Below, one piece after another: positions 1 through 64,000 of a stretch of 64,000 nucleotides of DNA (the stretch's first letter is position 1; each line of letters starts with the position of its first letter). The stretch lies in contig JABHSK010000002.1 in assembly GCA_018669975.1 (NCBI GenBank), forward strand, positions 5,535-69,534. Reading direction: 5' to 3'. The notes under the pieces are model-generated. The model had not been told where the DNA came from, made no database searches, and saw only the letters and a program-made list of their open reading frames with translations. The DNA comes from Candidatus Parcubacteria bacterium. Its GTDB lineage: Bacteria; Patescibacteriota; Patescibacteriia; UBA1558; GWA2-36-10. A program made the position numbers and the translations under genes.

Positions 1-16
1 AATTTGTCCTCCATAT

Positions 17-1504
17 TTAAAACCTTAATTTTTTATTCAAATCTGAAATAGCTGTAAATTCTTCAATGGTCAACACCGACTTATCTTTTGATTTATAGTC
101 TTCTATTAAATTAGCCACTTCCTTACCTTGAATCATGCTCTCTTGGCCAAGTTCCAAATATATTTTATACACCTGGCTATTCCTCCAGGCCTCAATACCC
201 TGCGCTTTTTTAGTAAAAGAATCTTTTTCTAATACATTAATTTTATCCAAAATCTTGTCTACCCTATCCTGTACAACATCGCCAAAACGACGAAAGTTGT
301 CCAAAGTTAAAGCCTCTAATTCTTGCACTGGCCCAGTCAACTCATGCTGCACGGGTGAAGCCTGTGGTACAGATTTCAATGTTGGCTCTGGCGTAGGTTT
401 TGGTTTGGTAACTACATCAGAAATTTGCTTTTTATCAAGTGCGCTGGGTCTAAAAACCTTGGGTAAGGGCTCTAAACTTTTTTCAACTACCTCTGGTATA
501 TTTTTTGGTTTAACTTCAGGCTTTGGTTTAACTTCAGGCTTTGGTTTAACTTCAGGCTTTGGTTTAACTTCAGGCTTTGGTTTAACTTCAGGCTTTGGTT
601 TAACTTGTTTTTCCACCTGAACAATCCCCTTCTTCTTTTCTCCTTCCTTGATTAACTCCACTTCTTTAACAGTCTCTATTTTTTCTTCAATTTTTGGTTG
701 CTTTGGAAGAACAATAGGCTCTATTTCAACCTTTGTTTTTACCTGTTTAGATGCTATGGGAGGTTGCTGACTAGGCACGGGCTCAAAGGATGACTTCATT
801 TCCTTAAGAGCTTTTTTTACCTCTTCTTGCGCAGAAGCATCTTCTCCGTCCCCATCTTCAAGCTCTATTCTGCCTCCTGGCTCTACAATTGTATCAACCA
901 TCGCAGCTTGCCTGACCACTAAACCACCCACTGAAAATAGTTTATTTTTTATACCTTTAACGATAGATAAAATATTATCGACAATATCCTTATCTAAGGA
1001 TTTGTTATCCACAGATACCTTAATATACAGCAACTCTCTAACTACTATAGCGCTTTTTCGATCACGAAAAAAATCATAAAGAATGTCAGTAAATTTCTGT
1101 CTATTCACCTCATTAAGCTTCAGATCCTGCTTTTCTATAATCTTATTGACGATTTTATCAATGCTATATTTTTTACTATCGTCTTTTGGTAATACCTTAG
1201 CCAGCTCGTCAAGCTGTTGCTTGTCGTCAGGATGAAAGACTAATTCAGCTGTACTATCAGCCCTACCACCAACATACTCAATTGGCGCAAAACTATCATC
1301 CAATGGCGCTGTATTTATACTCGGAGTGTTAACAACACGTTGTTTATCCTCCTCTTTTTTCGGTATCGGAGTCAATGTAGAACCATCACCTTTTTTCGGC
1401 CCGCTTTGTTTCAAAGGATGCAATTTTCCACCTTGATCTTTTATCAACAAATTATCAGCCCAATTATCTTTAGTTAATATACTTTTATCGTTAGATGTCA
1501 CCAT
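17..1504 (-). CDS. hypothetical Lys/Pro-rich protein with (KPKPEV)x7 repeat block
   Basis: 495-aa ORF; an 18-bp DNA tandem repeat encodes KPKPEV x7; no catalytic motif recognised; start at window edge looks complete. Confidence 0.5.
   Translation of the reverse strand: MVTSNDKSILTKDNWADNLLIKDQGGKLHPLKQSGPKKGDGSTLTPIPKKEEDKQRVVNTPSINTAPLDDSFAPIEYVGGRADSTAELVFHPDDKQQLDELAKVLPKDDSKKYSIDKIVNKIIEKQDLKLNEVNRQKFTDILYDFFRDRKSAIVVRELLYIKVSVDNKSLDKDIVDNILSIVKGIKNKLFSVGGLVVRQAAMVDTIVEPGGRIELEDGDGEDASAQEEVKKALKEMKSSFEPVPSQQPPIASKQVKTKVEIEPIVLPKQPKIEEKIETVKEVELIKEGEKKKGIVQVEKQVKPKPEVKPKPEVKPKPEVKPKPEVKPKPEVKPKNIPEVVEKSLEPLPKVFRPSALDKKQISDVVTKPKPTPEPTLKSVPQASPVQHELTGPVQELEALTLDNFRRFGDVVQDRVDKILDKINVLEKDSFTKKAQGIEAWRNSQVYKIYLELGQESMIQGKEVANLIEDYKSKDKSVLTIEEFTAISDLNKKLRF
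507..606. repeat. 18-bp tandem repeat ggtttaacttcaggcttt x5.5 (in-frame, coding)
   Basis: perfect direct repeats read directly in the sequence; they translate to PEVKPK repeats on the minus strand. Confidence 0.9.
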
Positions 1505-1573
1505 GTTTTTATAGATTTTATATATTATATTATAACATATTTAGTGCGACATAGCCAATGATATTAAGTGATC

Positions 1574-1606
1574 AAAAAACCGCCCCCACTTAGTGGGGGC
1601 GGTTTA
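1574..1606 (-). terminator. rho-independent terminator downstream of efp
   Basis: 11-bp perfect stem accgcccccac / gtgggggcggt with 3-nt loop, flanked by A-run/T-run; T-run follows the hairpin on the minus strand. Confidence 0.7.
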
Positions 1607-1617
1607 AATAAATAAAA

Positions 1618-2175
1618 TTAAATTCTTTCTACATAATCACCTGTTTCTGTATTAATAACTACTTTGTCACCCGTTTTTATAAACAATGGAGTTCTAATTT
1701 CTACACCTGTCTCCAAAATCACTGTCTTGGTAGCAGCGCCGGCAGAATTTCCTTTTACTCCATCAGGAGCTGAACTAACCTCTAAGGTAATTTTAGTTGG
1801 CAAAGCTACAGATACTGGCTTTTCATTAAAAATCAATACATCAACCTGCTGTCCTTCTTTAAAATATTTAACCATGTCTCCCAAATCATCCCGATTAAAC
1901 TGAAACTGTTCAAAGTCCTCATTGTCCATAAAGAAAAAATCATTATCTTGTTCATACAAAAAATTAGCCTTACGTCTTGCCATGTCGGCTTCTTCTATAT
2001 TGTCTGAACCTGAAAAAGTTTTTTCTAAGGTAGAACCACTGATTAAATTTTTTAGTTTCGTTTTTACTACAGCACCACCTCGAGCCACTTTGATATGTTG
2101 AGTAAACACTATCTGGTATGGCTCATCATTAATGGAAATTACTGTACCTAAACGCAAATCACCGAAAGACAACAT
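1618..2175 (-). CDS. efp: elongation factor P
   Basis: 185 aa; KVARGGAVVKTKLKNL loop and overall EF-P architecture (KOW plus two OB domains). Confidence 0.9.
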   Translation of the reverse strand: MLSFGDLRLGTVISINDEPYQIVFTQHIKVARGGAVVKTKLKNLISGSTLEKTFSGSDNIEEADMARRKANFLYEQDNDFFFMDNEDFEQFQFNRDDLGDMVKYFKEGQQVDVLIFNEKPVSVALPTKITLEVSSAPDGVKGNSAGAATKTVILETGVEIRTPLFIKTGDKVVINTETGDYVERI

Positions 2176-2177
2176 GA

Positions 2178-2396
2178 TTATTTAGATGAAAAAGGCAATA
2201 GAGCCATAAAACGGGCCCTCTTTATAGCCTGAGACAATTTTCTTTGGTGTTTTGAACAGGCTCCACTTCTTCTCTTTGGCACAATTTTACCGTATGAAGA
2301 GGTAAATTTTTGTAATTGTTGCCAACTCTTGTAATCAATGTATGAAATATCATTCACACAAAAATGACAATATTTAGTTATGTGCTTCTTATGCAT
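2178..2396 (-). CDS. rpsR: 30S ribosomal protein S18
   Basis: 72 aa; CHFC...IDYK...KIVPKRRSGACSKHQRKLSQAIKRARFMALLP is the S18 signature; lies within the rpsF-ssb-rpsR operon. Confidence 0.9.
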   Translation of the reverse strand: MHKKHITKYCHFCVNDISYIDYKSWQQLQKFTSSYGKIVPKRRSGACSKHQRKLSQAIKRARFMALLPFSSK

Positions 2397-2419
2397 ATTA
2401 AAATTATTTTATTGGTCTA

Positions 2420-2890
2420 TTAAAATGGAATATCCTCGATACTGATCTCTTCTTCACCACCACCAGAAGATTCCTTCTTTGCTTGTGGTTCTGGCTGAGA
2501 AAAATCATCCTGTTTTTTACTAAAACCTGGTTGATTCTCATAACTAGAGTCGCCGGTAGACCCAGCCCTATCTAGCATAATCATATTTTCAGTGATAATC
2601 TCTGTGCGATATTTCTTAACTCCACTAGGATCATCCCATGATCTGGTTTGCAAACGACCTTCTATATAAACCTTGCTCCCCTTTTTCAAATATTGATTAC
2701 TAATCTCAGCTAAGCGTCGCCAAGCAACGATATTGTGAAACTCAACTTTTTCCTGTTTCTGACCGCTCTGATCTTTCCAAACAAGATTGGTAGCCACAGA
2801 AAATGAAGTAACATTCTGACCATTGCCTGTAGCACGCATTTCTGGATCACGCACAACATTTCCAATGACCATAGCTTTGTTTAAATTCAT
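2420..2890 (-). CDS. ssb: single-stranded DNA-binding protein
   Basis: OB-fold N-terminal region, Gly/Gln-rich linker, acidic C-terminal tail ending DIPF. Confidence 0.9.
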   Translation of the reverse strand: MNLNKAMVIGNVVRDPEMRATGNGQNVTSFSVATNLVWKDQSGQKQEKVEFHNIVAWRRLAEISNQYLKKGSKVYIEGRLQTRSWDDPSGVKKYRTEIITENMIMLDRAGSTGDSSYENQPGFSKKQDDFSQPEPQAKKESSGGGEEEISIEDIPF

Positions 2891-2914
2891 AGTGTTAATT
2901 TAGTTTTTGAACAA

Positions 2915-3400
2915 TTAATCTATTTTGGGTTCCTGATCTAGCAACTCATCAAGCTTCTTATCGATGTCGTCTAGATCAATTTTGGTAGTTTCTACCTTAG
3001 GGGTAGCTTTTACAGCTTCGTCTGCTTTTTTTGTCTCAGCTGGTGCAGCTTCACCCTTGGTAGCTGGCGCTAACTTACGAGCAGCTTGTTTCTTCTCTTG
3101 CTTGTTAGCAGCTGGATCTTTTTTGATAATCAAATAACGAAGCAAATTGTTATTTAACTTCAATTGAGTTTCAATTCCTTTAAGACCATCCTTGTCTTCT
3201 AGAGAAAACTCCAAAAACACATAAAACCCGTGTTTCTGCTTTTTAATAGGGTAAGCCAGCTTCTTACGGCCAATTGAATAGGCCTCCTTGATGACTTTAG
3301 CACCTACTTTGTCCAAATAGCCCAAGATGTCCTTCTGCACAGCTTGATGCTCTGTTTCAGGTACATTTGCACTAATGATAAAAGATAATTCGTAATTCAT
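2915..3400 (-). CDS. rpsF: 30S ribosomal protein S6 with Lys/Ala-rich C-terminal extension
   Basis: N-terminal 95 aa match S6 (MNYELSFII...HGFYVFLEF); conserved synteny with ssb and rpsR. Confidence 0.9.
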   Translation of the reverse strand: MNYELSFIISANVPETEHQAVQKDILGYLDKVGAKVIKEAYSIGRKKLAYPIKKQKHGFYVFLEFSLEDKDGLKGIETQLKLNNNLLRYLIIKKDPAANKQEKKQAARKLAPATKGEAAPAETKKADEAVKATPKVETTKIDLDDIDKKLDELLDQEPKID

Positions 3401-3414
3401 ATTCTATTTAATTA

Positions 3415-3441
3415 CCTTACCCAACATAATTAGAGGTAAGG
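3415..3441 (-). promoter_or_regulatory. 5' leader hairpin of rpsF sequestering an SD-like GGUAAGG (possible S6:S18 autoregulatory element)
   Basis: ccttacc-13nt-ggtaagg inverted repeat 15-40 nt upstream of the rpsF ATG on the minus strand; the purine-rich arm is positioned like a Shine-Dalgarno. Confidence 0.3.
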
Positions 3442-3582
3442 GCCCTGCTCATTGACAAGGCGTGGTTAATCAAATAATATAGTTTTAAAAACCATATTAG
3501 ACTCTCGATACTCTAACATAAATAATAGACAGAGTCAAGTCAGTGTATTGATTAAAAATCACTTTTAAATTATGATATATCT

Positions 3583-4776
3583 ATGCATAAATACTTATTT
3601 ATACTAGGCCAAGCAAATGACCTAGCCAAAGAAGAAATAACCACTGTCCTGGATGAAGCCCAGGATAAAATTTTGAAAACAGGTACAAATTTTGTAGTAG
3701 CTAGCAGTGGAAAAAATGCCGAACAACTAATGTCCACATTAGGTGGCACAGTTAAGATAGCTGATTTTATCGAAACCATAGATGACCCATCTAAGCTTAC
3801 TGATGAAAAATGGCTTATCTATCTAAAACAATCAATAGCCAAGGCTAATGGCGACAAAATTCACTTTGGTTTTAGTTTATACAATGATTCCAATAGAAAC
3901 TATCGGGCCATCAATAAAACAGCCCTAGCAATAAAAAGACAACTTAAGCAAAAACACAAAGTTCGCCTAGTCAGTAGCAAAGAACCAGTTCTATCCTCTG
4001 TAATAGTCGCTACTAATAAATTACTGGGCAACGAGCTACTCATTGTTAAATATAATAATAAGTGGTTATTGGGAATGACTAGAGCTGTCCAAGATTTTGT
4101 AAAATATGGACAAAGAGATATGAATCGACCTGGACGTGATAGTAAATCTGGCATGTTACCCCCCAAGGTGGCTCAGATGATGATAAATATTGGCAGTATT
4201 AGTCGACAAAAAACAATTTTAGACCCCTTCTGTGGTTCTGGCACTGTTCTACAAGAAGCTATACTGCTTGGTTTCAAAAAAATAAATGGCAGCGACCTAA
4301 GTCCTAGGGCTGTATCAGACTCAAATAAAAATATTACTTGGCTAAAAAAAGAATTCAATCTAGAATCCGAGGTTAATATTAAACAATCTGATATTAAAAA
4401 TTTAAGTAAAGATTTTGCGCCTAATTCCATTGACTTGATAGTAACTGAACCATTCATGGGTGATGCCCGTATAATAAAAAATAAAAGGAGTATCAATCAG
4501 CTAACTGACATTAAACAAGAATTACAATACCTTTATTTGGAATCTTTTGCTCAATTTAAAAAAATATTAAAACCCGGCGGCAAGATTGTGTTTATTTTTC
4601 CAATCTTCAGAATAAAAGACCAGACTATACCCACTCTAGACAAAAACATTATCCAGCAAATAAATTTTGAATTAATACCACCAAAAATAAAATCTGATCA
4701 ATTATCAGATAATGGCAATATTATATACTCAAGACCCGGCCAAGTAGTTCAAAGGGAGCTTAGTCTTTGGCAATAG
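3583..4776 (+). CDS. THUMP/UPF0020-type RNA (guanine-N2) methyltransferase-like protein
   Basis: SAM motif I ILDPFCGSGTVLQEA, motif IV-like VTEPFMGD, and LPPKVAQMMINIG resembling Trm11/RlmL-type methylases. Confidence 0.6.
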   Translation: MHKYLFILGQANDLAKEEITTVLDEAQDKILKTGTNFVVASSGKNAEQLMSTLGGTVKIADFIETIDDPSKLTDEKWLIYLKQSIAKANGDKIHFGFSLYNDSNRNYRAINKTALAIKRQLKQKHKVRLVSSKEPVLSSVIVATNKLLGNELLIVKYNNKWLLGMTRAVQDFVKYGQRDMNRPGRDSKSGMLPPKVAQMMINIGSISRQKTILDPFCGSGTVLQEAILLGFKKINGSDLSPRAVSDSNKNITWLKKEFNLESEVNIKQSDIKNLSKDFAPNSIDLIVTEPFMGDARIIKNKRSINQLTDIKQELQYLYLESFAQFKKILKPGGKIVFIFPIFRIKDQTIPTLDKNIIQQINFELIPPKIKSDQLSDNGNIIYSRPGQVVQRELSLWQ

Positions 4777-4841
4777 ATCAAAAAAAATAAAAACCCCACT
4801 CGGAGGTCTAGAAAACACTAGAAAAACGGTGGGTTTTTTTG

Positions 4842-6086
4842 CTATCTAACAACTTCAGATATCCAAGCCAATTGTTTGTCAGCCATGTGAATTTCTCGCC
4901 ACTTGAACTTACCAGTATTCTGATCCAAATAAACTACCTGACCAGAACCTGGAATCAGGTTACTCAAATAAAAAGCTAACACGGTAACATCATCTTTAAT
5001 ATGCATTTTGTCTACCAATATCATCTCAAAAAACAAACGTCTAGCCAACAAATGATCAGTGTTTTTATCTAGCCAGTCTCCCAAGTCATGACTATATCTA
5101 AGGTTAATAAAACGTTTTAGTATATTCCTAAATCTACTATCCTCTTTTAATAAAGCTTCTAGAGCCTTTTTTTCTATCAAAACTTTCAAACAACTACTTA
5201 CCTTATCTTTGTCTTGTAAGCCAATAGCATTCCATAGAATATCCCTGACCTTTGACAAATTATTATTTGCTTCTGACATTATAAAGTCTGCTGGCAACAT
5301 TTTGACCTCTATATCATTGAGTTGCTTATGAAACTTTTTCAAAAGCTTGTCTATATCAACTTTGGTTGTGGGCTTTTCTTCCGAAAACTCAGACACCCTC
5401 AACACCCCAGCTACCAACTCAAACTGTATCTTTATATTATCATCATAGGCTGTGATAAAGTGCCGTAAAGAATCAAGCTCATTTTTACTTAGCTTGGCTA
5501 TATTCGGAGCTTTAGTGAGGTATTTTGAGCGTTGTAGAGCATTATGATAGGCAGCCCCTGAAAAATGTACATAGTCTTTAATCCAATTATCTACCGTCGG
5601 CGCTGTCGTCCTTCCTTCTGGATTAACAATCTTTCTAGACGTCAAACGTAGATCTTTAAAATTGTTATATTTTTTAAGCATCTGCTTGACTGTACCTGCC
5701 TCAAACTCTGGAAAAACTGTCCTTTGCAAAGCTGCTCGCTTTAATCTTTTTAGTCTCGGTACTTTACCACCCAAACGCAAAATCAAACGATCTACATTTT
5801 CTAAATATTCCTGCAGTGGCCATAATATTTCATAGGCAATATCTAGGGTAAGCTTCCTTAAATCACATCGACCTGCCCCTTCCATTTTTTCCAATTTCTT
5901 GGGAAAATCTAAAACAGATATTTTTTTTAAAAATGCCTTGTGCTCTAATTCTAAAATATAATCCAGCTGAACCCTATTAAGAAAAAATTTATTGGATATC
6001 TTAATATTATTTAAGGGAATATCTTCACCATAAATAACATCTTTTACCTCCTCGGGTAATTTGTTTAATGCTGCTGGATTAATCAT
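4842..6086 (-). CDS. hypothetical cytoplasmic protein, last gene of the giant-protein operon
   Basis: 414-aa ORF with no TM segments and no recognised motifs; separated by 36 bp from the upstream membrane-protein gene on the same strand. Confidence 0.5.
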   Translation of the reverse strand: MINPAALNKLPEEVKDVIYGEDIPLNNIKISNKFFLNRVQLDYILELEHKAFLKKISVLDFPKKLEKMEGAGRCDLRKLTLDIAYEILWPLQEYLENVDRLILRLGGKVPRLKRLKRAALQRTVFPEFEAGTVKQMLKKYNNFKDLRLTSRKIVNPEGRTTAPTVDNWIKDYVHFSGAAYHNALQRSKYLTKAPNIAKLSKNELDSLRHFITAYDDNIKIQFELVAGVLRVSEFSEEKPTTKVDIDKLLKKFHKQLNDIEVKMLPADFIMSEANNNLSKVRDILWNAIGLQDKDKVSSCLKVLIEKKALEALLKEDSRFRNILKRFINLRYSHDLGDWLDKNTDHLLARRLFFEMILVDKMHIKDDVTVLAFYLSNLIPGSGQVVYLDQNTGKFKWREIHMADKQLAWISEVVR

Positions 6087-6122
6087 TTATATAAAATAAT
6101 AAACAAAAATAATTAAACATCC

Positions 6123-8813
6123 CTATATTCCACCACCGCCATCAAAGTCATCATCTGCATCAGGAGCAGCACCTGCATCAGGAGCAGCACCTGCACCAGG
6201 AGCAGCACCTGCACCATAACTATTCTCAGCCAATGAGTGACGCATTCTCTCAGTTAGTATATCAGCATCATCCGCTAGTCTATCTAACTGCTCTTTTGGT
6301 AATTGGAGTAACTCTTCTAGCTTAAGATTGCTAACAAACTCATTAAAGGCCTCATCATCTAAAACTGGCCTACCATTTCCATCGACCTGCATATCACCAG
6401 CTGGAGTTACCTCTGCAAAAGCTAAATGGGCATTCTTCATGTTTCCTCGAGCCAGTCTAGTCCTAGCTTCCGCTTGCCTCGCTCTAAATTGATCATTGTT
6501 CTCAGCGCCTGTTTGATTAGGAATATTGTTTATCTCCTGACTAAAATAAGCATTAAGAGCCTCAGGACCCCCGGCATAGGGACTAGTAGCGTCGCTAGCC
6601 ATCATAACCTCTGCATTACCATGCCTTATCTGGCCTGACACCATAACCTCCATCTTCTCTCTATCATTTGTCTTTGACATAAATTCTTTCCTCTGACCAG
6701 CATTCATTAATCCAGACATACTTCTAAGGAAAGTAGAGTCTGCGCCCATTCTAGCTACTTGTTTTCCTGAGATATCCCGACTAGCTGCCGCGGCAAAACT
6801 ATCTCTAAGACTTGTCTGCAATCTATCTCTAGCAGCATCTGCAGCCTGTGCATTCCCTGAGCTAGCCATCTCCCTTCTATGTTCTGCTTCACCTAAATCA
6901 TGACCAATATTACTAAAATGATTCTCGGTATCCGCAGCTCTGCCAAACTGAGAAATAGTAAGCGTCCTTTTATATGCTTCTGAATCTGTATTGATTTGTG
7001 CATTACCATTTTGATCTCTCACTGGGTTACCAGCTGCATCTGTAGTAAACATACTATCAGTTGGTCGAAATTCCCTTAAAGCATTTATCAATGAATTTCT
7101 GTCCTCACTTTCCATACCCTCCATAGCCTTGGCCCTAGTATCATCATCTTGAGCTAATATAGTAGTCATCACTGCTTGATGGTCAGTATTACCAGCATCA
7201 ATACCATCAAAATTCATATTCTTTAAGGTGGCTACTAAACCACTGTCTGCTATATTACGATCCATGGTCTCTTCAGTGTTAACTGAAGCAGCACGCTTCT
7301 GCAAACTTGTACGAGCATCTGCATCACCATATGTTTCAAATAAATCATCCATATTGCCAGCATCTAGAGTTTGACCACCAACAGTCACACTTGTTTCACC
7401 GCGAGCCTGAGCTGCTTTAGCAGCGTGATATTGAGCCTCATCACCACCCTTAGTAGCCCAATATGCTGCCTGATCGGTTACACCTTCTGCACGTGTACCC
7501 TCATACTCAGCTCTGCGCTTCCTGCTACCCTGATCTGCTGCCACTCTACGCATCCCAGCTCTAGTTACCAAGCCGCTAACTCTACCTGCTATACCTCCAC
7601 GGTCTTGCATTTGTTGGCCAGCTTCTGTCATGCTACGACCCGCCATGCCTCGCAATCTACTGAGTTGCCCCTTGATCATTCCCTCACCACTTCTGCCCTG
7701 ATACAAAGTTTTAGCACCAGCTGCCGCACCAGCCTTGACTAGACCACCAGCCTTGCGACCTACCTTGCCAGGAGCTGATTTTATATTAGAAGCCATATTA
7801 CCGGCTATACCAGCACCAGCCGCGCCTGATTTAGCAGTCATCTGCAATCCAGCCACTAAAATAGCTATACCAATAACAAAATTTAATACACTACTTGGTG
7901 CAGCTGCCGCACTAACATCATAAACTGGATGATTATCATCATCTTCACTGTCCCCGGGAACCTCACTGAAACTATCATTTATATTTCCATTTCCCGTAAT
8001 ACTAAAAGCTAGCCATAAAAAGAAAGCTAAACTGGGGCCAGCAATCAAATTCTTAAGCAATTCTTCTGACCATTCATTAAAATATTTTTCAGTTTTAGGA
8101 AAAGTAAAAGCTAAAAAAGCTAAAGGAGATAAAACCAGTAACACCCATAGAGTCACAATCCTCATAGCTAACATGGCCAAAAAGGCTAACACGACCATGA
8201 CTGTTATTAACAACATAATAGCACCCAAGAAATAGGCTACTACCACATTACTTTCAAGGCTTGGACCTGTAGAGTCGCTACCTTTTTGTAAAATATTCTG
8301 CAAACCCAAGGCAGTCATCACATTACCAGCTGCAATATTCTTAATTACAGAGACAAAGGTCAACATAATTACCTGAGAAAAATCAATGGCAATACCAACG
8401 ATAGTTTTACTAAAATTAATCAATACTGCTACTATTAACAATTTTTTCAACAATTGACGGTAACCGTAAGACTGAATTTTTAAAATAGTAGCTAAAGCAA
8501 TCACCAAGAGTATAAGGATGAAAAACATATTACTCAGATCTCGCAAAGCTTCCCAACCAGCTGAAACACCTGCTTCTTGAGTAAAGTTATTATATTCAGC
8601 CACAATAGGCAAAAGCAACAACTCCAATTTTAAAACTTGTGACAGTGGCCAAATAAACAAGCCATAGATAATATTGGCTAATAAATCATCTACAACTGAC
8701 TTTAAACCACCACCAGCATACGCAATACGTGGGGTCGCCAAACTAACAGCCGTAGCCAAGGTTACAAATAATACCCAATATTTACTTTTGATTTTTCTAG
8801 ATAAGATATTCAT
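6123..8813 (-). CDS. polytopic membrane protein, TrbL/VirB6-like N-terminal domain plus ~560-aa Ala/Gly/Arg/Asp-rich C-terminal domain
   Basis: signal peptide (..RIAYAGGG), about 8 predicted TM helices in the first 330 aa with a Gly/Ala-rich segment after the last TM; hydrophilic low-complexity tail ending in (GAGAAPx)3 DDDFDGGGGI; 6-bp gap to the giant gene. Confidence 0.45.
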   Translation of the reverse strand: MNILSRKIKSKYWVLFVTLATAVSLATPRIAYAGGGLKSVVDDLLANIIYGLFIWPLSQVLKLELLLLPIVAEYNNFTQEAGVSAGWEALRDLSNMFFILILLVIALATILKIQSYGYRQLLKKLLIVAVLINFSKTIVGIAIDFSQVIMLTFVSVIKNIAAGNVMTALGLQNILQKGSDSTGPSLESNVVVAYFLGAIMLLITVMVVLAFLAMLAMRIVTLWVLLVLSPLAFLAFTFPKTEKYFNEWSEELLKNLIAGPSLAFFLWLAFSITGNGNINDSFSEVPGDSEDDDNHPVYDVSAAAAPSSVLNFVIGIAILVAGLQMTAKSGAAGAGIAGNMASNIKSAPGKVGRKAGGLVKAGAAAGAKTLYQGRSGEGMIKGQLSRLRGMAGRSMTEAGQQMQDRGGIAGRVSGLVTRAGMRRVAADQGSRKRRAEYEGTRAEGVTDQAAYWATKGGDEAQYHAAKAAQARGETSVTVGGQTLDAGNMDDLFETYGDADARTSLQKRAASVNTEETMDRNIADSGLVATLKNMNFDGIDAGNTDHQAVMTTILAQDDDTRAKAMEGMESEDRNSLINALREFRPTDSMFTTDAAGNPVRDQNGNAQINTDSEAYKRTLTISQFGRAADTENHFSNIGHDLGEAEHRREMASSGNAQAADAARDRLQTSLRDSFAAAASRDISGKQVARMGADSTFLRSMSGLMNAGQRKEFMSKTNDREKMEVMVSGQIRHGNAEVMMASDATSPYAGGPEALNAYFSQEINNIPNQTGAENNDQFRARQAEARTRLARGNMKNAHLAFAEVTPAGDMQVDGNGRPVLDDEAFNEFVSNLKLEELLQLPKEQLDRLADDADILTERMRHSLAENSYGAGAAPGAGAAPDAGAAPDADDDFDGGGGI
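6157..6216. repeat. 18-bp tandem repeat gcatcaggagcagcacct x3.3 (coding, Gly/Ala/Pro-rich C-terminus)
   Basis: direct repeats read in the sequence at the 3' end of CDS 6123..8813. Confidence 0.85.
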
Positions 8814-8819
8814 ATATTT

Positions 8820-11800
8820 TTAATCTTTATGTACTTGTATCCAACCCTCATACTCTTTAATAGTAGAAGTAGTCCAATTGTCAAAAATTTCTATAATAGG
8901 TTTAAAACAAGAGGCATCTGCTACGCTAGGAACAGTGTAGACATTACCGTTTATAGTAGTAGTCGCACCGTCACATGGGAATAATGGATTGTATAAATAT
9001 TGGTTATACAAAACCTTATAACCTTCATGGCAAGCACCTTCAGTACCACCAAAACCTTGCCAGCTTCCCAATATACCTGGCATGTCTGATTCTGGATTAC
9101 AGAGTGGCAAATTATTTTTGTATTTACCATAATAACTACTTGGCACACCGCCATCACCCCAATCCATAACAATATCTCTAACCGGCATATGATCAGGATG
9201 AGCATGATAATAAAATTTAGCGGCTGCAAACAATGAGCTCTCCTGACTAACTATACTACCGCCATTGGAATTATTTATGGTAAAGCCCTCTTCGGGTATT
9301 CCATTTGAATCAATACAAAGTCCATTTCCACAAACTCTAAGAATACGCGGTTTAGAATAGGTATTACCAACCTGTGGTCTAGCAGAGGTGGACATATTAT
9401 GAGTGTCTATATAACTAGCCTGGTTATACAAACCAAGTGAATTAGACGGCATTCTCAATGAGTACATTTGTCTAAATAAGTAAGCAAAACTGTCCATAGT
9501 GTCCCACCAGCGATAAAAAGCACAGCTAGCATTTACACATCTAGCACTTGATTCATTCGTCCAATTACCAATGGGTCCCGGACTCATAAAAATAGCTGTT
9601 CTATCATAGAAATTATTAGTAAAAGGCTCCAATGGTAACATCACTTGAACTTGAAGATCTGTGCCAAATCTTGAAATAGGACTAACCGATGCACCAAAAG
9701 CATAACCTATAGACGTGGTAGCTCTTTCTATGTCTGAATTAGGAATAAACGGTGGAGTAACCGTAGGAGTCAAAATATAGTCATAATGTAATTCTGACCA
9801 CCATGAGTTGACAGTCACTCCTGGCGCATAAATATCATCAGAACTAGCTAAATAAGCTGAACGATCTTGCAAGTACGCCGGTGAAGTACTAGGGCTACCA
9901 TGCCAGAATGTAAACTCTGTATGAGGTAAAGTGTAGTTATAATTTTCTGGCTTTGATGCCCACCAAACATCAGTATTGACTATAGCATTGTCACCCAGAG
10001 GATCTACCTCCATCAATCTATTACAACGTTGGTAACAACCCTTGCCGTTTATATTTGCATTACAATCATCACCAGCTCTAGTTGAACCATACCCAGGAGG
10101 AGTTAATACACCGCCAAAGACATACATATTAAAATCTAGCGGATTACAAACATTGTACGGGAAAGCACCACCAGTGATATGAGCATAGTGATAATTTGGC
10201 ACACAAGCCACTGTAGTAGTAACAGAAGATGGTAATGATAAAAATTGATTCACATTAGTTGAACTATAAGCGCCTGTTCCAGATACACCCTCATCTAAAT
10301 AGTAGTACTCAATAGTAGCATCATACAATCTCTGTAATCGAGCCATAGTAACTCCATAGCTAGCGGCTGGCGCGTTTACAAAATCTTCGGGCTCAAATAA
10401 AGCGCGACTATCAACTCTAGGTCCAGGAGCACTACTATCATTTATATGGTTAACACCATTATTTTTTACAATCACATCCATACCTATTGGCCCAGGCAAT
10501 CCACCTGGCACATCAGTAGCTTCATACCTGGTAAATACATCTTTAAGATAATAATTTGTCAACAAATCCCTCAAAGTAATATCACCCGGGTCATCTAGTG
10601 CATCAGCATTAATCAGAGATCCAGTTGGAATCCTTAATAATAACGTACAATTACCACCCGGGCCACTATCACCACTAGCAGCACAATAATATCTATCTCT
10701 AGGAATTATATAAGGATTAGTAAAAGCACACATTTGTATATAATTTCCATAGGGGTCAGTATAACCAGCAGAATCATAATTATTATATAGACCCTGTGTA
10801 GAATTAATCTTGGTAATTGGATACCACAGATTACAATAGTTTGCTCTAGAATCTATATCTGAAACAATGCCAGAATATTTATCTTGTTCATAACAAATAC
10901 CTGGTAAATTAAGATTAGTCTCAATCTTTGTCATTGGCTCACATCTACCGCCAAGATACAAAAGACGCGAAGCATCTCCATCACAATTCATATGAGCATT
11001 ACATGGTGAGCCAATATAAGGACTAGTCACAAACTCTGAAGAACCATCCTCATGTATTATTTCATAGGCTTCGGCAGCATCAATAGCGCTTGTACCACTA
11101 AGTGTCGATACACAAACACCAGTGTAATAATCCTTGTCTGTTGGATAATAAGCAGTGTAAGTACCGTTTCCATAGGTAATCTTATTGTAAGAATCCTCAC
11201 AACCATCCTCCCAAGCATCACACAAACCATCTGCGTCAATGTCTAAGCAGGTACCGTCAGCTATAACACTCTCACAAATACTAGCATTACCGTAGCCAGG
11301 CCTTCTCTCTCTAATTTCCCTACCTGCAATACTAGTACCTGTATCCTGCGATATGCTCTGCGGAAAAGGAGAATCTGGTACTGCATAGCCCTTGGTAGTT
11401 AACCCTATATAATATGATTGGTTAGTATAATCTGGACTCAACCAACAAATCTCATCTTTACAAATACCAGTATTAATCCACTGGTAATAACCCATATGAC
11501 TAATACCATCTTCTGGGAAAGCCATACAGAATTGTCCGTTAGTAAGAGGTATACCATCAGCAGTATAGTTACTAGTTTCACAACTAGTTGTCGTACTGTG
11601 CACTCTATACATCAATCTTAGATCGATGTCTTCATTATCACCAAAATTATAAACTTCTAAATCTTTGGCTGGCAATAGGTTTGGAGCTGCATAACCAACA
11701 TAGTCTTTATCTGCCCACTGCAAGTGACTATTGTTTCCTGATACTCTATATTGGTAAACGGAAGTTGTCAGTGGGGTACTAGAAGTATAAGTATCCCAAT

Positions 11801-14800
11801 TGCCACACTTGGTGACACTACCTCGTTTATCATATTCAGTACAACTAGAAATATCATCACAGAGCACATCATATTGTTGTGTATCTGGATTAAATTCACT
11901 AGAGGATGACTTACATGCCAACCATTCAGCACATTGCCTACTCTTGTTTACCTTGATAATTGTATTAGCATTACAACCCACGTCACCATTAGCACAAATA
12001 TCTGGGTTAACTGGTTTATCAAAATATACATTCTTATTATAAGTAGTAGAAGCATTGTACAAAGAATCTACGCCTGCGTGTCCTGAACCCCAATTATTAG
12101 TGTCATAGAAAAGCATACAACCACTATTTCTATCCACATCAACACAACTCTTATAATCTATATTATTATTATCAAAATAATGATAATTCTTACATGACAC
12201 ACCGTTTATCCATTCTCCACCGCCAGTCGCATTCATTATTAAAACACACGTCATACCACCCACACCAGCATAGACAGCACCAGTACCGTCAACACAAGCG
12301 ACAGTATCTCCATCTTTAAGTCTTGGATCACAGCCAGGCGGGTCAAAAGGATCTTTAAATGTAGTACATAGGTTAGCTGTCTCTGGACACTCCGCTGCCC
12401 AACGATCTGGCTGGAAATCAACTATGTAATCTAAATACTCAAAATCAGATTGATCAAAATTAAAGTCCCCGTTATCACTACAACCTATCGGATCTATACC
12501 ATCTCCCAATGTATGAGTTTGGAACCAACCAGTAAATGGCACATACTGACCAGAAAGCATCCTAACATGATTATTTTCACGAAAGGAACAAGTCTTATTA
12601 CCTGGATCCTTAAAGTAATAAGTACCTTTAGACGAACCATAGGTTTCACAATCTAATGCTTCAGATACACATAGAGTATTCTCATATTGATCTGGATCAT
12701 TAAATTTATAAACCGTACTAAAGCCAGTAATCGCGTTGGCATTAGCCTTGTCTACTTTTGGTAGCCCAAGCTCCGAACAACCCTTAAACTGTTGCGGACA
12801 ATATTTGGATCTATCTGGTACCAAATAATCTAAACTATCTCTTGACACAGTAATCTCTGCTGGTTCTGGAGGCACTTCTAGATTAAAGGTTTCTTCAAAA
12901 GGATTGGTAGAATTATGTGTATCAATCACCGCCATACAACCTATCTTGTCTTCTCCACAAAGTTTTTCAAATGATTTTAAGTTATATAATGAGCCGTTCC
13001 TATCCCGATAAGCTTGGCAACCTAAATGAAAGGCAGAATAAGGACTATCGCAGGAAGCCGGCGTGCTCCAGGTATCTTTCCTTACATAAATATGATCTGT
13101 CACTTCACGCAAGGTGACGTTGTCAAAATAGACACTATCAACTCCATTGAATGTAAATGTTAATCCAGTCGTGGTGAAATCAAAATTTAAAATATCCTCT
13201 TCTGTAATAGCCACTGTATAAGGATGCCAATCACCACCTTGTATATTATTAAAGCTAGCAATCAGCGTGCTCGTGGCCATACTACCAATAGTAACGTCTA
13301 GTGTTGTTAAATTACTATTATTTCGCAGCCACCATGACAACTCATATTCTCTATTTCCTTGTAGCTGATTGGATAAATCACGATCAACACTTGTGTTTAC
13401 AGCATTGAGTTGCAACTTCATTGAATGTCCTTCATTCATAACAGATTCATTGGACATATCCAACGATCCCCAAAATGTTACCCAAGGATCATAGGTGCCT
13501 TCTTCAAAAGTGTCAGAAAGTATAGTTCTTAGATTATTTCCAGTATTACCCTTGTAGGCACGACAACCACCACTTTGTTCTCCACACTCTTCACTTAAAC
13601 TAGGAATAGCACTATACAATGCACCAGTTAAAGTACGGCGATAAGTATGACAATCATCACTAGCAAATATAACTCTGTCCTGCAGGCGCCAATAAGAATC
13701 TCCGTTGGTGTCAAAAAACTCTCTACAATTCGGATTATTTTCTGGATCATCTAATATAGTAGCTGTTTCTGGACCACAAGCAGCCATAGGGAAATTTCCA
13801 TTTGTAGCAGGTGCATCATCAATACATAAAATTCCGCCCCGTTGTACATTAGTACAAGGTGGTTGACCTTTACCAGCTATTGTCCGATTACTCTCTAAAG
13901 TATGCCAAGTTTTAATCTGATAACCAGATACGTCTTGACCTTCCCAAGTATAATAAGTGATTCCTAAATCATCAGCCACACATTGACGCAAATATGAAAA
14001 ATATTCTTTACCTTCACCGCCATCAGCCACCTCATCTAGGTTAGTGAACTCTTCGCAGCCAGCTTCTGAAGCTGGGCAAGTCTCGGCTGTATCAGGTATA
14101 AAATTATAATAATTAACTGCGTAATCTCCCTCGATATTATCAAAAATTGTGGTTTGTTCCGCAAAAGAAGCATAACCAACACACTCCTGAGGGCATAGAT
14201 CATCCTGTGAAATCACTGCTGGCACCATTGGTCCACCAGCTACTGGTCTATATGCCTGGCAACCAACCTCATCTTCACTACACATGATTCTCTCGCCACC
14301 CATATAGATAGTACTACCAACTCCATACTCGGAGTATGGCGTAGCACTCATACCTTCTTGGCTAACTATTTCTAATTTAATATTATCAAACCACATAGCT
14401 GAAGGAGCAGCACCATTTGGATTAACACCACCATAAGACATTACATCTATTCGCCCTCCACTAGTATTTTCATCTGTCATAAACAGACAACCAGCCCTTA
14501 ACCAACTAAAATCACTCGGTGGCACAAATCTCAAATCCGCATTATTTGGATGACCACTACCACCAAGTAAACAAGTACCAGTGCTTGTTGCTGGTCTTGC
14601 ATTATTTGTCGCACCGTTACAGTCGCCAGTCATATCACATAATTGTACAGCTACACGTGCTCCATAATCAGCTGGCGCCACATATTGAGCAGCATCAGCT
14701 GATATAATATAATATGTATTTGGCAGTAACTCCACATTCATCTGCAATACTTCTTCTGCATAAGGCTCTGTATTCCAATTACTTGCTCCCCAAGTATAAC

Positions 14801-16973
14801 CATTTGCTACTTTATTATTGTCATAATCAGCAGTAAAACCATTGCTTGGAGTCCCATTACTTGTTCTTGTCCAACCGTCTGGAGTATTAGTAGCAGTACC
14901 ATCATCATGAAAATTATTAAAACTACCATTTGGTACCAAGTTTACTCCTAGGTCAGGAACCATAACTATATACTCTGAACAATCAGCATAAGTTGAATCA
15001 CACTCAGAAGTATTTAAAAATAAATCATCTTCATTTAAAGTGAATAGGGTTGGATCCAGTGTCATATCCTCTTCCATAAACCAATCACCAGCTGCATCTC
15101 TAGTCTGTGAATACCGCTTACAGCCAGACTCCTCAGCTGTACAATATTCCAAAGTGCCCTCTATATAGCCCTTTGTACCTAAATCAGCGTTGTCAAAAAC
15201 TAAACAACCTGAATAAATGTCCCCATCGTCACACATGTCACCGTTGAAGCGCCAAATATTTTCACTTCTGGTGCAGTATCCATATTGTCCTTCTAGACAA
15301 TTACCACTTTCATCTTCTCGTAGACATGTCTGTGGATCAGCACAATATTCTTGACGACTGCTTCCATCTGAAGATTCTAAAGCTGGTCCATAAACCATAG
15401 CATTACATCTAGTTGGTGGTGCTCTTAGCACCCAATCTGGATCAACTAAATGATAAAATGGATTGTGATGATTATCATAAGTTGGATCAATTCCATATTC
15501 ACAAGATCCACCATCTTCAAAACAATTAATAACCTCTTCTACAGTCACCGCCTTATCAGCTACACGCTGAGCAGCTAACTCCATACCAACTGGAAAAATA
15601 TTAGCTTTCCTTAATTTAACTAAATCTCTATAACACAGGCCTGATTTGAAACAATCTTTATTTTCATTATCTGGATTATTCGGTCCTATGATTGGTAAAT
15701 CACCATCCAAGAGTCCATCATCAATGGCACTCCTAAGAGTTTCTTGATTAGAAACGGCCAACATTAAATTGGTGTCGATGACACAATTATCTAATGCCCG
15801 ATAATCTTTTTGTGCTGGACAAATAGCAAAATCTTGCAAAAACGTCCAATCCTCTACTGGTGTTAACTCTGTCGCTTTTAAATCTGAAAATACATTACCT
15901 ACACTCCATAATTCGTCTATATCTACACAACCACCCAAAGCACATGCTACCGTTGGTTTGATACCTGGATTTTTCTCTAGTTCACTTGCTGGAGGATTGA
16001 TAATATTCATACCCTCTTCAAACGCCCGCTTCATCAACTTTGAAGACAAAGTAGATACAAACATATTACCAGCTTCAGCTAAAATAGCTGACAAAGTACC
16101 TCCTTCGGCATTTTCAAAAAAAGCGAACTGATCCCCAGCAATAGCCGCATCCCATTGAGCCTCGTTCATGTTCATAATATCTGTACAGCCAGTCTTTACG
16201 TCTCCTGAGATAGTTGTCTTTGAGTCCAAATAACCCTTACACATCTCAAGAAACATTGCTTTATGTGCTGCAGCCATAGCACCAGTTTTACTCACCTCTT
16301 CCCTTATTCTATCTCTTTGACCTAAATAGGTTTGTTCATATCCAAATAAAGCTATAAAAGCGTCATCAAAATCAGCTCTTTTGTAGTTTGGTGTAATAGT
16401 CAGACTATCTTTAACATAGTTAGCCCAGTTTCTACCATACAATGAATCACTAAAATTACTCCAATTCTCTTTAATTGCTGAAAAGTCACACTTCGGTGCT
16501 GGCGGCTCTTCAGAATCTAAAATATCTAGAGTTAGGCTAAGTTGCAAATCTAAACTTGGGTTACATAAATCTATGCCTAAGCTAGCCAAGGTCTCTCCAT
16601 TTGACCCCGCAGACTGCATTAGGCCACCTATAAACTCACCCTTTGCTGCATCTGCTGCTCTATGTGTAGCACTTTCTCTTGGTTTAGTATCATAGAGTGA
16701 TTTTTTACCAGAGCCTGACTCTGATATACTAGTAGCTAAATCATAGGCCAGATTATTCATAAACATTCTAGCCGTATCAACTGCCACCTTATGAATCATA
16801 CCCTCCCAAACACCTGCTAATATACCCTGAAGTCTTTCCCAGCCCCATTTTGCTCCATTAACAGTAACTACGCCAGGGGAAAAAGCCTGGACAGGTTTTG
16901 GTTTTGCCAACAAGGGTCCGACAACCATCAATGACAGTACAATCACGATTATCGCTCTTTTGTAATTGTTCAT
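8820..16973 (-). CDS. giant secreted Cys-rich protein (2717 aa) with CBM4/9-like and PKD-like segments
   Basis: N-terminal signal peptide (IIVIVLSLMVVGPLLAKPKPVQAFS); about 100 Cys; Asn/Gly/Thr/Tyr/Asp-rich; NGSFNNFHDDG...PDGWT and FEEGTYDPW segments resemble CBM_4_9 beta-sandwich starts; MDWGDGGV resembles the PKD WDFGDG motif; uninterrupted 8.15-kb ORF. Confidence 0.8.
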   Translation of the reverse strand: MNNYKRAIIVIVLSLMVVGPLLAKPKPVQAFSPGVVTVNGAKWGWERLQGILAGVWEGMIHKVAVDTARMFMNNLAYDLATSISESGSGKKSLYDTKPRESATHRAADAAKGEFIGGLMQSAGSNGETLASLGIDLCNPSLDLQLSLTLDILDSEEPPAPKCDFSAIKENWSNFSDSLYGRNWANYVKDSLTITPNYKRADFDDAFIALFGYEQTYLGQRDRIREEVSKTGAMAAAHKAMFLEMCKGYLDSKTTISGDVKTGCTDIMNMNEAQWDAAIAGDQFAFFENAEGGTLSAILAEAGNMFVSTLSSKLMKRAFEEGMNIINPPASELEKNPGIKPTVACALGGCVDIDELWSVGNVFSDLKATELTPVEDWTFLQDFAICPAQKDYRALDNCVIDTNLMLAVSNQETLRSAIDDGLLDGDLPIIGPNNPDNENKDCFKSGLCYRDLVKLRKANIFPVGMELAAQRVADKAVTVEEVINCFEDGGSCEYGIDPTYDNHHNPFYHLVDPDWVLRAPPTRCNAMVYGPALESSDGSSRQEYCADPQTCLREDESGNCLEGQYGYCTRSENIWRFNGDMCDDGDIYSGCLVFDNADLGTKGYIEGTLEYCTAEESGCKRYSQTRDAAGDWFMEEDMTLDPTLFTLNEDDLFLNTSECDSTYADCSEYIVMVPDLGVNLVPNGSFNNFHDDGTATNTPDGWTRTSNGTPSNGFTADYDNNKVANGYTWGASNWNTEPYAEEVLQMNVELLPNTYYIISADAAQYVAPADYGARVAVQLCDMTGDCNGATNNARPATSTGTCLLGGSGHPNNADLRFVPPSDFSWLRAGCLFMTDENTSGGRIDVMSYGGVNPNGAAPSAMWFDNIKLEIVSQEGMSATPYSEYGVGSTIYMGGERIMCSEDEVGCQAYRPVAGGPMVPAVISQDDLCPQECVGYASFAEQTTIFDNIEGDYAVNYYNFIPDTAETCPASEAGCEEFTNLDEVADGGEGKEYFSYLRQCVADDLGITYYTWEGQDVSGYQIKTWHTLESNRTIAGKGQPPCTNVQRGGILCIDDAPATNGNFPMAACGPETATILDDPENNPNCREFFDTNGDSYWRLQDRVIFASDDCHTYRRTLTGALYSAIPSLSEECGEQSGGCRAYKGNTGNNLRTILSDTFEEGTYDPWVTFWGSLDMSNESVMNEGHSMKLQLNAVNTSVDRDLSNQLQGNREYELSWWLRNNSNLTTLDVTIGSMATSTLIASFNNIQGGDWHPYTVAITEEDILNFDFTTTGLTFTFNGVDSVYFDNVTLREVTDHIYVRKDTWSTPASCDSPYSAFHLGCQAYRDRNGSLYNLKSFEKLCGEDKIGCMAVIDTHNSTNPFEETFNLEVPPEPAEITVSRDSLDYLVPDRSKYCPQQFKGCSELGLPKVDKANANAITGFSTVYKFNDPDQYENTLCVSEALDCETYGSSKGTYYFKDPGNKTCSFRENNHVRMLSGQYVPFTGWFQTHTLGDGIDPIGCSDNGDFNFDQSDFEYLDYIVDFQPDRWAAECPETANLCTTFKDPFDPPGCDPRLKDGDTVACVDGTGAVYAGVGGMTCVLIMNATGGGEWINGVSCKNYHYFDNNNIDYKSCVDVDRNSGCMLFYDTNNWGSGHAGVDSLYNASTTYNKNVYFDKPVNPDICANGDVGCNANTIIKVNKSRQCAEWLACKSSSSEFNPDTQQYDVLCDDISSCTEYDKRGSVTKCGNWDTYTSSTPLTTSVYQYRVSGNNSHLQWADKDYVGYAAPNLLPAKDLEVYNFGDNEDIDLRLMYRVHSTTTSCETSNYTADGIPLTNGQFCMAFPEDGISHMGYYQWINTGICKDEICWLSPDYTNQSYYIGLTTKGYAVPDSPFPQSISQDTGTSIAGREIRERRPGYGNASICESVIADGTCLDIDADGLCDAWEDGCEDSYNKITYGNGTYTAYYPTDKDYYTGVCVSTLSGTSAIDAAEAYEIIHEDGSSEFVTSPYIGSPCNAHMNCDGDASRLLYLGGRCEPMTKIETNLNLPGICYEQDKYSGIVSDIDSRANYCNLWYPITKINSTQGLYNNYDSAGYTDPYGNYIQMCAFTNPYIIPRDRYYCAASGDSGPGGNCTLLLRIPTGSLINADALDDPGDITLRDLLTNYYLKDVFTRYEATDVPGGLPGPIGMDVIVKNNGVNHINDSSAPGPRVDSRALFEPEDFVNAPAASYGVTMARLQRLYDATIEYYYLDEGVSGTGAYSSTNVNQFLSLPSSVTTTVACVPNYHYAHITGGAFPYNVCNPLDFNMYVFGGVLTPPGYGSTRAGDDCNANINGKGCYQRCNRLMEVDPLGDNAIVNTDVWWASKPENYNYTLPHTEFTFWHGSPSTSPAYLQDRSAYLASSDDIYAPGVTVNSWWSELHYDYILTPTVTPPFIPNSDIERATTSIGYAFGASVSPISRFGTDLQVQVMLPLEPFTNNFYDRTAIFMSPGPIGNWTNESSARCVNASCAFYRWWDTMDSFAYLFRQMYSLRMPSNSLGLYNQASYIDTHNMSTSARPQVGNTYSKPRILRVCGNGLCIDSNGIPEEGFTINNSNGGSIVSQESSLFAAAKFYYHAHPDHMPVRDIVMDWGDGGVPSSYYGKYKNNLPLCNPESDMPGILGSWQGFGGTEGACHEGYKVLYNQYLYNPLFPCDGATTTINGNVYTVPSVADASCFKPIIEIFDNWTTSTIKEYEGWIQVHKD

Positions 16974-17013
16974 ATTTTTATTTTCAATAATTTATTATGA
17001 TTATTTTATATAA

Positions 17014-17829
17014 TTACTCCTCTGTACTCTGATTATCTTCTTCGCTGATACCCAATAATTGAAAGCCTATTGATATCAACTCCTGATCCGTCATTTGATT
17101 AATTCTCTCTTTGTCAGCACCAGGCTGTGCCAATAAAAAATTTCTGACTTCTTCTGAGCTGACTTCTTCTGATTGCTCTGAAGCAGCCATGTTTTCAGAA
17201 ACAATTTTAAAAAGCATCAACAAATCTTCGTCTGACAGTTTATTTACTTCCTCTTGAGGCATGCCACTCTCTATCAAAATCCTTCTAAAATCTGTGGCGA
17301 TGGCACCTTGCAAGGTCAAATCCTCATCCAATTTAACATCTTCTATAACTTCTACAAGTCTAGTTTTTGGAGTAATTAAAGCCAATAAACTACAATCCTC
17401 TCCTTCTGGACATAGTGGATCAGCGCCAGAACTAACTTCATCAAAATCTGATACGCCATCGCTATCTGTATCATCTATAAAGATACTAGTGTAATACTGG
17501 TACATCTCCTGATAATCAGTCAGACCATCTTGATCTGTATCTCTTTCTTGTAATTCAGCAATAGTCACTTGAGCATCCCCCTGTTCTTGTAATTGCTCCT
17601 CCAGCCAATCGGGCCTCTCATAGGCTACTGGACCAGCTATATTTCCATACAAATACCAAAAAGAAAAAGCGACAATTGCCAATCCTAATATAATAAATAA
17701 TAAAACATGCTTCTTGTCACTTTGATTTTCTTGTAGAGATCTATTGATATCCTCTGCTGAGTATCCTTCTAGCTCGTCGGACAATCCATCCTCTGTGAAC
17801 TCATCTAGTTTGTGTAACTTTTTTTTCAT
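17014..17829 (-). CDS. membrane-anchored protein with TSP3-like calcium-binding repeats (first gene of operon)
   Basis: single TM (LLFIILGLAIVAFSFWYLY) after a charged N-terminus; DTDQDGLTDYQE and DTDSDGVSDFDE..GADPLCP match the thrombospondin type 3 DxDxDGxxDxxD(NCP) pattern. Confidence 0.6.
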   Translation of the reverse strand: MKKKLHKLDEFTEDGLSDELEGYSAEDINRSLQENQSDKKHVLLFIILGLAIVAFSFWYLYGNIAGPVAYERPDWLEEQLQEQGDAQVTIAELQERDTDQDGLTDYQEMYQYYTSIFIDDTDSDGVSDFDEVSSGADPLCPEGEDCSLLALITPKTRLVEVIEDVKLDEDLTLQGAIATDFRRILIESGMPQEEVNKLSDEDLLMLFKIVSENMAASEQSEEVSSEEVRNFLLAQPGADKERINQMTDQELISIGFQLLGISEEDNQSTEE

Positions 17830-17854
17830 TAATAGAGTCGATTAAATTATGTTT

Positions 17855-17863
17855 ATTATAACA
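17855..17863 (-). promoter_or_regulatory. extended -10 element (TGTTATAAT) for the 17829->4842 operon
   Basis: minus-strand TGnTATAAT about 30 nt upstream of the start codon at 17829; no good -35. Confidence 0.3.
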
Positions 17864-17960
17864 TATTTTTATGAAAAAACCAAAACATAAAAACAAAATA
17901 ATCTACATATTTTGTTTAACTGTTTAAAAGATAGGTCTTTATAAAAAACTTATATAAATT

Positions 17961-18794
17961 TTATAAATTGCGAGCTAGTTCTAACCAATTTATAGGTGAT
18001 AAATTCTCAGCCCTAACATTGGCGTCTAACCTTACTTTATCAAAAGCGAATAATAATTTTTCTTTATCCAGATTCTGATCCGTCAACAAATTATTAAACA
18101 ATTTCTTCCTCTTACTAGCAAATCCACGACGTATTAATTGCCAAACAAACTTTTCATCCACATCATAATCCCAAGTATGAATGTTAAAAATATGTATAAC
18201 AGCTGAATCTACTTTTGGTTGCGGATAAAAATTATCTTTTCTAACTATCCGGGCCAATTTACTATCTGCATAGAGAGCCACTGACAAGGACAAACGACTG
18301 TGCTTACCTTTTTCAGCAGCAATGCGCTCAGCCACCTCTTTTTGTACCATCAAAGTCATGCTCAACGGTTTTTTATCAGCTAAAATAAATTTTTGAATAA
18401 ACTTGGCTGTCAAATAATAAGGAATATTAGCCACTATTTTATAATCTTTGGCTTTATATTTTGTCAAAATTTCTAACCACTGCTGATCTGACAATGAGAG
18501 AATATTTTGCCAAATTAATTCTACGTTATTAAATGTGTTAATTAATTTATTCAAAGGTTTTTGAAAATTTTTATCTATCTCAAAAGCAACTACTTGTTTT
18601 GCCTTTTCTAACAAACTTTGAGTAAGTGCTCCCAGGCCAGGACCCACTTCTAGAATCAGGTCTTCTGAAATAATTTCAGACGCTTTGATAATATCACCCA
18701 AAACTTCATCTGAAACCAAAAAATTTTGCCCTCGCACTTTATTTGGTGTCAGGTGGTGTTTTTTTAAAATAAATTGTAACTCTTCTAAGGTCAT
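17961..18794 (-). CDS. rsmA: 16S rRNA (adenine1518/1519-N6)-dimethyltransferase
   Basis: GQNFLVSDEV...LEVGPGLGALTQSLL SAM-binding motif and KsgA-length protein. Confidence 0.85.
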   Translation of the reverse strand: MTLEELQFILKKHHLTPNKVRGQNFLVSDEVLGDIIKASEIISEDLILEVGPGLGALTQSLLEKAKQVVAFEIDKNFQKPLNKLINTFNNVELIWQNILSLSDQQWLEILTKYKAKDYKIVANIPYYLTAKFIQKFILADKKPLSMTLMVQKEVAERIAAEKGKHSRLSLSVALYADSKLARIVRKDNFYPQPKVDSAVIHIFNIHTWDYDVDEKFVWQLIRRGFASKRKKLFNNLLTDQNLDKEKLLFAFDKVRLDANVRAENLSPINWLELARNL

Positions 18795-18800
18795 TTTGAT

Positions 18801-19982
18801 TTACAAAAGCATATAAAGTAGTGACATGCTACCAGCCAATATAAAAGTAAGTTTAAAAGCAAAAACTTCATCGGTAATAAAAAACATGGCTAAATAAATA
18901 GCTAAAATAGCCACTAATTTTCCAGCTACTAAACTCATTTCAAAAAATACAATACTATTCATGATATGACTACGTTCTGATTGACGCACATCTTTAGCTT
19001 TTTCATAAGTAATAGCCATTAGAGGGATAGAAATTGTATTTTTGCCTAACTTAGACATAGTATCAACAAAAAATACACCAACTGTATTAGTAATAAAAAT
19101 TCTAATAAACCAGGCCAATGAATAAAAGGTGCTACCCAAAGAAAGAATCTTCCTCTTATTGCGCGAATCTGATAATTTACCTATATACAAAGTTACTAAA
19201 GTGGTAATTAAGGTAGCCAAGGCCACTATTAAGCCCAAATTAAATACATCAATGATTATAATAGATATGAATACCGGCCAAACAACCATCAGGATTAATT
19301 CCTCTCCATAACCAAGGTAAGCAAAAAAATCACTGCGATTCTTTTTACTAAAAAGATTGCTATAAACTTTTTTATATGAAAAATCACGTGGTGTAAATTT
19401 TTCTTTGGTGGCTAAAGTAGAAATATTGGAGCCTACAAATAAAATCGAGGCAATCACAAACAAAGTGCCGTATCCCCAAGTAAATATAATAAAACCTGCT
19501 GCAGCTGGTCCAACAATATAAACCAAAGATGAAGCTACATTCATAGCACTGACCTCCCTACCCTCTTCTGTGGCATCTGAAAAACGAGCAAAATCAGCAT
19601 GGTAGGCAGGCCAATAAAATGTTTTCTGTAAAGCCAAAAATATTGGTGCAACATAAAATAACCAGTCATGCTGACCAATCAAAAATAAACCAGTATAATA
19701 AGCAATAAACAAAAATGTCCCAATCAACATGCCAATTTCATAACCTTTGCGACGGGCAAATTTTCCTCCTAGAGGCATCAAAATAAAATACAAAAAATAG
19801 GCTATCAGATAGAAAAACATTATCTTCTGCAATGAATACCCTATCTGATAAAGATAAATTGGCTCAAAAATCATTACTAGAGCCAATGCCAGGTTAACCA
19901 AGGTAGTTGAAATAAATAGCTCCTTCACCTGACGCTTCATGTGATGAGGTAAAAAACTTTTTATAAATTTAAATCTTTCCAT
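18801..19982 (-). CDS. MFS-type transporter (12 TM)
   Basis: 393 aa, about 12 hydrophobic helices; paralog of 20616..21779 (shared YEKA.D motif near C-terminus). Confidence 0.55.
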   Translation of the reverse strand: MERFKFIKSFLPHHMKRQVKELFISTTLVNLALALVMIFEPIYLYQIGYSLQKIMFFYLIAYFLYFILMPLGGKFARRKGYEIGMLIGTFLFIAYYTGLFLIGQHDWLFYVAPIFLALQKTFYWPAYHADFARFSDATEEGREVSAMNVASSLVYIVGPAAAGFIIFTWGYGTLFVIASILFVGSNISTLATKEKFTPRDFSYKKVYSNLFSKKNRSDFFAYLGYGEELILMVVWPVFISIIIIDVFNLGLIVALATLITTLVTLYIGKLSDSRNKRKILSLGSTFYSLAWFIRIFITNTVGVFFVDTMSKLGKNTISIPLMAITYEKAKDVRQSERSHIMNSIVFFEMSLVAGKLVAILAIYLAMFFITDEVFAFKLTFILAGSMSLLYMLL

Positions 19983-19987
19983 ATGTT

Positions 19988-20596
19988 TTATTTTTGTATT
20001 TTAAGTTTTCCCTGCCTTAGAACTTCCATTTGATTATTAAAAAATTTAATAATAGTTGAAGGTGGATTTTTAGGTAGAGTTCCAGCATTTATAAATAAAT
20101 CTGGCTGGATTGCAGATTTAGCAAATTGTTTTTTAATATCACTAGCACTGTAAGAATCCCCAGTAGAAGCTATATTGGCTGAAGTCGATACCAGTGGACT
20201 TCCTAAAATAGTAACTAAATCTTTAGCAAAAGGATGACTAGATACACGTAGGGCTAAAAAATCATCGCAATGCTCCTGCCACTTACAATATTTAAATGGT
20301 AGCACCAAAGTCAGCGGTCCAGGCCAATACTTACCAGCCATGCGCCTAGCTGATTCAGAAAAGTCCACTAAAGATGTAGCATAAACTAAATCTGAAACCA
20401 AAACTGGCAAAGGAAATTTTCTAGCTCTATTTTTTATATTGTATATTTTATCAACAACTCGAGCATTATAAAAATCAGCACCCAAACCATAGGAAGTTTC
20501 AGTGGGGTAAACCACCACTCCTCCTCCACGGATAACTTCCAATGCCTCCTGTAAAACACTGGCACGATTTGCACTTGATAATTTTACTTCTTTCAC
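19988..20596 (-). CDS. tsaC: L-threonylcarbamoyladenylate synthase (YrdC/Sua5 family)
   Basis: VIRGGGVVVYPTETSYGLGADFYN...YNIKNRARKFPLPVLVSDL is the YrdC domain signature. Confidence 0.8.
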   Translation of the reverse strand: MKEVKLSSANRASVLQEALEVIRGGGVVVYPTETSYGLGADFYNARVVDKIYNIKNRARKFPLPVLVSDLVYATSLVDFSESARRMAGKYWPGPLTLVLPFKYCKWQEHCDDFLALRVSSHPFAKDLVTILGSPLVSTSANIASTGDSYSASDIKKQFAKSAIQPDLFINAGTLPKNPPSTIIKFFNNQMEVLRQGKLKIQK

Positions 20597-20615
20597 GTCT
20601 AAAAAAAATTAATTA

Positions 20616-21779
20616 TTATTTTAATAACATCACAAACCAAGCTAAAATGGCTGCTACTATAAAAGCTGCCTGCAAAGGGAAAAATACCAACAAAATAGCA
20701 ATCACTATCAAACTAAGCACCTTACCAGCATGAATAGCCATTTCCTTTATTAAGGTATATTCATCGATATAATGCCCTCTATCGGCAGCTTTTTCATAAA
20801 CTAAGGTCTCTATAGATGTCCTTAATACTATACTAGCTAAGGTATGATACAGGGAAGATAGGAATACTTGCATGGCTGTGCCAACCGCTATTTTTATCAA
20901 CCATGCGCTAGAATTTAAGACAGTACCTATTTTTACTAGTTTAGTTTTTTTTATTCTGTCCAATAAATTACCGATAAACAATCGAAGAATTAGACCCAAA
21001 AGTAAAATAGCACCAGTCAATAACCCTAAAGCTTTAAATTGTTCATCTAAAATACTAAAAATAAACAATGGCCAAAATAAACCATTAATAGTCGTTACTG
21101 CTCCATCAGACATATATGCCACTACCATACGGCGATTGAATGGATGTACGAGGTATTTAAAGGTCTCTTTATATGTCCAAGTAACTTCTTCCTTTACTGT
21201 TGGTAAAAATGCAAAAGGAATCAACGAAAATATACAAACAAACAGAGCAATAAGTGCTAAAGTACCAAAGTCCCATCTATCCAGAACAAAACCACCAATC
21301 ACTGGTGCAATAATAGATAAAAAAGAAGCTGCTGACCAAATTACACTAAATTGTTTACCACGATTTTTTTTGCTAGAAAATTTAGCAGAATCCGTTTGAA
21401 ATGGTAGCCAAAAAAAACTACGAATTGCTATTAAGAAAAAAGCAGACAAAATAGCATACTTAACTGGATCTTCAGGTAATTTATAAAAAGCAAGTAAATA
21501 AGGAATTCGCAAAACCACCCCAATGATTAAACTAGTTTTGAGTCCAATTATATTCATCACCCTAGCTGTCCAAGGTACCAAGAAAAAATAACCAAAAGAT
21601 ATAGAGACCCACCAAGCGATAACTGCGTGGATACTACCCAACTCTTGATACAAAAAGATTGGCAAAAATAATCCAAAAATATTAAGACCAAAATCTAGGG
21701 TCATCTTACCTGCCCATAAAGATAGCAAGTCTTTAGAAAAACCTAATTTTTTGTAGTCATCTACTAAATGAAAATGCAT
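20616..21779 (-). CDS. MFS-type transporter (12 TM), paralog of 18801..19982
   Basis: 387 aa polytopic protein with similar helix arrangement and conserved C-terminal block to the neighbour. Confidence 0.55.
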   Translation of the reverse strand: MHFHLVDDYKKLGFSKDLLSLWAGKMTLDFGLNIFGLFLPIFLYQELGSIHAVIAWWVSISFGYFFLVPWTARVMNIIGLKTSLIIGVVLRIPYLLAFYKLPEDPVKYAILSAFFLIAIRSFFWLPFQTDSAKFSSKKNRGKQFSVIWSAASFLSIIAPVIGGFVLDRWDFGTLALIALFVCIFSLIPFAFLPTVKEEVTWTYKETFKYLVHPFNRRMVVAYMSDGAVTTINGLFWPLFIFSILDEQFKALGLLTGAILLLGLILRLFIGNLLDRIKKTKLVKIGTVLNSSAWLIKIAVGTAMQVFLSSLYHTLASIVLRTSIETLVYEKAADRGHYIDEYTLIKEMAIHAGKVLSLIVIAILLVFFPLQAAFIVAAILAWFVMLLK

Positions 21780-21797
21780 GGGGTATTTTTGTTTTTA

Positions 21798-24632
21798 TTA
21801 TTTTACTACGATGCTGATAATTCTATTTTTAATATGAATAAATTTTATCAGTTCCTTGTCCTCAATATATTTTTTTATTTTATCCTGCTCTAAAATTTGT
21901 TTTTTAATGTCTTCACTAGGCTCAGTGTCATGTGGTAGTTCAATTTCACTACGAACTTTACCATTAACCTGAATTCCAATGGTCACCAGCTCATCTTGAG
22001 CTAATTTAGCATCGTATTTAGGCCATTTTTCATGGGCCAAACTATCTTTGTGTCCCAATTCACTCCACAACTCCTCAGCCATATGTGGTGCAAAGGGTGC
22101 TAATATTAATACAAATTTTTCAAACACCTCGTTGTTTATTTTGTCTTGTTTTTCCAAAGCATTTGCCAAAATCATCAATTGGGCTATAGCTGTATTAAAA
22201 CGCATAGCTACAATATCTTCACCAACCTTCTGAATGCTCTTATGTAAAACATTGTTAATGTCTACATTATCAGCTTTTTCATCTAGCTTGTCCTGCAAAT
22301 CCCAAGCTCTATTTAAAAATCTATAAATACCAGCTACACCTTTATCGTCCCAAGCAATTGATTGATCAAACGGACCCATAAACATTTCATACATCCGCAC
22401 AGTATCTGCACCATACCTACTAACATAACTATCGGGATTAATAACATTGCCCTTAGATTTTGACATCTTGATGCCACCCTCACCTAAAACCATACCCTGA
22501 GCAGTACGCTTTTTGTATGGTTCACTACCAACCTTCTTTGGTATTACTCCAATGTCATATAAAAATTTAAAAATAAAACGAGAATACAGGAGATGCAAGG
22601 TAGTATGCTCCATGCCACCATTATACCAATCAACTGGCAGCCAATACTCGGCTTTTTTCTTATCTATTAACTCCTGATTATTTTTGGGGTCACAAAAACG
22701 AATAAAATACCAGTTAGACCCAGCCCAATTAGGCATTACATCAGTTTCTCTTCTTGCCTGACCACCACAGGACGGACACTCTGTTTTTACCCAGTCCTCT
22801 GCCTTGGCTAATGGTGATTGACCATCATCGGTTGGCTTAAAATCTTTAATATCTGGCAACTCAATCGGCAAATCATCCTCAGCCACTGCCACCCAACCAC
22901 ACTTATCACAATTAACCATCGGGATTGGCTCACCCCAATAACGTTGGCGAGAAAAAATCCAATCATGCAATTTATAATTAACAGCAGCTTTACCTAATTT
23001 ATTTTTTTCAAGCCACTTAATAATTTTTTGTTTAAACTCTGCTGTCAACAAACCATCAAATTCACCAGAATTAATAGCTCGACCCTCACCACCGTAGGCT
23101 CCATATTTATCTAAATATATCAATATACCTATTTTATTATACTCATGACTTACACTCTGTAAAGCTTCTTTTTCACTCAACCAAATTATTTCATGTTTAG
23201 CCTTTTCTGTATCAGAAATATCTTGAGCTGACTCGTCATCTAGTTCTAATAAAATAGGATTGTCCACTCGATAACGCCAAACGTCTTTATTTTCAGCATA
23301 AAAATGCTCCTCTGTTTTATTACCCAATCTTTTTATTGCCTTTGCTTTATAGCCAGTTTCTTCAAGAACTTCCCGTTCAGCAGCCTGCTCTGGTGTCTCT
23401 CCTTCTTCTATACCACCAATGACAGGTGCTAACCAATTAAATTTTTTCCATTTGAGTAATAAAAATTTGCCATCTGACTTACGTTGTATGGTAGCTGAGA
23501 TTGTCTCCCTATATTCCTCGCCATCTCTAACTTCACCGTCGACTGGCATCACCACATCCCTAATTTCGATGTTATATTTTTTAGCAAATTCATAATCACG
23601 TTGATCGTGACCTGGTACAGCCATAATCGCCCCCGTACCATAGCTCATCATCACATAGTCAGCTACAAAAATAGGTATCTCTTCATTGTTTACCGGATTA
23701 ATAGCTTTAAGACCTTTTAATTCAACACCTGTCTTGTCTTTATTTAAATCTGCTCTTTCTAAATCAGATTTCTTTTTAGCTGCAACAATATACTTTTTGA
23801 CTTCTGCTAAATTACTAATCTTGCCTTCCAATTGATGGATAGCTATGTGTTCTGGTGCTACCACCATAAAAGTAGCTCCAAATAAAGTGTCTGGTCGAGT
23901 AGTAAAAACTTCTAGTATTTCCTGACTGTCTTTTATTTTAAATTGCACTTCTGCACCTTCGCTACGACCAATCCAATCTACTTGCTGTTTTTTTATTTGT
24001 GGTAAAAAGTCTACTTGTTCTAAATCATTTATCAATCTATCAGCGTATTCTGTAATCTTGAGCATCCATTGCTCTTTTTCCTGTTTAACCACTTCCCCAC
24101 CGCAACGTTCACAGGCACCACTAACCACTTCTTCATTGGCTAGACCAATTTTACAAGAAGTACACCAATTAATATTTTCTTTAGCTTTATAGGCCAGTCC
24201 TTGTTTGTGCATTTGGATAAAAATCCACTGGGTCCAACGATAATAATCTGGATCTGTGGTAGAAAAACTTCTATCCCAATCAAAACTTAAGCCGATGTCC
24301 TTCATCTGCTTTATGTAGTTGCTTATATTTTTTTCAGTAGTTATTTTGGGTGGTGTATTTGTTTTAATAGCATAATTTTCGGCTGGCAAACCAAAAGCGT
24401 CAAAGCCCATTGGATACAATGTTTGAAATCCCTGCATGCGTTGATATCGACATAATACATCCATAGCAGTATAAGAACGTAAATGTCCGGTATGTAAACC
24501 ATCCCCAGAAGGATAGGGAAATTCTACTAAGCCATAAAATTTTTGTTTGCCTTTATCATCAACTAAAAAAGTATTGTTTTCGTCCCAATACTGCTGCCAT
24601 TTTTTTTCAATAGTATCTGCTTGGTATTTCAT
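21798..24632 (-). CDS. leuS: leucyl-tRNA synthetase with inserted Nudix-like domain
   Basis: HTGH (GLHTGHLRSY), CP1 editing motif TTRPDTLFGATFMVVAPEH, KMSKS (IKMSKSKGN) and anticodon-binding regions all present; an extra ~130 aa carrying the Nudix box GGIEEGETPEQAAEREVLEETGY sits between the HDQRDYEFA and NYKLHDW blocks. Confidence 0.95.
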   Translation of the reverse strand: MKYQADTIEKKWQQYWDENNTFLVDDKGKQKFYGLVEFPYPSGDGLHTGHLRSYTAMDVLCRYQRMQGFQTLYPMGFDAFGLPAENYAIKTNTPPKITTEKNISNYIKQMKDIGLSFDWDRSFSTTDPDYYRWTQWIFIQMHKQGLAYKAKENINWCTSCKIGLANEEVVSGACERCGGEVVKQEKEQWMLKITEYADRLINDLEQVDFLPQIKKQQVDWIGRSEGAEVQFKIKDSQEILEVFTTRPDTLFGATFMVVAPEHIAIHQLEGKISNLAEVKKYIVAAKKKSDLERADLNKDKTGVELKGLKAINPVNNEEIPIFVADYVMMSYGTGAIMAVPGHDQRDYEFAKKYNIEIRDVVMPVDGEVRDGEEYRETISATIQRKSDGKFLLLKWKKFNWLAPVIGGIEEGETPEQAAEREVLEETGYKAKAIKRLGNKTEEHFYAENKDVWRYRVDNPILLELDDESAQDISDTEKAKHEIIWLSEKEALQSVSHEYNKIGILIYLDKYGAYGGEGRAINSGEFDGLLTAEFKQKIIKWLEKNKLGKAAVNYKLHDWIFSRQRYWGEPIPMVNCDKCGWVAVAEDDLPIELPDIKDFKPTDDGQSPLAKAEDWVKTECPSCGGQARRETDVMPNWAGSNWYFIRFCDPKNNQELIDKKKAEYWLPVDWYNGGMEHTTLHLLYSRFIFKFLYDIGVIPKKVGSEPYKKRTAQGMVLGEGGIKMSKSKGNVINPDSYVSRYGADTVRMYEMFMGPFDQSIAWDDKGVAGIYRFLNRAWDLQDKLDEKADNVDINNVLHKSIQKVGEDIVAMRFNTAIAQLMILANALEKQDKINNEVFEKFVLILAPFAPHMAEELWSELGHKDSLAHEKWPKYDAKLAQDELVTIGIQVNGKVRSEIELPHDTEPSEDIKKQILEQDKIKKYIEDKELIKFIHIKNRIISIVVK

Positions 24633-24753
24633 AGTTTTTTACCGCAATTATAACCAAATTTTAGCATTACATAGCCAAAAAATCAAATACAAAGAAAGCT
24701 CTTGACTGTTGTTTTTTCTTCTGTTATGTTATTATTTATACTATTAATATAGC

Positions 24754-26139
24754 TTGATATTTAACCAAAGTAATATTAGTCTATTTGTACAAAAAATAAT
24801 AAATAAACTAGCCATAAAAACAGCTGATGGATTAATTTCGCTCAAGAAAAAAGCGATATCTGGAGCAAAAATATTTGGCATTGGCATATTATTAATAGGA
24901 AAATTTACCATATTTCCTATTATTTTGTTTAGCTATAAAAACATCTTGCGTATCAAGATTAAAAGCAAAAATCTTAATATCAAAAATCTTAATTATATAA
25001 TTTTTTTAAAAAAATACCTACCGCGTATTGGTGTAGCCACAGTATTATTAACTGTTGCCACTAATGGTATTGTCGCTCAAAGTTATAGTGCTGATGAATA
25101 TGCCAATCGCACCCTCCTCTCCACCCTAGTTCAAGCTGACGAAGAACAATGGAGTGAAATAATAGAAGAAAAAGGTCCGGCCATCAACCAACCACGTGTG
25201 GTTAGCTATCTGCAAGACCAGGGCAATGTACAAGAAATAATTATCGATAGTCCCTTAGAGGATACTAGTATAAATACTGGTAGTACGGATGTATCACCAG
25301 ATTCAGCCAGTCTAGTTTTAATTAATCCTGAAGATACTGAATCCAGTGAAGCTCAAGATGACCCTACTGCCATAAGGAAAGAAACCATTACCTATGTGGT
25401 TCAACCTGGTGATGTTCTAGGAAAGATAGCTCAAGAATACGGCATTAGTGTCAATACTATTCTTTGGGAAAATGATCTCAGCTGGAATAGCACCATTAGA
25501 CCAGGTCAAAAACTAAATGTTCTAGCAGACTCTGGTATAAATTATGAGATTAAATCTGGCGATACTGTCTTAGCGATTGCCAAAAAATATCAGACTGAAG
25601 CCAAGGAAATTGTAGAAATCAATAAACTAGCTGACGCTGGTGATATACAAATTGGTGATCTACTATTTATCCCAAATGGTGTTAAGCCAACTGCAGTTGT
25701 TTCTTCATACAAGCCTAAACCTGCTCCTGTATCTGCCTATAGTGATAAAGTAGTCCCTCCAGCCGCCGATACTAATACTGGCACTAAATTCCTTTGGCCT
25801 TTAACCAGTCATCGTATCACCCAGTATTATCACTGGGGACACAGTGGCTTGGATGTTGGCGATAAAACTGGCAATCCTATCTACGCAGCCGAAGCCGGTA
25901 AAATTGAACGATCCGGCTGGTCTAGGGGTTATGGCTACAATGTAGTTATCAACCACGGCAATGGCCTCAAAACTATTTATGGTCATGCTAGTCAACTTCT
26001 AGTAAAGGCCGGTGATTCTGTTGCTCGTGGAGAAACCATTGCTCTAATTGGTAACACTGGCTGGTCTACTGGACCCCATCTTCACTTTGAAGTTCGAGTT
26101 AATGAAGTTAGAAAAAACCCTTTAAACTATATTAAATAA
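24754..26139 (+). CDS. LysM-LysM-M23 peptidoglycan endopeptidase (start uncertain)
   Basis: two LysM motifs (YVVQPGDVLGKIAQEYGIS; YEIKSGDTVLAIAKKYQTE) and a C-terminal M23 domain (HSGLDVGD...HGNGLKTIYGH...GPHLHFEV); N-terminal 100 aa hydrophobic/basic, true start may be downstream. Confidence 0.8.
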   Translation: MIFNQSNISLFVQKIINKLAIKTADGLISLKKKAISGAKIFGIGILLIGKFTIFPIILFSYKNILRIKIKSKNLNIKNLNYIIFLKKYLPRIGVATVLLTVATNGIVAQSYSADEYANRTLLSTLVQADEEQWSEIIEEKGPAINQPRVVSYLQDQGNVQEIIIDSPLEDTSINTGSTDVSPDSASLVLINPEDTESSEAQDDPTAIRKETITYVVQPGDVLGKIAQEYGISVNTILWENDLSWNSTIRPGQKLNVLADSGINYEIKSGDTVLAIAKKYQTEAKEIVEINKLADAGDIQIGDLLFIPNGVKPTAVVSSYKPKPAPVSAYSDKVVPPAADTNTGTKFLWPLTSHRITQYYHWGHSGLDVGDKTGNPIYAAEAGKIERSGWSRGYGYNVVINHGNGLKTIYGHASQLLVKAGDSVARGETIALIGNTGWSTGPHLHFEVRVNEVRKNPLNYIK

Positions 26140-26196
26140 ACTATTCAAATTAAAAAAACAGCCACTCTATCGAGCGGCTGTTTTAAAATATCACTA

Positions 26197-27876
26197 TTAA
26201 TTACAAGTACTCATGCCACCCTTATTAATTCGGAAATTCCAATCACCTGGACACAAGCAATGTTCTATATCCGGCAAACAAGCTCCTGGATCAGCAGTAA
26301 CGTCCCAATTACAATCATTTTCACTACAAGTAAATAAATCAGTATGCATTAAACATTCTTCTTCCGTTTTTGGTACTGGCAATACCCACTCTCCACCAGC
26401 ATCTGCGCAAGATACCTCCGACATTCCCAAGGTGTCTAGGCCATCAAATGGGTCCAAACTACCACCCATCAGTTCCTCCATTTTAGCTTCATAAAATTCT
26501 TGATCAAGCTCGCCGTCGCCCAAAGGATTATAACCATTATCTACTTCCTCACCATCTGGATATCCGTCTCCATCAGTATCAGGATTATTTGGATCTGTTT
26601 CAAATAACATAGTTTCAGCTGAGTCTGGCAATCCATCTCCATCTGTATCTGTTTGATCCATCATAGCAGTCATAACATCCTCATTAATATCTACACCCAT
26701 CATATCTGAGGCTACTCCGGCCATTACTTGACTTATAAGCTGCTCAACTGTAATAGTTTTATCTGGTACCTGGATATTGATTGGCTCAGCTGCATAAAAC
26801 ATGCTCTCTACACTAAAAGTCAGCGTACTTTCTGGTTCACTATCATTTGGTAAAGCTAAATTATAAGCAGCTATTTCAACGCCCTGCAAAGCCTTGGTCT
26901 TGGTATTAACCCAAGCATAAATATCTATCTGTGCTAAAGCTCTCTTCATGTCAGCCCAATCTTCTGGCTCTTCCTGTTGAAATTTAAGAAATTCCTCTTG
27001 CATACTCTCTTTAGTCTTAGCCCTCTCATTATCTGGTATATCAAGATAGGTATCAAAGTGTTCTGTTATCACTAACATTAACTCTCCCAATTTATTTGGC
27101 TTAATATTATATTGAATCTTTTTTAATTTACCATCTGGAGTTTCCATGGTCTGATGTGGATCACTAATCACAAAGGCTTTTACATCCTTTATTTTCTCCA
27201 TTAATTCCCCTGTACTTTTTTGAAACTCTTCCATCTGTGCATTATAGTCTTCCTCTGGCTGCTGCATTTGAGGGTTGAGTGCATTCAAGCTATCTGTATT
27301 GAACTCTATCCAATCTTTACCAAGCTCTATAGGAAAAGGCAAACCCAAATCATCTAAACCACTAATATTCGGCTTTATATAAAAAGTCTCCCCTATTTTC
27401 TTATATTCCATAGCTAAATCCAGTCGTATTTCTTCACTAGCATCAACAAAATAATTGGCCTCCCCTGTAAAATTTGTGCCCACTGTGTGTTGCTTTGCGC
27501 TTCCACTAAATTCAACCTTTTGACTAATAGGCATCAACAGCTTAACTGCATTCTCTTCTGCTTGAGTCATCCTTAAAGCAAAAGATGTTTCAGTTTTAAA
27601 ATTAGTCAATGTACTACCCCAATTCCAAACCATTTGATTATGCAATAATAGTGCTTGTCCTTTGGCATAATACCACCAGCCACCTACACCCAGCAAAACT
27701 ATAACCACAATAGGTACAATTATCAACCAAAGTTTTTTGCCTTTACCACCAGAATATTCTGGTGGTGGTGCCTGAGCTATCGGCTGAACCTGCGGCGGTG
27801 TTTGTACAGGCTGAGGTTGTGGTGCCTGGGCTATCGGCTGCTCACTTGCATTTACTGCGTTGTTTTGATTCTCCAT
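26197..27876 (-). CDS. membrane-anchored Pro/Gln-rich protein with TSP3-like repeats and Cys-rich C-terminus
   Basis: N-terminal QPIAQAPQPQPVQTPPQVQP tract, single TM, DTDGDGLPDSAE..DTDGDGYPDGEEVDNGYNPLGD, C-terminal 11-Cys module. Confidence 0.6.
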   Translation of the reverse strand: MENQNNAVNASEQPIAQAPQPQPVQTPPQVQPIAQAPPPEYSGGKGKKLWLIIVPIVVIVLLGVGGWWYYAKGQALLLHNQMVWNWGSTLTNFKTETSFALRMTQAEENAVKLLMPISQKVEFSGSAKQHTVGTNFTGEANYFVDASEEIRLDLAMEYKKIGETFYIKPNISGLDDLGLPFPIELGKDWIEFNTDSLNALNPQMQQPEEDYNAQMEEFQKSTGELMEKIKDVKAFVISDPHQTMETPDGKLKKIQYNIKPNKLGELMLVITEHFDTYLDIPDNERAKTKESMQEEFLKFQQEEPEDWADMKRALAQIDIYAWVNTKTKALQGVEIAAYNLALPNDSEPESTLTFSVESMFYAAEPINIQVPDKTITVEQLISQVMAGVASDMMGVDINEDVMTAMMDQTDTDGDGLPDSAETMLFETDPNNPDTDGDGYPDGEEVDNGYNPLGDGELDQEFYEAKMEELMGGSLDPFDGLDTLGMSEVSCADAGGEWVLPVPKTEEECLMHTDLFTCSENDCNWDVTADPGACLPDIEHCLCPGDWNFRINKGGMSTCN

Positions 27877-27894
27877 AAATATTATTAAATTTTA

Positions 27895-28908
27895 TTAAAA
27901 AATATTAAATAATTTACCAGCAAAGGTAAAATAAATAAGTATAAACATCAGTGCTTCCGTTCTGGTCATTTTTTTATCTATAAATGCTAACCACATCAAG
28001 AAGAATGCGCCAACTAAAAATGATCCCAAGAGCATAAACATTTCTTTACTAATGGTTAATTCAGTAAATAAACCAACAGCACCAAAAATAACAAATAAGT
28101 CAAAAATATTAGACCCTATAATATCTCCAATCACCATATCAAAATTACCTCTACGCGCAGCTGAAGTGGCTACTAAAATTTCAGGCAAAGATGTGCCTAG
28201 GGCTACTATAGTGGCAGCTATTACTGAAGTGCCAATTCCCAACATTTGAGCAATATGAATAACTGAATCTACTACAAATTTTGAAGAAAAAGATACCACT
28301 GCTAAACTAATAACTAAAAACAAAACAATTTTAATAATTGGCCTATCTTTTTTAGTTTTAATTTTCTCCTTTTTCTCTATTTCAGAGACTTCACTCTTTA
28401 TCTCTTTTTTAAGTTGCTTTTCATATTCCTCTTTGACACTCTCCTTGGCTGATTTCTGAATATGATAAGCATAAATAATGTAAACGATATAACCCACTAG
28501 AAAAATGCATGCTTCTATTATATTAAATTTTCCGTCAGACAAAGCAATGATAAGTAAAAAAATAGCTGCCCCAAAAAATGGCAGATCATTAGATACTATA
28601 TCCCAATTAAAAATTGCTTTTCTTTTACTAAATAAAACCGCTATACCCAAACCTAACAATATATTAACTATCACTGTACCTATCACATTACCAGCCAAAA
28701 ATTCTACCTCGCCTTGATATACAGCAAAAATTGAAGTGGTTAACTCAGGTAGAGATGTACCAACTGCTACTATCAAAACACCAACAATAAAATTAGGTAG
28801 TTTTAAAAGCTTACCTAATTCCTCAGCATAATCGGTAAAGTAGTCAGCTGACTTGATAAGCATCCACAAGCTAGCTGCAAAAACTATAAGCCAAATCATC
28901 ATAAACAA
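27895..28908 (-). CDS. Ca2+/cation antiporter, CaCA (YrbG-like) family
   Basis: two alpha-repeats with GTSLPEL motifs (GTSLPELTTSI; GTSLPEILVAT), about 10 TM. Confidence 0.75.
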   Translation of the reverse strand: MFMMIWLIVFAASLWMLIKSADYFTDYAEELGKLLKLPNFIVGVLIVAVGTSLPELTTSIFAVYQGEVEFLAGNVIGTVIVNILLGLGIAVLFSKRKAIFNWDIVSNDLPFFGAAIFLLIIALSDGKFNIIEACIFLVGYIVYIIYAYHIQKSAKESVKEEYEKQLKKEIKSEVSEIEKKEKIKTKKDRPIIKIVLFLVISLAVVSFSSKFVVDSVIHIAQMLGIGTSVIAATIVALGTSLPEILVATSAARRGNFDMVIGDIIGSNIFDLFVIFGAVGLFTELTISKEMFMLLGSFLVGAFFLMWLAFIDKKMTRTEALMFILIYFTFAGKLFNIF

Positions 28909-28962
28909 TCTTTATTAAAAAATTCATTTATATTTTACCATAAAACTGTCTTTTTTAAAACT

Positions 28963-28989
28963 AAAAACCCCCACTTGATGGGGGTTTTT
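28963..28989 (-). terminator. rho-independent terminator (bidirectional hairpin) after the CPA antiporter gene
   Basis: aaaaaccccc-acttgat-gggggttttt: 5-bp GC stem flanked by A-run and T-run. Confidence 0.55.
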
Positions 28990-29005
28990 ATATTTTACAA
29001 TAAAA

Positions 29006-30328
29006 TTATTTAACTGGGACTTCCTCTGCTTTAACTTGTTTCATTACTTCTTTCTCAAACAATATTGCACCCAAAACAGTTACTAGAATAACACCCAGTA
29101 AAGCGGCAGCGGCAAAAGTCTCATCTAAAGCATGATTAGCTAGAGCAACAGCTACAAAAACTAAGCCAACTTCACCACGAATAGACATGGCCAAACCAAC
29201 TAATTTTCCTTCTTGCTTATTCTTAAATAAATATTTAACAATATACTTACCAGCAAAACCAAGCACAGTAAATAAAATAGCCCACATCCAAACCTTAAAA
29301 TCAGTTAATGCGGCTCGTGGTAACATGGTACCAATACTGACTAGGAACCCACCTACAAAAATATGCATGTAGCCTTCAATTTTATCCCAAGCTCCGTGTT
29401 TAATTTCATTATCAACTTTTGATAAAACTACACCGATACCAAAAGCACCCAAAACAGGCTCTAGACCTAGCAAGGCTGCTGCAGAGGCACCTAACATTAG
29501 CATGCCAAAGAAAAATCTAGTAAATACACCAGTGCTATTATTACTATACTGTCTGTTCAAATAAGAAGCGATCTTATCAGCTATACCCATACTCCACAAA
29601 GCATATGTAGCTACCAAAAATACCACTACACCAATAGCCAACATTACAAAAGGATTCATACCACTAGCTTCGACTGCATGCTCACCAGCTCCAGTAGAAG
29701 ATAATTTAGCTAAAACAGTTAAAATAATAACACCTAAAATATCATCAATAACTGCTGCACCAACAATCTGATTACCAAGGTTAGTTTCCAATTTACCAGC
29801 TCGCTTCAAAGCTTCTACTGATAGACCAACTGAAGTAGCCGTAAAGATACCGCCTAAGAAAATACTTGGTACTAAACCTAAGTCTAAAACATAATATCCT
29901 AAAGCTGCAAAAGATAATAAGGGTATTAATACACCACCAAAAGCTACAGCGCTAGCAATACCAATATTCTTTTTGAGCAACTCCATATCAAAATGAAGAC
30001 CAGCCTCAAATAATATAAATAACACACCAATTAAACGGGCCAACTCTACGCCGACAGCATCTGGCTGTAAAACACCTAATACTGCTGGACCAGCAATAAT
30101 ACCCATGATAATTTTACCAGCCATTGGAGCTATACCCATAGCCTTGGCTAGGCGACCACCAAAAGTGGCAAACAATGCTAGAAATGATATATCAATCAAG
30201 ATCGGTAAGTAAGTTTTTACTTCGTGATGATGACTGAGTACTAATTTTTCTTTAACAAAATATAAAATCACTGAAATAACAGCGACTTCTAGGACAAAGA
30301 AAAACAAACCTTTTAATTTCTGATTCAT
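29006..30328 (-). CDS. monovalent cation:proton antiporter (CPA/Na+-H+ exchanger family)
   Basis: 440 aa, 11-13 TM, Gly-rich helices typical of Kef/NapA-type exchangers. Confidence 0.7.
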   Translation of the reverse strand: MNQKLKGLFFFVLEVAVISVILYFVKEKLVLSHHHEVKTYLPILIDISFLALFATFGGRLAKAMGIAPMAGKIIMGIIAGPAVLGVLQPDAVGVELARLIGVLFILFEAGLHFDMELLKKNIGIASAVAFGGVLIPLLSFAALGYYVLDLGLVPSIFLGGIFTATSVGLSVEALKRAGKLETNLGNQIVGAAVIDDILGVIILTVLAKLSSTGAGEHAVEASGMNPFVMLAIGVVVFLVATYALWSMGIADKIASYLNRQYSNNSTGVFTRFFFGMLMLGASAAALLGLEPVLGAFGIGVVLSKVDNEIKHGAWDKIEGYMHIFVGGFLVSIGTMLPRAALTDFKVWMWAILFTVLGFAGKYIVKYLFKNKQEGKLVGLAMSIRGEVGLVFVAVALANHALDETFAAAALLGVILVTVLGAILFEKEVMKQVKAEEVPVK

Positions 30329-30412
30329 ATTTATTTTTAATCTGATTAATTAATAATTTATAATAAAAACAGCAATAGTATACACTATTGCTGTAGAAAA
30401 ATCAAGTCTATT

Positions 30413-31690
30413 TTATTTAGCTATATTAGCTATACACCAATCTGGATCTGAATGATCGTTACATAACAAAGGGTCTCCCAGATTAGAAGCTACTGACGCA
30501 ATGCAGCCATCAAAATAATCACCCGTAAACATTGTTGATTTATATTTAAGGCAATCATCTGTGTTGTCTAAATAATCATAAACCGATATAGCACAAAAAA
30601 TAAAAGTATCAGGATCTAAAGAGCAGGGCTCTAATGTTTTATTATTCTTTCCAATCTTAGCCAAACAATAATCTGGCTGATTTAATGTCAGGCATTTTGC
30701 AGTATCATTATCTCTAACTGCCTGATTCTTGGTTACATTTTCTTGACAACGAAATTTTAAAGTTGTCATTGCAGAAAAACCAGCTGTCTCACAAAAATCT
30801 GAATCAAAAGCCCTATTACTAACCGCATCCAAGCAAACGTCAATACCCATTCCATCGTCTTCAACCATAGAACGGCAAATTTCTGCTGCTGCGTATTCAT
30901 CAAAATCTTCTTCTTCTAGCATCTGCTCTACTATTTCCCATTTAGCTTTAATAGCATTTGTTAAAGTATCATTAGGATTATAACCATTTATTACTTCTAC
31001 TAGATCACTGTAACCATCATCATCTGTGTCCACTTTAGTATCCTCTGCTCTATTCATTTTTTCTAAAAACAAATTGAGACCATCTTCATCTTCGTCTGTC
31101 TGCAATAATGTTAAATAATACGTATACGCATCTTCTTTGAAAAACTGACATGTACCATCCATATAAACCTGATCTTCTTCACTAAGATCTCCTTCAAAAA
31201 AAGTATAATCTTCTTGTAATTCGGTTGGAAAATATTTAATATCTTCAGGATTTTTAACTAAATAACACATGGTTAATGAAGGGAGATTCTCTCTCCGAGT
31301 ATAATCTCCGAGGAGTTCAGCCACTGTCATTCCCTCATCATCATTATGAGCTGACTCTGGAATATCACTATCATCAACATCAGATATTTGATTTCTTACC
31401 ACGCCTTCTGAAACACTAACAGTCTGCACCTCTGTAATCTCTGTCCCGCTGCCACTACCCTTTAACAAAAAATATCCAGCTAGAACTACTCCTATTAATG
31501 CAATACCAATTACAACAGCCAAAATTATGCCTTTATTAGCAAAAATCCCTGTGGAACTCGGCGCAGGGATATTATTAGCTACCTGGTTAATTGGTGGATT
31601 ATTCACTGGAACATCCACTGGGGGTGGTTGTTGTTGAACTGGTTGTTGAGGTTGAGACTGAGGCTGTTTATTCTCTATTTCTTCAAACAT
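30413..31690 (-). CDS. membrane-anchored Pro/Gln-rich protein with TSP3-like repeat and Cys-rich C-terminus
   Basis: N-terminal QPQSQPQQPVQQQPPP tract, single TM, DTDDDGYSDLVEVINGYNPND motif, 18-Cys C-terminal region. Confidence 0.6.
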   Translation of the reverse strand: MFEEIENKQPQSQPQQPVQQQPPPVDVPVNNPPINQVANNIPAPSSTGIFANKGIILAVVIGIALIGVVLAGYFLLKGSGSGTEITEVQTVSVSEGVVRNQISDVDDSDIPESAHNDDEGMTVAELLGDYTRRENLPSLTMCYLVKNPEDIKYFPTELQEDYTFFEGDLSEEDQVYMDGTCQFFKEDAYTYYLTLLQTDEDEDGLNLFLEKMNRAEDTKVDTDDDGYSDLVEVINGYNPNDTLTNAIKAKWEIVEQMLEEEDFDEYAAAEICRSMVEDDGMGIDVCLDAVSNRAFDSDFCETAGFSAMTTLKFRCQENVTKNQAVRDNDTAKCLTLNQPDYCLAKIGKNNKTLEPCSLDPDTFIFCAISVYDYLDNTDDCLKYKSTMFTGDYFDGCIASVASNLGDPLLCNDHSDPDWCIANIAK

Positions 31691-31715
31691 GTTTATTTAT
31701 TTTTATAAATTTAAA

Positions 31716-32135
31716 CTAAACACTATCCTGTGAATCTACATTTTGTGGTTCAACCGGCTGCTCTGGTTGAGGTGTCGGTGGAGCTTGATCCATTGTGGGA
31801 GCAGTCATAGGTGCCGCCATGGATTGGCTAGATTTTGAAATCAAGAAGAGAATACCAATCACAAAGGCTGGTCCAGACATAGCTAAAAATGATAACCAAG
31901 GTGTATCCCCCCAGGCCATCACAATATAGACAATGCCTAAAATGATAAATATAATTCCTCCTATCATCTCCTGCTTCCAGGCAATTAATAAAGCTATCAA
32001 CACCGCTATTGTTGGTGTTAAATGCATGAATAACGCTCCCCAAGAGAATTGTTCAATGTCAAAAACAAATAAAGTTACTACCAAGGTAAACATGATAGCA
32101 AAAACTCTGGGAATCCAATATAAAGTTTGATTCAT
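31716..32135 (-). CDS. small 4-TM membrane protein with Pro/Gln-rich C-terminal tail
   Basis: 139 aa; hydrophobic helices followed by APTMDQAPPTPQPEQPVEPQ. Confidence 0.5.
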   Translation of the reverse strand: MNQTLYWIPRVFAIMFTLVVTLFVFDIEQFSWGALFMHLTPTIAVLIALLIAWKQEMIGGIIFIILGIVYIVMAWGDTPWLSFLAMSGPAFVIGILFLISKSSQSMAAPMTAPTMDQAPPTPQPEQPVEPQNVDSQDSV

Positions 32136-32161
32136 ATCAATTTATTTTAATTTTTTATATT

Positions 32162-32614
32162 TTAATTGTCTAAAAATATCTGATCTGGTGTCACCCAAGT
32201 GCCTAAGGGATTAACATTGCAAGCCATCGCTTCATACTGCGCTTCCTCACCACTAATAGGTTGCCCACCATGATCATATGACCAAATCACAACCTCTGTT
32301 ATAGTTTTACCACCAGTCTGACAACCTCCGTTGGTGCTATAGGGACAAGTGTTTTTAGAAAAAGTTCCTTCACTGCCACAATTAAGCTCCATTTGCTGCT
32401 CTGTCCAAAAACTACCAATATAATCTACACAATGACTCTTGTCATCAATGGTATTACAACTACCACGCACCTTATAATCTCCACTTGTTTCCTGCAGCAT
32501 ATCCTCTACCACCTCAATACCCTCGTCTATTTCTTCTTGAGTAGGTGGATTTCCATTTTTCCCACAGCCAGCTATAGCCAAAGGTAAAATCAAAACTAAT
32601 AATAATTTTTTCAT
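32162..32614 (-). CDS. Cys-rich lipoprotein
   Basis: lipobox LAIAGC after MKKLLLVLIL signal; 8 Cys in mature part. Confidence 0.6.
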   Translation of the reverse strand: MKKLLLVLILPLAIAGCGKNGNPPTQEEIDEGIEVVEDMLQETSGDYKVRGSCNTIDDKSHCVDYIGSFWTEQQMELNCGSEGTFSKNTCPYSTNGGCQTGGKTITEVVIWSYDHGGQPISGEEAQYEAMACNVNPLGTWVTPDQIFLDN

Positions 32615-32726
32615 AATATTTTTTAACTAGCCCTTAGTTAGCATGGTAATAAGAGATACCGACAGTAGTATTACCAGCATGATAATAATAAAAATAAAAA
32701 ATTTTGGTGGCTTCATAATTTAAATT

Positions 32727-32987
32727 TTAAACCGCACAACAAAATGGCGGATTGATAATAATATATAAAAACAAAATAAAAATTATCCAAGTTATAATCA
32801 AAAATATTCTATCTACTAAATCCAATTGAGAAAACTTAATTAAACCAATAATAGAAAAAGTAGCCGCAACTATGGGCATCAACATGCTAATAATAGGTAA
32901 GCCTAAGAAAACTACCAACAAGGAAACAAAGCTATAAACACCAATATGCTTAAATTCTCTTTTTTTCGAGTGTTTTTTCTTCTCCAT
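32727..32987 (-). CDS. small membrane protein (2-3 TM)
   Basis: 86-aa hydrophobic ORF with basic N-terminus. Confidence 0.4.
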   Translation of the reverse strand: MEKKKHSKKREFKHIGVYSFVSLLVVFLGLPIISMLMPIVAATFSIIGLIKFSQLDLVDRIFLIITWIIFILFLYIIINPPFCCAV

Positions 32988-33057
32988 GAAACTGCTCTAA
33001 TAATAGCTTAATAATACCATAATATGGGTTAAAAAACTACCCAATATTACGTATAAA

Positions 33058-33082
33058 AAAGAGAGCTCCGTTGAGCTCTCCA
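33058..33082 (-). terminator. terminator for the GC-rich lipoprotein gene
   Basis: gagagctc-cgtt-gagctctc hairpin preceded by A-run (T-run on minus strand). Confidence 0.55.
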
Positions 33083-33086
33083 TATG

Positions 33087-33509
33087 CTAGAAGTCATAGT
33101 TCTCGTAGTCGAGTTCCCTGTCCAGATCTATCTGGAATTCACCGACTATCTCCGGCGGGCGATTGTCATCCATGATGACCGTCCAATAAGTACCGCCTTG
33201 CTTGGCGACCAACAACATGTGAGTAAACTGCACTTGGACGGTGTCTGCAAAGCTGGGATGGTACATGGCTGGAAAGTAATCATCGGCCGAATTTTCGATT
33301 AACGCATTGGTACTACCAACTCTGATGTTGGCATAAAAAAGTACTCGATCGAAATCATCAACGTGACTGGCCACGTACAGAGCTTCCTCCACTGAGGACT
33401 CGTGCCAGGCATAGTGATACTCAGGTGGTGTGGACTCACCACAACCAACCAACAGCAATAAAGCAATTGTAGCCCACACGAGCGCCAAACTAGTAAATCG
33501 ATACTTCAT
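33087..33509 (-). CDS. lipoprotein encoded in a GC-rich (about 50%) segment; start likely the internal MKYRF
   Basis: signal plus lipobox LLLVGCGES; ORF track gives 33087..33542 but Met12 precedes the signal peptide; base composition clearly differs from the flanking DNA. Confidence 0.55.
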   Translation of the reverse strand: MKYRFTSLALVWATIALLLLVGCGESTPPEYHYAWHESSVEEALYVASHVDDFDRVLFYANIRVGSTNALIENSADDYFPAMYHPSFADTVQVQFTHMLLVAKQGGTYWTVIMDDNRPPEIVGEFQIDLDRELDYENYDF

Positions 33510-33709
33510 GACTTCCTCCTTTTTGAGTGTTTCAGTGTACACAAATAACTACCTATATTTACACAAAACACGCTTTTTGTCAATAGTAGTAAGGGTTTTA
33601 TAAAAATAAGTATAACTATAAAAGGTCCCTATATTGACAAAAAGGCCTATTTTTACTAGGCTATCTAATTATTCCTATAGAACCTTTTAAACTAACCAGG
33701 AGGAAAATA

Positions 33710-33910
33710 GTGGAAAGACCCCCTAAAAAAAGATTTTGGCGAGCCTGCCGTAATATCTGGGCCTGCATCCTACCGCTGTCTCTAACCTGTATTTTTATCC
33801 CCTCCCTGCCTTCTGGCTTGTTCATTGTACCTCTGATGGCCGGCGCACGGCTAACTTTTCATAGCTACTGCCAGATTGTAGTTACCGCTGAACAAAACCC
33901 TATTGCCTAA
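33710..33910 (+). CDS. small basic/hydrophobic Cys-containing protein (66 aa), GC-rich
   Basis: GTG start 6 nt after AGGAGG; followed by a terminator; same atypical composition as the adjacent lipoprotein gene. Confidence 0.4.
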   Translation: MERPPKKRFWRACRNIWACILPLSLTCIFIPSLPSGLFIVPLMAGARLTFHSYCQIVVTAEQNPIA

Positions 33911-33920
33911 AAGGCAAAAA

Positions 33921-33953
33921 CCACCCCCAATAAAACAAGGGGTGGCTTTTTTT
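33921..33953 (+). terminator. rho-independent terminator
   Basis: ccacccc-11nt-ggggtgg followed by cttttttt. Confidence 0.5.
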
Positions 33954-33964
33954 ATCTATGTCAA

Positions 33965-34216
33965 TTATTTTAATTTACTACCTTTCCCCCATAAAATATC
34001 AAATATGTTCTTAAAATTATCAGCAAAATGACGGTTAGTAATTTTAATACCCACTAGATTCTTATTTTCCATGGACATAATACTAACTACATCTCCCATG
34101 ATATACATCACAAATTTATCTACTTTATTTTTAGCTGGCAAATACCTAGCTTCTAACCATTGGTTGTCTTTGTAAATTTTTTCCTTCTTTTTCTCAATCG
34201 CTGAAGAATTTACCAA
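33965..34216 (-). CDS. hypothetical small protein (TTG start in ORF track)
   Basis: 83-aa ORF between the GC-rich patch and the tRNA; no motifs. Confidence 0.3.
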   Translation of the reverse strand: MVNSSAIEKKKEKIYKDNQWLEARYLPAKNKVDKFVMYIMGDVVSIMSMENKNLVGIKITNRHFADNFKNIFDILWGKGSKLK

Positions 34217-34528
34217 TAGTTTGGTTGTTATGTTTAATTCTTTCTTCCAGCGCTCTATCTTATCCTGCCAGGATGACTCAAAAATAAAACTCCACTCTTT
34301 ACTCCAAACAAAAAACCGCCCCTGTTTCCTAAAATCACGCTGAAAACAAAACGGTTTCTGTATGAATATTTCAAAATTTATTTATTCTTAAATCTACTGC
34401 GTCTTTTAAGTTTTTTACGCCTTCGTCTTTTCACGGATATTCTCTTGTGTTTCAGTTTTGTTCCCATGTCTTAGTTATATAAATTAATGGTAGAAATATA
34501 GCAAATTGTCTATAAAATGTCAATATGG

Positions 34529-34605
34529 TGGTCGTCCTGCCGGGACTTGAACCCGGGACCCCCACTTTATAAGAGTGGTGCTCTAACCAACTGAGCTACA
34601 GGACG
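34529..34605 (-). tRNA. tRNA-Ile, anticodon UAU (reads AUA)
   Basis: manual fold: acceptor CGTCCTG/CAGGACG, D-arm GCTC-AGTTGGTTA-GAGC, anticodon arm CCACT-CTTATAA-AGTGG (loop U33-UAU-A37), T-arm CCGGG-TTCAAGT-CCCGG, discriminator A, encoded CCA; body very similar to ileX-type tRNA-Ile2 but with T instead of C at position 34. Confidence 0.85.
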
Positions 34606-34684
34606 ATGAAAACATACATATTATAAATCAAACAACGTATTTTGTGAAGACTTTGGTCGTATTCGATATTAAACCCTAGTCACA

Positions 34685-35794
34685 CTAAACGCTGTTTATT
34701 ATATTCAACTTCTTTTGTATTTTGTCTATGACCAGATCTTTGGTTTCCTCAATTTCTTTGTCGATGACAATTTTGGCCAAGCGACGATACCCCTTGCCTT
34801 GCATATCCTTAGTCAGTTCCAAGGCATTTATATTATTAATGCTATAAACACAAACTTTTGTTTTATACAATTCTACTTGGTAAAAAATAACAGCCGCTTG
34901 AACATCTGGTGTAGATAAAATTAGATCTTTGACCATCTCCTCAAAATCCTGTGGCAAATTATCTATCTCGTCATGTTGCAAATACGAACTAATAATATTG
35001 TCTTTCTTTTTTAAACGAGATAATACTCTACCCCAATTTTTAAGAGTACTAATATCTTTAGTTCTATATAGAGTCTCTACAATCTGACCACGGTCAGCTC
35101 CTTTTATGATTAGCTGGCTAGCCAACTCCAGTGTCTTTGGATTAACTTGCGGCGACTGAAAACTATTAGTAGCTGAAATCATACCTGCCAATAAACAGGT
35201 GGCGATATTCTTATCTAGGTGTTTATTCAAAACATGATAGGAAACCTCTGCTAGAGAAGTAACATTACTTTCTACCACATTTAATTGTCCAAAATTTTCA
35301 TTGAGCAATGATCGATCGATATTAATGATGGGTACATCATGAAAAAAACTACGGTTACTATCAAACACTTTACCAAGAGCCTCCAGACTAGGAGCACCAA
35401 AGGTGATAATTAAGTCATATTTATAGTCATCTTTATGTGTCGATAGATCTGAATCATTAAACAATCCATCTTCTGGCACAATATCAATATGTAATTGCTT
35501 GCCTTTGACATCATAACTAAGCTGTTTAACTTTGGTCTTGGATGTATCTAAAATAATCTTGAATTTATTAACATCATCTAGATTTTCCTTAAAGCTTACC
35601 TTGGATGGCAAGAACTTAAGTTTGTGCACTTTACCATCAAAAACCAAATCAACCAGCTTCTTTTGTTTTGACAAAAAAAGCCACCAGGCTGCAGCCGTGC
35701 TGACAGTGTCTACACTGGGGCTTTGAGGTCCGGTCAACAAAATGCGATTAGACGAACTCAAAAGCTTGCTAAATTGTTTTAATGGCAAATCCAT
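34685..35794 (-). CDS. DHH-superfamily-like protein with degenerate catalytic motifs
   Basis: ILLTGPQSPSVDTVSTAAAWW resembles DHH motif I; INIDRS sits where NrnA has NIDHH; no GGGH motif. Confidence 0.4.
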   Translation of the reverse strand: MDLPLKQFSKLLSSSNRILLTGPQSPSVDTVSTAAAWWLFLSKQKKLVDLVFDGKVHKLKFLPSKVSFKENLDDVNKFKIILDTSKTKVKQLSYDVKGKQLHIDIVPEDGLFNDSDLSTHKDDYKYDLIITFGAPSLEALGKVFDSNRSFFHDVPIINIDRSLLNENFGQLNVVESNVTSLAEVSYHVLNKHLDKNIATCLLAGMISATNSFQSPQVNPKTLELASQLIIKGADRGQIVETLYRTKDISTLKNWGRVLSRLKKKDNIISSYLQHDEIDNLPQDFEEMVKDLILSTPDVQAAVIFYQVELYKTKVCVYSINNINALELTKDMQGKGYRRLAKIVIDKEIEETKDLVIDKIQKKLNIINSV

Positions 35795-36001
35795 TTATAC
35801 TTAAATTTATACTTTTTGACTATTAAATCTATAATATTACGGCCATATTGTCAATACTTTTTATCCACTATTCACTCTAATAAGTCAATAGCCACCCCAT
35901 TAGATTGACTTTTTAGCCAAAATTTAGTAGAGTAAAGCCGAAATATAAAAAATATCCTCGAATAATACACATCTTTAGTGTATTAATTTATTTATAAAAC
36001 T

Positions 36002-37975
36002 ATGAATGTATCAGCACTAGCTAGACAACTAAAAATTACTACTAACGAACTCCTGGAAAAATTGCCCGAGTTGGGCTTTGATATTGGTGCTAGAGCTATC
36101 AAAGTAGACGATAAATTGGCTCCCAAAATAATTGAGGCTTGGAAAAAAGCGGCTAAAAAAGACAGGTTCAAAAAAGAATTATCTAAGGTAACAGAGATTC
36201 GTGGCCAAGATAAAGATAAGGATTCAGACAAAGAACTCAAGGAAATATCTATTGGTGATACTATAATTGTCAAAGATATGGCTGAAATCATGGATCTGCC
36301 AGTAGCTAAATTGATGGGTGAATTAATGGCTAATGGTATCATGGTATCCCTTAATGAAAGAATTGATTTTGATACAGCCACTATTATTGCTGAAGATTTA
36401 GGATTTAAAGTAAATAAAGATAAAGCCGAGATTACTGAGGAAATCAGCAAACGAGAGCGCTTGGAAAAATTACTTAGCAAAAGAAAAACCGAAGACGCTA
36501 AACCTCCAGTAGTGGTGGTCATGGGTCATGTTGATCATGGTAAAACTAAACTATTGGATTCTATTCGTGAGACAAATGTAGTCGACCAAGAGGCTGGTGG
36601 CATCACCCAACACATCGGTGCTTATCAGGTGGAAGCTCATGACAGACTAATTACTTTCCTGGATACACCAGGTCACGAAGCTTTCAAGGCCATGCGTAGT
36701 CGTGGTGGTCAAATTGCTGACGTGGCTATTTTAGTAGTAGCCGCTGATGATGGACTACAACCACAAACTTTAGAAAGTATCTCTGTTATTCAAAAAGAAA
36801 AGCTCCCCTTCATTGTGGCTATCAATAAAATCGATAAAGAAAATGCTGACGTAGATAAAGTTAAACAAGAACTATATGAAATAAATCTAATGCCAGAAGA
36901 CTGGGGTGGTAAAACTATTTGTCAGCCAATTTCTGCCAAAGAAAAACAAGGTATAACGGAAATATTAGACTTAGTGCTCTTGGTCACTGACATAGAAGAT
37001 CTCAAGGCTGACGACAGTGGCTCTGCTATTGGCACTATAATAGAATCACATATAGATAAAAGTGCTGGGCCGGTAGCCACCGTTCTAGTACAAGCTGGCA
37101 TGCTTAAAATTAGTGATATGTTTATCGTTGGTGATGTGCCAGGTAAAATAAAAATACTGCAAAACTGGAAAGGTGAAAATGTAAAACAAGCTGGTCCAGC
37201 AACTCCAGTAAAAATCTTGGGCTTAAAACAGCTACCAACTGTCGGGGAAATCTTAGAAGTAATTTCTGACAAAAAAACCTTTAAGGAAAAGCTTAAGCAA
37301 GCTAGCAACAAAAAGAAAGTATCTGTTACTACCAGTAGTAGCAGCAATGGTGACAACGACGACGAAGAGCAAATTAACAGTCTTAATTTAATCATCAAAT
37401 CTGATGTATTGGGATCAGCTGAGGCTATCGAAGAATCACTGGATAAGATAGAAGTAGAAGACACTCGGATTAAAGTACTCAAAAAAGGCTTAGGTCAAAT
37501 AACTGAAGATGATATCCTCAACGCCGAAGCTACCAACGCTTTAGTAATTGGCTTTCACATCAAAGAGAATAAAAATATTCAATCTCTAGCTGATGAGAAA
37601 AATGTCACTATCCTCTATTTTGATATTATCTACAAACTATTGGAAGACGTTGAAGAAAGATTAAAGAGTATCAAAAGCAAAAAAACCATCCATAAACTAC
37701 AGGGTAAAATGGAAGTGTTGGCTATCTTTAAAACCAATAAAAATAGTATGATATTCGGCGGCAAAATTACTGAGGGTAAAGCTACCAAAACTAGTAAAAT
37801 CAAAGTACTAAAAAATGACGAGGTAGAAGCTATTGGTCAAATAACCACGCTCCAAGCAGCCAAAGAAAGTGTTAGTGAGGTTGTCGAGGGCAATGAAGCT
37901 GGCATCGAATATAAAGGTGAGCCAATAATTGAAGTTGGTGATACTTTAGAATTTTTTGAAGAAACATATGAGTAA
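36002..37975 (+). CDS. infB: translation initiation factor IF-2
   Basis: G domain VVVVMGHVDHGKTKLLD, DTPGHEAF, NKIDK; C-terminal beta-barrels. Confidence 0.95.
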   Translation: MNVSALARQLKITTNELLEKLPELGFDIGARAIKVDDKLAPKIIEAWKKAAKKDRFKKELSKVTEIRGQDKDKDSDKELKEISIGDTIIVKDMAEIMDLPVAKLMGELMANGIMVSLNERIDFDTATIIAEDLGFKVNKDKAEITEEISKRERLEKLLSKRKTEDAKPPVVVVMGHVDHGKTKLLDSIRETNVVDQEAGGITQHIGAYQVEAHDRLITFLDTPGHEAFKAMRSRGGQIADVAILVVAADDGLQPQTLESISVIQKEKLPFIVAINKIDKENADVDKVKQELYEINLMPEDWGGKTICQPISAKEKQGITEILDLVLLVTDIEDLKADDSGSAIGTIIESHIDKSAGPVATVLVQAGMLKISDMFIVGDVPGKIKILQNWKGENVKQAGPATPVKILGLKQLPTVGEILEVISDKKTFKEKLKQASNKKKVSVTTSSSSNGDNDDEEQINSLNLIIKSDVLGSAEAIEESLDKIEVEDTRIKVLKKGLGQITEDDILNAEATNALVIGFHIKENKNIQSLADEKNVTILYFDIIYKLLEDVEERLKSIKSKKTIHKLQGKMEVLAIFKTNKNSMIFGGKITEGKATKTSKIKVLKNDEVEAIGQITTLQAAKESVSEVVEGNEAGIEYKGEPIIEVGDTLEFFEETYE

Positions 37976-38297
37976 ACGTACTGAACAAGTAGCTGAATTG
38001 CTACGTACAGAAATAAACAATATAATCATTCGTGATTTTGAGCCGCCGATTGGAACATTAGTTTCAATAGCTGCTGTCACAGTTTCACCTGACTTAAAAA
38101 ATGCTACTGCCTATATTAGCATTATCCCGGAAAACAAAATTGGTAGTGCTCTAGAAAAAATCAAAAAATTTGGAGGTCATGTTCAAAAACGTCTTGGTCA
38201 ACACATTAATCTAAAAACAACCCCTCGCATCAAATGGGAACTCGATGAACGAGGTCTCAAATATGCAGCAATAGACGAAGCTTTAAAAAACACCTAA
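37956..38297 (+). CDS. rbfA: ribosome-binding factor A
   Basis: 113 aa; RTEQVAELLRTEINNII...VSIAAVTVSPDLKNATAYIS; overlaps infB stop. Confidence 0.85.
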   Translation: MKKHMSKRTEQVAELLRTEINNIIIRDFEPPIGTLVSIAAVTVSPDLKNATAYISIIPENKIGSALEKIKKFGGHVQKRLGQHINLKTTPRIKWELDERGLKYAAIDEALKNT

Positions 38298-38351
38298 TCA
38301 GGTGTTTTTATATTTTATTGTGTGCTAATATATTTAAAATAAATAAACTAT

Positions 38352-38939
38352 ATGCAAAAAATTATTCTAGCCTCCGGCTCACCACGCCGCAAACAATTGC
38401 TCAAGCAAATAATTGGTGACAACTTCGTCATTAAAACTAGTTCCTATGAAGAGGATAACGAATTGAATATTCCCCCAAAAGATCTAGTACTTAAACACTC
38501 ACTAGCCAAGGGTCGAGATGTAGCCAACAACTTAGATGAAGGCATAGTCATTTCAGCTGATACTTTAATTTTCTATAAAGGTGAGGTGTTTGGTAAACCA
38601 CACACCGAAGAAAATGCTAGACGAGCACTAAAAAAAATCAGTGGAAAATCTATCGAATGTATTACTGGCATGGCTGTAATCGATGTTAAAGGCAGACAAG
38701 AAGTCCAAGATTATACTATCACCAAACTAAAAATAAAATCCCTAACCGACAAGGAAATTGATGACTATATTAAAGCTGAACAAATTCTAGATCATGCCGG
38801 TTCTTTTGCTTACGAACAAAAAGGGGCTGTCTTAATAGAATCAATCGATGGCTGTTATTACAATGTTATTGGTCTACCACTAAATAAACTTCACCAAATA
38901 CTAAATAAACTTGGTGTATCTAGCTTTGATTATAAATAA
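38352..38939 (+). CDS. maf: Maf-family nucleotide pyrophosphatase
   Basis: ILASGSPRRKQLL...SADTLIFYKGEVFGKP. Confidence 0.85.
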   Translation: MQKIILASGSPRRKQLLKQIIGDNFVIKTSSYEEDNELNIPPKDLVLKHSLAKGRDVANNLDEGIVISADTLIFYKGEVFGKPHTEENARRALKKISGKSIECITGMAVIDVKGRQEVQDYTITKLKIKSLTDKEIDDYIKAEQILDHAGSFAYEQKGAVLIESIDGCYYNVIGLPLNKLHQILNKLGVSSFDYK

Positions 38940-39007
38940 AGCTTACCTACCAATATTTAGGGCTTAAGTATTGACTAATTATACCTTTTACTATATATTA
39001 ACTGGCT

Positions 39008-39973
39008 ATGCAAAATCATAAATTGACCAGCCAAGCTATATACCAGCAAATAGATCGAGCCCACAAGATACTCTTGATCTCCCATCGTAATCCCGATGGT
39101 GATACCTTGGGTTCAAATTTTGCTATGTTCAATTTTCTCAAAAATCAAGGAAAAGAAGTTACTAGTTTCTGTGTAGATCCAGTTCCCAATTATCTAAACT
39201 TTCTGCCAGATAGTCACAATCTTAGCAATGACCATAGGGTCTTCACCAAAACCTATGACACTGTTATTACTTTAGACTGTTCTACTATAGAACTAACTGC
39301 TGCTGAATATCTTCTCCAAGCCATCCCTTCCAAATATACCTTTATAAACATCGACCACCATGTTTCTAATCCTGGCTACGGTGATATAAGTCTAGTTTCA
39401 CCACAGACATCCTCTACCGCTGAATTACTACACAACCTGTTTATGGACTGGAAGATTGAATGGAATGAAAACATTGCTACCAACCTAGCCTGTGGAGTCA
39501 TTACTGATACCGGCGGTCTAAAAAATCCTGCTACTAGCTATCAATCTTTATCCGCTACCTCTGACTTAGTTAATAAGGGTGCTAATATTCATAAAATAAT
39601 GAATGTTACACTCAACCAAACAAGTATCAACAAACTCAAACTCTGGGGACGCGCTTTAGAAAGATTAACTAAAGTAGAAAAATATAATCTAGTCTATACT
39701 TTTATAACCATAAAAGACTTTGAAGAATGCCAAGCAGATGAAGACGCCAGCGAAGGCATGTCTAATTTTCTGCATGTCCTCAAAGAGGGCGAAGTTATTT
39801 TAGTATTACGAGAAGTTGGAAATAATACTATCAAAGGTTCGCTACGTACTACCGGTAAAATAGATTTAACTAAAATAGCTGGCCTATTTGGTGGTGGTGG
39901 ACACAGAAAAGCAGCTGGCTTTAGCTTGTCAGGTAAGCTGGATTATGATAATAATAAACTGAGGATTATTTAA
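39008..39973 (+). CDS. nrnA: bifunctional oligoribonuclease/pAp phosphatase NrnA (DHH/DHHA1)
   Basis: HRNPDGDTLGS, NIDHHVSN, GGGGHRKAAGF. Confidence 0.8.
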   Translation: MQNHKLTSQAIYQQIDRAHKILLISHRNPDGDTLGSNFAMFNFLKNQGKEVTSFCVDPVPNYLNFLPDSHNLSNDHRVFTKTYDTVITLDCSTIELTAAEYLLQAIPSKYTFINIDHHVSNPGYGDISLVSPQTSSTAELLHNLFMDWKIEWNENIATNLACGVITDTGGLKNPATSYQSLSATSDLVNKGANIHKIMNVTLNQTSINKLKLWGRALERLTKVEKYNLVYTFITIKDFEECQADEDASEGMSNFLHVLKEGEVILVLREVGNNTIKGSLRTTGKIDLTKIAGLFGGGGHRKAAGFSLSGKLDYDNNKLRII

Positions 39974-39988
39974 AAATAAATAAAAATT

Positions 39989-40561
39989 ATGCTTATACCT
40001 ACAGTCATAGAAAAAACTCCAGGCGGTGAAAGAGCCTACGATATATATTCACGCTTACTTAAAGAAAGAATCATCTTCTTAGGTGACGCTATCGATGACA
40101 GAGTAGCTAACTTAGTAATTGCTCAATTACTTTTTTTAGATTCACAGGATAAAAATCAAACAATTAAAATGTACATAAATTCACCTGGTGGTTCTGTAAC
40201 CGATGGACTAGCCATCTACGACACTATGCAACATGTCAAAAGCCCGATCTCAACTATCTGCGTGGGTATGGCAGCCTCTATGGCAGCTGTATTACTATCT
40301 GCTGGTGAAAAAGGTAAGAGATTTGCTCTACCTAACTCAGAAATACTAATTCACCAAATTATGGGCGGCGCTACTGGACAAGCTAGCGACATAAAGATCA
40401 AGGCTGAACAAATTTTAAAACTTAAAGACAGGTTAAATAAAATCTTACAAAAACACACTGGCCAAGTTTTGAAGACTATTGAAGGAGACACCGATCGTGA
40501 TTATTATATGGCTGCCGAAGAAGCTAAAAAATACGGTCTAATAGATAAAATTATAAAATAA
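39989..40561 (+). CDS. clpP: ATP-dependent Clp protease proteolytic subunit
   Basis: 190 aa; catalytic triad context GMAASMAA (Ser), IHQ (His), ...DRD; high identity to ClpP throughout. Confidence 0.95.
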
Positions 40562-40584
40562 TCTTAACAAAAAGTAGACCCTCT

Positions 40585-40612
40585 TTTACAATTTGCTAAA
40601 ATATGATAATAT
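40585..40612 (+). promoter_or_regulatory. sigma70-like promoter (TTTACA-16-TGaTAATAT) driving the clpP-rny spacer transcript
   Basis: -35 TTTACA, TG-extended -10 read in the sequence. Confidence 0.4.
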
Positions 40613-40618
40613 ATTTCT

Positions 40619-40745
40619 CAAGGTGGGTGTTGGGGGTTATTTAACCTTCTACAAAAAACCCACCACGAGACCATCAGTGTTTGACGTCATTCGTAGCCGA
40701 AAGACTTTGGATGATGCCATACTATATACTGATGGTCTTTTTTGT
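40619..40745 (+). ncRNA. candidate ~125-nt structured small RNA (unknown family) ending in an intrinsic terminator
   Basis: promoter upstream; 7-bp helix GGTGGGT/ACCCACC; terminal 10-bp helix gaccatcagt/actgatggtc followed by TTTTTT; the overlapping 74-aa ORF (40593..40817) has no SD and is odd in composition. Confidence 0.25.
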
Positions 40746-41029
40746 TTAAAAACAGCCCTTTCTGTGGGGTTGATTTTTGACATCATTTATGGTAGAGTAG
40801 CTAACGAGGACAAATAGATTATTTGGAAATCCTCTATTAAAAAGTAATTTACTGTTTGGATTTTTATACATTTTAATGTTTAAATACCTACTTCTATTCA
40901 AAAATACTACTGTAAAATAATAATGAAATTAACAATTACGGTAAAAATTTTCTAAATTAAGCTAGAAACCTAAAAGATTAGGTTATTTAAATATTCTCCT
41001 AAAAACAGTAAACTGGAAAGTTTGTAATA

Positions 41030-42544
41030 ATGGAATTTATATGGTTAATTGCCGCTTTGGTCGTTGGTGTAATTTTTGGTTTTATCATAAAAAAAGCACT
41101 GACCAGCAAAACTATCAGCTCTGCTGAAAGAAAAGCTGAAACCATATTGTCAGAGGCTAAACAAAAGTCTAAAGACGCCCTTTTGGAGTCAAAAGACAAA
41201 GCACTGACCGTAATCGAAGAGGCTAAAAAAGAAGAAAAGGAAAGACGAAAACAACTTCAAGGTATAGAAAATAGATTAGCTACCCGTGAAGGTTTGTTTG
41301 ATAAAAAAATTCTAGAAATTGAAGGCAGTAAGCAAAAAATTGCTGATGCCCAAAAGCAACTAGATAAAAATAAACAAGAGATCAAGCGCATCAAGGATGA
41401 TCAAATAGCTAAGCTAGAAAAAATTGCTGCTTTGACTAGAGAAGAAGCCAAGGATGTTTTGATCAAAAATACTGAATTACGCATGAAAGACGAGCTCTTG
41501 CATCGTATTCGTAAATTAGAAGACAATGCTACTGAAGAATTAGAGGGTAAGGCTAAAAAAATACTTAGCTCAGTCATCGAAAGATGTGCTGCCCCCCACA
41601 CCGTTGAAACTACTACTACTTCTGTATCACTTCCTAATGAAGAAATGAAAGGTAGAATTATTGGTCGTGAAGGTAGAAACATTAAAACTATCGAACAGCT
41701 AACTGGAGTAGAAATCATTATTGATGATACACCAGAGACAATACTTATCTCTGCATTTAATCCAATCCGTAGACAACTAGCTAAGCGGACTCTAGAAAAA
41801 CTCATGTCCGATGGCCGTATCCACCCTGGACGTATTGAAGAAACTGTCCAGCAATCTAAAAAAGATTTAGCTTTAGATATCAAAAAAGCTGGTGAAGAAG
41901 CTGTCTATCAGGCTGGAATTGTAGGACTAGATACTAAGTTGGTACAAATATTAGGCCGCCTTAAATACAGAACTAGTTATGGTCAAAATCAACTACAACA
42001 TGGTTTAGAAGTATCACACTTAGCAGGCTTACTAGCAGCGGAATTAAAAGCTGATATTAATGTCTGTAAAAAAGGTGGTTTATTACATGATATAGGTAAA
42101 GCCCTGGATCATGAAATACAAGGCTCACATCCTGATATTGGTTATGACCTAATGAAAAAATTTGGTTTGCCAGAAGATGTGGCTTATATGTCTACTGCTC
42201 ACCACGAAGATAAACCTAAGAGCCTAGAAGGTGTCATAGTTAAAATCGCTGATGCTATTTCTGGTTCACGGCCAGGTGCTAGACGTGATTCTTTTGAAGA
42301 ATATATTCAACGTCTAACTGAGCTTGAAAATACTGCCAAATCATTCGCTGGTGTAGACAAGGTATACGCCATCCAGGCAGGACGTGAAATCAGAGTATTC
42401 GTATCACCAGATGAGATTGATGATTTCAATGCTAATAAACTTGCTCGCGATATCGCTAATAAAATAGAAAGTGAGTTAAAATATCCTGGTGAAATCCGCG
42501 TGACTGTCATCAGGGAAAAAAGGATAACTGAGTATGCCCGATAA
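41030..42544 (+). CDS. rny: ribonuclease Y
   Basis: N-terminal TM, coiled coil, KH domain (IIGREGRNIKTIEQLTGVEIIIDD), HD domain (HDIGKA...). Confidence 0.9.
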   Translation: MEFIWLIAALVVGVIFGFIIKKALTSKTISSAERKAETILSEAKQKSKDALLESKDKALTVIEEAKKEEKERRKQLQGIENRLATREGLFDKKILEIEGSKQKIADAQKQLDKNKQEIKRIKDDQIAKLEKIAALTREEAKDVLIKNTELRMKDELLHRIRKLEDNATEELEGKAKKILSSVIERCAAPHTVETTTTSVSLPNEEMKGRIIGREGRNIKTIEQLTGVEIIIDDTPETILISAFNPIRRQLAKRTLEKLMSDGRIHPGRIEETVQQSKKDLALDIKKAGEEAVYQAGIVGLDTKLVQILGRLKYRTSYGQNQLQHGLEVSHLAGLLAAELKADINVCKKGGLLHDIGKALDHEIQGSHPDIGYDLMKKFGLPEDVAYMSTAHHEDKPKSLEGVIVKIADAISGSRPGARRDSFEEYIQRLTELENTAKSFAGVDKVYAIQAGREIRVFVSPDEIDDFNANKLARDIANKIESELKYPGEIRVTVIREKRITEYAR

Positions 42545-43340
42545 AACTAAGATTATATTTTTGGGTGATATCTCTGGCGTTTTAGGAAGACAAGGCGTCA
42601 AAGAAATCATTCCCCAGTGGAGAAAAAAATATTCCCCGGATATTTTTATTGCCAATATTGAAAACCTAGCACACAACAAAGGCGTCACACTCAAAACAAT
42701 GCAAGAAATGCATGATGCTGGTGTAGAAATCTTTACTGGTGGAAATCACATTTGGAAAAAATATGACATAGATCAATTGGCTGCAGAAACTGATTACAAA
42801 ATAGCCTGCCCAGCCAACGATCATCGTGCTCCAAAAAAATACCTGTACCAACTAACTGAAGTGGCGGGTGCTAAACTGGCTGTCATTAATCTCAATGGAA
42901 GAACTTTTATTGATTTTGAAGATGAACCTCTTAGTAATCCTTTTCACAAAGTAGACGAGTTGTTAAAAAAGATACCTAAAAATACTAATATAATAATCGA
43001 CCTGCACGGTGAAGCTACCAGCGACAAAAGAGCTATGGGCTTATATCTTGATGGTCGTGTTTCAGCTGTTCTAGGCACACATACTCATGTTCCAACTGCC
43101 GATGCTCAGATATTGGAAAAAGGAACTGGATACCTTACTGATATCGGAATGGTTGGTGCTTACCCATCAGTTTTAGGAATTAAAAAAGAGATTATTATCG
43201 AAAAATTTCTATCTGATGAAAAAATACGCCATGATTTACCTAAAACTGGTCAAATTGAGGTAAATGCAGTATTATTAGAAATAGATAACCAAACAAATAA
43301 AACTTCCAAAATAGAATTACTAAGAGAAATTATAAATTAA
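42534..43340 (+). CDS. ymdB: YmdB-like 2',3'-cyclic-nucleotide phosphodiesterase (calcineurin-like metallophosphoesterase)
   Basis: KIIFLGDISG...GGNHIWKK..DLHGEATSDK..GTHTHVPTAD; conserved position directly after rny as in Firmicutes. Confidence 0.8.
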   Translation: MPDKTKIIFLGDISGVLGRQGVKEIIPQWRKKYSPDIFIANIENLAHNKGVTLKTMQEMHDAGVEIFTGGNHIWKKYDIDQLAAETDYKIACPANDHRAPKKYLYQLTEVAGAKLAVINLNGRTFIDFEDEPLSNPFHKVDELLKKIPKNTNIIIDLHGEATSDKRAMGLYLDGRVSAVLGTHTHVPTADAQILEKGTGYLTDIGMVGAYPSVLGIKKEIIIEKFLSDEKIRHDLPKTGQIEVNAVLLEIDNQTNKTSKIELLREIIN

Positions 43341-43350
43341 CCATAAGCTT

Positions 43351-43635
43351 ATGAATAAAGCGCAGTTAATTGAAACAGTGGCTATCAAGGCGGGAGTCAG
43401 CAAAAAAGAAGCTGAGGATGTACTACAAGCCCTTGAAGACGTGGTCATAGAAAGACTAAAACAAGGCAAAGAAGTAACCCTAACTGGCTTCGGTACTTTT
43501 TCTGCTCGTACTAGGAATGCTCGCATGGGTGTTAACCCACAAAATCCTAAAGAAAGGATACAAATCCCTACCGTGATTGTACCCAAATTTAAAGCTGGCA
43601 AAACCTTGAAAGACTCATTAAAAAATACACAATAA
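43351..43635 (+). CDS. hup: DNA-binding protein HU
   Basis: 94 aa; MNKAQLIETVA...GFGTFSARTRNARMGVNPQNPKERIQIP. Confidence 0.9.
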   Translation: MNKAQLIETVAIKAGVSKKEAEDVLQALEDVVIERLKQGKEVTLTGFGTFSARTRNARMGVNPQNPKERIQIPTVIVPKFKAGKTLKDSLKNTQ

Positions 43636-43696
43636 TATACCCGCCTCCTATTACCCTTTCAATTAGAAGGGGTAATGTTGTTTTACTTATATAAAT

Positions 43697-44362
43697 ATGG
43701 ATTTAACTCTAAAAAAAATAAAAAAAGACCCCCGCATTAATTCTTTTATCGATCAAACAGAAAGATATATTAGGGCCTTGGGATATACTGATCATGGTCG
43801 TCGACATATAGACATAGTTAGTGATCGCTCAAAAATGATTGCCCGTAAAATAGGTCTTAGTACTCACGAACAAGAGACCTCTGCTATTGCTGGCTGGTGT
43901 CATGACATGGGAAATTTTTTAGGAAGGACCCAACATCACTATTGGGCAGGCATCCTTTTCTCACAATGCTATATTGATGAAAGTAATCCTGATGATATTT
44001 CACAAATAATTCAGGCCATTGTTTCACACGATAAAGACGATCTTAAAATAGTTGATAAAGTCACTGCTTGTTTGATTATTGCTGATAAATCAGACGTCCA
44101 CCGTAGTCGAGTATCCAGCAAAAATATAAAACACATCAAAAAAGATATCCATGACCGCGTCAATTACGCTATCACTGATAATAAATTAAGTGTAGACAAA
44201 CAAAAAAAGGCTATTACTTTAAGCCTTAAATTGGATACAAAATTTACTGATATTATGGATTATTTTTCTATCTTTACTGTCAGAATGAACTACTGCCAAA
44301 AAGCCGCTAAATATCTAAAGTATAAATTTCATCTTACTATAAACAACACTAAGATAGCTTAA
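43697..44362 (+). CDS. HD-domain phosphohydrolase
   Basis: HGRRH...HDMGN...VSHDKDD metal-binding His/Asp pattern. Confidence 0.65.
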   Translation: MDLTLKKIKKDPRINSFIDQTERYIRALGYTDHGRRHIDIVSDRSKMIARKIGLSTHEQETSAIAGWCHDMGNFLGRTQHHYWAGILFSQCYIDESNPDDISQIIQAIVSHDKDDLKIVDKVTACLIIADKSDVHRSRVSSKNIKHIKKDIHDRVNYAITDNKLSVDKQKKAITLSLKLDTKFTDIMDYFSIFTVRMNYCQKAAKYLKYKFHLTINNTKIA

Positions 44363-45162
44363 TCTTTATATAAAACCAAACCTATTTTGGGTCCCACAGC
44401 TAGGGACTCTTTTTGGTTCCAATCAGCAATAGAATACATTAGATTCTCGTAAGTATAAATGAAATCGGCTCCAAGCCTAGTACCGGGGTCATTGGTAATA
44501 AACTTATTTTCGGCAAACCCCTTGATAACTAACATATGATATTCTGGTCCGCCATTTCTAAAATTAGGATTATCCAATTTTTTACCATTGGCCGGCACTA
44601 TCACTGGAATACCCTCTCGTAAAAGAGCTTCTATTTTAGCTACTGTTAGGTCAGGGACCAGCTCTGTTTTGTAACCAAAAAATTCTCTAGCTAACTGACT
44701 AGTTTCCCCAATAGTTATATCATAGGTGCCGTTCATAAAATCATCTTGCCAGTCTACCATTTTAATCAAAATATCCTCCACGACTTTTTTGTCCGGAAAA
44801 TTTTTATTTTGATAATAGTGATCAACCATTAAAACACTAGCTTCTTCACAAGCATCCTGAAAAGGTTGCTCCCAATTAGATGTTGGTGCCTGAGAAGTAA
44901 ATGGTACAGCTAAATTAATACTACTAACTTCCGGCTGAGGAGGTAAAATTGGCTCAGAATCAACCACTTCTTCTGACTCCTCCACCTCAACGATCTCCAT
45001 GTCTTGATCGACATCTTCGATGATTTCTTCTCGATCAATAAAATCTTCATATTCCTGAGCTACTGGTAAATCTACTTCCAATAATTCTGGGCCTCTATTT
45101 TTATAAACCCAAGCCAAACCAGCCAAGATAATAATACTTATGATGATGATATATTTTTTCAT
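44359..45162 (-). CDS. secreted/anchored C39-like (BtrH/YvpB-type) putative cysteine peptidase
   Basis: N-terminal signal anchor, acidic linker, QAPTSNWEQPFQDACEEASVLMV (Cys) and GPEYHMLVIKGF (His) blocks. Confidence 0.4.
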   Translation of the reverse strand: MKKYIIIISIIILAGLAWVYKNRGPELLEVDLPVAQEYEDFIDREEIIEDVDQDMEIVEVEESEEVVDSEPILPPQPEVSSINLAVPFTSQAPTSNWEQPFQDACEEASVLMVDHYYQNKNFPDKKVVEDILIKMVDWQDDFMNGTYDITIGETSQLAREFFGYKTELVPDLTVAKIEALLREGIPVIVPANGKKLDNPNFRNGGPEYHMLVIKGFAENKFITNDPGTRLGADFIYTYENLMYSIADWNQKESLAVGPKIGLVLYKD

Positions 45163-45190
45163 AAGTATATCTTAACAGTAAATACTAGCA

Positions 45191-45219
45191 TTGACAATAC
45201 GCTATACTTATAGTATACT
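45191..45219 (+). promoter_or_regulatory. sigma70-like promoter TTGACA-17-TATACT
   Basis: consensus hexamers with 17-nt spacer 55 nt upstream of the ATG at 45276; GGAGG SD follows. Confidence 0.5.
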
Positions 45220-45275
45220 AGCTGATTCCTACGCACCTTACTAAATCCAGTCAAAACATCTTTGGAGGAAATAAA

Positions 45276-45545
45276 ATGAGCATTCTAGACTTAGTCTTCG
45301 GCATACCGCCAATTGTAGCCCTTATAGTGGGCCTCATATCCTGGTGGATCAGAAAACCAAGTATTATGTTCGGCGGACTAGTTTCGCTAATCACCAGCAT
45401 CTTGATTGCTATATTTACAATTTTCGTCCATACGCCCAGTGGCTTTTGGCTAAGCCTATGGCTATTCATTCAATATCCCACCACCCTCTCTGCTATAATA
45501 CTATTCTGGTCTGAACCAGGCGATGGTAATTTAAGAAAGTTTTGA
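45276..45545 (+). CDS. small 3-TM membrane protein (ends in TGA)
   Basis: 89-aa hydrophobic ORF with SD GGAGG 8 nt upstream. Confidence 0.5.
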   Translation: MSILDLVFGIPPIVALIVGLISWWIRKPSIMFGGLVSLITSILIAIFTIFVHTPSGFWLSLWLFIQYPTTLSAIILFWSEPGDGNLRKF

Positions 45546-45587
45546 CACATTAACCTACTGCCCTTTGGTAGTAGGTTTTATTTTTCA

Positions 45588-45616
45588 TTGACAAAAAACA
45601 GCTCGACATATAAAAT
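45588..45616 (+). promoter_or_regulatory. sigma70-like promoter TTGACA-17-TAAAAT
   Basis: lies inside the 5' end of ORF-track ORF 45588..45977; implies the real start is the downstream ATG. Confidence 0.5.
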
Positions 45617-45659
45617 GCCTTTATTGCAAAGGAGAACCTTCAAAAAAGGGAGTTTTAAC

Positions 45660-45977
45660 ATGAAATTATGGCTAATCACAACTGTGGTAATCTGCTTAAT
45701 CAATTTTATCGCGCTAGCGACCATCGGCAAAAATTACAAATCTAATGGCCTAATTAGAGGCGCAACTTTTGCTAGTATTTTCGCCCTCTGGGGTCTCGTT
45801 AGCACACTCTGGCTTAACCACGAAGGACATTGGCTCTATTACCCTTGCGGTCTACTTAGCGCCATATTGACTGGCATCACCTTTTCCATGCTTATTATGA
45901 TACCTGTCCGCTTAAAACGAGAAAAACAAAATCACTTGGACAAGCCGATTGACTCATTTCAACGTAAAGTTTCCTAA
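45660..45977 (+). CDS. small 4-TM membrane protein (start revised to MKLWLI)
   Basis: GGGAG SD 7 nt upstream of ATG 45660; hydrophobic helices. Confidence 0.5.
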   Translation: MKLWLITTVVICLINFIALATIGKNYKSNGLIRGATFASIFALWGLVSTLWLNHEGHWLYYPCGLLSAILTGITFSMLIMIPVRLKREKQNHLDKPIDSFQRKVS

Positions 45978-45983
45978 AATATG

Positions 45984-46012
45984 ACCATCTTGATTTTCAG
46001 GATGGTTTTTTA
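45984..46012 (+). terminator. rho-independent terminator
   Basis: accatc...gatggt stem followed by TTTTTTATTT. Confidence 0.45.
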
Positions 46013-46020
46013 TTTATGTA

Positions 46021-46047
46021 AAAAAAAAGACCTTGCGAAGCAAGGTC
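46021..46047 (-). terminator. rho-independent terminator (minus strand) for the small ORF 46073..46243
   Basis: gaccttg-cgaag-caaggtc hairpin preceded on plus by an A8 run (U-run on minus). Confidence 0.5.
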
Positions 46048-46072
46048 TTTGGATCCTGTATTTTAGCCGTAG

Positions 46073-46243
46073 CTAAAATTGTACGCTCAAAGAACTAGTG
46101 GACATGGAACTAAATGATTCATTCAATAGAATCAAAATGTTGGTAATCAGTTCAACGACCAATACGAATATTCCTGGAGCAAACATCTTGAACAAAATGA
46201 GCAAAAATATCATATTAAAGAATCCGTAAAGAGCTTTAAACAT
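46073..46243 (-). CDS. possible 56-aa hydrophobic peptide (not in ORF track)
   Basis: ATG..TAG ORF MFKALYGFFNMIFLLILFKMFAPGIFVLVVELITNILILLNESFSSMSTSSLSVQF followed by its own terminator; no clear SD. Confidence 0.25.
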   Translation of the reverse strand: MFKALYGFFNMIFLLILFKMFAPGIFVLVVELITNILILLNESFSSMSTSSLSVQF

Positions 46244-46449
46244 ATTTTTGTTGTTAACTTCAAGGCCTTAAGAGAATATTTAAGATGCTGACTATTCATC
46301 TCACGACACATGAAGCGTATCCAAGATATTCTCTGCAGGGCAATAGACTTGAGGCTTTCCAGCCCACTGTCCTGCAGAGAACCTATAATGTAATGAACGC
46401 TTCTACCTTCTATATATAATAAGACGTAATAAAAGTCAAGTTATTACAC

Positions 46450-47967
46450 TTATGCCCCAAAAACTTTATTTCTATACTGTAGAGCCTCTAAAATGTGCTC
46501 ATCCTTTATACTACCGTCATCTCCCAGATCAGCTATAGTTCTAGCTACTTTTAAAATTTTAAAATATGCTCGAGCTGATAACTGTAGCCTATCTACAGCC
46601 TGCTGCAATATTTGTTTACTACTATCGGTAATCTGACAATAAATTTGCATTGCTTTTGGTTCAATATCAGCATTAAGATTAAACTTGTCTCCTTTAAATC
46701 TGTGCGACTGCCTAATTCTAGCTAAATTCACTCGCTGCTGCACAATACTTGATCGCTCAGCCTTGACATCCGACCCACTTAAATCTCCACTCTTCACTTT
46801 CTTAATTAGTAAATGCAAATCTATTCTATCTAATAAAGGGCCTGACAATCTCTTTTGATAACGTTTAATATCAGCTGCACTACAAACACAATTTTTATCC
46901 TGGTCAACCAAATAACCACAAGGGCAGGGATTAGCTGTGGCTAATAAAATAAAATTGGCAGGAAAATCTAAACTACCACGCACTCTAGATACAGTAATCA
47001 ACTTGTCTTCCAACGGCTGCCGTAAAGCTTCTAAAACTTGCCGTGGAAACTCTAATATCTCATCTAAAAATAGAATATTATGATGCGCTAAACTTATTTC
47101 GCCAGGTCGCGGCCATGATCCACCACCAACAATTGCTGAAACTGATGCCGAGTGATGTGGTGAGCGTAACAATCTACTATCTATTAGATAATTATCCTCT
47201 GAAAGCAAGCCAGCTAGACTATGAACCTTGCTAACCTCCAATGCCTCATCAATAGTCATCTCTGGCAAAACAGATAAAAAACTTTTAGCCATTAATGTTT
47301 TACCAGCCCCAGGTGGTCCAACCATTAATAAGTTATGTCCCCCAGCAGCAGCTATCTCCAATACCCTTTTAGCCTCTAACTGACCTTTAACATCTGCTAA
47401 ATCAACAGCTGCTTTAGCCGGCCGTGGTTTAAATTCAAAAAAAGATAAGGAGCCTATGCTTTCCTTATCAGTTAAATGACCTATAAGTTGTTTTAACGTC
47501 TTTACTGGGTATATCTCTATACCTTTCAACACACCGGCCTCTTTAGCGTTTCCGGCTGGTAAAAATACTTGCTTAAAACCCATGTCTTTCAAGCTGGCGA
47601 CCATCACTAGTACACCTGGCACAGCTTTAACTTCTCCTAAAAGAGATAACTCACCAATAAAGGCAATCTTCTTATCTGGCAATATAACATCTCCATTGGT
47701 TTGTAGGACACTAATAGCTATAGACAAATCATAAGCACCACCCTCTTTTCGAATTTGAGCTGGCGCCAAGTTAATAACCACTTTTTTACGGGGAAACTGC
47801 AAATTACTATTTTCAATAGCGGCCCAAACTCTTTCTTTGGCCTCCTGAACAGCTGTATCCGGTAAGCCAACCACAATAATCTTGGGTAGATGCCGAGAAA
47901 AATTTGTCTCTACCTCTACCAAAACTCCCTTGAGACCTATTGGTGCAATTGTATAAACTTTATTCAT
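46450..47967 (-). CDS. comM: YifB/ComM-family Mg-chelatase-like AAA+ ATPase
   Basis: N-terminal Lon-protease-like domain, Walker A GPPGAGKT, C-terminal ChlI domain. Confidence 0.85.
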   Translation of the reverse strand: MNKVYTIAPIGLKGVLVEVETNFSRHLPKIIVVGLPDTAVQEAKERVWAAIENSNLQFPRKKVVINLAPAQIRKEGGAYDLSIAISVLQTNGDVILPDKKIAFIGELSLLGEVKAVPGVLVMVASLKDMGFKQVFLPAGNAKEAGVLKGIEIYPVKTLKQLIGHLTDKESIGSLSFFEFKPRPAKAAVDLADVKGQLEAKRVLEIAAAGGHNLLMVGPPGAGKTLMAKSFLSVLPEMTIDEALEVSKVHSLAGLLSEDNYLIDSRLLRSPHHSASVSAIVGGGSWPRPGEISLAHHNILFLDEILEFPRQVLEALRQPLEDKLITVSRVRGSLDFPANFILLATANPCPCGYLVDQDKNCVCSAADIKRYQKRLSGPLLDRIDLHLLIKKVKSGDLSGSDVKAERSSIVQQRVNLARIRQSHRFKGDKFNLNADIEPKAMQIYCQITDSSKQILQQAVDRLQLSARAYFKILKVARTIADLGDDGSIKDEHILEALQYRNKVFGA

Positions 47968-48168
47968 AAAAAAATCACTTTTCTTCCAAGAAAAGCGATC
48001 TGTTTAATGCAAATAATTGTTTTTATGTTCTGCCCTGGAAACTTGCCCGCTCACCAAAGCCTAACAAAAAACTAACCCATGCCCTACCCCGCCATAGACG
48101 GGGGCACTCTCGCAAATCGCTCTTCTTGTTATTGCCATCTTAGCTCAATCAAAATATTTGTCAAGCAA

Positions 48169-48197
48169 TTGACACCAATCTACCTTTTAGCTAAGCT
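48169..48197 (+). promoter_or_regulatory. candidate promoter TTGACA-17-TAAGCT for the GC-rich cassette
   Basis: good -35, weak -10. Confidence 0.3.
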
Positions 48198-48253
48198 ATT
48201 CATGCCGAAGCTCGGCACAATGTCCTTTCCCATTCTTCCTATTAGGAGACCCT

Positions 48254-48439
48254 ATGCCACAATTACCTGAAAATACAACCCAAGGCGATCCCTGCACTAT
48301 CGAAGGCTGCCAAGGCAAGCTCAAAATAGGCTTTTCATGAGGTCACTACTATCTGGAGTGCAGTCTGCATCCCAACCAACATTACCGCCGTATATCCGAA
48401 GAAGAGCGTGAAACAATGCTAGCAAAAAAGAGTGGTTAA
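48254..48439 (+). pseudogene. GC-rich 61-codon zinc-ribbon-like ORF interrupted by one in-frame TGA (codon 29)
   Basis: AGGAGA SD; MPQLPENTTQGDPCTIEGCQGKLKIGFS-TGA-GHYYLECSLHPNQHYRRISEEERETMLAKKSG; C/C/C/H ligands span the TGA; strong terminator downstream. Confidence 0.3.
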
Positions 48440-48458
48440 AACCACCCCACATTATCCT

Positions 48459-48482
48459 GGGAAGCTCATGCTTCCCTTTTTT
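48459..48482 (+). terminator. rho-independent terminator
   Basis: gggaagc-tcat-gcttccc followed by TTTTTT. Confidence 0.6.
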
Positions 48483-48912
48483 ATTTACTTACTTCCTTTG
48501 AGCGACTAAAAATCAACTCATAGTATAAAATCCAAATCACTGCTAAAGAAATATATATATCTGCTAAATTAAAAACTGTAAAAAACGGCACATTGATAAA
48601 ATCCACCACTCCTTGGTAATAAAAACGATCCAATAGATTACTAAAAGCACCTACAATCAATAATCCCCAGGGCCAAATCAAAATAGACTTCTTACTCAGA
48701 CTCTTGAGCCAAAAATAAATCAGGATAAACAATGCTATAATCACCAACGGATATAAAATTACTGTTGGCAGGGGTATAGAAAAAGCAATATTTGGATTTA
48801 TATGTAAATCAATAAAACCCCCGTCATTATCAAGGGTTTTTTTGACTGCATAAATTTTAGCTAGCCTATCTACTATAAATAAAAATATAACACTAGCAAA
48901 ATATTTGATCAT
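48481..48912 (-). CDS. lspA: lipoprotein signal peptidase II
   Basis: GAFSNLLDRFYYQGVVDFINVPFFTVFNLADIYISLAV signature. Confidence 0.8.
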   Translation of the reverse strand: MIKYFASVIFLFIVDRLAKIYAVKKTLDNDGGFIDLHINPNIAFSIPLPTVILYPLVIIALFILIYFWLKSLSKKSILIWPWGLLIVGAFSNLLDRFYYQGVVDFINVPFFTVFNLADIYISLAVIWILYYELIFSRSKEVSK

Positions 48913-49295
48913 TATAAAGATTTTTTCTTACAATCCATACATGAGGTAGCTGAAGGAAAAGCCTCTAACCTCTCTGGAGTGATTGGCTTGTCACATTTCT
49001 CACAAAGTCCATAATTACCCTCATCTATCTTTTTAATAGCTTTGTTGACATTATATAAAGATACTTCCAAAGTCTTCTCTAAAGACAGGTTCTTCTCAAA
49101 GGTAGCTACCTCAGCAGCATTCTCATCATCCTTATCACCATAATCAACGAACTTAGCATTGTAGTCATTATCAGCTACTTGAACAGTGTCAGCTTTTAAT
49201 TCACGCAAAATTTCCTGACGACGTTTAGTCAGTTCAGCTTTCCTAGTCTCTATGAATTTAGCTGTTAATTTAGGACTTTTATCTTTTTTCAACAT
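48912..49295 (-). CDS. DksA/TraR-family C4 zinc-finger protein (start revised to internal ATG)
   Basis: CEKCDKPI...CMDCKK CxxC-x17-CxxC at C-terminus, coiled-coil N-terminal part; the upstream GTG of the ORF-track ORF overlaps a terminator-like hairpin. Confidence 0.55.
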   Translation of the reverse strand: MLKKDKSPKLTAKFIETRKAELTKRRQEILRELKADTVQVADNDYNAKFVDYGDKDDENAAEVATFEKNLSLEKTLEVSLYNVNKAIKKIDEGNYGLCEKCDKPITPERLEAFPSATSCMDCKKKSL

Positions 49296-49374
49296 AAGAT
49301 TATCTTTACTTTTGAAATAATAATACTTTAGTATATTAGCAGATACACCTTTAAAAATCAAGGTAAAATAAAAA

Positions 49375-49439
49375 GGCACACTTCCGTTGCCCGCATGGTA
49401 AATTTATGGCTGGTTAGTGTGCCTCTGGTATCGGCACAG
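49375..49439 (-). promoter_or_regulatory. leader element with mutually exclusive hairpins (terminator-like ggcacact..agtgtgcc + U-run versus gtgcc..ggcac) upstream of dksA-like/lspA
   Basis: shared GGCAC segment can pair in either direction; a 12-codon uORF (MRATEVCLFILP) lies within it. Confidence 0.3.
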
Positions 49440-49738
49440 AAACTTTAATTCAATTAAAGGTACTTTTTGTAAGTGAAAATTGATGTTTAAGATCTTCTAT
49501 GCTGATATTTAATTACTCGTCCCTGACTCAGAGTTATAGCCATTTTACCAATCTATAGATTGATCTCTTCACACTAGGTGAAAGGATAATCTTTTTTACT
49601 GTTTTTTTGTTTTTGTTTTGGAGAATAGTCAGGTTATTCCAAGGTTTGTATTTAGAACAGTAAAATGGAAAGAGTTGAGCACTAAAATCTTAATGCACAA
49701 TTCCTTAAAGTTTTAATGAGCTTCTTATCAACATACTA

Positions 49739-49767
49739 AGTATATCATAGATAGACCTTTATGTCAA
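49739..49767 (-). promoter_or_regulatory. strong sigma70-like promoter TTGACA-17-TATACT (minus strand)
   Basis: consensus hexamers; transcription would start near 49731, about 435 nt upstream of the dksA-like ATG. Confidence 0.45.
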
Positions 49768-49884
49768 CGTGATATTTAAGCTAATATTAGATAAAAAACG
49801 ACCCTATAGAAGAATCATTTGACAAAACAAGTAAAAATAATCAGAAGATACCAACAAGTTATCCACAGTGTGTATATAACTATC

Positions 49885-51234
49885 TTAAAAACACAACTGC
49901 AATCCCTCAACTGTAGAATTTTGGTAGGAAAATATATCTAGTGTACCTATATTCTTAGTTTCTAAGTAATCCCGCAAGCTGCTAGCTGGCACCTGATCAA
50001 CCTCTAGGCTTATAAAATCACCTATCTCATAGCTAGAGTCTGACAAACAATCCCCAAAAACTGAGCTAAGTGGCCTATTATTGTTAATTATCCCCTCCAA
50101 CAAGAAAGCCTCATTACTTAAATAATACATATTATCAAGGCTAATACCGTATAAGCCGTCAATTTGCCAGTATTTTAACTGGGAAAATTCATGCTCTAGC
50201 ACTGGTTGTTCTTCACCAGCTAATAATTCTATATAAGTGGTGCCATCTGGTAATAGCTTGGAAACCTCTTGTAGCTCAAAATCATGGGCTAAATCTATAG
50301 CCAAACCCTGCCAATCATCCTTACCTACTAACAACCAGCCAGCTCCATCTTGAATTAAAATACTATCTGATAAAATATAGTTGTTTATCTCCTCTTGGTT
50401 TAGATTGTAATATGGCAATGCATTATAAAGTTGTAAAATAATGTCTCTACTAATAAAATTGGTTGCAAACTCTGTTGAACTAGCTTGAAAACCAGCCATT
50501 AAGTCAAAATCTGCTAGTAATCTAGCCCCTGACAAAGGATGTGGCTTGTGAGAACCACCCTCTAGCCTAGTTTGATATAGATTCAACCTAACATGCCCCT
50601 TTGTTGTCTGTAAATTAATAAAAATATCCCTAGCTAGTAACTGTTCTGGTAACAAATTATCCCAACTGGACAAAAATTCTGGCTTTGACCCTGGAAACCA
50701 GTATATATTTAGACCTTGATCGATATAATTAACTGTAAAGCGTTTAACTATTAACTCTGGTAGACTCTGTCCAAGTGCATCTGACTCTGAAATTAACAAA
50801 ATGTCCCGACTGGGTTGGAAATAAAAATAATCCGGATTAGAATTTTGCAAACTATCCAAAAATTTACCTGGTAAACTAGAAAATCTCACCAAATAATGAT
50901 TAACATCCTGCGCAGACTCTGTCCGAAACCAAATTACCTCCTTTAGATTGGAGAAATCTTTCCCTAATATACCCTGCAGGGTCTCTAGATGCTCCTGTGG
51001 TACACTAGTATCGAAAAACCTAGTATTATCAGCCTCATTTTGTAATAAAACCTTTTGATTAGTCCACTGAAAATAGAAAGTAGTGTCCTGGGGAAGAAAA
51101 TCACGCGCATAAACATTAGATTGTGGCGCTAAAAATCTCACCAAAAACAACAAGATAGCCAAAACTAGCAGAGCTATGACTATCTTGAAATCAAACTTCT
51201 TTTCTTTCTTTTTAACAAGCTTAAGAAAGTTCAC
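49885..51234 (-). CDS. hypothetical bitopic membrane protein
   Basis: 449 aa; N-terminal TM (VIALLVLAILLFLVRF); no motifs recognised; 9 bp downstream of pnp. Confidence 0.5.
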   Translation of the reverse strand: MNFLKLVKKKEKKFDFKIVIALLVLAILLFLVRFLAPQSNVYARDFLPQDTTFYFQWTNQKVLLQNEADNTRFFDTSVPQEHLETLQGILGKDFSNLKEVIWFRTESAQDVNHYLVRFSSLPGKFLDSLQNSNPDYFYFQPSRDILLISESDALGQSLPELIVKRFTVNYIDQGLNIYWFPGSKPEFLSSWDNLLPEQLLARDIFINLQTTKGHVRLNLYQTRLEGGSHKPHPLSGARLLADFDLMAGFQASSTEFATNFISRDIILQLYNALPYYNLNQEEINNYILSDSILIQDGAGWLLVGKDDWQGLAIDLAHDFELQEVSKLLPDGTTYIELLAGEEQPVLEHEFSQLKYWQIDGLYGISLDNMYYLSNEAFLLEGIINNNRPLSSVFGDCLSDSSYEIGDFISLEVDQVPASSLRDYLETKNIGTLDIFSYQNSTVEGLQLCF

Positions 51235-51243
51235 TGTTGTAAT

Positions 51244-53463
51244 TTATTTAGAATCTTTTTTAAAAAATCTAGGTTTTCCTGGCGCTGGACGTCCTTTGTC
51301 TTCACGTCCTTTGTCAGAAAAAGCAGGTTTCGGCAACAATTCTTTCATGGACAAGCTAACACGATTTCTTTCCTTGTCTACTTCCATAACCTTAACCTTA
51401 ACCATATCGCCAACATTAAGAACATCGCTAACTTTTTCAATTCTTTTGTGAGCAATCTGAGAAATGTGAACCATACCATCTTTACCTGGTATTAATTCTA
51501 CGATAGCACCTAATTCAGAACCATTGTCACGTCCCTTGATGATATTTAAAACTTTACCTTCATATATTTCACCAACCTCGATATCCTTGACGATGTTTTC
51601 AATCCATTTTTTAGCTTTAGCTGAACCCTCGCCATCAGTTGAGGTAATCATGACTACACCATCCTGTTCAATATCAATATTTACATTACAGGCAGCGATA
51701 ATTTCGTTAATAATCTTACCACCTGGCCCAATAACGTCTCTAATTTTATCTGGATCAATATTCATGGAAGTGATACGTGGTGCATACGGAGACATCTCGG
51801 AGCGTGGCTCAGCAATAGTCTTCTTCATAACATCCAGAATCTTAACTCTAGCATCTTTAGCTTTATCCAAAGTCTCTTTAACTACATCGTAAGATATGCC
51901 ATCTAATTTTATATCCAATTGAATGGCTGTGATACCATCTCTAGTACCAGCTATTTTGAAATCCATATGACCCGCATGATCTTCAATGCCTTGAATGTCA
52001 GTCAAAATCTCATAATTACTTGCATTGTCATCATCAACTACCAATCCCATAGCTATTCCAGCTACTGGCGCCTTAATTGGCACACCAGCGTCCATTAAAG
52101 ATAGTGTAGAGCCACAAATTGAAGCCTGTGAAGATGAGCCATTTGAACCCATAACCTCAGAAACTACACGAACAGTGTATGGAAAATCTTCATTTTTTGG
52201 TAAAACAGCTATTAAAGCTTTTTCAGCCAAAGCGCCATGACCAATATCACGCCTACTTGGACCTCTGAGTGGTTTTACTTCACCAACACAGTATCCTGGA
52301 AAGTTATAATGGTGCATATATTTTTTAGTACCATCTTCTTCCATAGTATCTAATGTTTGCTCATCACCAGGAGAACCTAAAGTCACTACAGACAAAACTT
52401 GTGTTTCACCACGAGAAAATAGACCACTACCATGGGTACGTGGCAATAGAGACACGTCGGCCTCCAAATTTCTTATTTCATCAAGCTTCCTATTGTCAGG
52501 ACGCTTCTTTTTATCTAATACCAAACCCTTAAAGGCTTTAACTAGGGCATCATCTATCATAGACACTCCCATAGATCTCATATCTTTAGATACTTCACTG
52601 TCTTCTTTTAAAACTTCGTTAACTTTATCAGTCAAATCATTAATAGCCTGTTTCATTTTTGATTTATCTGGATTAAAGCAGCTAACTACGTCATTCTTAG
52701 CTAAAACTTCATTTACTTTAGTTATAACCTTAGAGCGCACTTCTTCTTTGTCTTTATCCACTTCTGTTACTATTTTTTCTTGGCCTTCTTTCTTTACGAT
52801 ATCCTCAACAAAAGGCATAATCTTTTTAATATGCTTACCAGCAAATTCAATTGCTTCATACATATCATTTTCTTTGACCTCTTGAGCTCCAGCCTCAATC
52901 ATAATAACTTGATCAGCTGAACCGGCAACAAATAAATCTAGGTCGCTCTTCTGCTTAGCTTCAACACTTGGATTTAAAACCCATTCATTGTCAACTCTAC
53001 CTAAATTAACACCGGCCAAAGGACCTCTCCAGGGTATTTTAGAAATACCCAAAGATATAGAGGTAGCCATCATGGCAGGAAAAGTTGGATCATTGATACC
53101 ATCATATGATAAAACAGTGACCACAACTTGCACATCATTACGTTCTGACTCTTTAAATAAAGGTCTAATAGAACGATCAATCATACGAGCTGTTAACATA
53201 GCCTCATCTGTAGCCCTACCCTCACGTTTAATAAAACGTGAACCTTTAATTTTTCCAGCTGCGTAAAGCTTTTCTTCATAATCAACCATTAGTGGGAAAT
53301 AATCTATCCCCTCACGTGGTTGGCTAGCTGTTGTAGCTGTTGCTAATACGACTGTTTCGCCATAACTAACAGTACAAGCTCCATGAGCCTGCTTAGCTAA
53401 TCGCCCGATCTCAACTTTAAGTTCTTTTCCGGCGACTTCTGTAGAAAATTGTTTAACTGACAT
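51244..53463 (-). CDS. pnp: polynucleotide phosphorylase
   Basis: two RNase PH domains, KH and S1 domains, length 739 aa. Confidence 0.95.
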   Translation of the reverse strand: MSVKQFSTEVAGKELKVEIGRLAKQAHGACTVSYGETVVLATATTASQPREGIDYFPLMVDYEEKLYAAGKIKGSRFIKREGRATDEAMLTARMIDRSIRPLFKESERNDVQVVVTVLSYDGINDPTFPAMMATSISLGISKIPWRGPLAGVNLGRVDNEWVLNPSVEAKQKSDLDLFVAGSADQVIMIEAGAQEVKENDMYEAIEFAGKHIKKIMPFVEDIVKKEGQEKIVTEVDKDKEEVRSKVITKVNEVLAKNDVVSCFNPDKSKMKQAINDLTDKVNEVLKEDSEVSKDMRSMGVSMIDDALVKAFKGLVLDKKKRPDNRKLDEIRNLEADVSLLPRTHGSGLFSRGETQVLSVVTLGSPGDEQTLDTMEEDGTKKYMHHYNFPGYCVGEVKPLRGPSRRDIGHGALAEKALIAVLPKNEDFPYTVRVVSEVMGSNGSSSQASICGSTLSLMDAGVPIKAPVAGIAMGLVVDDDNASNYEILTDIQGIEDHAGHMDFKIAGTRDGITAIQLDIKLDGISYDVVKETLDKAKDARVKILDVMKKTIAEPRSEMSPYAPRITSMNIDPDKIRDVIGPGGKIINEIIAACNVNIDIEQDGVVMITSTDGEGSAKAKKWIENIVKDIEVGEIYEGKVLNIIKGRDNGSELGAIVELIPGKDGMVHISQIAHKRIEKVSDVLNVGDMVKVKVMEVDKERNRVSLSMKELLPKPAFSDKGREDKGRPAPGKPRFFKKDSK

Positions 53464-53617
53464 ATATCAGTTCCTTTCAAAACACTGATGTAGAGTTGAT
53501 ATGGCAAACTCCAAGATATTGAAATAATATCCTAAAACTTACCTACCAACTTTCAAACAGTATTATTAATAATATTAAATTGTAAAACCCTGATCTAAAC
53601 AGAACAGGGTTTATATC

Positions 53618-53974
53618 TTACTTTTTTACTTCTTCTTTTTTTTCTTCTTTATCCTCAGGTGTAGGAACGACAATTAAGCGCTCTTCTTCTTCAAGTCTAA
53701 CTTTTTTACTCATCTTTAATTTCAAAGCCTTTACTAACTTGATAAATCTCTTCTCGTCTTCCCTCTCTAAGTAACGTAGTAATCTGTGTCTGAGAGAAAC
53801 CTTAGCTAACAAACCACGACGTGAAGAAAAATCCTTCTTATTTTCACGCAAATGCTTAGTCAACTCTTTAATCTCTTCAGTTAAGATAGCAACCTGCACC
53901 TCAGCTGAACCAGTATCACTCTTATGAGTTTTAAATTTCTCAATAACTCGTTGTTTCTTTTTTTTGTCTAACAT
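53618..53974 (-). CDS. rpsO: 30S ribosomal protein S15 with ~30-aa Glu/Lys-rich C-terminal extension
   Basis: KFKTHKSDTGSAEVQVAILTEEIKELTKHLRENKKDFSSRRGLL is the S15 core; start taken at internal Met14 by alignment with S15 N-termini. Confidence 0.85.
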   Translation of the reverse strand: MLDKKKKQRVIEKFKTHKSDTGSAEVQVAILTEEIKELTKHLRENKKDFSSRRGLLAKVSLRHRLLRYLEREDEKRFIKLVKALKLKMSKKVRLEEEERLIVVPTPEDKEEKKEEVKK

Positions 53975-54117
53975 AGTTTTTTCCCTTTTTCCTAAACCCG
54001 AGCTTAACCTCAAAGCTAGACTTTGTTGGTCAGGTTAAACCAAGAATTAGGTAAATTATTTTATTAAATACAGCATTACACTAACATTTTCAGCATAAAA
54101 AGTCAAGTATTGCTAAG

Positions 54118-55083
54118 TTATTCGTTCATTTCCCAAACTATACCATCATTTTGGTGATGAGTAGCCCAGGAAAACCACATTTCATAGTAACCAGGCACTT
54201 TTTGCCCATTGTTTATAACTACTATCTCATCTCCATCACGTTGAGCACTAACACTATAACCATTGAGATTGAGTGTCTCTACTCCATTTTCCTGTAAACC
54301 TTCTTGCGGAAAAGATATGTACTGATCATCCAAAGAAAAAGAATACATCACCTCTTTTGCTGAAAAACGATTATCTGACACTGAAACTGGAAAATACAAA
54401 TTATCTGAAGACTCATAATTATCATATGGATAAAAAGAATAATCCCGACTATGGCCTGTATCCTGACTAAGCACTAGAGCGTCATTGTGCTTTTGTTTTA
54501 ATTCAAGAAAAGATATCAATTGCATATCCAGGACTTGTAATTTACTACCCACATAATCCCCTACCACAGCCTCACCCCTAGCTTGTGACCACAAAGATTC
54601 TGTCTGCCTATCGTACATTAATAAATTTGATTCATATAAATATCCTGATACACCGAAATCTAATATCTGTCCACCAACATTTCTATCAATCACTATAGCT
54701 GAACCACATAAGGGACAAAAAGTAACCGCAAAATCATTATCTCCGATACTATCGTTTACTATCTCATGCCAAACCATAATATTGTAAGGATAATATCTTT
54801 TTTCACCATCCATATTTACCAGGACACCAAAAGCTTTATCTTTTAAACTTGCTCCCTCTATGCTAGTAAATTTTGGATTAGACAATGCTGGAATATCATC
54901 CTTGCCAGGACCACCAGATAATATCAAATCTATATCTATAGATGTTTTAGTGGTATCCGTGTCAAAGCCTGGTAATTTTTTACCAGCTATCTTATCAATC
55001 ACCTCTTCAGGACTATTGCTAAAAAATATAATTAAAGCAACCACTAAAAATATGCCTAATATCAAAAAATTTTTATTTCCCAT
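54118..55083 (-). CDS. DUF3179-family exported protein (thiol-redox associated)
   Basis: signal anchor; FCPLCGSAIV...LWSQ block typical of DUF3179; adjacent to the CcdA-thioredoxin gene. Confidence 0.5.
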   Translation of the reverse strand: MGNKNFLILGIFLVVALIIFFSNSPEEVIDKIAGKKLPGFDTDTTKTSIDIDLILSGGPGKDDIPALSNPKFTSIEGASLKDKAFGVLVNMDGEKRYYPYNIMVWHEIVNDSIGDNDFAVTFCPLCGSAIVIDRNVGGQILDFGVSGYLYESNLLMYDRQTESLWSQARGEAVVGDYVGSKLQVLDMQLISFLELKQKHNDALVLSQDTGHSRDYSFYPYDNYESSDNLYFPVSVSDNRFSAKEVMYSFSLDDQYISFPQEGLQENGVETLNLNGYSVSAQRDGDEIVVINNGQKVPGYYEMWFSWATHHQNDGIVWEMNE

Positions 55084-55100
55084 ATAATTTATATATTTTA

Positions 55101-56771
55101 TTAGCTACCAAAAGTGAAGGCGTATAATTCTACACCCTCTGGAACTATTAATTCCAATACACCGCCCTCAATAAATGAATCGTGGCGGACAATATCATAA
55201 AGTTTAAATTCATCAACAGCAATGGGGCTCAAAACATCTGTTTGCCTTTGCTCATCTATAAAAGCCCTCACTTCCTTGCTCTCTGAAGAGCCCATAACCA
55301 AAAATACATCCTTACCATTAAATTTTATCTGCAAACGTGATTGATCACTTTCAGAAATCAACCTTTTTTCTTCCATGCGCCACTGCCCATCTATTGTCCA
55401 TTGATTGTTAGACAACTTAGATGATTTCCTATAATTGTGACTACTATCCTTAACTAGTTCTTTATGATTATTAAAGTTGGCTAAACGCCAATAGCCCAAA
55501 TACGTCTCTGGACTTTGCATTATATTATAAGAGCCACCACTCACCTCTGAAATAGCTTCTTCTGGCATATCACCACCTTCAGCCAAAAGCTGTCTAATGA
55601 CTTCCTCACTTTCTTGATAGGCACCTTCACCAAAATGAGTGTGCCTTATATTTCCCTCTCTGTCTATAAAATATTTAGCAGGCCAATATCTATTTTGATA
55701 GGCAACCCATGTAGCAAAATCATTATCTAAAGCTATCGGATATTCTAATTCGAAATCTTCAACCGCCTTTTGAACATTGCTAAGCTTTTTTTCAAAAGCA
55801 AACTCCGGAGAGTGCATACCAATAATAACTAAGCCATCATCACTATACTTTTGATGCCAGTCCTTAATATAAGGCAAAGTACGAATACAATTAATACAAG
55901 AATATGTCCAAAAATCTATCAATACCACCTTACCTTTTAAATCCGCTATAGTCTCACCCTCTGAATTTATCCAAGCAGTGATACCTTTAAATTCTGGCGC
56001 TGGACCGCCGTCAATGTTTAATTCTTCCCGTTTCTCATCTAAATACTCTATTGCCCCTTCTATTACCTCTCCTTGCTCAAAACCCTGTAAAAAAGTGGTC
56101 CAGCTAGCTGGAGTAATATCTATAATATAAGTCTGCACTTTTCGATCATAGCCAGTAACAATACCTAAAGCAGCAATTATTACCAAAACACCAAAAATCT
56201 TGTGAATGGTTCCTAGGTGAGCATAAAGTTTTCTAACTCTTTCTAAAACTCTACGGCTACCCAGTATAATCAATAACATAACTACACCTGTGCCTAAAGC
56301 ATAAGATAAAACTACTAAGAATGAACCTACGCCAGCCTGAGCAGTAGCAGCTAAAGTAATGACTGCCGCTAATATTGGTCCGGCGCATGGAGCCCATACC
56401 AAACCTAGGGTGGCTCCTGTGGCTAACCCTCCACCAAATCCTGTTTTCTGCCCTGTGTTCAACTGAGGTATCTTAACCAGGCTATTAATTTTTTCCTGTA
56501 GTCTAGGGAGTATCAATGTTAAGCCTAATAGGGCTAAAATTGCCGCTGCAATATATCGTAAAGTGTCTAAATCAATACCTAATGATTGTACTAAGAATGT
56601 AGCAAAAACAGTAAAGGTGGCAAAGCTTAGTACAAAACCCACCACAATACCATAAGGTCGACGTTTACCGCCAACTGCACCTGAAAGCATAATTGGCAAG
56701 ATAGGCAAAATGCACGGAGATAGCACAGTAACTACGCCGGACAGAAAGCCCATTGTGATTAAAATTAGCAT
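55101..56771 (-). CDS. CcdA/DsbD-like membrane domain fused to periplasmic TlpA/ResA-type thioredoxin domain
   Basis: SPCILPILP CcdA motif in TM1, second Cys motif APCAGP, thioredoxin fold WTYSCINCIRTLP (CxxC). Confidence 0.75.
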   Translation of the reverse strand: MLILITMGFLSGVVTVLSPCILPILPIMLSGAVGGKRRPYGIVVGFVLSFATFTVFATFLVQSLGIDLDTLRYIAAAILALLGLTLILPRLQEKINSLVKIPQLNTGQKTGFGGGLATGATLGLVWAPCAGPILAAVITLAATAQAGVGSFLVVLSYALGTGVVMLLIILGSRRVLERVRKLYAHLGTIHKIFGVLVIIAALGIVTGYDRKVQTYIIDITPASWTTFLQGFEQGEVIEGAIEYLDEKREELNIDGGPAPEFKGITAWINSEGETIADLKGKVVLIDFWTYSCINCIRTLPYIKDWHQKYSDDGLVIIGMHSPEFAFEKKLSNVQKAVEDFELEYPIALDNDFATWVAYQNRYWPAKYFIDREGNIRHTHFGEGAYQESEEVIRQLLAEGGDMPEEAISEVSGGSYNIMQSPETYLGYWRLANFNNHKELVKDSSHNYRKSSKLSNNQWTIDGQWRMEEKRLISESDQSRLQIKFNGKDVFLVMGSSESKEVRAFIDEQRQTDVLSPIAVDEFKLYDIVRHDSFIEGGVLELIVPEGVELYAFTFGS

Positions 56772-56788
56772 AACTTTATTTTAATTTT

Positions 56789-57250
56789 TTATTTGAGCTT
56801 TTTGAGTATTGCGCTGAGATCATTACTACCAGCCCACTTGGCTAGCTCATTACCCTGAGAATCAACCTGCACTAGTGTGTGTTGGTAAGTGATGCTATAT
56901 TTTTTTTTGAGTTCTTTTTCTTTGTCATAATTAACCTTCAAAATCGTTAGGTCATTTGGGAAATCACCCAACTCATCCTTTAAGTTCTCGTCCAAAACTC
57001 GACAAGTTGGACACCAACTAGCATGAAAAAATAACACGACATCTCCGCTGTCAGCCTGGGCTAGCAAAGCTGGTTCATAATCTACATATTGATTATTATC
57101 AACCTCCATACTTTTAAAATCTTCCCCTTGTTTATCATCAGTCATCGTAAGTGAATTTTCTACATCCACATCCGACTTAGCTTGATTATAGCCATAGGCA
57201 ACAACACCTATGACAATTACTACGACAATAAAAATATATATGTTTTTCAT
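56789..57250 (-). CDS. membrane-anchored thioredoxin-like protein
   Basis: FHASWCPTCRV CPxC active site; N-terminal TM. Confidence 0.7.
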   Translation of the reverse strand: MKNIYIFIVVVIVIGVVAYGYNQAKSDVDVENSLTMTDDKQGEDFKSMEVDNNQYVDYEPALLAQADSGDVVLFFHASWCPTCRVLDENLKDELGDFPNDLTILKVNYDKEKELKKKYSITYQHTLVQVDSQGNELAKWAGSNDLSAILKKLK

Positions 57251-57286
57251 AAATTTTTTATTAATAATTATTTTATTTTTTAAATT

Positions 57287-57517
57287 TTAAGCATCACGTC
57301 CTGTGCACGGTAGACAAAAAACTTTTTCTACTGGCGCCTCAAAAAAACTAGCCACCTTTAAAGCTGTACAAACTGAAGGGTCATAGTTACCCTTTTCTAT
57401 TGAAATAATAGTCTGGCGAGACACACCTACTGCTCGCGCCAATTCTTCCTGTGTCACGCTTTTTTTCTTCCTAAAGTCGTACACATGATTTAATACGCTA
57501 CCGTGTTTATGATTCAT
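57287..57517 (-). CDS. XRE-family helix-turn-helix transcriptional regulator
   Basis: VTQEELARAVGVSRQTIISIEKGNYDPS Cro/C1-type HTH. Confidence 0.8.
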   Translation of the reverse strand: MNHKHGSVLNHVYDFRKKKSVTQEELARAVGVSRQTIISIEKGNYDPSVCTALKVASFFEAPVEKVFCLPCTGRDA

Positions 57518-57599
57518 GTTTACATTATAGAACCTGGAAAAACTTATGTCAAGTTAACTTTACATTAAAATATGTGTCGTTTTATGTTAAAATAAAGAC

Positions 57600-58382
57600 A
57601 TGGCTATAAATGACTACAAAAAATTCCTCCACTCTAGGCAGTTACATCCTAATACTGTCAAAAATTACCTTTGGCATCTTAATAAATTTTTTAGTTGGCT
57701 TAAAGATGAAAAAATAACTGAAACAAAATTAAAAGATTATCACCAATTCATGATAAGCAATCATCCAAGAATAAATACCATTAATCTTAGATTCATTATT
57801 TTAAACAACTATCTCAAATTTTTACAAAAAAGATTCCGCTTTGAATTATTATCACCAGAAGATACTAACTTGATTATACTGACAGATGATCAACTGCAAA
57901 CATTTTTGGACAAGCCACTAAAACATCAGGGCAACACCAATCTTCGAGACAAAGCTCTGTTGGAGTTATTGTATTCTACTGGAATAAAAGTTGGTCAAAT
58001 AGTTCAGCTTAAAAAACAATATATTGATGAAATAACTAAAGAATTGATATTACCTGATAAAAAACATATAGCCATTAAACCTCTAGCTTGGTTTCACTTA
58101 GATAAATATTTAAACACTCGTCATGATAATAGTCCCTGGCTGTTTATCAATCTAGATCGAGCTAAAAAAGCTGATGATAACAACCTGTCTGTTAGGTCAG
58201 TGGAAAGAATTATTGAGAGATATGCAAAACTAATGATTCCTATATTAAAAATTAATCCTCAGATACTTAGAAATACTCTAGCACATACACTAAAGTTGGA
58301 AGGCGCACAAAAAGAAAACATTAGAACTTCGCTACATTTCAAAACTAAGACTGGTGCTGATAATTATCTTAAAAAAATTTAA
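57600..58382 (+). CDS. tyrosine recombinase (XerD/integrase family) homolog with R->K and H->Q substitutions at catalytic positions
   Basis: N-terminal SAM-like domain; RDKALLELLYSTGIKVGQ (K in place of box I Arg), ILRNTLAH (Q/N in place of His of HxxR), LHFKTKTGADNYL (His and Tyr present). Confidence 0.6.
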   Translation: MAINDYKKFLHSRQLHPNTVKNYLWHLNKFFSWLKDEKITETKLKDYHQFMISNHPRINTINLRFIILNNYLKFLQKRFRFELLSPEDTNLIILTDDQLQTFLDKPLKHQGNTNLRDKALLELLYSTGIKVGQIVQLKKQYIDEITKELILPDKKHIAIKPLAWFHLDKYLNTRHDNSPWLFINLDRAKKADDNNLSVRSVERIIERYAKLMIPILKINPQILRNTLAHTLKLEGAQKENIRTSLHFKTKTGADNYLKKI

Positions 58383-58384
58383 AA

Positions 58385-58930
58385 TTATTTTTGTCTATTA
58401 TACAAACCAATTAACTCTGCTTTTTCTAAAATATGCCCTTCCATGGCCTGCTCAACCTCTAGTTTACTAGCTCCTTCATTTAGACTAATTTCCGTATCTA
58501 GAGCATAAAGTTTAAAAAAATATCGATGTTCACCATCAGGCGGACAAGGACCGTGGTAGTCTAAATTATCACTAGTTCCTTTGCCATGAATGCCGCTAGG
58601 CTCCTGCCCCTCTGGAATTATAGTAGTACTTGGTGGTATGTTCCAAACAATCCAATGATCCCAGACTTTACCAGCTGGCTTGATAGCATCTGGATCATCC
58701 ATTATCAGAACTAAGGATACAGCCTCAACTGGTACATCAAATATTTCTAGAGATGGATTAGTATCTTGAGCATCACAAGTATACTTTTTGTCCATAGATT
58801 GATTATGCTCAAAAGCAGTACTAGTTAGTTTCATAAAACCTTCTTGGTTATTTAATAAATCACTATCCACGACTTGTTGTGTACAGGCTGCAGATACAAA
58901 AGCTACTAAAATTATAACAAAAAGCCTCAT
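58385..58930 (-). CDS. PEBP (YbhB/YbcL) family lipoprotein
   Basis: lipobox VSAAC; YHGPCPPDGEHRYFFKLYALD PEBP signature. Confidence 0.75.
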   Translation of the reverse strand: MRLFVIILVAFVSAACTQQVVDSDLLNNQEGFMKLTSTAFEHNQSMDKKYTCDAQDTNPSLEIFDVPVEAVSLVLIMDDPDAIKPAGKVWDHWIVWNIPPSTTIIPEGQEPSGIHGKGTSDNLDYHGPCPPDGEHRYFFKLYALDTEISLNEGASKLEVEQAMEGHILEKAELIGLYNRQK

Positions 58931-59019
58931 ATATGTTCATTATAACACAAATTTATTAATTTTCACTCGAGTTAAAATTATGCTATAATATATAAGTCTT
59001 AATAATTAACCGTTTAGAT

Positions 59020-59157
59020 ATGGAAGAAAAATGTCCAACTTGCGGTAATACCCCATGCACTTGTCTCCCAGAAGAAAGTTGCGATTCATGCGGAGGTAAA
59101 AAATGTAATTGTACAAGTGAGTGTACATGCAGCGGTGGCAAATGTACCTGCAGTTAA
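59020..59157 (+). CDS. metallothionein-like 45-aa peptide with 12 Cys (not in ORF track)
   Basis: MEEKCPTCGNTPCTCLPEESCDSCGGKKCNCTSECTCSGGKCTCS; followed 13 nt later by a strong terminator. Confidence 0.5.
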   Translation: MEEKCPTCGNTPCTCLPEESCDSCGGKKCNCTSECTCSGGKCTCS

Positions 59158-59170
59158 TACCACAACAAAA

Positions 59171-59196
59171 AATTCCCGTTTCGGGAATTTTTTTAT
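59171..59196 (+). terminator. rho-independent terminator
   Basis: aattcccg-ttt-cgggaatt perfect 8-bp stem followed by TTTTTTT. Confidence 0.7.
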
Positions 59197-59600
59197 TGAC
59201 TTAAATTTTCTATTATCACTTGTCGACTTCTGGGTTTTTCATCAAAATCTATCAAGACTATCTGCTGCCATGTACCTAACATCATCTTACCATCTTTAAT
59301 TGGTACCAATAAATCAGGACCTATCAAGGCTGCCTTTATGTGCGCTGCTCCATTGGCATCCCCCCATTTTTTATGGTGCTTGTAATCAGCCTGCTCTGGT
59401 GCCATGTTTTCCAAAACATTTTTAATATCTTCAATTACCCCATTTTCATATTCTATCATAGTTAATGCAGCTGTAGTGCCAGCCACAAATACCAACACCG
59501 CTCCACTGTTAATTGATGCCTGCTCTATCTGTTTAGTCACCTGTTCTGTAATATTTACAAAATCATAATGACCCCTAGTATCTACTTTTATAATACCCAT
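59193..59600 (-). CDS. YjbQ/UPF0047 family protein
   Basis: 135 aa; VLVFVAGTTAALTMIEYENG...HIKAALIGPDLLVPIKDGKMMLGTWQQI pattern of the family. Confidence 0.7.
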   Translation of the reverse strand: MGIIKVDTRGHYDFVNITEQVTKQIEQASINSGAVLVFVAGTTAALTMIEYENGVIEDIKNVLENMAPEQADYKHHKKWGDANGAAHIKAALIGPDLLVPIKDGKMMLGTWQQIVLIDFDEKPRSRQVIIENLSQ

Positions 59601-59698
59601 ACATTGTCATTATACTACAAACTTGACTTTTATAATATTTAATACTAAATTACTATAGTCCTATTAGTCCTTTATTCATCATAATCAGGAGGTCCGCG

Positions 59699-59875
59699 AT
59701 GGCTAAGAAAAAGTTTGACATTCTATTTAATGGTGACGATGGCGCCAAAAAAGTCGGCTCAGCCGAAGCAACTACTGCACAGGGTGCCGTCAAAGAATAT
59801 TGCCGTCGTAGCGGTGCTGCTCAACTCTCCTGCGTCTGTCGCAGACTAACTGCCAAAGAGACGGAAGAGAAATAA
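59699..59875 (+). CDS. GC-rich 58-aa hypothetical protein (not in ORF track)
   Basis: AGGAGG 6 nt before ATG; MAKKKFDILFNGDDGAKKVGSAEATTAQGAVKEYCRRSGAAQLSCVCRRLTAKETEEK; own terminator; codon usage unlike neighbours. Confidence 0.4.
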   Translation: MAKKKFDILFNGDDGAKKVGSAEATTAQGAVKEYCRRSGAAQLSCVCRRLTAKETEEK

Positions 59876-59881
59876 AATTCG

Positions 59882-59906
59882 GGCTACCCCCAGGGGTAGC
59901 TTTTTA
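59882..59906 (+). terminator. rho-independent terminator
   Basis: gctacccc-ca-ggggtagc followed by TTTTT. Confidence 0.5.
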
Positions 59907-60515
59907 TATCTTTAATAAATTTAATTTTTTTGCTAATTTATCATAATCAAAATCAGCTGCTGATACTCTAATAATATTTGATCGGGCTAACTCCTGCTCA
60001 GCATCATTATTAAAATAATTAATGTGCGCTTGGTTAACCTTGAAAAAACTATCCATAACATTAGCCTCAAAGCCTCGACCCCTACCCAACACTCTTTCCT
60101 TAACCAATTCATCACTAGCTTCCAAATAAATTATATAATCTGGCAAATGTAGAGATTGATTGGCCAGTCTTATCAAATCACGAACTAGATCCTGCTCTGC
60201 TCGATTATTATAAATAATATCATTTATAAAAAATAAATTTGTCAGCCAAAAAGTATCTAAGACCACATGATGCGCTTGATCTTTTAGAGTCAATGCTTGA
60301 TTGTACTGATCTATATTTTGATTATGAAAATATAAAGTAGTTTGCAACCTATTTTTGTTCTGAGAAATATTTTCTTTAACAAATTCTGGCAAGTCACCTT
60401 CTTCACCTTCTAGGAAAGCCGTAACCCTGTACTTATCTTTTAGATGCCGAACAAAAGTACTCTTACCTACTGATGGAGCACCTACTACTGCTATAATTTT
60501 ACCTGGTCTATTTTT
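59904..60515 (-). CDS. deoxynucleoside kinase family P-loop kinase (start likely internal MKNRPGK)
   Basis: Walker A GAPSVGKST; LID-like RVLGRGRGFE; ORF track extends 22 codons further upstream (to 60581). Confidence 0.6.
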   Translation of the reverse strand, partial: KNRPGKIIAVVGAPSVGKSTFVRHLKDKYRVTAFLEGEEGDLPEFVKENISQNKNRLQTTLYFHNQNIDQYNQALTLKDQAHHVVLDTFWLTNLFFINDIIYNNRAEQDLVRDLIRLANQSLHLPDYIIYLEASDELVKERVLGRGRGFEANVMDSFFKVNQAHINYFNNDAEQELARSNIIRVSAADFDYDKLAKKLNLLKI

Positions 60516-60649
60516 CATATACACCCATTCTATCATATAAGCTAAAACCGCAACAAGCTCCAATGTTGACACGTCTATCATTTTCTACTAAAATACTATG
60601 TTCTTTCAAAAATCCTTAATCACCAACAACTCCTTCCAAGGATCAAAGC

Positions 60650-60820
60650 ATGAGAAAACTACTGTCTATCATTGTCCTAATCCTGCTATTCAAATTTATA
60701 CTCTGGCCTATAGTTGGTATGTTTTTTGCCGTTAGCTTCTTAGTGGGTCGCCTATTGATTGCAATCCTGGTAGCTGCGCTTTTGGCGGCACTCTTCAAGA
60801 TTATACAAAAAATCCTGTGA
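60650..60820 (+). CDS. possible 56-aa 2-TM membrane peptide (not in ORF track)
   Basis: MRKLLSIIVLILLFKFILWPIVGMFFAVSFLVGRLLIAILVAALLAALFKIIQKIL; followed by hairpin + T-run at 60832..60860. Confidence 0.3.
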   Translation: MRKLLSIIVLILLFKFILWPIVGMFFAVSFLVGRLLIAILVAALLAALFKIIQKIL

Positions 60821-60867
60821 GTGCATGTTATCCCTCGAATTTAAAAGTTCGGGGGTTTTTATTATCA

Positions 60868-60896
60868 TTGACAAAAGAATGTAAATTACCTAATCT
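60868..60896 (+). promoter_or_regulatory. sigma70-like promoter TTGACA-17-TAATCT
   Basis: upstream of the prs-like gene; SD AAAGGAGA before ATG 60968. Confidence 0.4.
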
Positions 60897-60967
60897 ATCA
60901 GCATAAAGCAATTCTTAGTTCGTTCAAAAATACCACGTTATAAAACCACGTCCAAAGGAGATTCATA

Positions 60968-62017
60968 ATGCTGGACACTAGTGAATTTGTCACCATCAGC
61001 GGCACAGGCAACCACACTCTAGCCAGAGGTATCATTAGTATCGTCAACGAGATCACTCCGGTTGGTCAAAAAGACCTAACCTTTGCTCATCTCGATTATG
61101 ACGAATTTCCAGATGGAGAACCGGACTTCCGCATCCAGGATTTTGAGGGCATCGAGGGTAAGCATGTACTTATCTTCAACAGTTGTCATGATCAAGAGAT
61201 GCTGGAAGAGTTCAGGACTCTAGTCTGGGCAGCCAAACATCAATATGGCGCAAACTCAGTCACAGGCATCATACCTTTTATGCGCTACCGGCGACAGGAT
61301 CACGCTGAAAAAAGACATGAAATCAACCGCAACCGTATGTTGATCCATGGCTTGGCAGCTGCTGGAGTTAATCGCCTCATTGTTTGTGATATTCATTCCA
61401 AGATTACCTTGGAAAATTGCAAAGAGGTTGGCATCAAAGCCTGGAATGTAGATCCTTCGGCTGACTTTGCGGCTGAACTTCAGCCTCTAGTAGAAACAGC
61501 TCAAGCTGAAGGCCGTGAATTTTATATTCACGCTCCTGACATTGGGTCTATCCCTAGGGCAGTTGCACTAGCTAAAATTGTGAATGCCAAGGTATCGGCC
61601 AATCCCAAAGAACGGTTGCCTAATGGCGAAACCAAAATTGTTGAAGATCCAGCAGAGCTGAAAGCAATCCAAGAACAATATGATATTGAAATTGTTTTTG
61701 CTGACGAAAAACTAGCTGGAGCTGAAGTTTGTATCCGTGAGGATGAAGCTGCTACAGGAGGCACTGCCAATGGATCCGGACACAAGTTACTGCGGCTAGG
61801 CGCTTACAAGGTACACTTTTGTGTTACTCATCCAGTCTGCACTCCGGGTTGGAAGCGCAAATTGTTCAGCAATAATCCTTTTGACCTTGTCATGTTCGGT
61901 AATACTATTGAGCGGCACAACCGCTATAAATCTACTACCGGCGGCATAGTAACGCGGATAGATCTATCCAAGGTTATTGCCCATAAGCTTTTCGAAGTTA
62001 TGAAGAGCATCAAATAA
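60968..62017 (+). CDS. ribose-phosphate pyrophosphokinase (Prs/PRTase)-like protein, GC-rich (about 47%)
   Basis: FPDGEPDFRI..GKHVLIF...IIPFMRYRRQDH...NRLIVCDIHS mirrors Prs motifs F.DGE..V.I..RG.DV.II, VIPY.GYARQDR, DRV...DLH; divergent C-terminal PRPP-loop (REDEAATGGTANG). Confidence 0.6.
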   Translation: MLDTSEFVTISGTGNHTLARGIISIVNEITPVGQKDLTFAHLDYDEFPDGEPDFRIQDFEGIEGKHVLIFNSCHDQEMLEEFRTLVWAAKHQYGANSVTGIIPFMRYRRQDHAEKRHEINRNRMLIHGLAAAGVNRLIVCDIHSKITLENCKEVGIKAWNVDPSADFAAELQPLVETAQAEGREFYIHAPDIGSIPRAVALAKIVNAKVSANPKERLPNGETKIVEDPAELKAIQEQYDIEIVFADEKLAGAEVCIREDEAATGGTANGSGHKLLRLGAYKVHFCVTHPVCTPGWKRKLFSNNPFDLVMFGNTIERHNRYKSTTGGIVTRIDLSKVIAHKLFEVMKSIK

Positions 62018-62024
62018 CCAAAAA

Positions 62025-62058
62025 CCCCGTCGAGTTCAACTCGACGGGGCCTTTTTTT
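62025..62058 (+). terminator. rho-independent terminator
   Basis: ccccgtcgag-ttcaa-ctcgacgggg followed by CCTTTTTTT. Confidence 0.7.
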
Positions 62059-62065
62059 ACAAAAA

Positions 62066-63202
62066 TTATTCAGTACAACCTTCTGTTAAATTTATATTCA
62101 CACAAACATTTGACTGACATAGACAATCCTCAGCATTATAAGCTGCAGAACATTCAAATTGTAGCGTACACATCTCTGGTTGTTCATACTGATCTACAAA
62201 ATTAGCATTTATACATTGATGTGGATGACACCCCGGTACTGGCACACAATCTTCATCTGTTACACAAGCTACCTGGCTATCAACATCTGTTCCCTCTACT
62301 TCGGTAGGCATCTCTTCTACTTCTTCTACCACCTCTTCTACAAAAGTAAAGCTATTTAAAAATCTATTATACAAATTCCAATCAACTCTATCATCTGTAT
62401 GTAAAATTCTAATGCTAAATAATTGATCTCCTTTAATGAAATAATAATAATCCCCAGCAAAGACATTGGCAGTTCTCTCTTGTACGAAATGCACAGTTGG
62501 TAATCCAGCAATACTAATATCGCCTCCTTTAGTGAAGCCTGGAAATTGCTTTACCCACTCATTCACATCTGTGTCTGCTGCTGGACGATAATATTGACTA
62601 TTATAATGAATAACGGAAATAGACGGCCAATGATCATCATTATTTAATTCTCCAGTAAACTGCACATTATTATCTGCGGCAAAAGCATTGCAAATACCTG
62701 GATATTCAACTGAATAGGCATGTACATCATTGCTATAGGTTTTCCAATCGATACTATCTATATCAATCTCCTTATGATCAACCTCAGTTGCCACTGGCGG
62801 TATATAACAATCACTTACCATATCCTCTGGAAAATTATATTCTTCAATAGCACTACATGGCACTGCACTAGCACCTTCAAAAACTAATTGCCAATCTTGA
62901 TCTTCCTTGGCTGCCAAAAATAAATACATCTCTTCAGGCTCTTCATTAAATTTTACACTACCGCGAACATAATTATCTGTTTCTTTATGGATAGTAATCA
63001 CTACTTCCTCGCTATCTCTGTTATATTTTTCTGTAAACAAAGCCATAATAGCTTCACTTTTGTCCTCCTCAACAACGGAGTTGGTAAATGAGTTATTATC
63101 ATCTTTCTTATCCTCTGAATCCTTAGAACATCCAGAGATTACAAAAACTGACAAAATAGCTGCCAGCGTCCACAAATAAAAGGTTTTTTTACTAATAAGC
63201 AT
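62066..63202 (-). CDS. Cys-rich lipoprotein
   Basis: lipobox VISGC; 378 aa with acidic and Cys-rich C-terminal module. Confidence 0.6.
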   Translation of the reverse strand: MLISKKTFYLWTLAAILSVFVISGCSKDSEDKKDDNNSFTNSVVEEDKSEAIMALFTEKYNRDSEEVVITIHKETDNYVRGSVKFNEEPEEMYLFLAAKEDQDWQLVFEGASAVPCSAIEEYNFPEDMVSDCYIPPVATEVDHKEIDIDSIDWKTYSNDVHAYSVEYPGICNAFAADNNVQFTGELNNDDHWPSISVIHYNSQYYRPAADTDVNEWVKQFPGFTKGGDISIAGLPTVHFVQERTANVFAGDYYYFIKGDQLFSIRILHTDDRVDWNLYNRFLNSFTFVEEVVEEVEEMPTEVEGTDVDSQVACVTDEDCVPVPGCHPHQCINANFVDQYEQPEMCTLQFECSAAYNAEDCLCQSNVCVNINLTEGCTE

Positions 63203-63433
63203 AGGTTTATGGTATTATTTTCTTAAGATAAACCCTCCTTAACAGCTTAATTATCAGGCTTTTCTACACTTTTGTCAATCTAACTTATCCACTTAATAAA
63301 AAACACCCTAGCTATGCGCTAAGGTGTCTTTATATACTAGATTTTCTAAATTATTCTGGGATGTAATTATCTCCACGATCATAATGCGCCCCTAGTGTTG
63401 GACACTTACGACAACCAGATAAACAATCTTCTG

Positions 63434-63991
63434 TTATTTTTTCTTTTTAACTACTTTTTTCTTAACAACTTTTTTAGGTTTAGCTGCCTTAATTTTTTTC
63501 TTTGCACCAAAAGAACCCATTAATACTTCTTCCAATTTTACAAAGTCCTTAACTGCCATCTCAACTGAGTGGTTATAACTATCAGAAGAAAAAACTACCT
63601 TCTTCACTTTTTCTAACTTCTTTTCCATTACTACCGGCAATTTATAAAGTGAACCAAAGGCGGCCATGGCGTCATTTTTAATCTTGAGCACCTCTCTAGC
63701 AATCTTTTCTCCTGGTATTTTTACCACCTTAACTTCTTTGCCATACTCTTTTTTAATAACTGCTTTTAATTTGTCCATATTTAAATTATGGTCTGCTGGC
63801 AAAAGTACCACAAAATAATCTTTGTCTGCTTTAACCAATAATGACTTAGCTACTTGATCCATCTTTCTTTTCATGGTGTTGGCAGCGTCTATAGCTGTAT
63901 AAACTGTTTTGTGCTCTAAAATGTCATGCTTTATTCCAGCACTATCCAAATGTTTAATTGTCTTCTTTGGAGCTTTAATTTTCTTAGGCAT
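63434..63991 (-). CDS. YbaK/ProX-family aminoacyl-tRNA deacylase-like protein with poly-Lys C-terminal tail
   Basis: KSLLVKADKDYFVVLLPADHNLNMDKLKAVI and GEKIAREVLKIKNDAMAAFGSL blocks resemble YbaK; ends KKKVVKKKK. Confidence 0.45.
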   Translation of the reverse strand: MPKKIKAPKKTIKHLDSAGIKHDILEHKTVYTAIDAANTMKRKMDQVAKSLLVKADKDYFVVLLPADHNLNMDKLKAVIKKEYGKEVKVVKIPGEKIAREVLKIKNDAMAAFGSLYKLPVVMEKKLEKVKKVVFSSDSYNHSVEMAVKDFVKLEEVLMGSFGAKKKIKAAKPKKVVKKKVVKKKK

Positions 63992-64000
63992 ATATTTATT

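Follow-up and report, generated by a model that had tools for sequence, protein, structure and literature searches.

Telling AUA from AUG is a classic difficulty of the genetic code, and the standard bacterial solution is lysidine, which is introduced by the essential enzyme TilS. Mycoplasma mobile (Taniguchi et al. 2013) does without it: its tRNA-Ile2(UAU) has an unmodified U34, its IleRS relies critically on Arg865, the counterpart of E. coli W905, and its own ribosome is required to discriminate AUA from AUG (PMC3575796). In a Bacillus subtilis tilS-deletion suppressor carrying tRNA-Ile1 G34U (Köhrer et al. 2014), U34 is likewise unmodified, AUA binding is strong, and AUG binding is weak (PMC3919564). 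Genes for tRNA-Ile(TAT) also occur together with tilS, in Lactobacillus casei, L. plantarum, Cyanothece, and Ferrimonas (PMC3575796). Solutions based on U34 were cited in 2013-2014 as rare exceptions from about 9 to 19 species (nine in 2013 and 19 in 2014, plus 371 unassigned metagenomic sequences; PMC3575796, PMC4013482), and a 2026 preprint still speaks of 'rare cases'. In the literature searched, we found no paper linking lysidine or TilS with CPR bacteria.

The stretch of DNA analysed here, 64 kb in length and referred to below as the window, carries a single tRNA gene, which ARAGORN calls as tRNA-Ile with the anticodon tat at gene position 35 and which matches the Rfam tRNA family well above its gathering score (Table 1). 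In the same cmscan search, no other Rfam family exceeded its threshold in the 64 kb window. In the transcript sense, i.e., as the reverse complement of the window, the gene reads CGUCCUGUAGCUCAGUUGGUUAGAGCACCACUCUUAUAAAGUGGGGGUCCCGGGUUCAAGUCCCGGCAGGACGACCA, and the cloverleaf is its minimum-free-energy fold (-29.6 kcal/mol, z = -2.68). The D-arm is GCUCAGUUGGUUAGAGC, and the anticodon loop is CU-UAU-AA. The gene has the features by which a tRNA is recognized, namely the cloverleaf, a D-loop with GG, and a T-loop conforming to GTTCRA (here GTTCAAG).

Table 1. Location of the tRNA gene and of other features of the window considered in the text.
Feature	Position in window	Strand	Basis
tRNA-Ile(UAU) gene, 77 nt, A73 and CCA encoded	34529-34605	minus	ARAGORN, Rfam, cloverleaf as minimum-free-energy fold
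Match to RF00005 (tRNA)	34532-34605	minus	Rfam cmscan, 73.4 bits against a gathering score of 29, E = 3.6e-14
Anticodon (plus strand reads ATA)	34569-34571	minus	
Putative sigma-70-like promoter, TTCACA-17 nt-TATAAT	34620-34648	minus	Consensus scan, 11/12 matches; promoter function inferred
TsaC/Sua5-family L-threonylcarbamoyladenylate synthase	19988-20596	minus	TIGR00057, 147.4 bits (cut-off 123.2); PF01300 Sua5_yciO_yrdC, 148.3 bits
Tyrosine recombinase	57600-58382		

A first-pass annotation of this DNA had placed a tRNA with an encoded UAU anticodon at this position, had described its D-arm, its CU-UAU-AA loop, and its discriminator A, and had proposed a tRNA gene search as a check. ARAGORN and Rfam confirm the gene, ARAGORN on the window returns the same anticodon (TAT) and the same Ile label, and all the elements described are present, to which we add the minus strand and the encoded CCA. 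Its likening of the tRNA body to the ileX type is not borne out as a specific resemblance when the E. coli tRNAs are compared: identity is 73% to tRNA-Ile1(GAU), 71% to elongator tRNA-Met, and 68% to ileX, and the D-arm is exactly that of elongator tRNA-Met, not that of ileX. Position 34 is T, not C, in the window gene and in three related genes discussed below (L062, L068, and L139), in contrast to the ileX-type substrates of TilS. Because lysidine is a cytidine derivative and position 34 is T, lysidine cannot form on this tRNA. An elongator tRNA with a UAU anticodon written into the gene itself, as kept in all three relatives, is instead the feature of the M. mobile type.

The elements A73, C4:G69, U12:A23, A35, U36, A37, and A38 are all present in the window tRNA; like C29:G41, these belong to the identity set of E. 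coli IleRS, and position 29:41 is A:U here instead of C:G. By analogy with the E. coli system, the tRNA would be charged with isoleucine by IleRS. TsaC carries out the first step of t6A37 synthesis, and t6A37 is expected on bacterial ANN decoders. The tsaC gene that had already been reported within the window is indeed there, recognized by TIGR00057 as well as by Pfam, and the window tRNA probably carries t6A37, as its counterparts in other bacteria do. TsaC is nevertheless an accessory in this context and is not specific to tRNA-Ile(UAU).

Codon usage was counted in 49 curated window genes comprising 18,670 codons. Of these codons, 482 are AUA, corresponding to 25.8 per 1000 codons and 33.6% of the isoleucine codons, so that the expectation of abundant AUA codons in this AT-rich genome proved correct; AUA is even more frequent than AUG (22.1 per 1000) and lies well within the 'high' class of Muraski et al., defined as >10 per 1000 codons (PMC12514573). 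In the few highly expressed genes of the window (S6, S15, SSB, EF-P, and HU), AUA accounts for only 7 of 46 isoleucine codons, compared with 34% overall, as would be expected if the tRNA that decodes it were a minor one, like the lysidine tRNAs. Since the 'Ile' label given by ARAGORN derives from the anticodon alone, we examined the meaning of AUA independently, using alignments of LeuRS, PNPase, IF-2, ClpP, RbfA, and S15 to their E. coli orthologues. At the 56 aligned AUA sites, the E. coli residue is I in 20 cases, V in 15, L in 9, and M in one, a residue profile that matches those of AUU (I at 39 of 109 sites) and AUC (I at 20 of 56 sites). Compared with Komeilibacteria orthologues, AUA codons of the window stand opposite ATA 18 times, ATT 12 times, ATC 8 times, and ATG twice. 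Judged from these alignments, AUA is read as isoleucine in this genome, and the encoded proteins require that this decoding be efficient.

The window has a G+C content of ~36%, and its gene products include EF-P, SSB, S6, KsgA, TsaC, LeuRS, IF-2, RbfA, Maf, and NrnA-like DHH proteins, as well as ClpP, RNase Y, YmdB, HU, YifB, LspA, a DksA-like protein, PNPase, and S15. Numerous window proteins have no family match, and several carry bacterial TSP3 repeats. By this content, the window is typical for CPR bacteria. None of the 49 window genes stops with TGA (0/49). Recoding of TGA was considered and rejected: the genes are intact under table 11, and one called gene just past the window stops with TGA. 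The window sequence is also found on the metagenome contig ERZ27237598 k141_11351 (163.5 kb), and the same proteins occur in ~9 other assemblies. Among the GTDB genomes listed, two are the closest relatives that bear a name: a tRNA 100% identical to that of the window is encoded on JABJNO010000003.1 (Ca. Parcubacteria SI075_bin20; L068), and one 96% identical on MHKS01000004.1 (Ca. Komeilibacteria RIFOXYD1_FULL_37_29; L062). The window and MHKS01000004.1 share the gene order ClpP-DHH-RbfA-IF-2, 369-aa DHH-like protein, tRNA(UAU); their IF-2 proteins are 76% and their ClpP proteins 86% identical, and GenBank labels those proteins as Komeilibacteria. The host is thus a Komeilibacteria-like member of the Patescibacteria/CPR.

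At the syntenic site of a more distant relative (L139, a JGI contig with an IF-2 70% identical to that of the window), a tRNA(UAU) is again present. Of its 77 positions, 17 depart from the window tRNA, and 16 of these differences form eight doubly compensated stem pairs, of which the acceptor stem has four, the T stem three, and the anticodon stem one; the seventeenth sits in the D-loop, and the anticodon loop matches that of the window tRNA. A tRNA is found at this site only in relatives with an IF-2 identity of at least 70%, where it already has the UAU anticodon, and in the IF-2-based metagenome scan, the site lacks a tRNA in relatives whose IF-2 is 48-50% identical. Upstream of the gene lies a sigma-70-like element whose -10 hexamer stops 14 nt before the mature tRNA 5' end (Table 1). 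When the window, L062, and L068 are aligned, the blocks CTTCACAAAA and TATAAT are invariant, while the spacer around them has diverged, and we infer that TTCACA-17-TATAAT serves as the promoter of the tRNA gene. This pattern of substitution and conservation indicates that the tRNA gene is maintained by selection. Conservation at the same site, the compensatory changes, and the invariant hexamers together exclude both a misassembly and a gene mutated only recently.

To place the gene in a wider context, one genome per GTDB species was scanned with a pattern consisting of the D-arm and CTTATAA, and the matches were grouped by record title. The scan recovered at least 119 tRNA-Ile(UAU) loci, at least 77 of which are labelled Patescibacteria/CPR (Saccharibacteria, Peribacteria, Peregrinibacteria, Magasanikbacteria, Dojkabacteria, Paceibacteria, Falkowbacteria, Komeilibacteria, Doudnabacteria, Shapirobacteria, SR1, and others). 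The remainder comprise at least 13 loci from 'uncultured Gammaproteobacteria' MAGs, at least 11 of Ignavibacteria type, at least 9 without a lineage label, at least 2 from Dormibacterota, at least 5 from scattered other lineages, and at least 2 from DPANN archaea (L078 and L087). Some of the Gammaproteobacteria labels (e.g., L015 and L051) are doubtful, because the tRNA body is identical to that of a Falkowbacteria genome. The view of the first-pass annotation that such tRNAs are rare in bacteria therefore agrees with the literature on cultured bacteria and fails for the gene's own lineage. Among the matches listed, 100 tRNA(UAU) genes (90 unique) have the canonical layout; A73 is present in 100 of 100 and C4:G69 in 75 of 100, and most stem positions are paired in all 100 through exchanges among GC, CG, AU, and UA. 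Stem mismatches in this set are few at 6:67, 7:66, 27:43, and 30:40, and number 16 at 31:39, the last pair of the anticodon stem. In a Flavobacterium MAG (L057), the tRNA(UAU) equals the adjoining tRNA-Ile(GAU) save at position 34, which means that single-step origins occur; overall, tRNA-Ile(UAU) has multiple origins.

Several other readings of the window gene were weighed against this body of evidence. If AUA had been reassigned, e.g., to methionine as in many mitochondria, the gene would be a tRNA-Met(UAU) or a tRNA otherwise charged, which would sit well with a body whose identity to E. coli elongator tRNA-Met (71%) is about that to tRNA-Ile1 (73%). The codon alignments make this extremely improbable: methionine is found at 1 of 56 aligned AUA sites, compared with 22 of 66 aligned AUG sites, and between close relatives AUA is exchanged with AUU or AUC 20 times and with AUG twice. 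Because AUA sites align as I, V, or L and exchange with AUU and AUC, a mitochondrion-like use of AUA for methionine is rejected. It is equally hard to credit that the anticodon stems from faulty assembly or sequencing, or from a recent change of C34 or G34 to T in an ordinary tRNA-Ile2 or tRNA-Ile1. The Flavobacterium pair, which differs only at position 34, illustrates how such a gene could arise, but here the same IF-2 protein and flanks recur on contigs of several independent assemblies, and the UAU anticodon is kept in L068, L062, and L139, in the last of these alongside the eight compensated stem changes. An imported auxiliary tRNA, borne by a phage or another mobile element, is also very unlikely. 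Phages often carry tRNAs for rare codons, and other parts of the window contain the tyrosine recombinase (Table 1) and genes resembling those of type IV secretion; however, among phage sequences the best full-length match reaches only ~79% identity and carries a tRNA-Met annotation, the gene sits among housekeeping genes in an order common to Komeilibacteria MAGs, no integrase or repeats adjoin it, and it has its own conserved promoter-like element. Taken together, the sequence data argue that the window gene is, with high probability, a functional, independently transcribed tRNA-Ile with an encoded UAU anticodon that reads AUA as isoleucine.

Whether this tRNA works alone is a separate matter. 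We lean, with modest confidence, towards tRNA-Ile(UAU) as the sole AUA decoder, tilS (the absence of which the first-pass annotation had predicted) and tRNA-Ile2(CAU) having been lost. The alternative, in which tilS and a tRNA-Ile2(CAU->LAU) are kept and the UAU tRNA is auxiliary, as proposed for L. casei and L. plantarum, has an appreciable but minority chance of being correct; such double systems exist (PMC3575796), and TilS was found in 98.18% of surveyed bacteria (PMC6063277). Neither TilS nor IleRS nor a tRNA-Ile(CAU) is encoded in the ~80 kb inspected of a genome assumed to be ~1 Mb, i.e., in the window (Pfam and NCBIfam scans for TilS and IleRS), in the ~7 kb before its start (judged from gene calls), and in the 9.2 kb after its end. 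The PP-loop motif SGGxDS of TilS, sought with a regular expression, and E. coli TilS, used as a tblastn query, both gave no match in the window, in the 9.2 kb following it, or at the GTDB loci listed (at least 119). LeuRS is the only class Ia synthetase in the window and its flanks, and the tblastn matches to E. coli IleRS were set aside as ValRS/LeuRS paralogues (~23% identity). Large KMSKS synthetase genes beside the tRNA(UAU) in several of the listed CPR loci were likewise considered as IleRS candidates and proved to be ValRS (seven) and LeuRS (two). Among the loci listed, the ~0.9 Mb flanking UAU tRNAs of other genomes also contain no TilS, which is weak evidence of absence because just ~1 hit would be expected there by chance.

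The CAU tRNAs near UAU tRNAs bear on both of these possibilities. Around 14 of the listed CPR loci contain such tRNAs, mostly two, one of them initiator-like and one other, and a third is found at none of these ~14 loci. The non-initiator CAU tRNAs, each of which could be Met or Ile2 and in the latter case would favour a redundant decoder, have identities of 0.62-0.77 to E. coli tRNA-Met and of 0.57-0.72 to E. coli tRNA-Ile2, and 12 of the 14 have U32, an elongator-Met trait among Firmicute tRNAs. The recurrence of one initiator-like and one other CAU tRNA, with no third, speaks against redundancy; as a sign that Ile2 has been replaced, the two-CAU pattern is suggestive and does not amount to evidence. 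Patescibacterial genomes are small, which makes redundancy seem less likely.

As a plausible decoding mechanism for the reading that we prefer, an AUA-reading tRNA-Ile(UAU), AUA would be recognized by Watson-Crick pairing between U34 and A, and isoleucine would be inserted. By analogy with M. mobile and the B. subtilis suppressor, U34 probably carries no modification, or at least none of the xm5U type, and the IleRS of this lineage would accept U34; A37 would carry t6A, again by analogy. Misreading of AUG could be limited because U-G pairs are weak on the ribosome of this organism and because tRNA-Met competes for the codon. The first-pass annotation had proposed that U34, rather than a lysidine-modified C34, decodes AUA, and the parts of this proposal that hold are the encoded UAU anticodon and the use of AUA as isoleucine.

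The window tRNA and its many CPR relatives suggest that TilS-independent decoding may far exceed the cultured record. As a tentative generalization, which we regard as possible rather than probable, much of the Patescibacteria/CPR, together with some Ignavibacteria and Dormibacterota, may decode AUA by tRNA-Ile(UAU) without a lysidine system. If so, TilS, which has been called near-universal and essential, would be lacking in a large share of bacterial diversity, and these lineages would need an IleRS and a ribosome able to discriminate AUA from AUG without modification of C34. Absence of tilS would also provide many independent natural experiments on the recognition of U34 by IleRS and on the avoidance of isoleucine at AUG, and would render antibacterials targeted at TilS ineffective on these organisms; with tilS present, the window tRNA would be an ordinary redundant isoacceptor. 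The possible phylum-wide pattern is a more interesting lead than the single gene.

Compared with canonical tRNA-Ile2(CAU->LAU), the window tRNA has the same task of reading AUA as isoleucine and shares A73, C4:G69, A37, A38, and the t6A37 machinery; it differs in having T, not C, at position 34 of the gene. Use of U34 for AUA is likewise found in eukaryotic tRNA-Ile(UAU), in which the anticodon becomes pseudouridine-A-pseudouridine, and in the archaeal tRNA-Ile(UAU) of tiaS-less archaea (Nanoarchaeum), but these belong to other domains, often with an intron, a eukaryote-type IleRS, and pseudouridylation. Within bacteria, L. casei, L. plantarum, Cyanothece, and Ferrimonas have a genomic tRNA-Ile(UAU) as here, whereas their genomes are large and tilS is demonstrably kept. 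The B. subtilis suppressor demonstrates that one point mutation yields a tRNA-Ile(UAU), and the Flavobacterium gene looks like a natural example of this step. In contrast to that mutant, which arose from tRNA-Ile1 in the laboratory, the window gene is old, diverged, and stand-alone, with its own promoter-like element. The closest parallel is with tRNA-Ile2(UAU) of M. mobile, which also combines an encoded UAU anticodon on an Ile-type tRNA with a small AT-rich genome and frequent AUA codons; M. mobile belongs to the Mollicutes and the present host to the Patescibacteria, and the two tRNAs are of independent origin. The M. mobile system is the best mechanistic model for the window tRNA. AUA decoding of the Mycoplasma mobile type is already known, and what is new here is an example in an uncultured lineage that uses AUA more than AUG.

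Genes for tRNA-Ile with a genomically encoded UAU anticodon, tRNA(UAU), are widespread in Patescibacteria MAGs, which account for at least 77 of at least 119 GTDB loci carrying the D-arm and CTTATAA pattern; among the matches listed, further cases come from Ignavibacteria, Dormibacterota and two DPANN archaea. UAU-anticodon tRNA genes are called rare in the literature searched. In several CPR genomes (e.g., loci L025, L037, L046, L071, L094, L098, and L101, among others), valS adjoins the tRNA. Among all the matches listed, frequent cluster partners include tRNA-Val(GAC) (32 genes) and tRNA-Val(UAC) (12 genes), as well as an initiator tRNA accompanied by a second CAU tRNA. The ValRS of L094 is 1088 aa long and carries a big internal insertion.

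In L057, a Flavobacterium sp. MAG (1518 region and 3276-3349), the tRNA(UAU) is identical to the same-contig tRNA-Ile(GAU) save for a G34-to-T change. It may be a naturally occurring equivalent of the suppressor mutation of B. subtilis (the laboratory G34U mutant of tRNA-Ile1 that suppresses TilS deletion), or else a polymorphism or assembly variant. The archaeal genes of L078 and L087 span 140 and 121 nt, respectively, and therefore contain introns. In the bacterial loci L065 and L039, unrelated sequence follows on the 3' side of the D-arm and CTTATAA match; either an intron or truncation to a tRNA half could explain this. Rfam detected no tRNA at the pattern match in either locus, just a separate intact tRNA close by.

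Coordinates of features in the window and of two archaeal tRNA genes in their own loci
Feature	Location	Strand	Size	Remark
Type IV secretion-like block	window 6123-16973	(-)		continues upstream of window start
LeuRS	window 21798-24632	(-)	944 aa	NUDIX hydrolase domain inside
Second strong promoter-like site	window 34495-34523	(-)		TTGACA-17-TATATT with TG extension
DHH-family paralogue	window 34685-35794	(-)	369 aa	adjoins the tRNA
DHH-family paralogue	window 39008-39973	(+)		
Archaeal tRNA(UAU)	L078 2873-3012		140 nt	
Archaeal tRNA(UAU)	L087 7850-7970		121 nt	

Downstream of the window tRNA, the second promoter-like site begins 6 nt past the tRNA 3' end, with no terminator-like hairpin between the two, and presumably drives the small downstream ORFs. 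Its TTGACA is kept in two relatives that also carry a tRNA(UAU) (L062 and L068). Two DHH-family paralogues flank the infB-rbfA-maf cluster; the tRNA-adjoining copy is strongly diverged, with a DHH match (E = 2.5e-4) that falls short of the Pfam threshold, and its position is kept in Komeilibacteria relatives at 61-67% identity.

In the window LeuRS, the CP1 editing domain (PF13603) occupies residues 219-375, and a Nudix insertion (PF00293, residues 383-490; 49.6 bits, cut-off 21.1) lies immediately C-terminal of it. We know of no aminoacyl-tRNA synthetase with an embedded Nudix domain. The LeuRS proteins of two Dormibacterota loci, L014 and L031, each give a single continuous match to the bacterial LeuRS model, with no Nudix-family match.

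The 49 curated window genes end in TAA (43) or TAG (6) and never in TGA. Of the 52 ORFs with 100 aa or more, one terminates at TGA, compared with 47 of 342 ORFs from other low-GC loci; out-of-frame TGA is abundant (1280 in the +1 and +2 frames). Recoding of TGA was considered and ruled out: because the genes stay whole when translated with table 11 and a called gene lying just outside the window (L126 3231-3992) stops at TGA, the near-absence of TGA stops is a strong bias, not recoding.

Within the window, the type IV secretion-like block includes a TrbL/VirB6-like protein of 896 aa and a giant protein of 2717 aa, and a longer JGI contig places PrgI, TraC-like, and VirB4-like (DUF87) genes immediately upstream of the window start. 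This arrangement agrees with the patescibacterial type IV secretion system that is the subject of a 2025 preprint.
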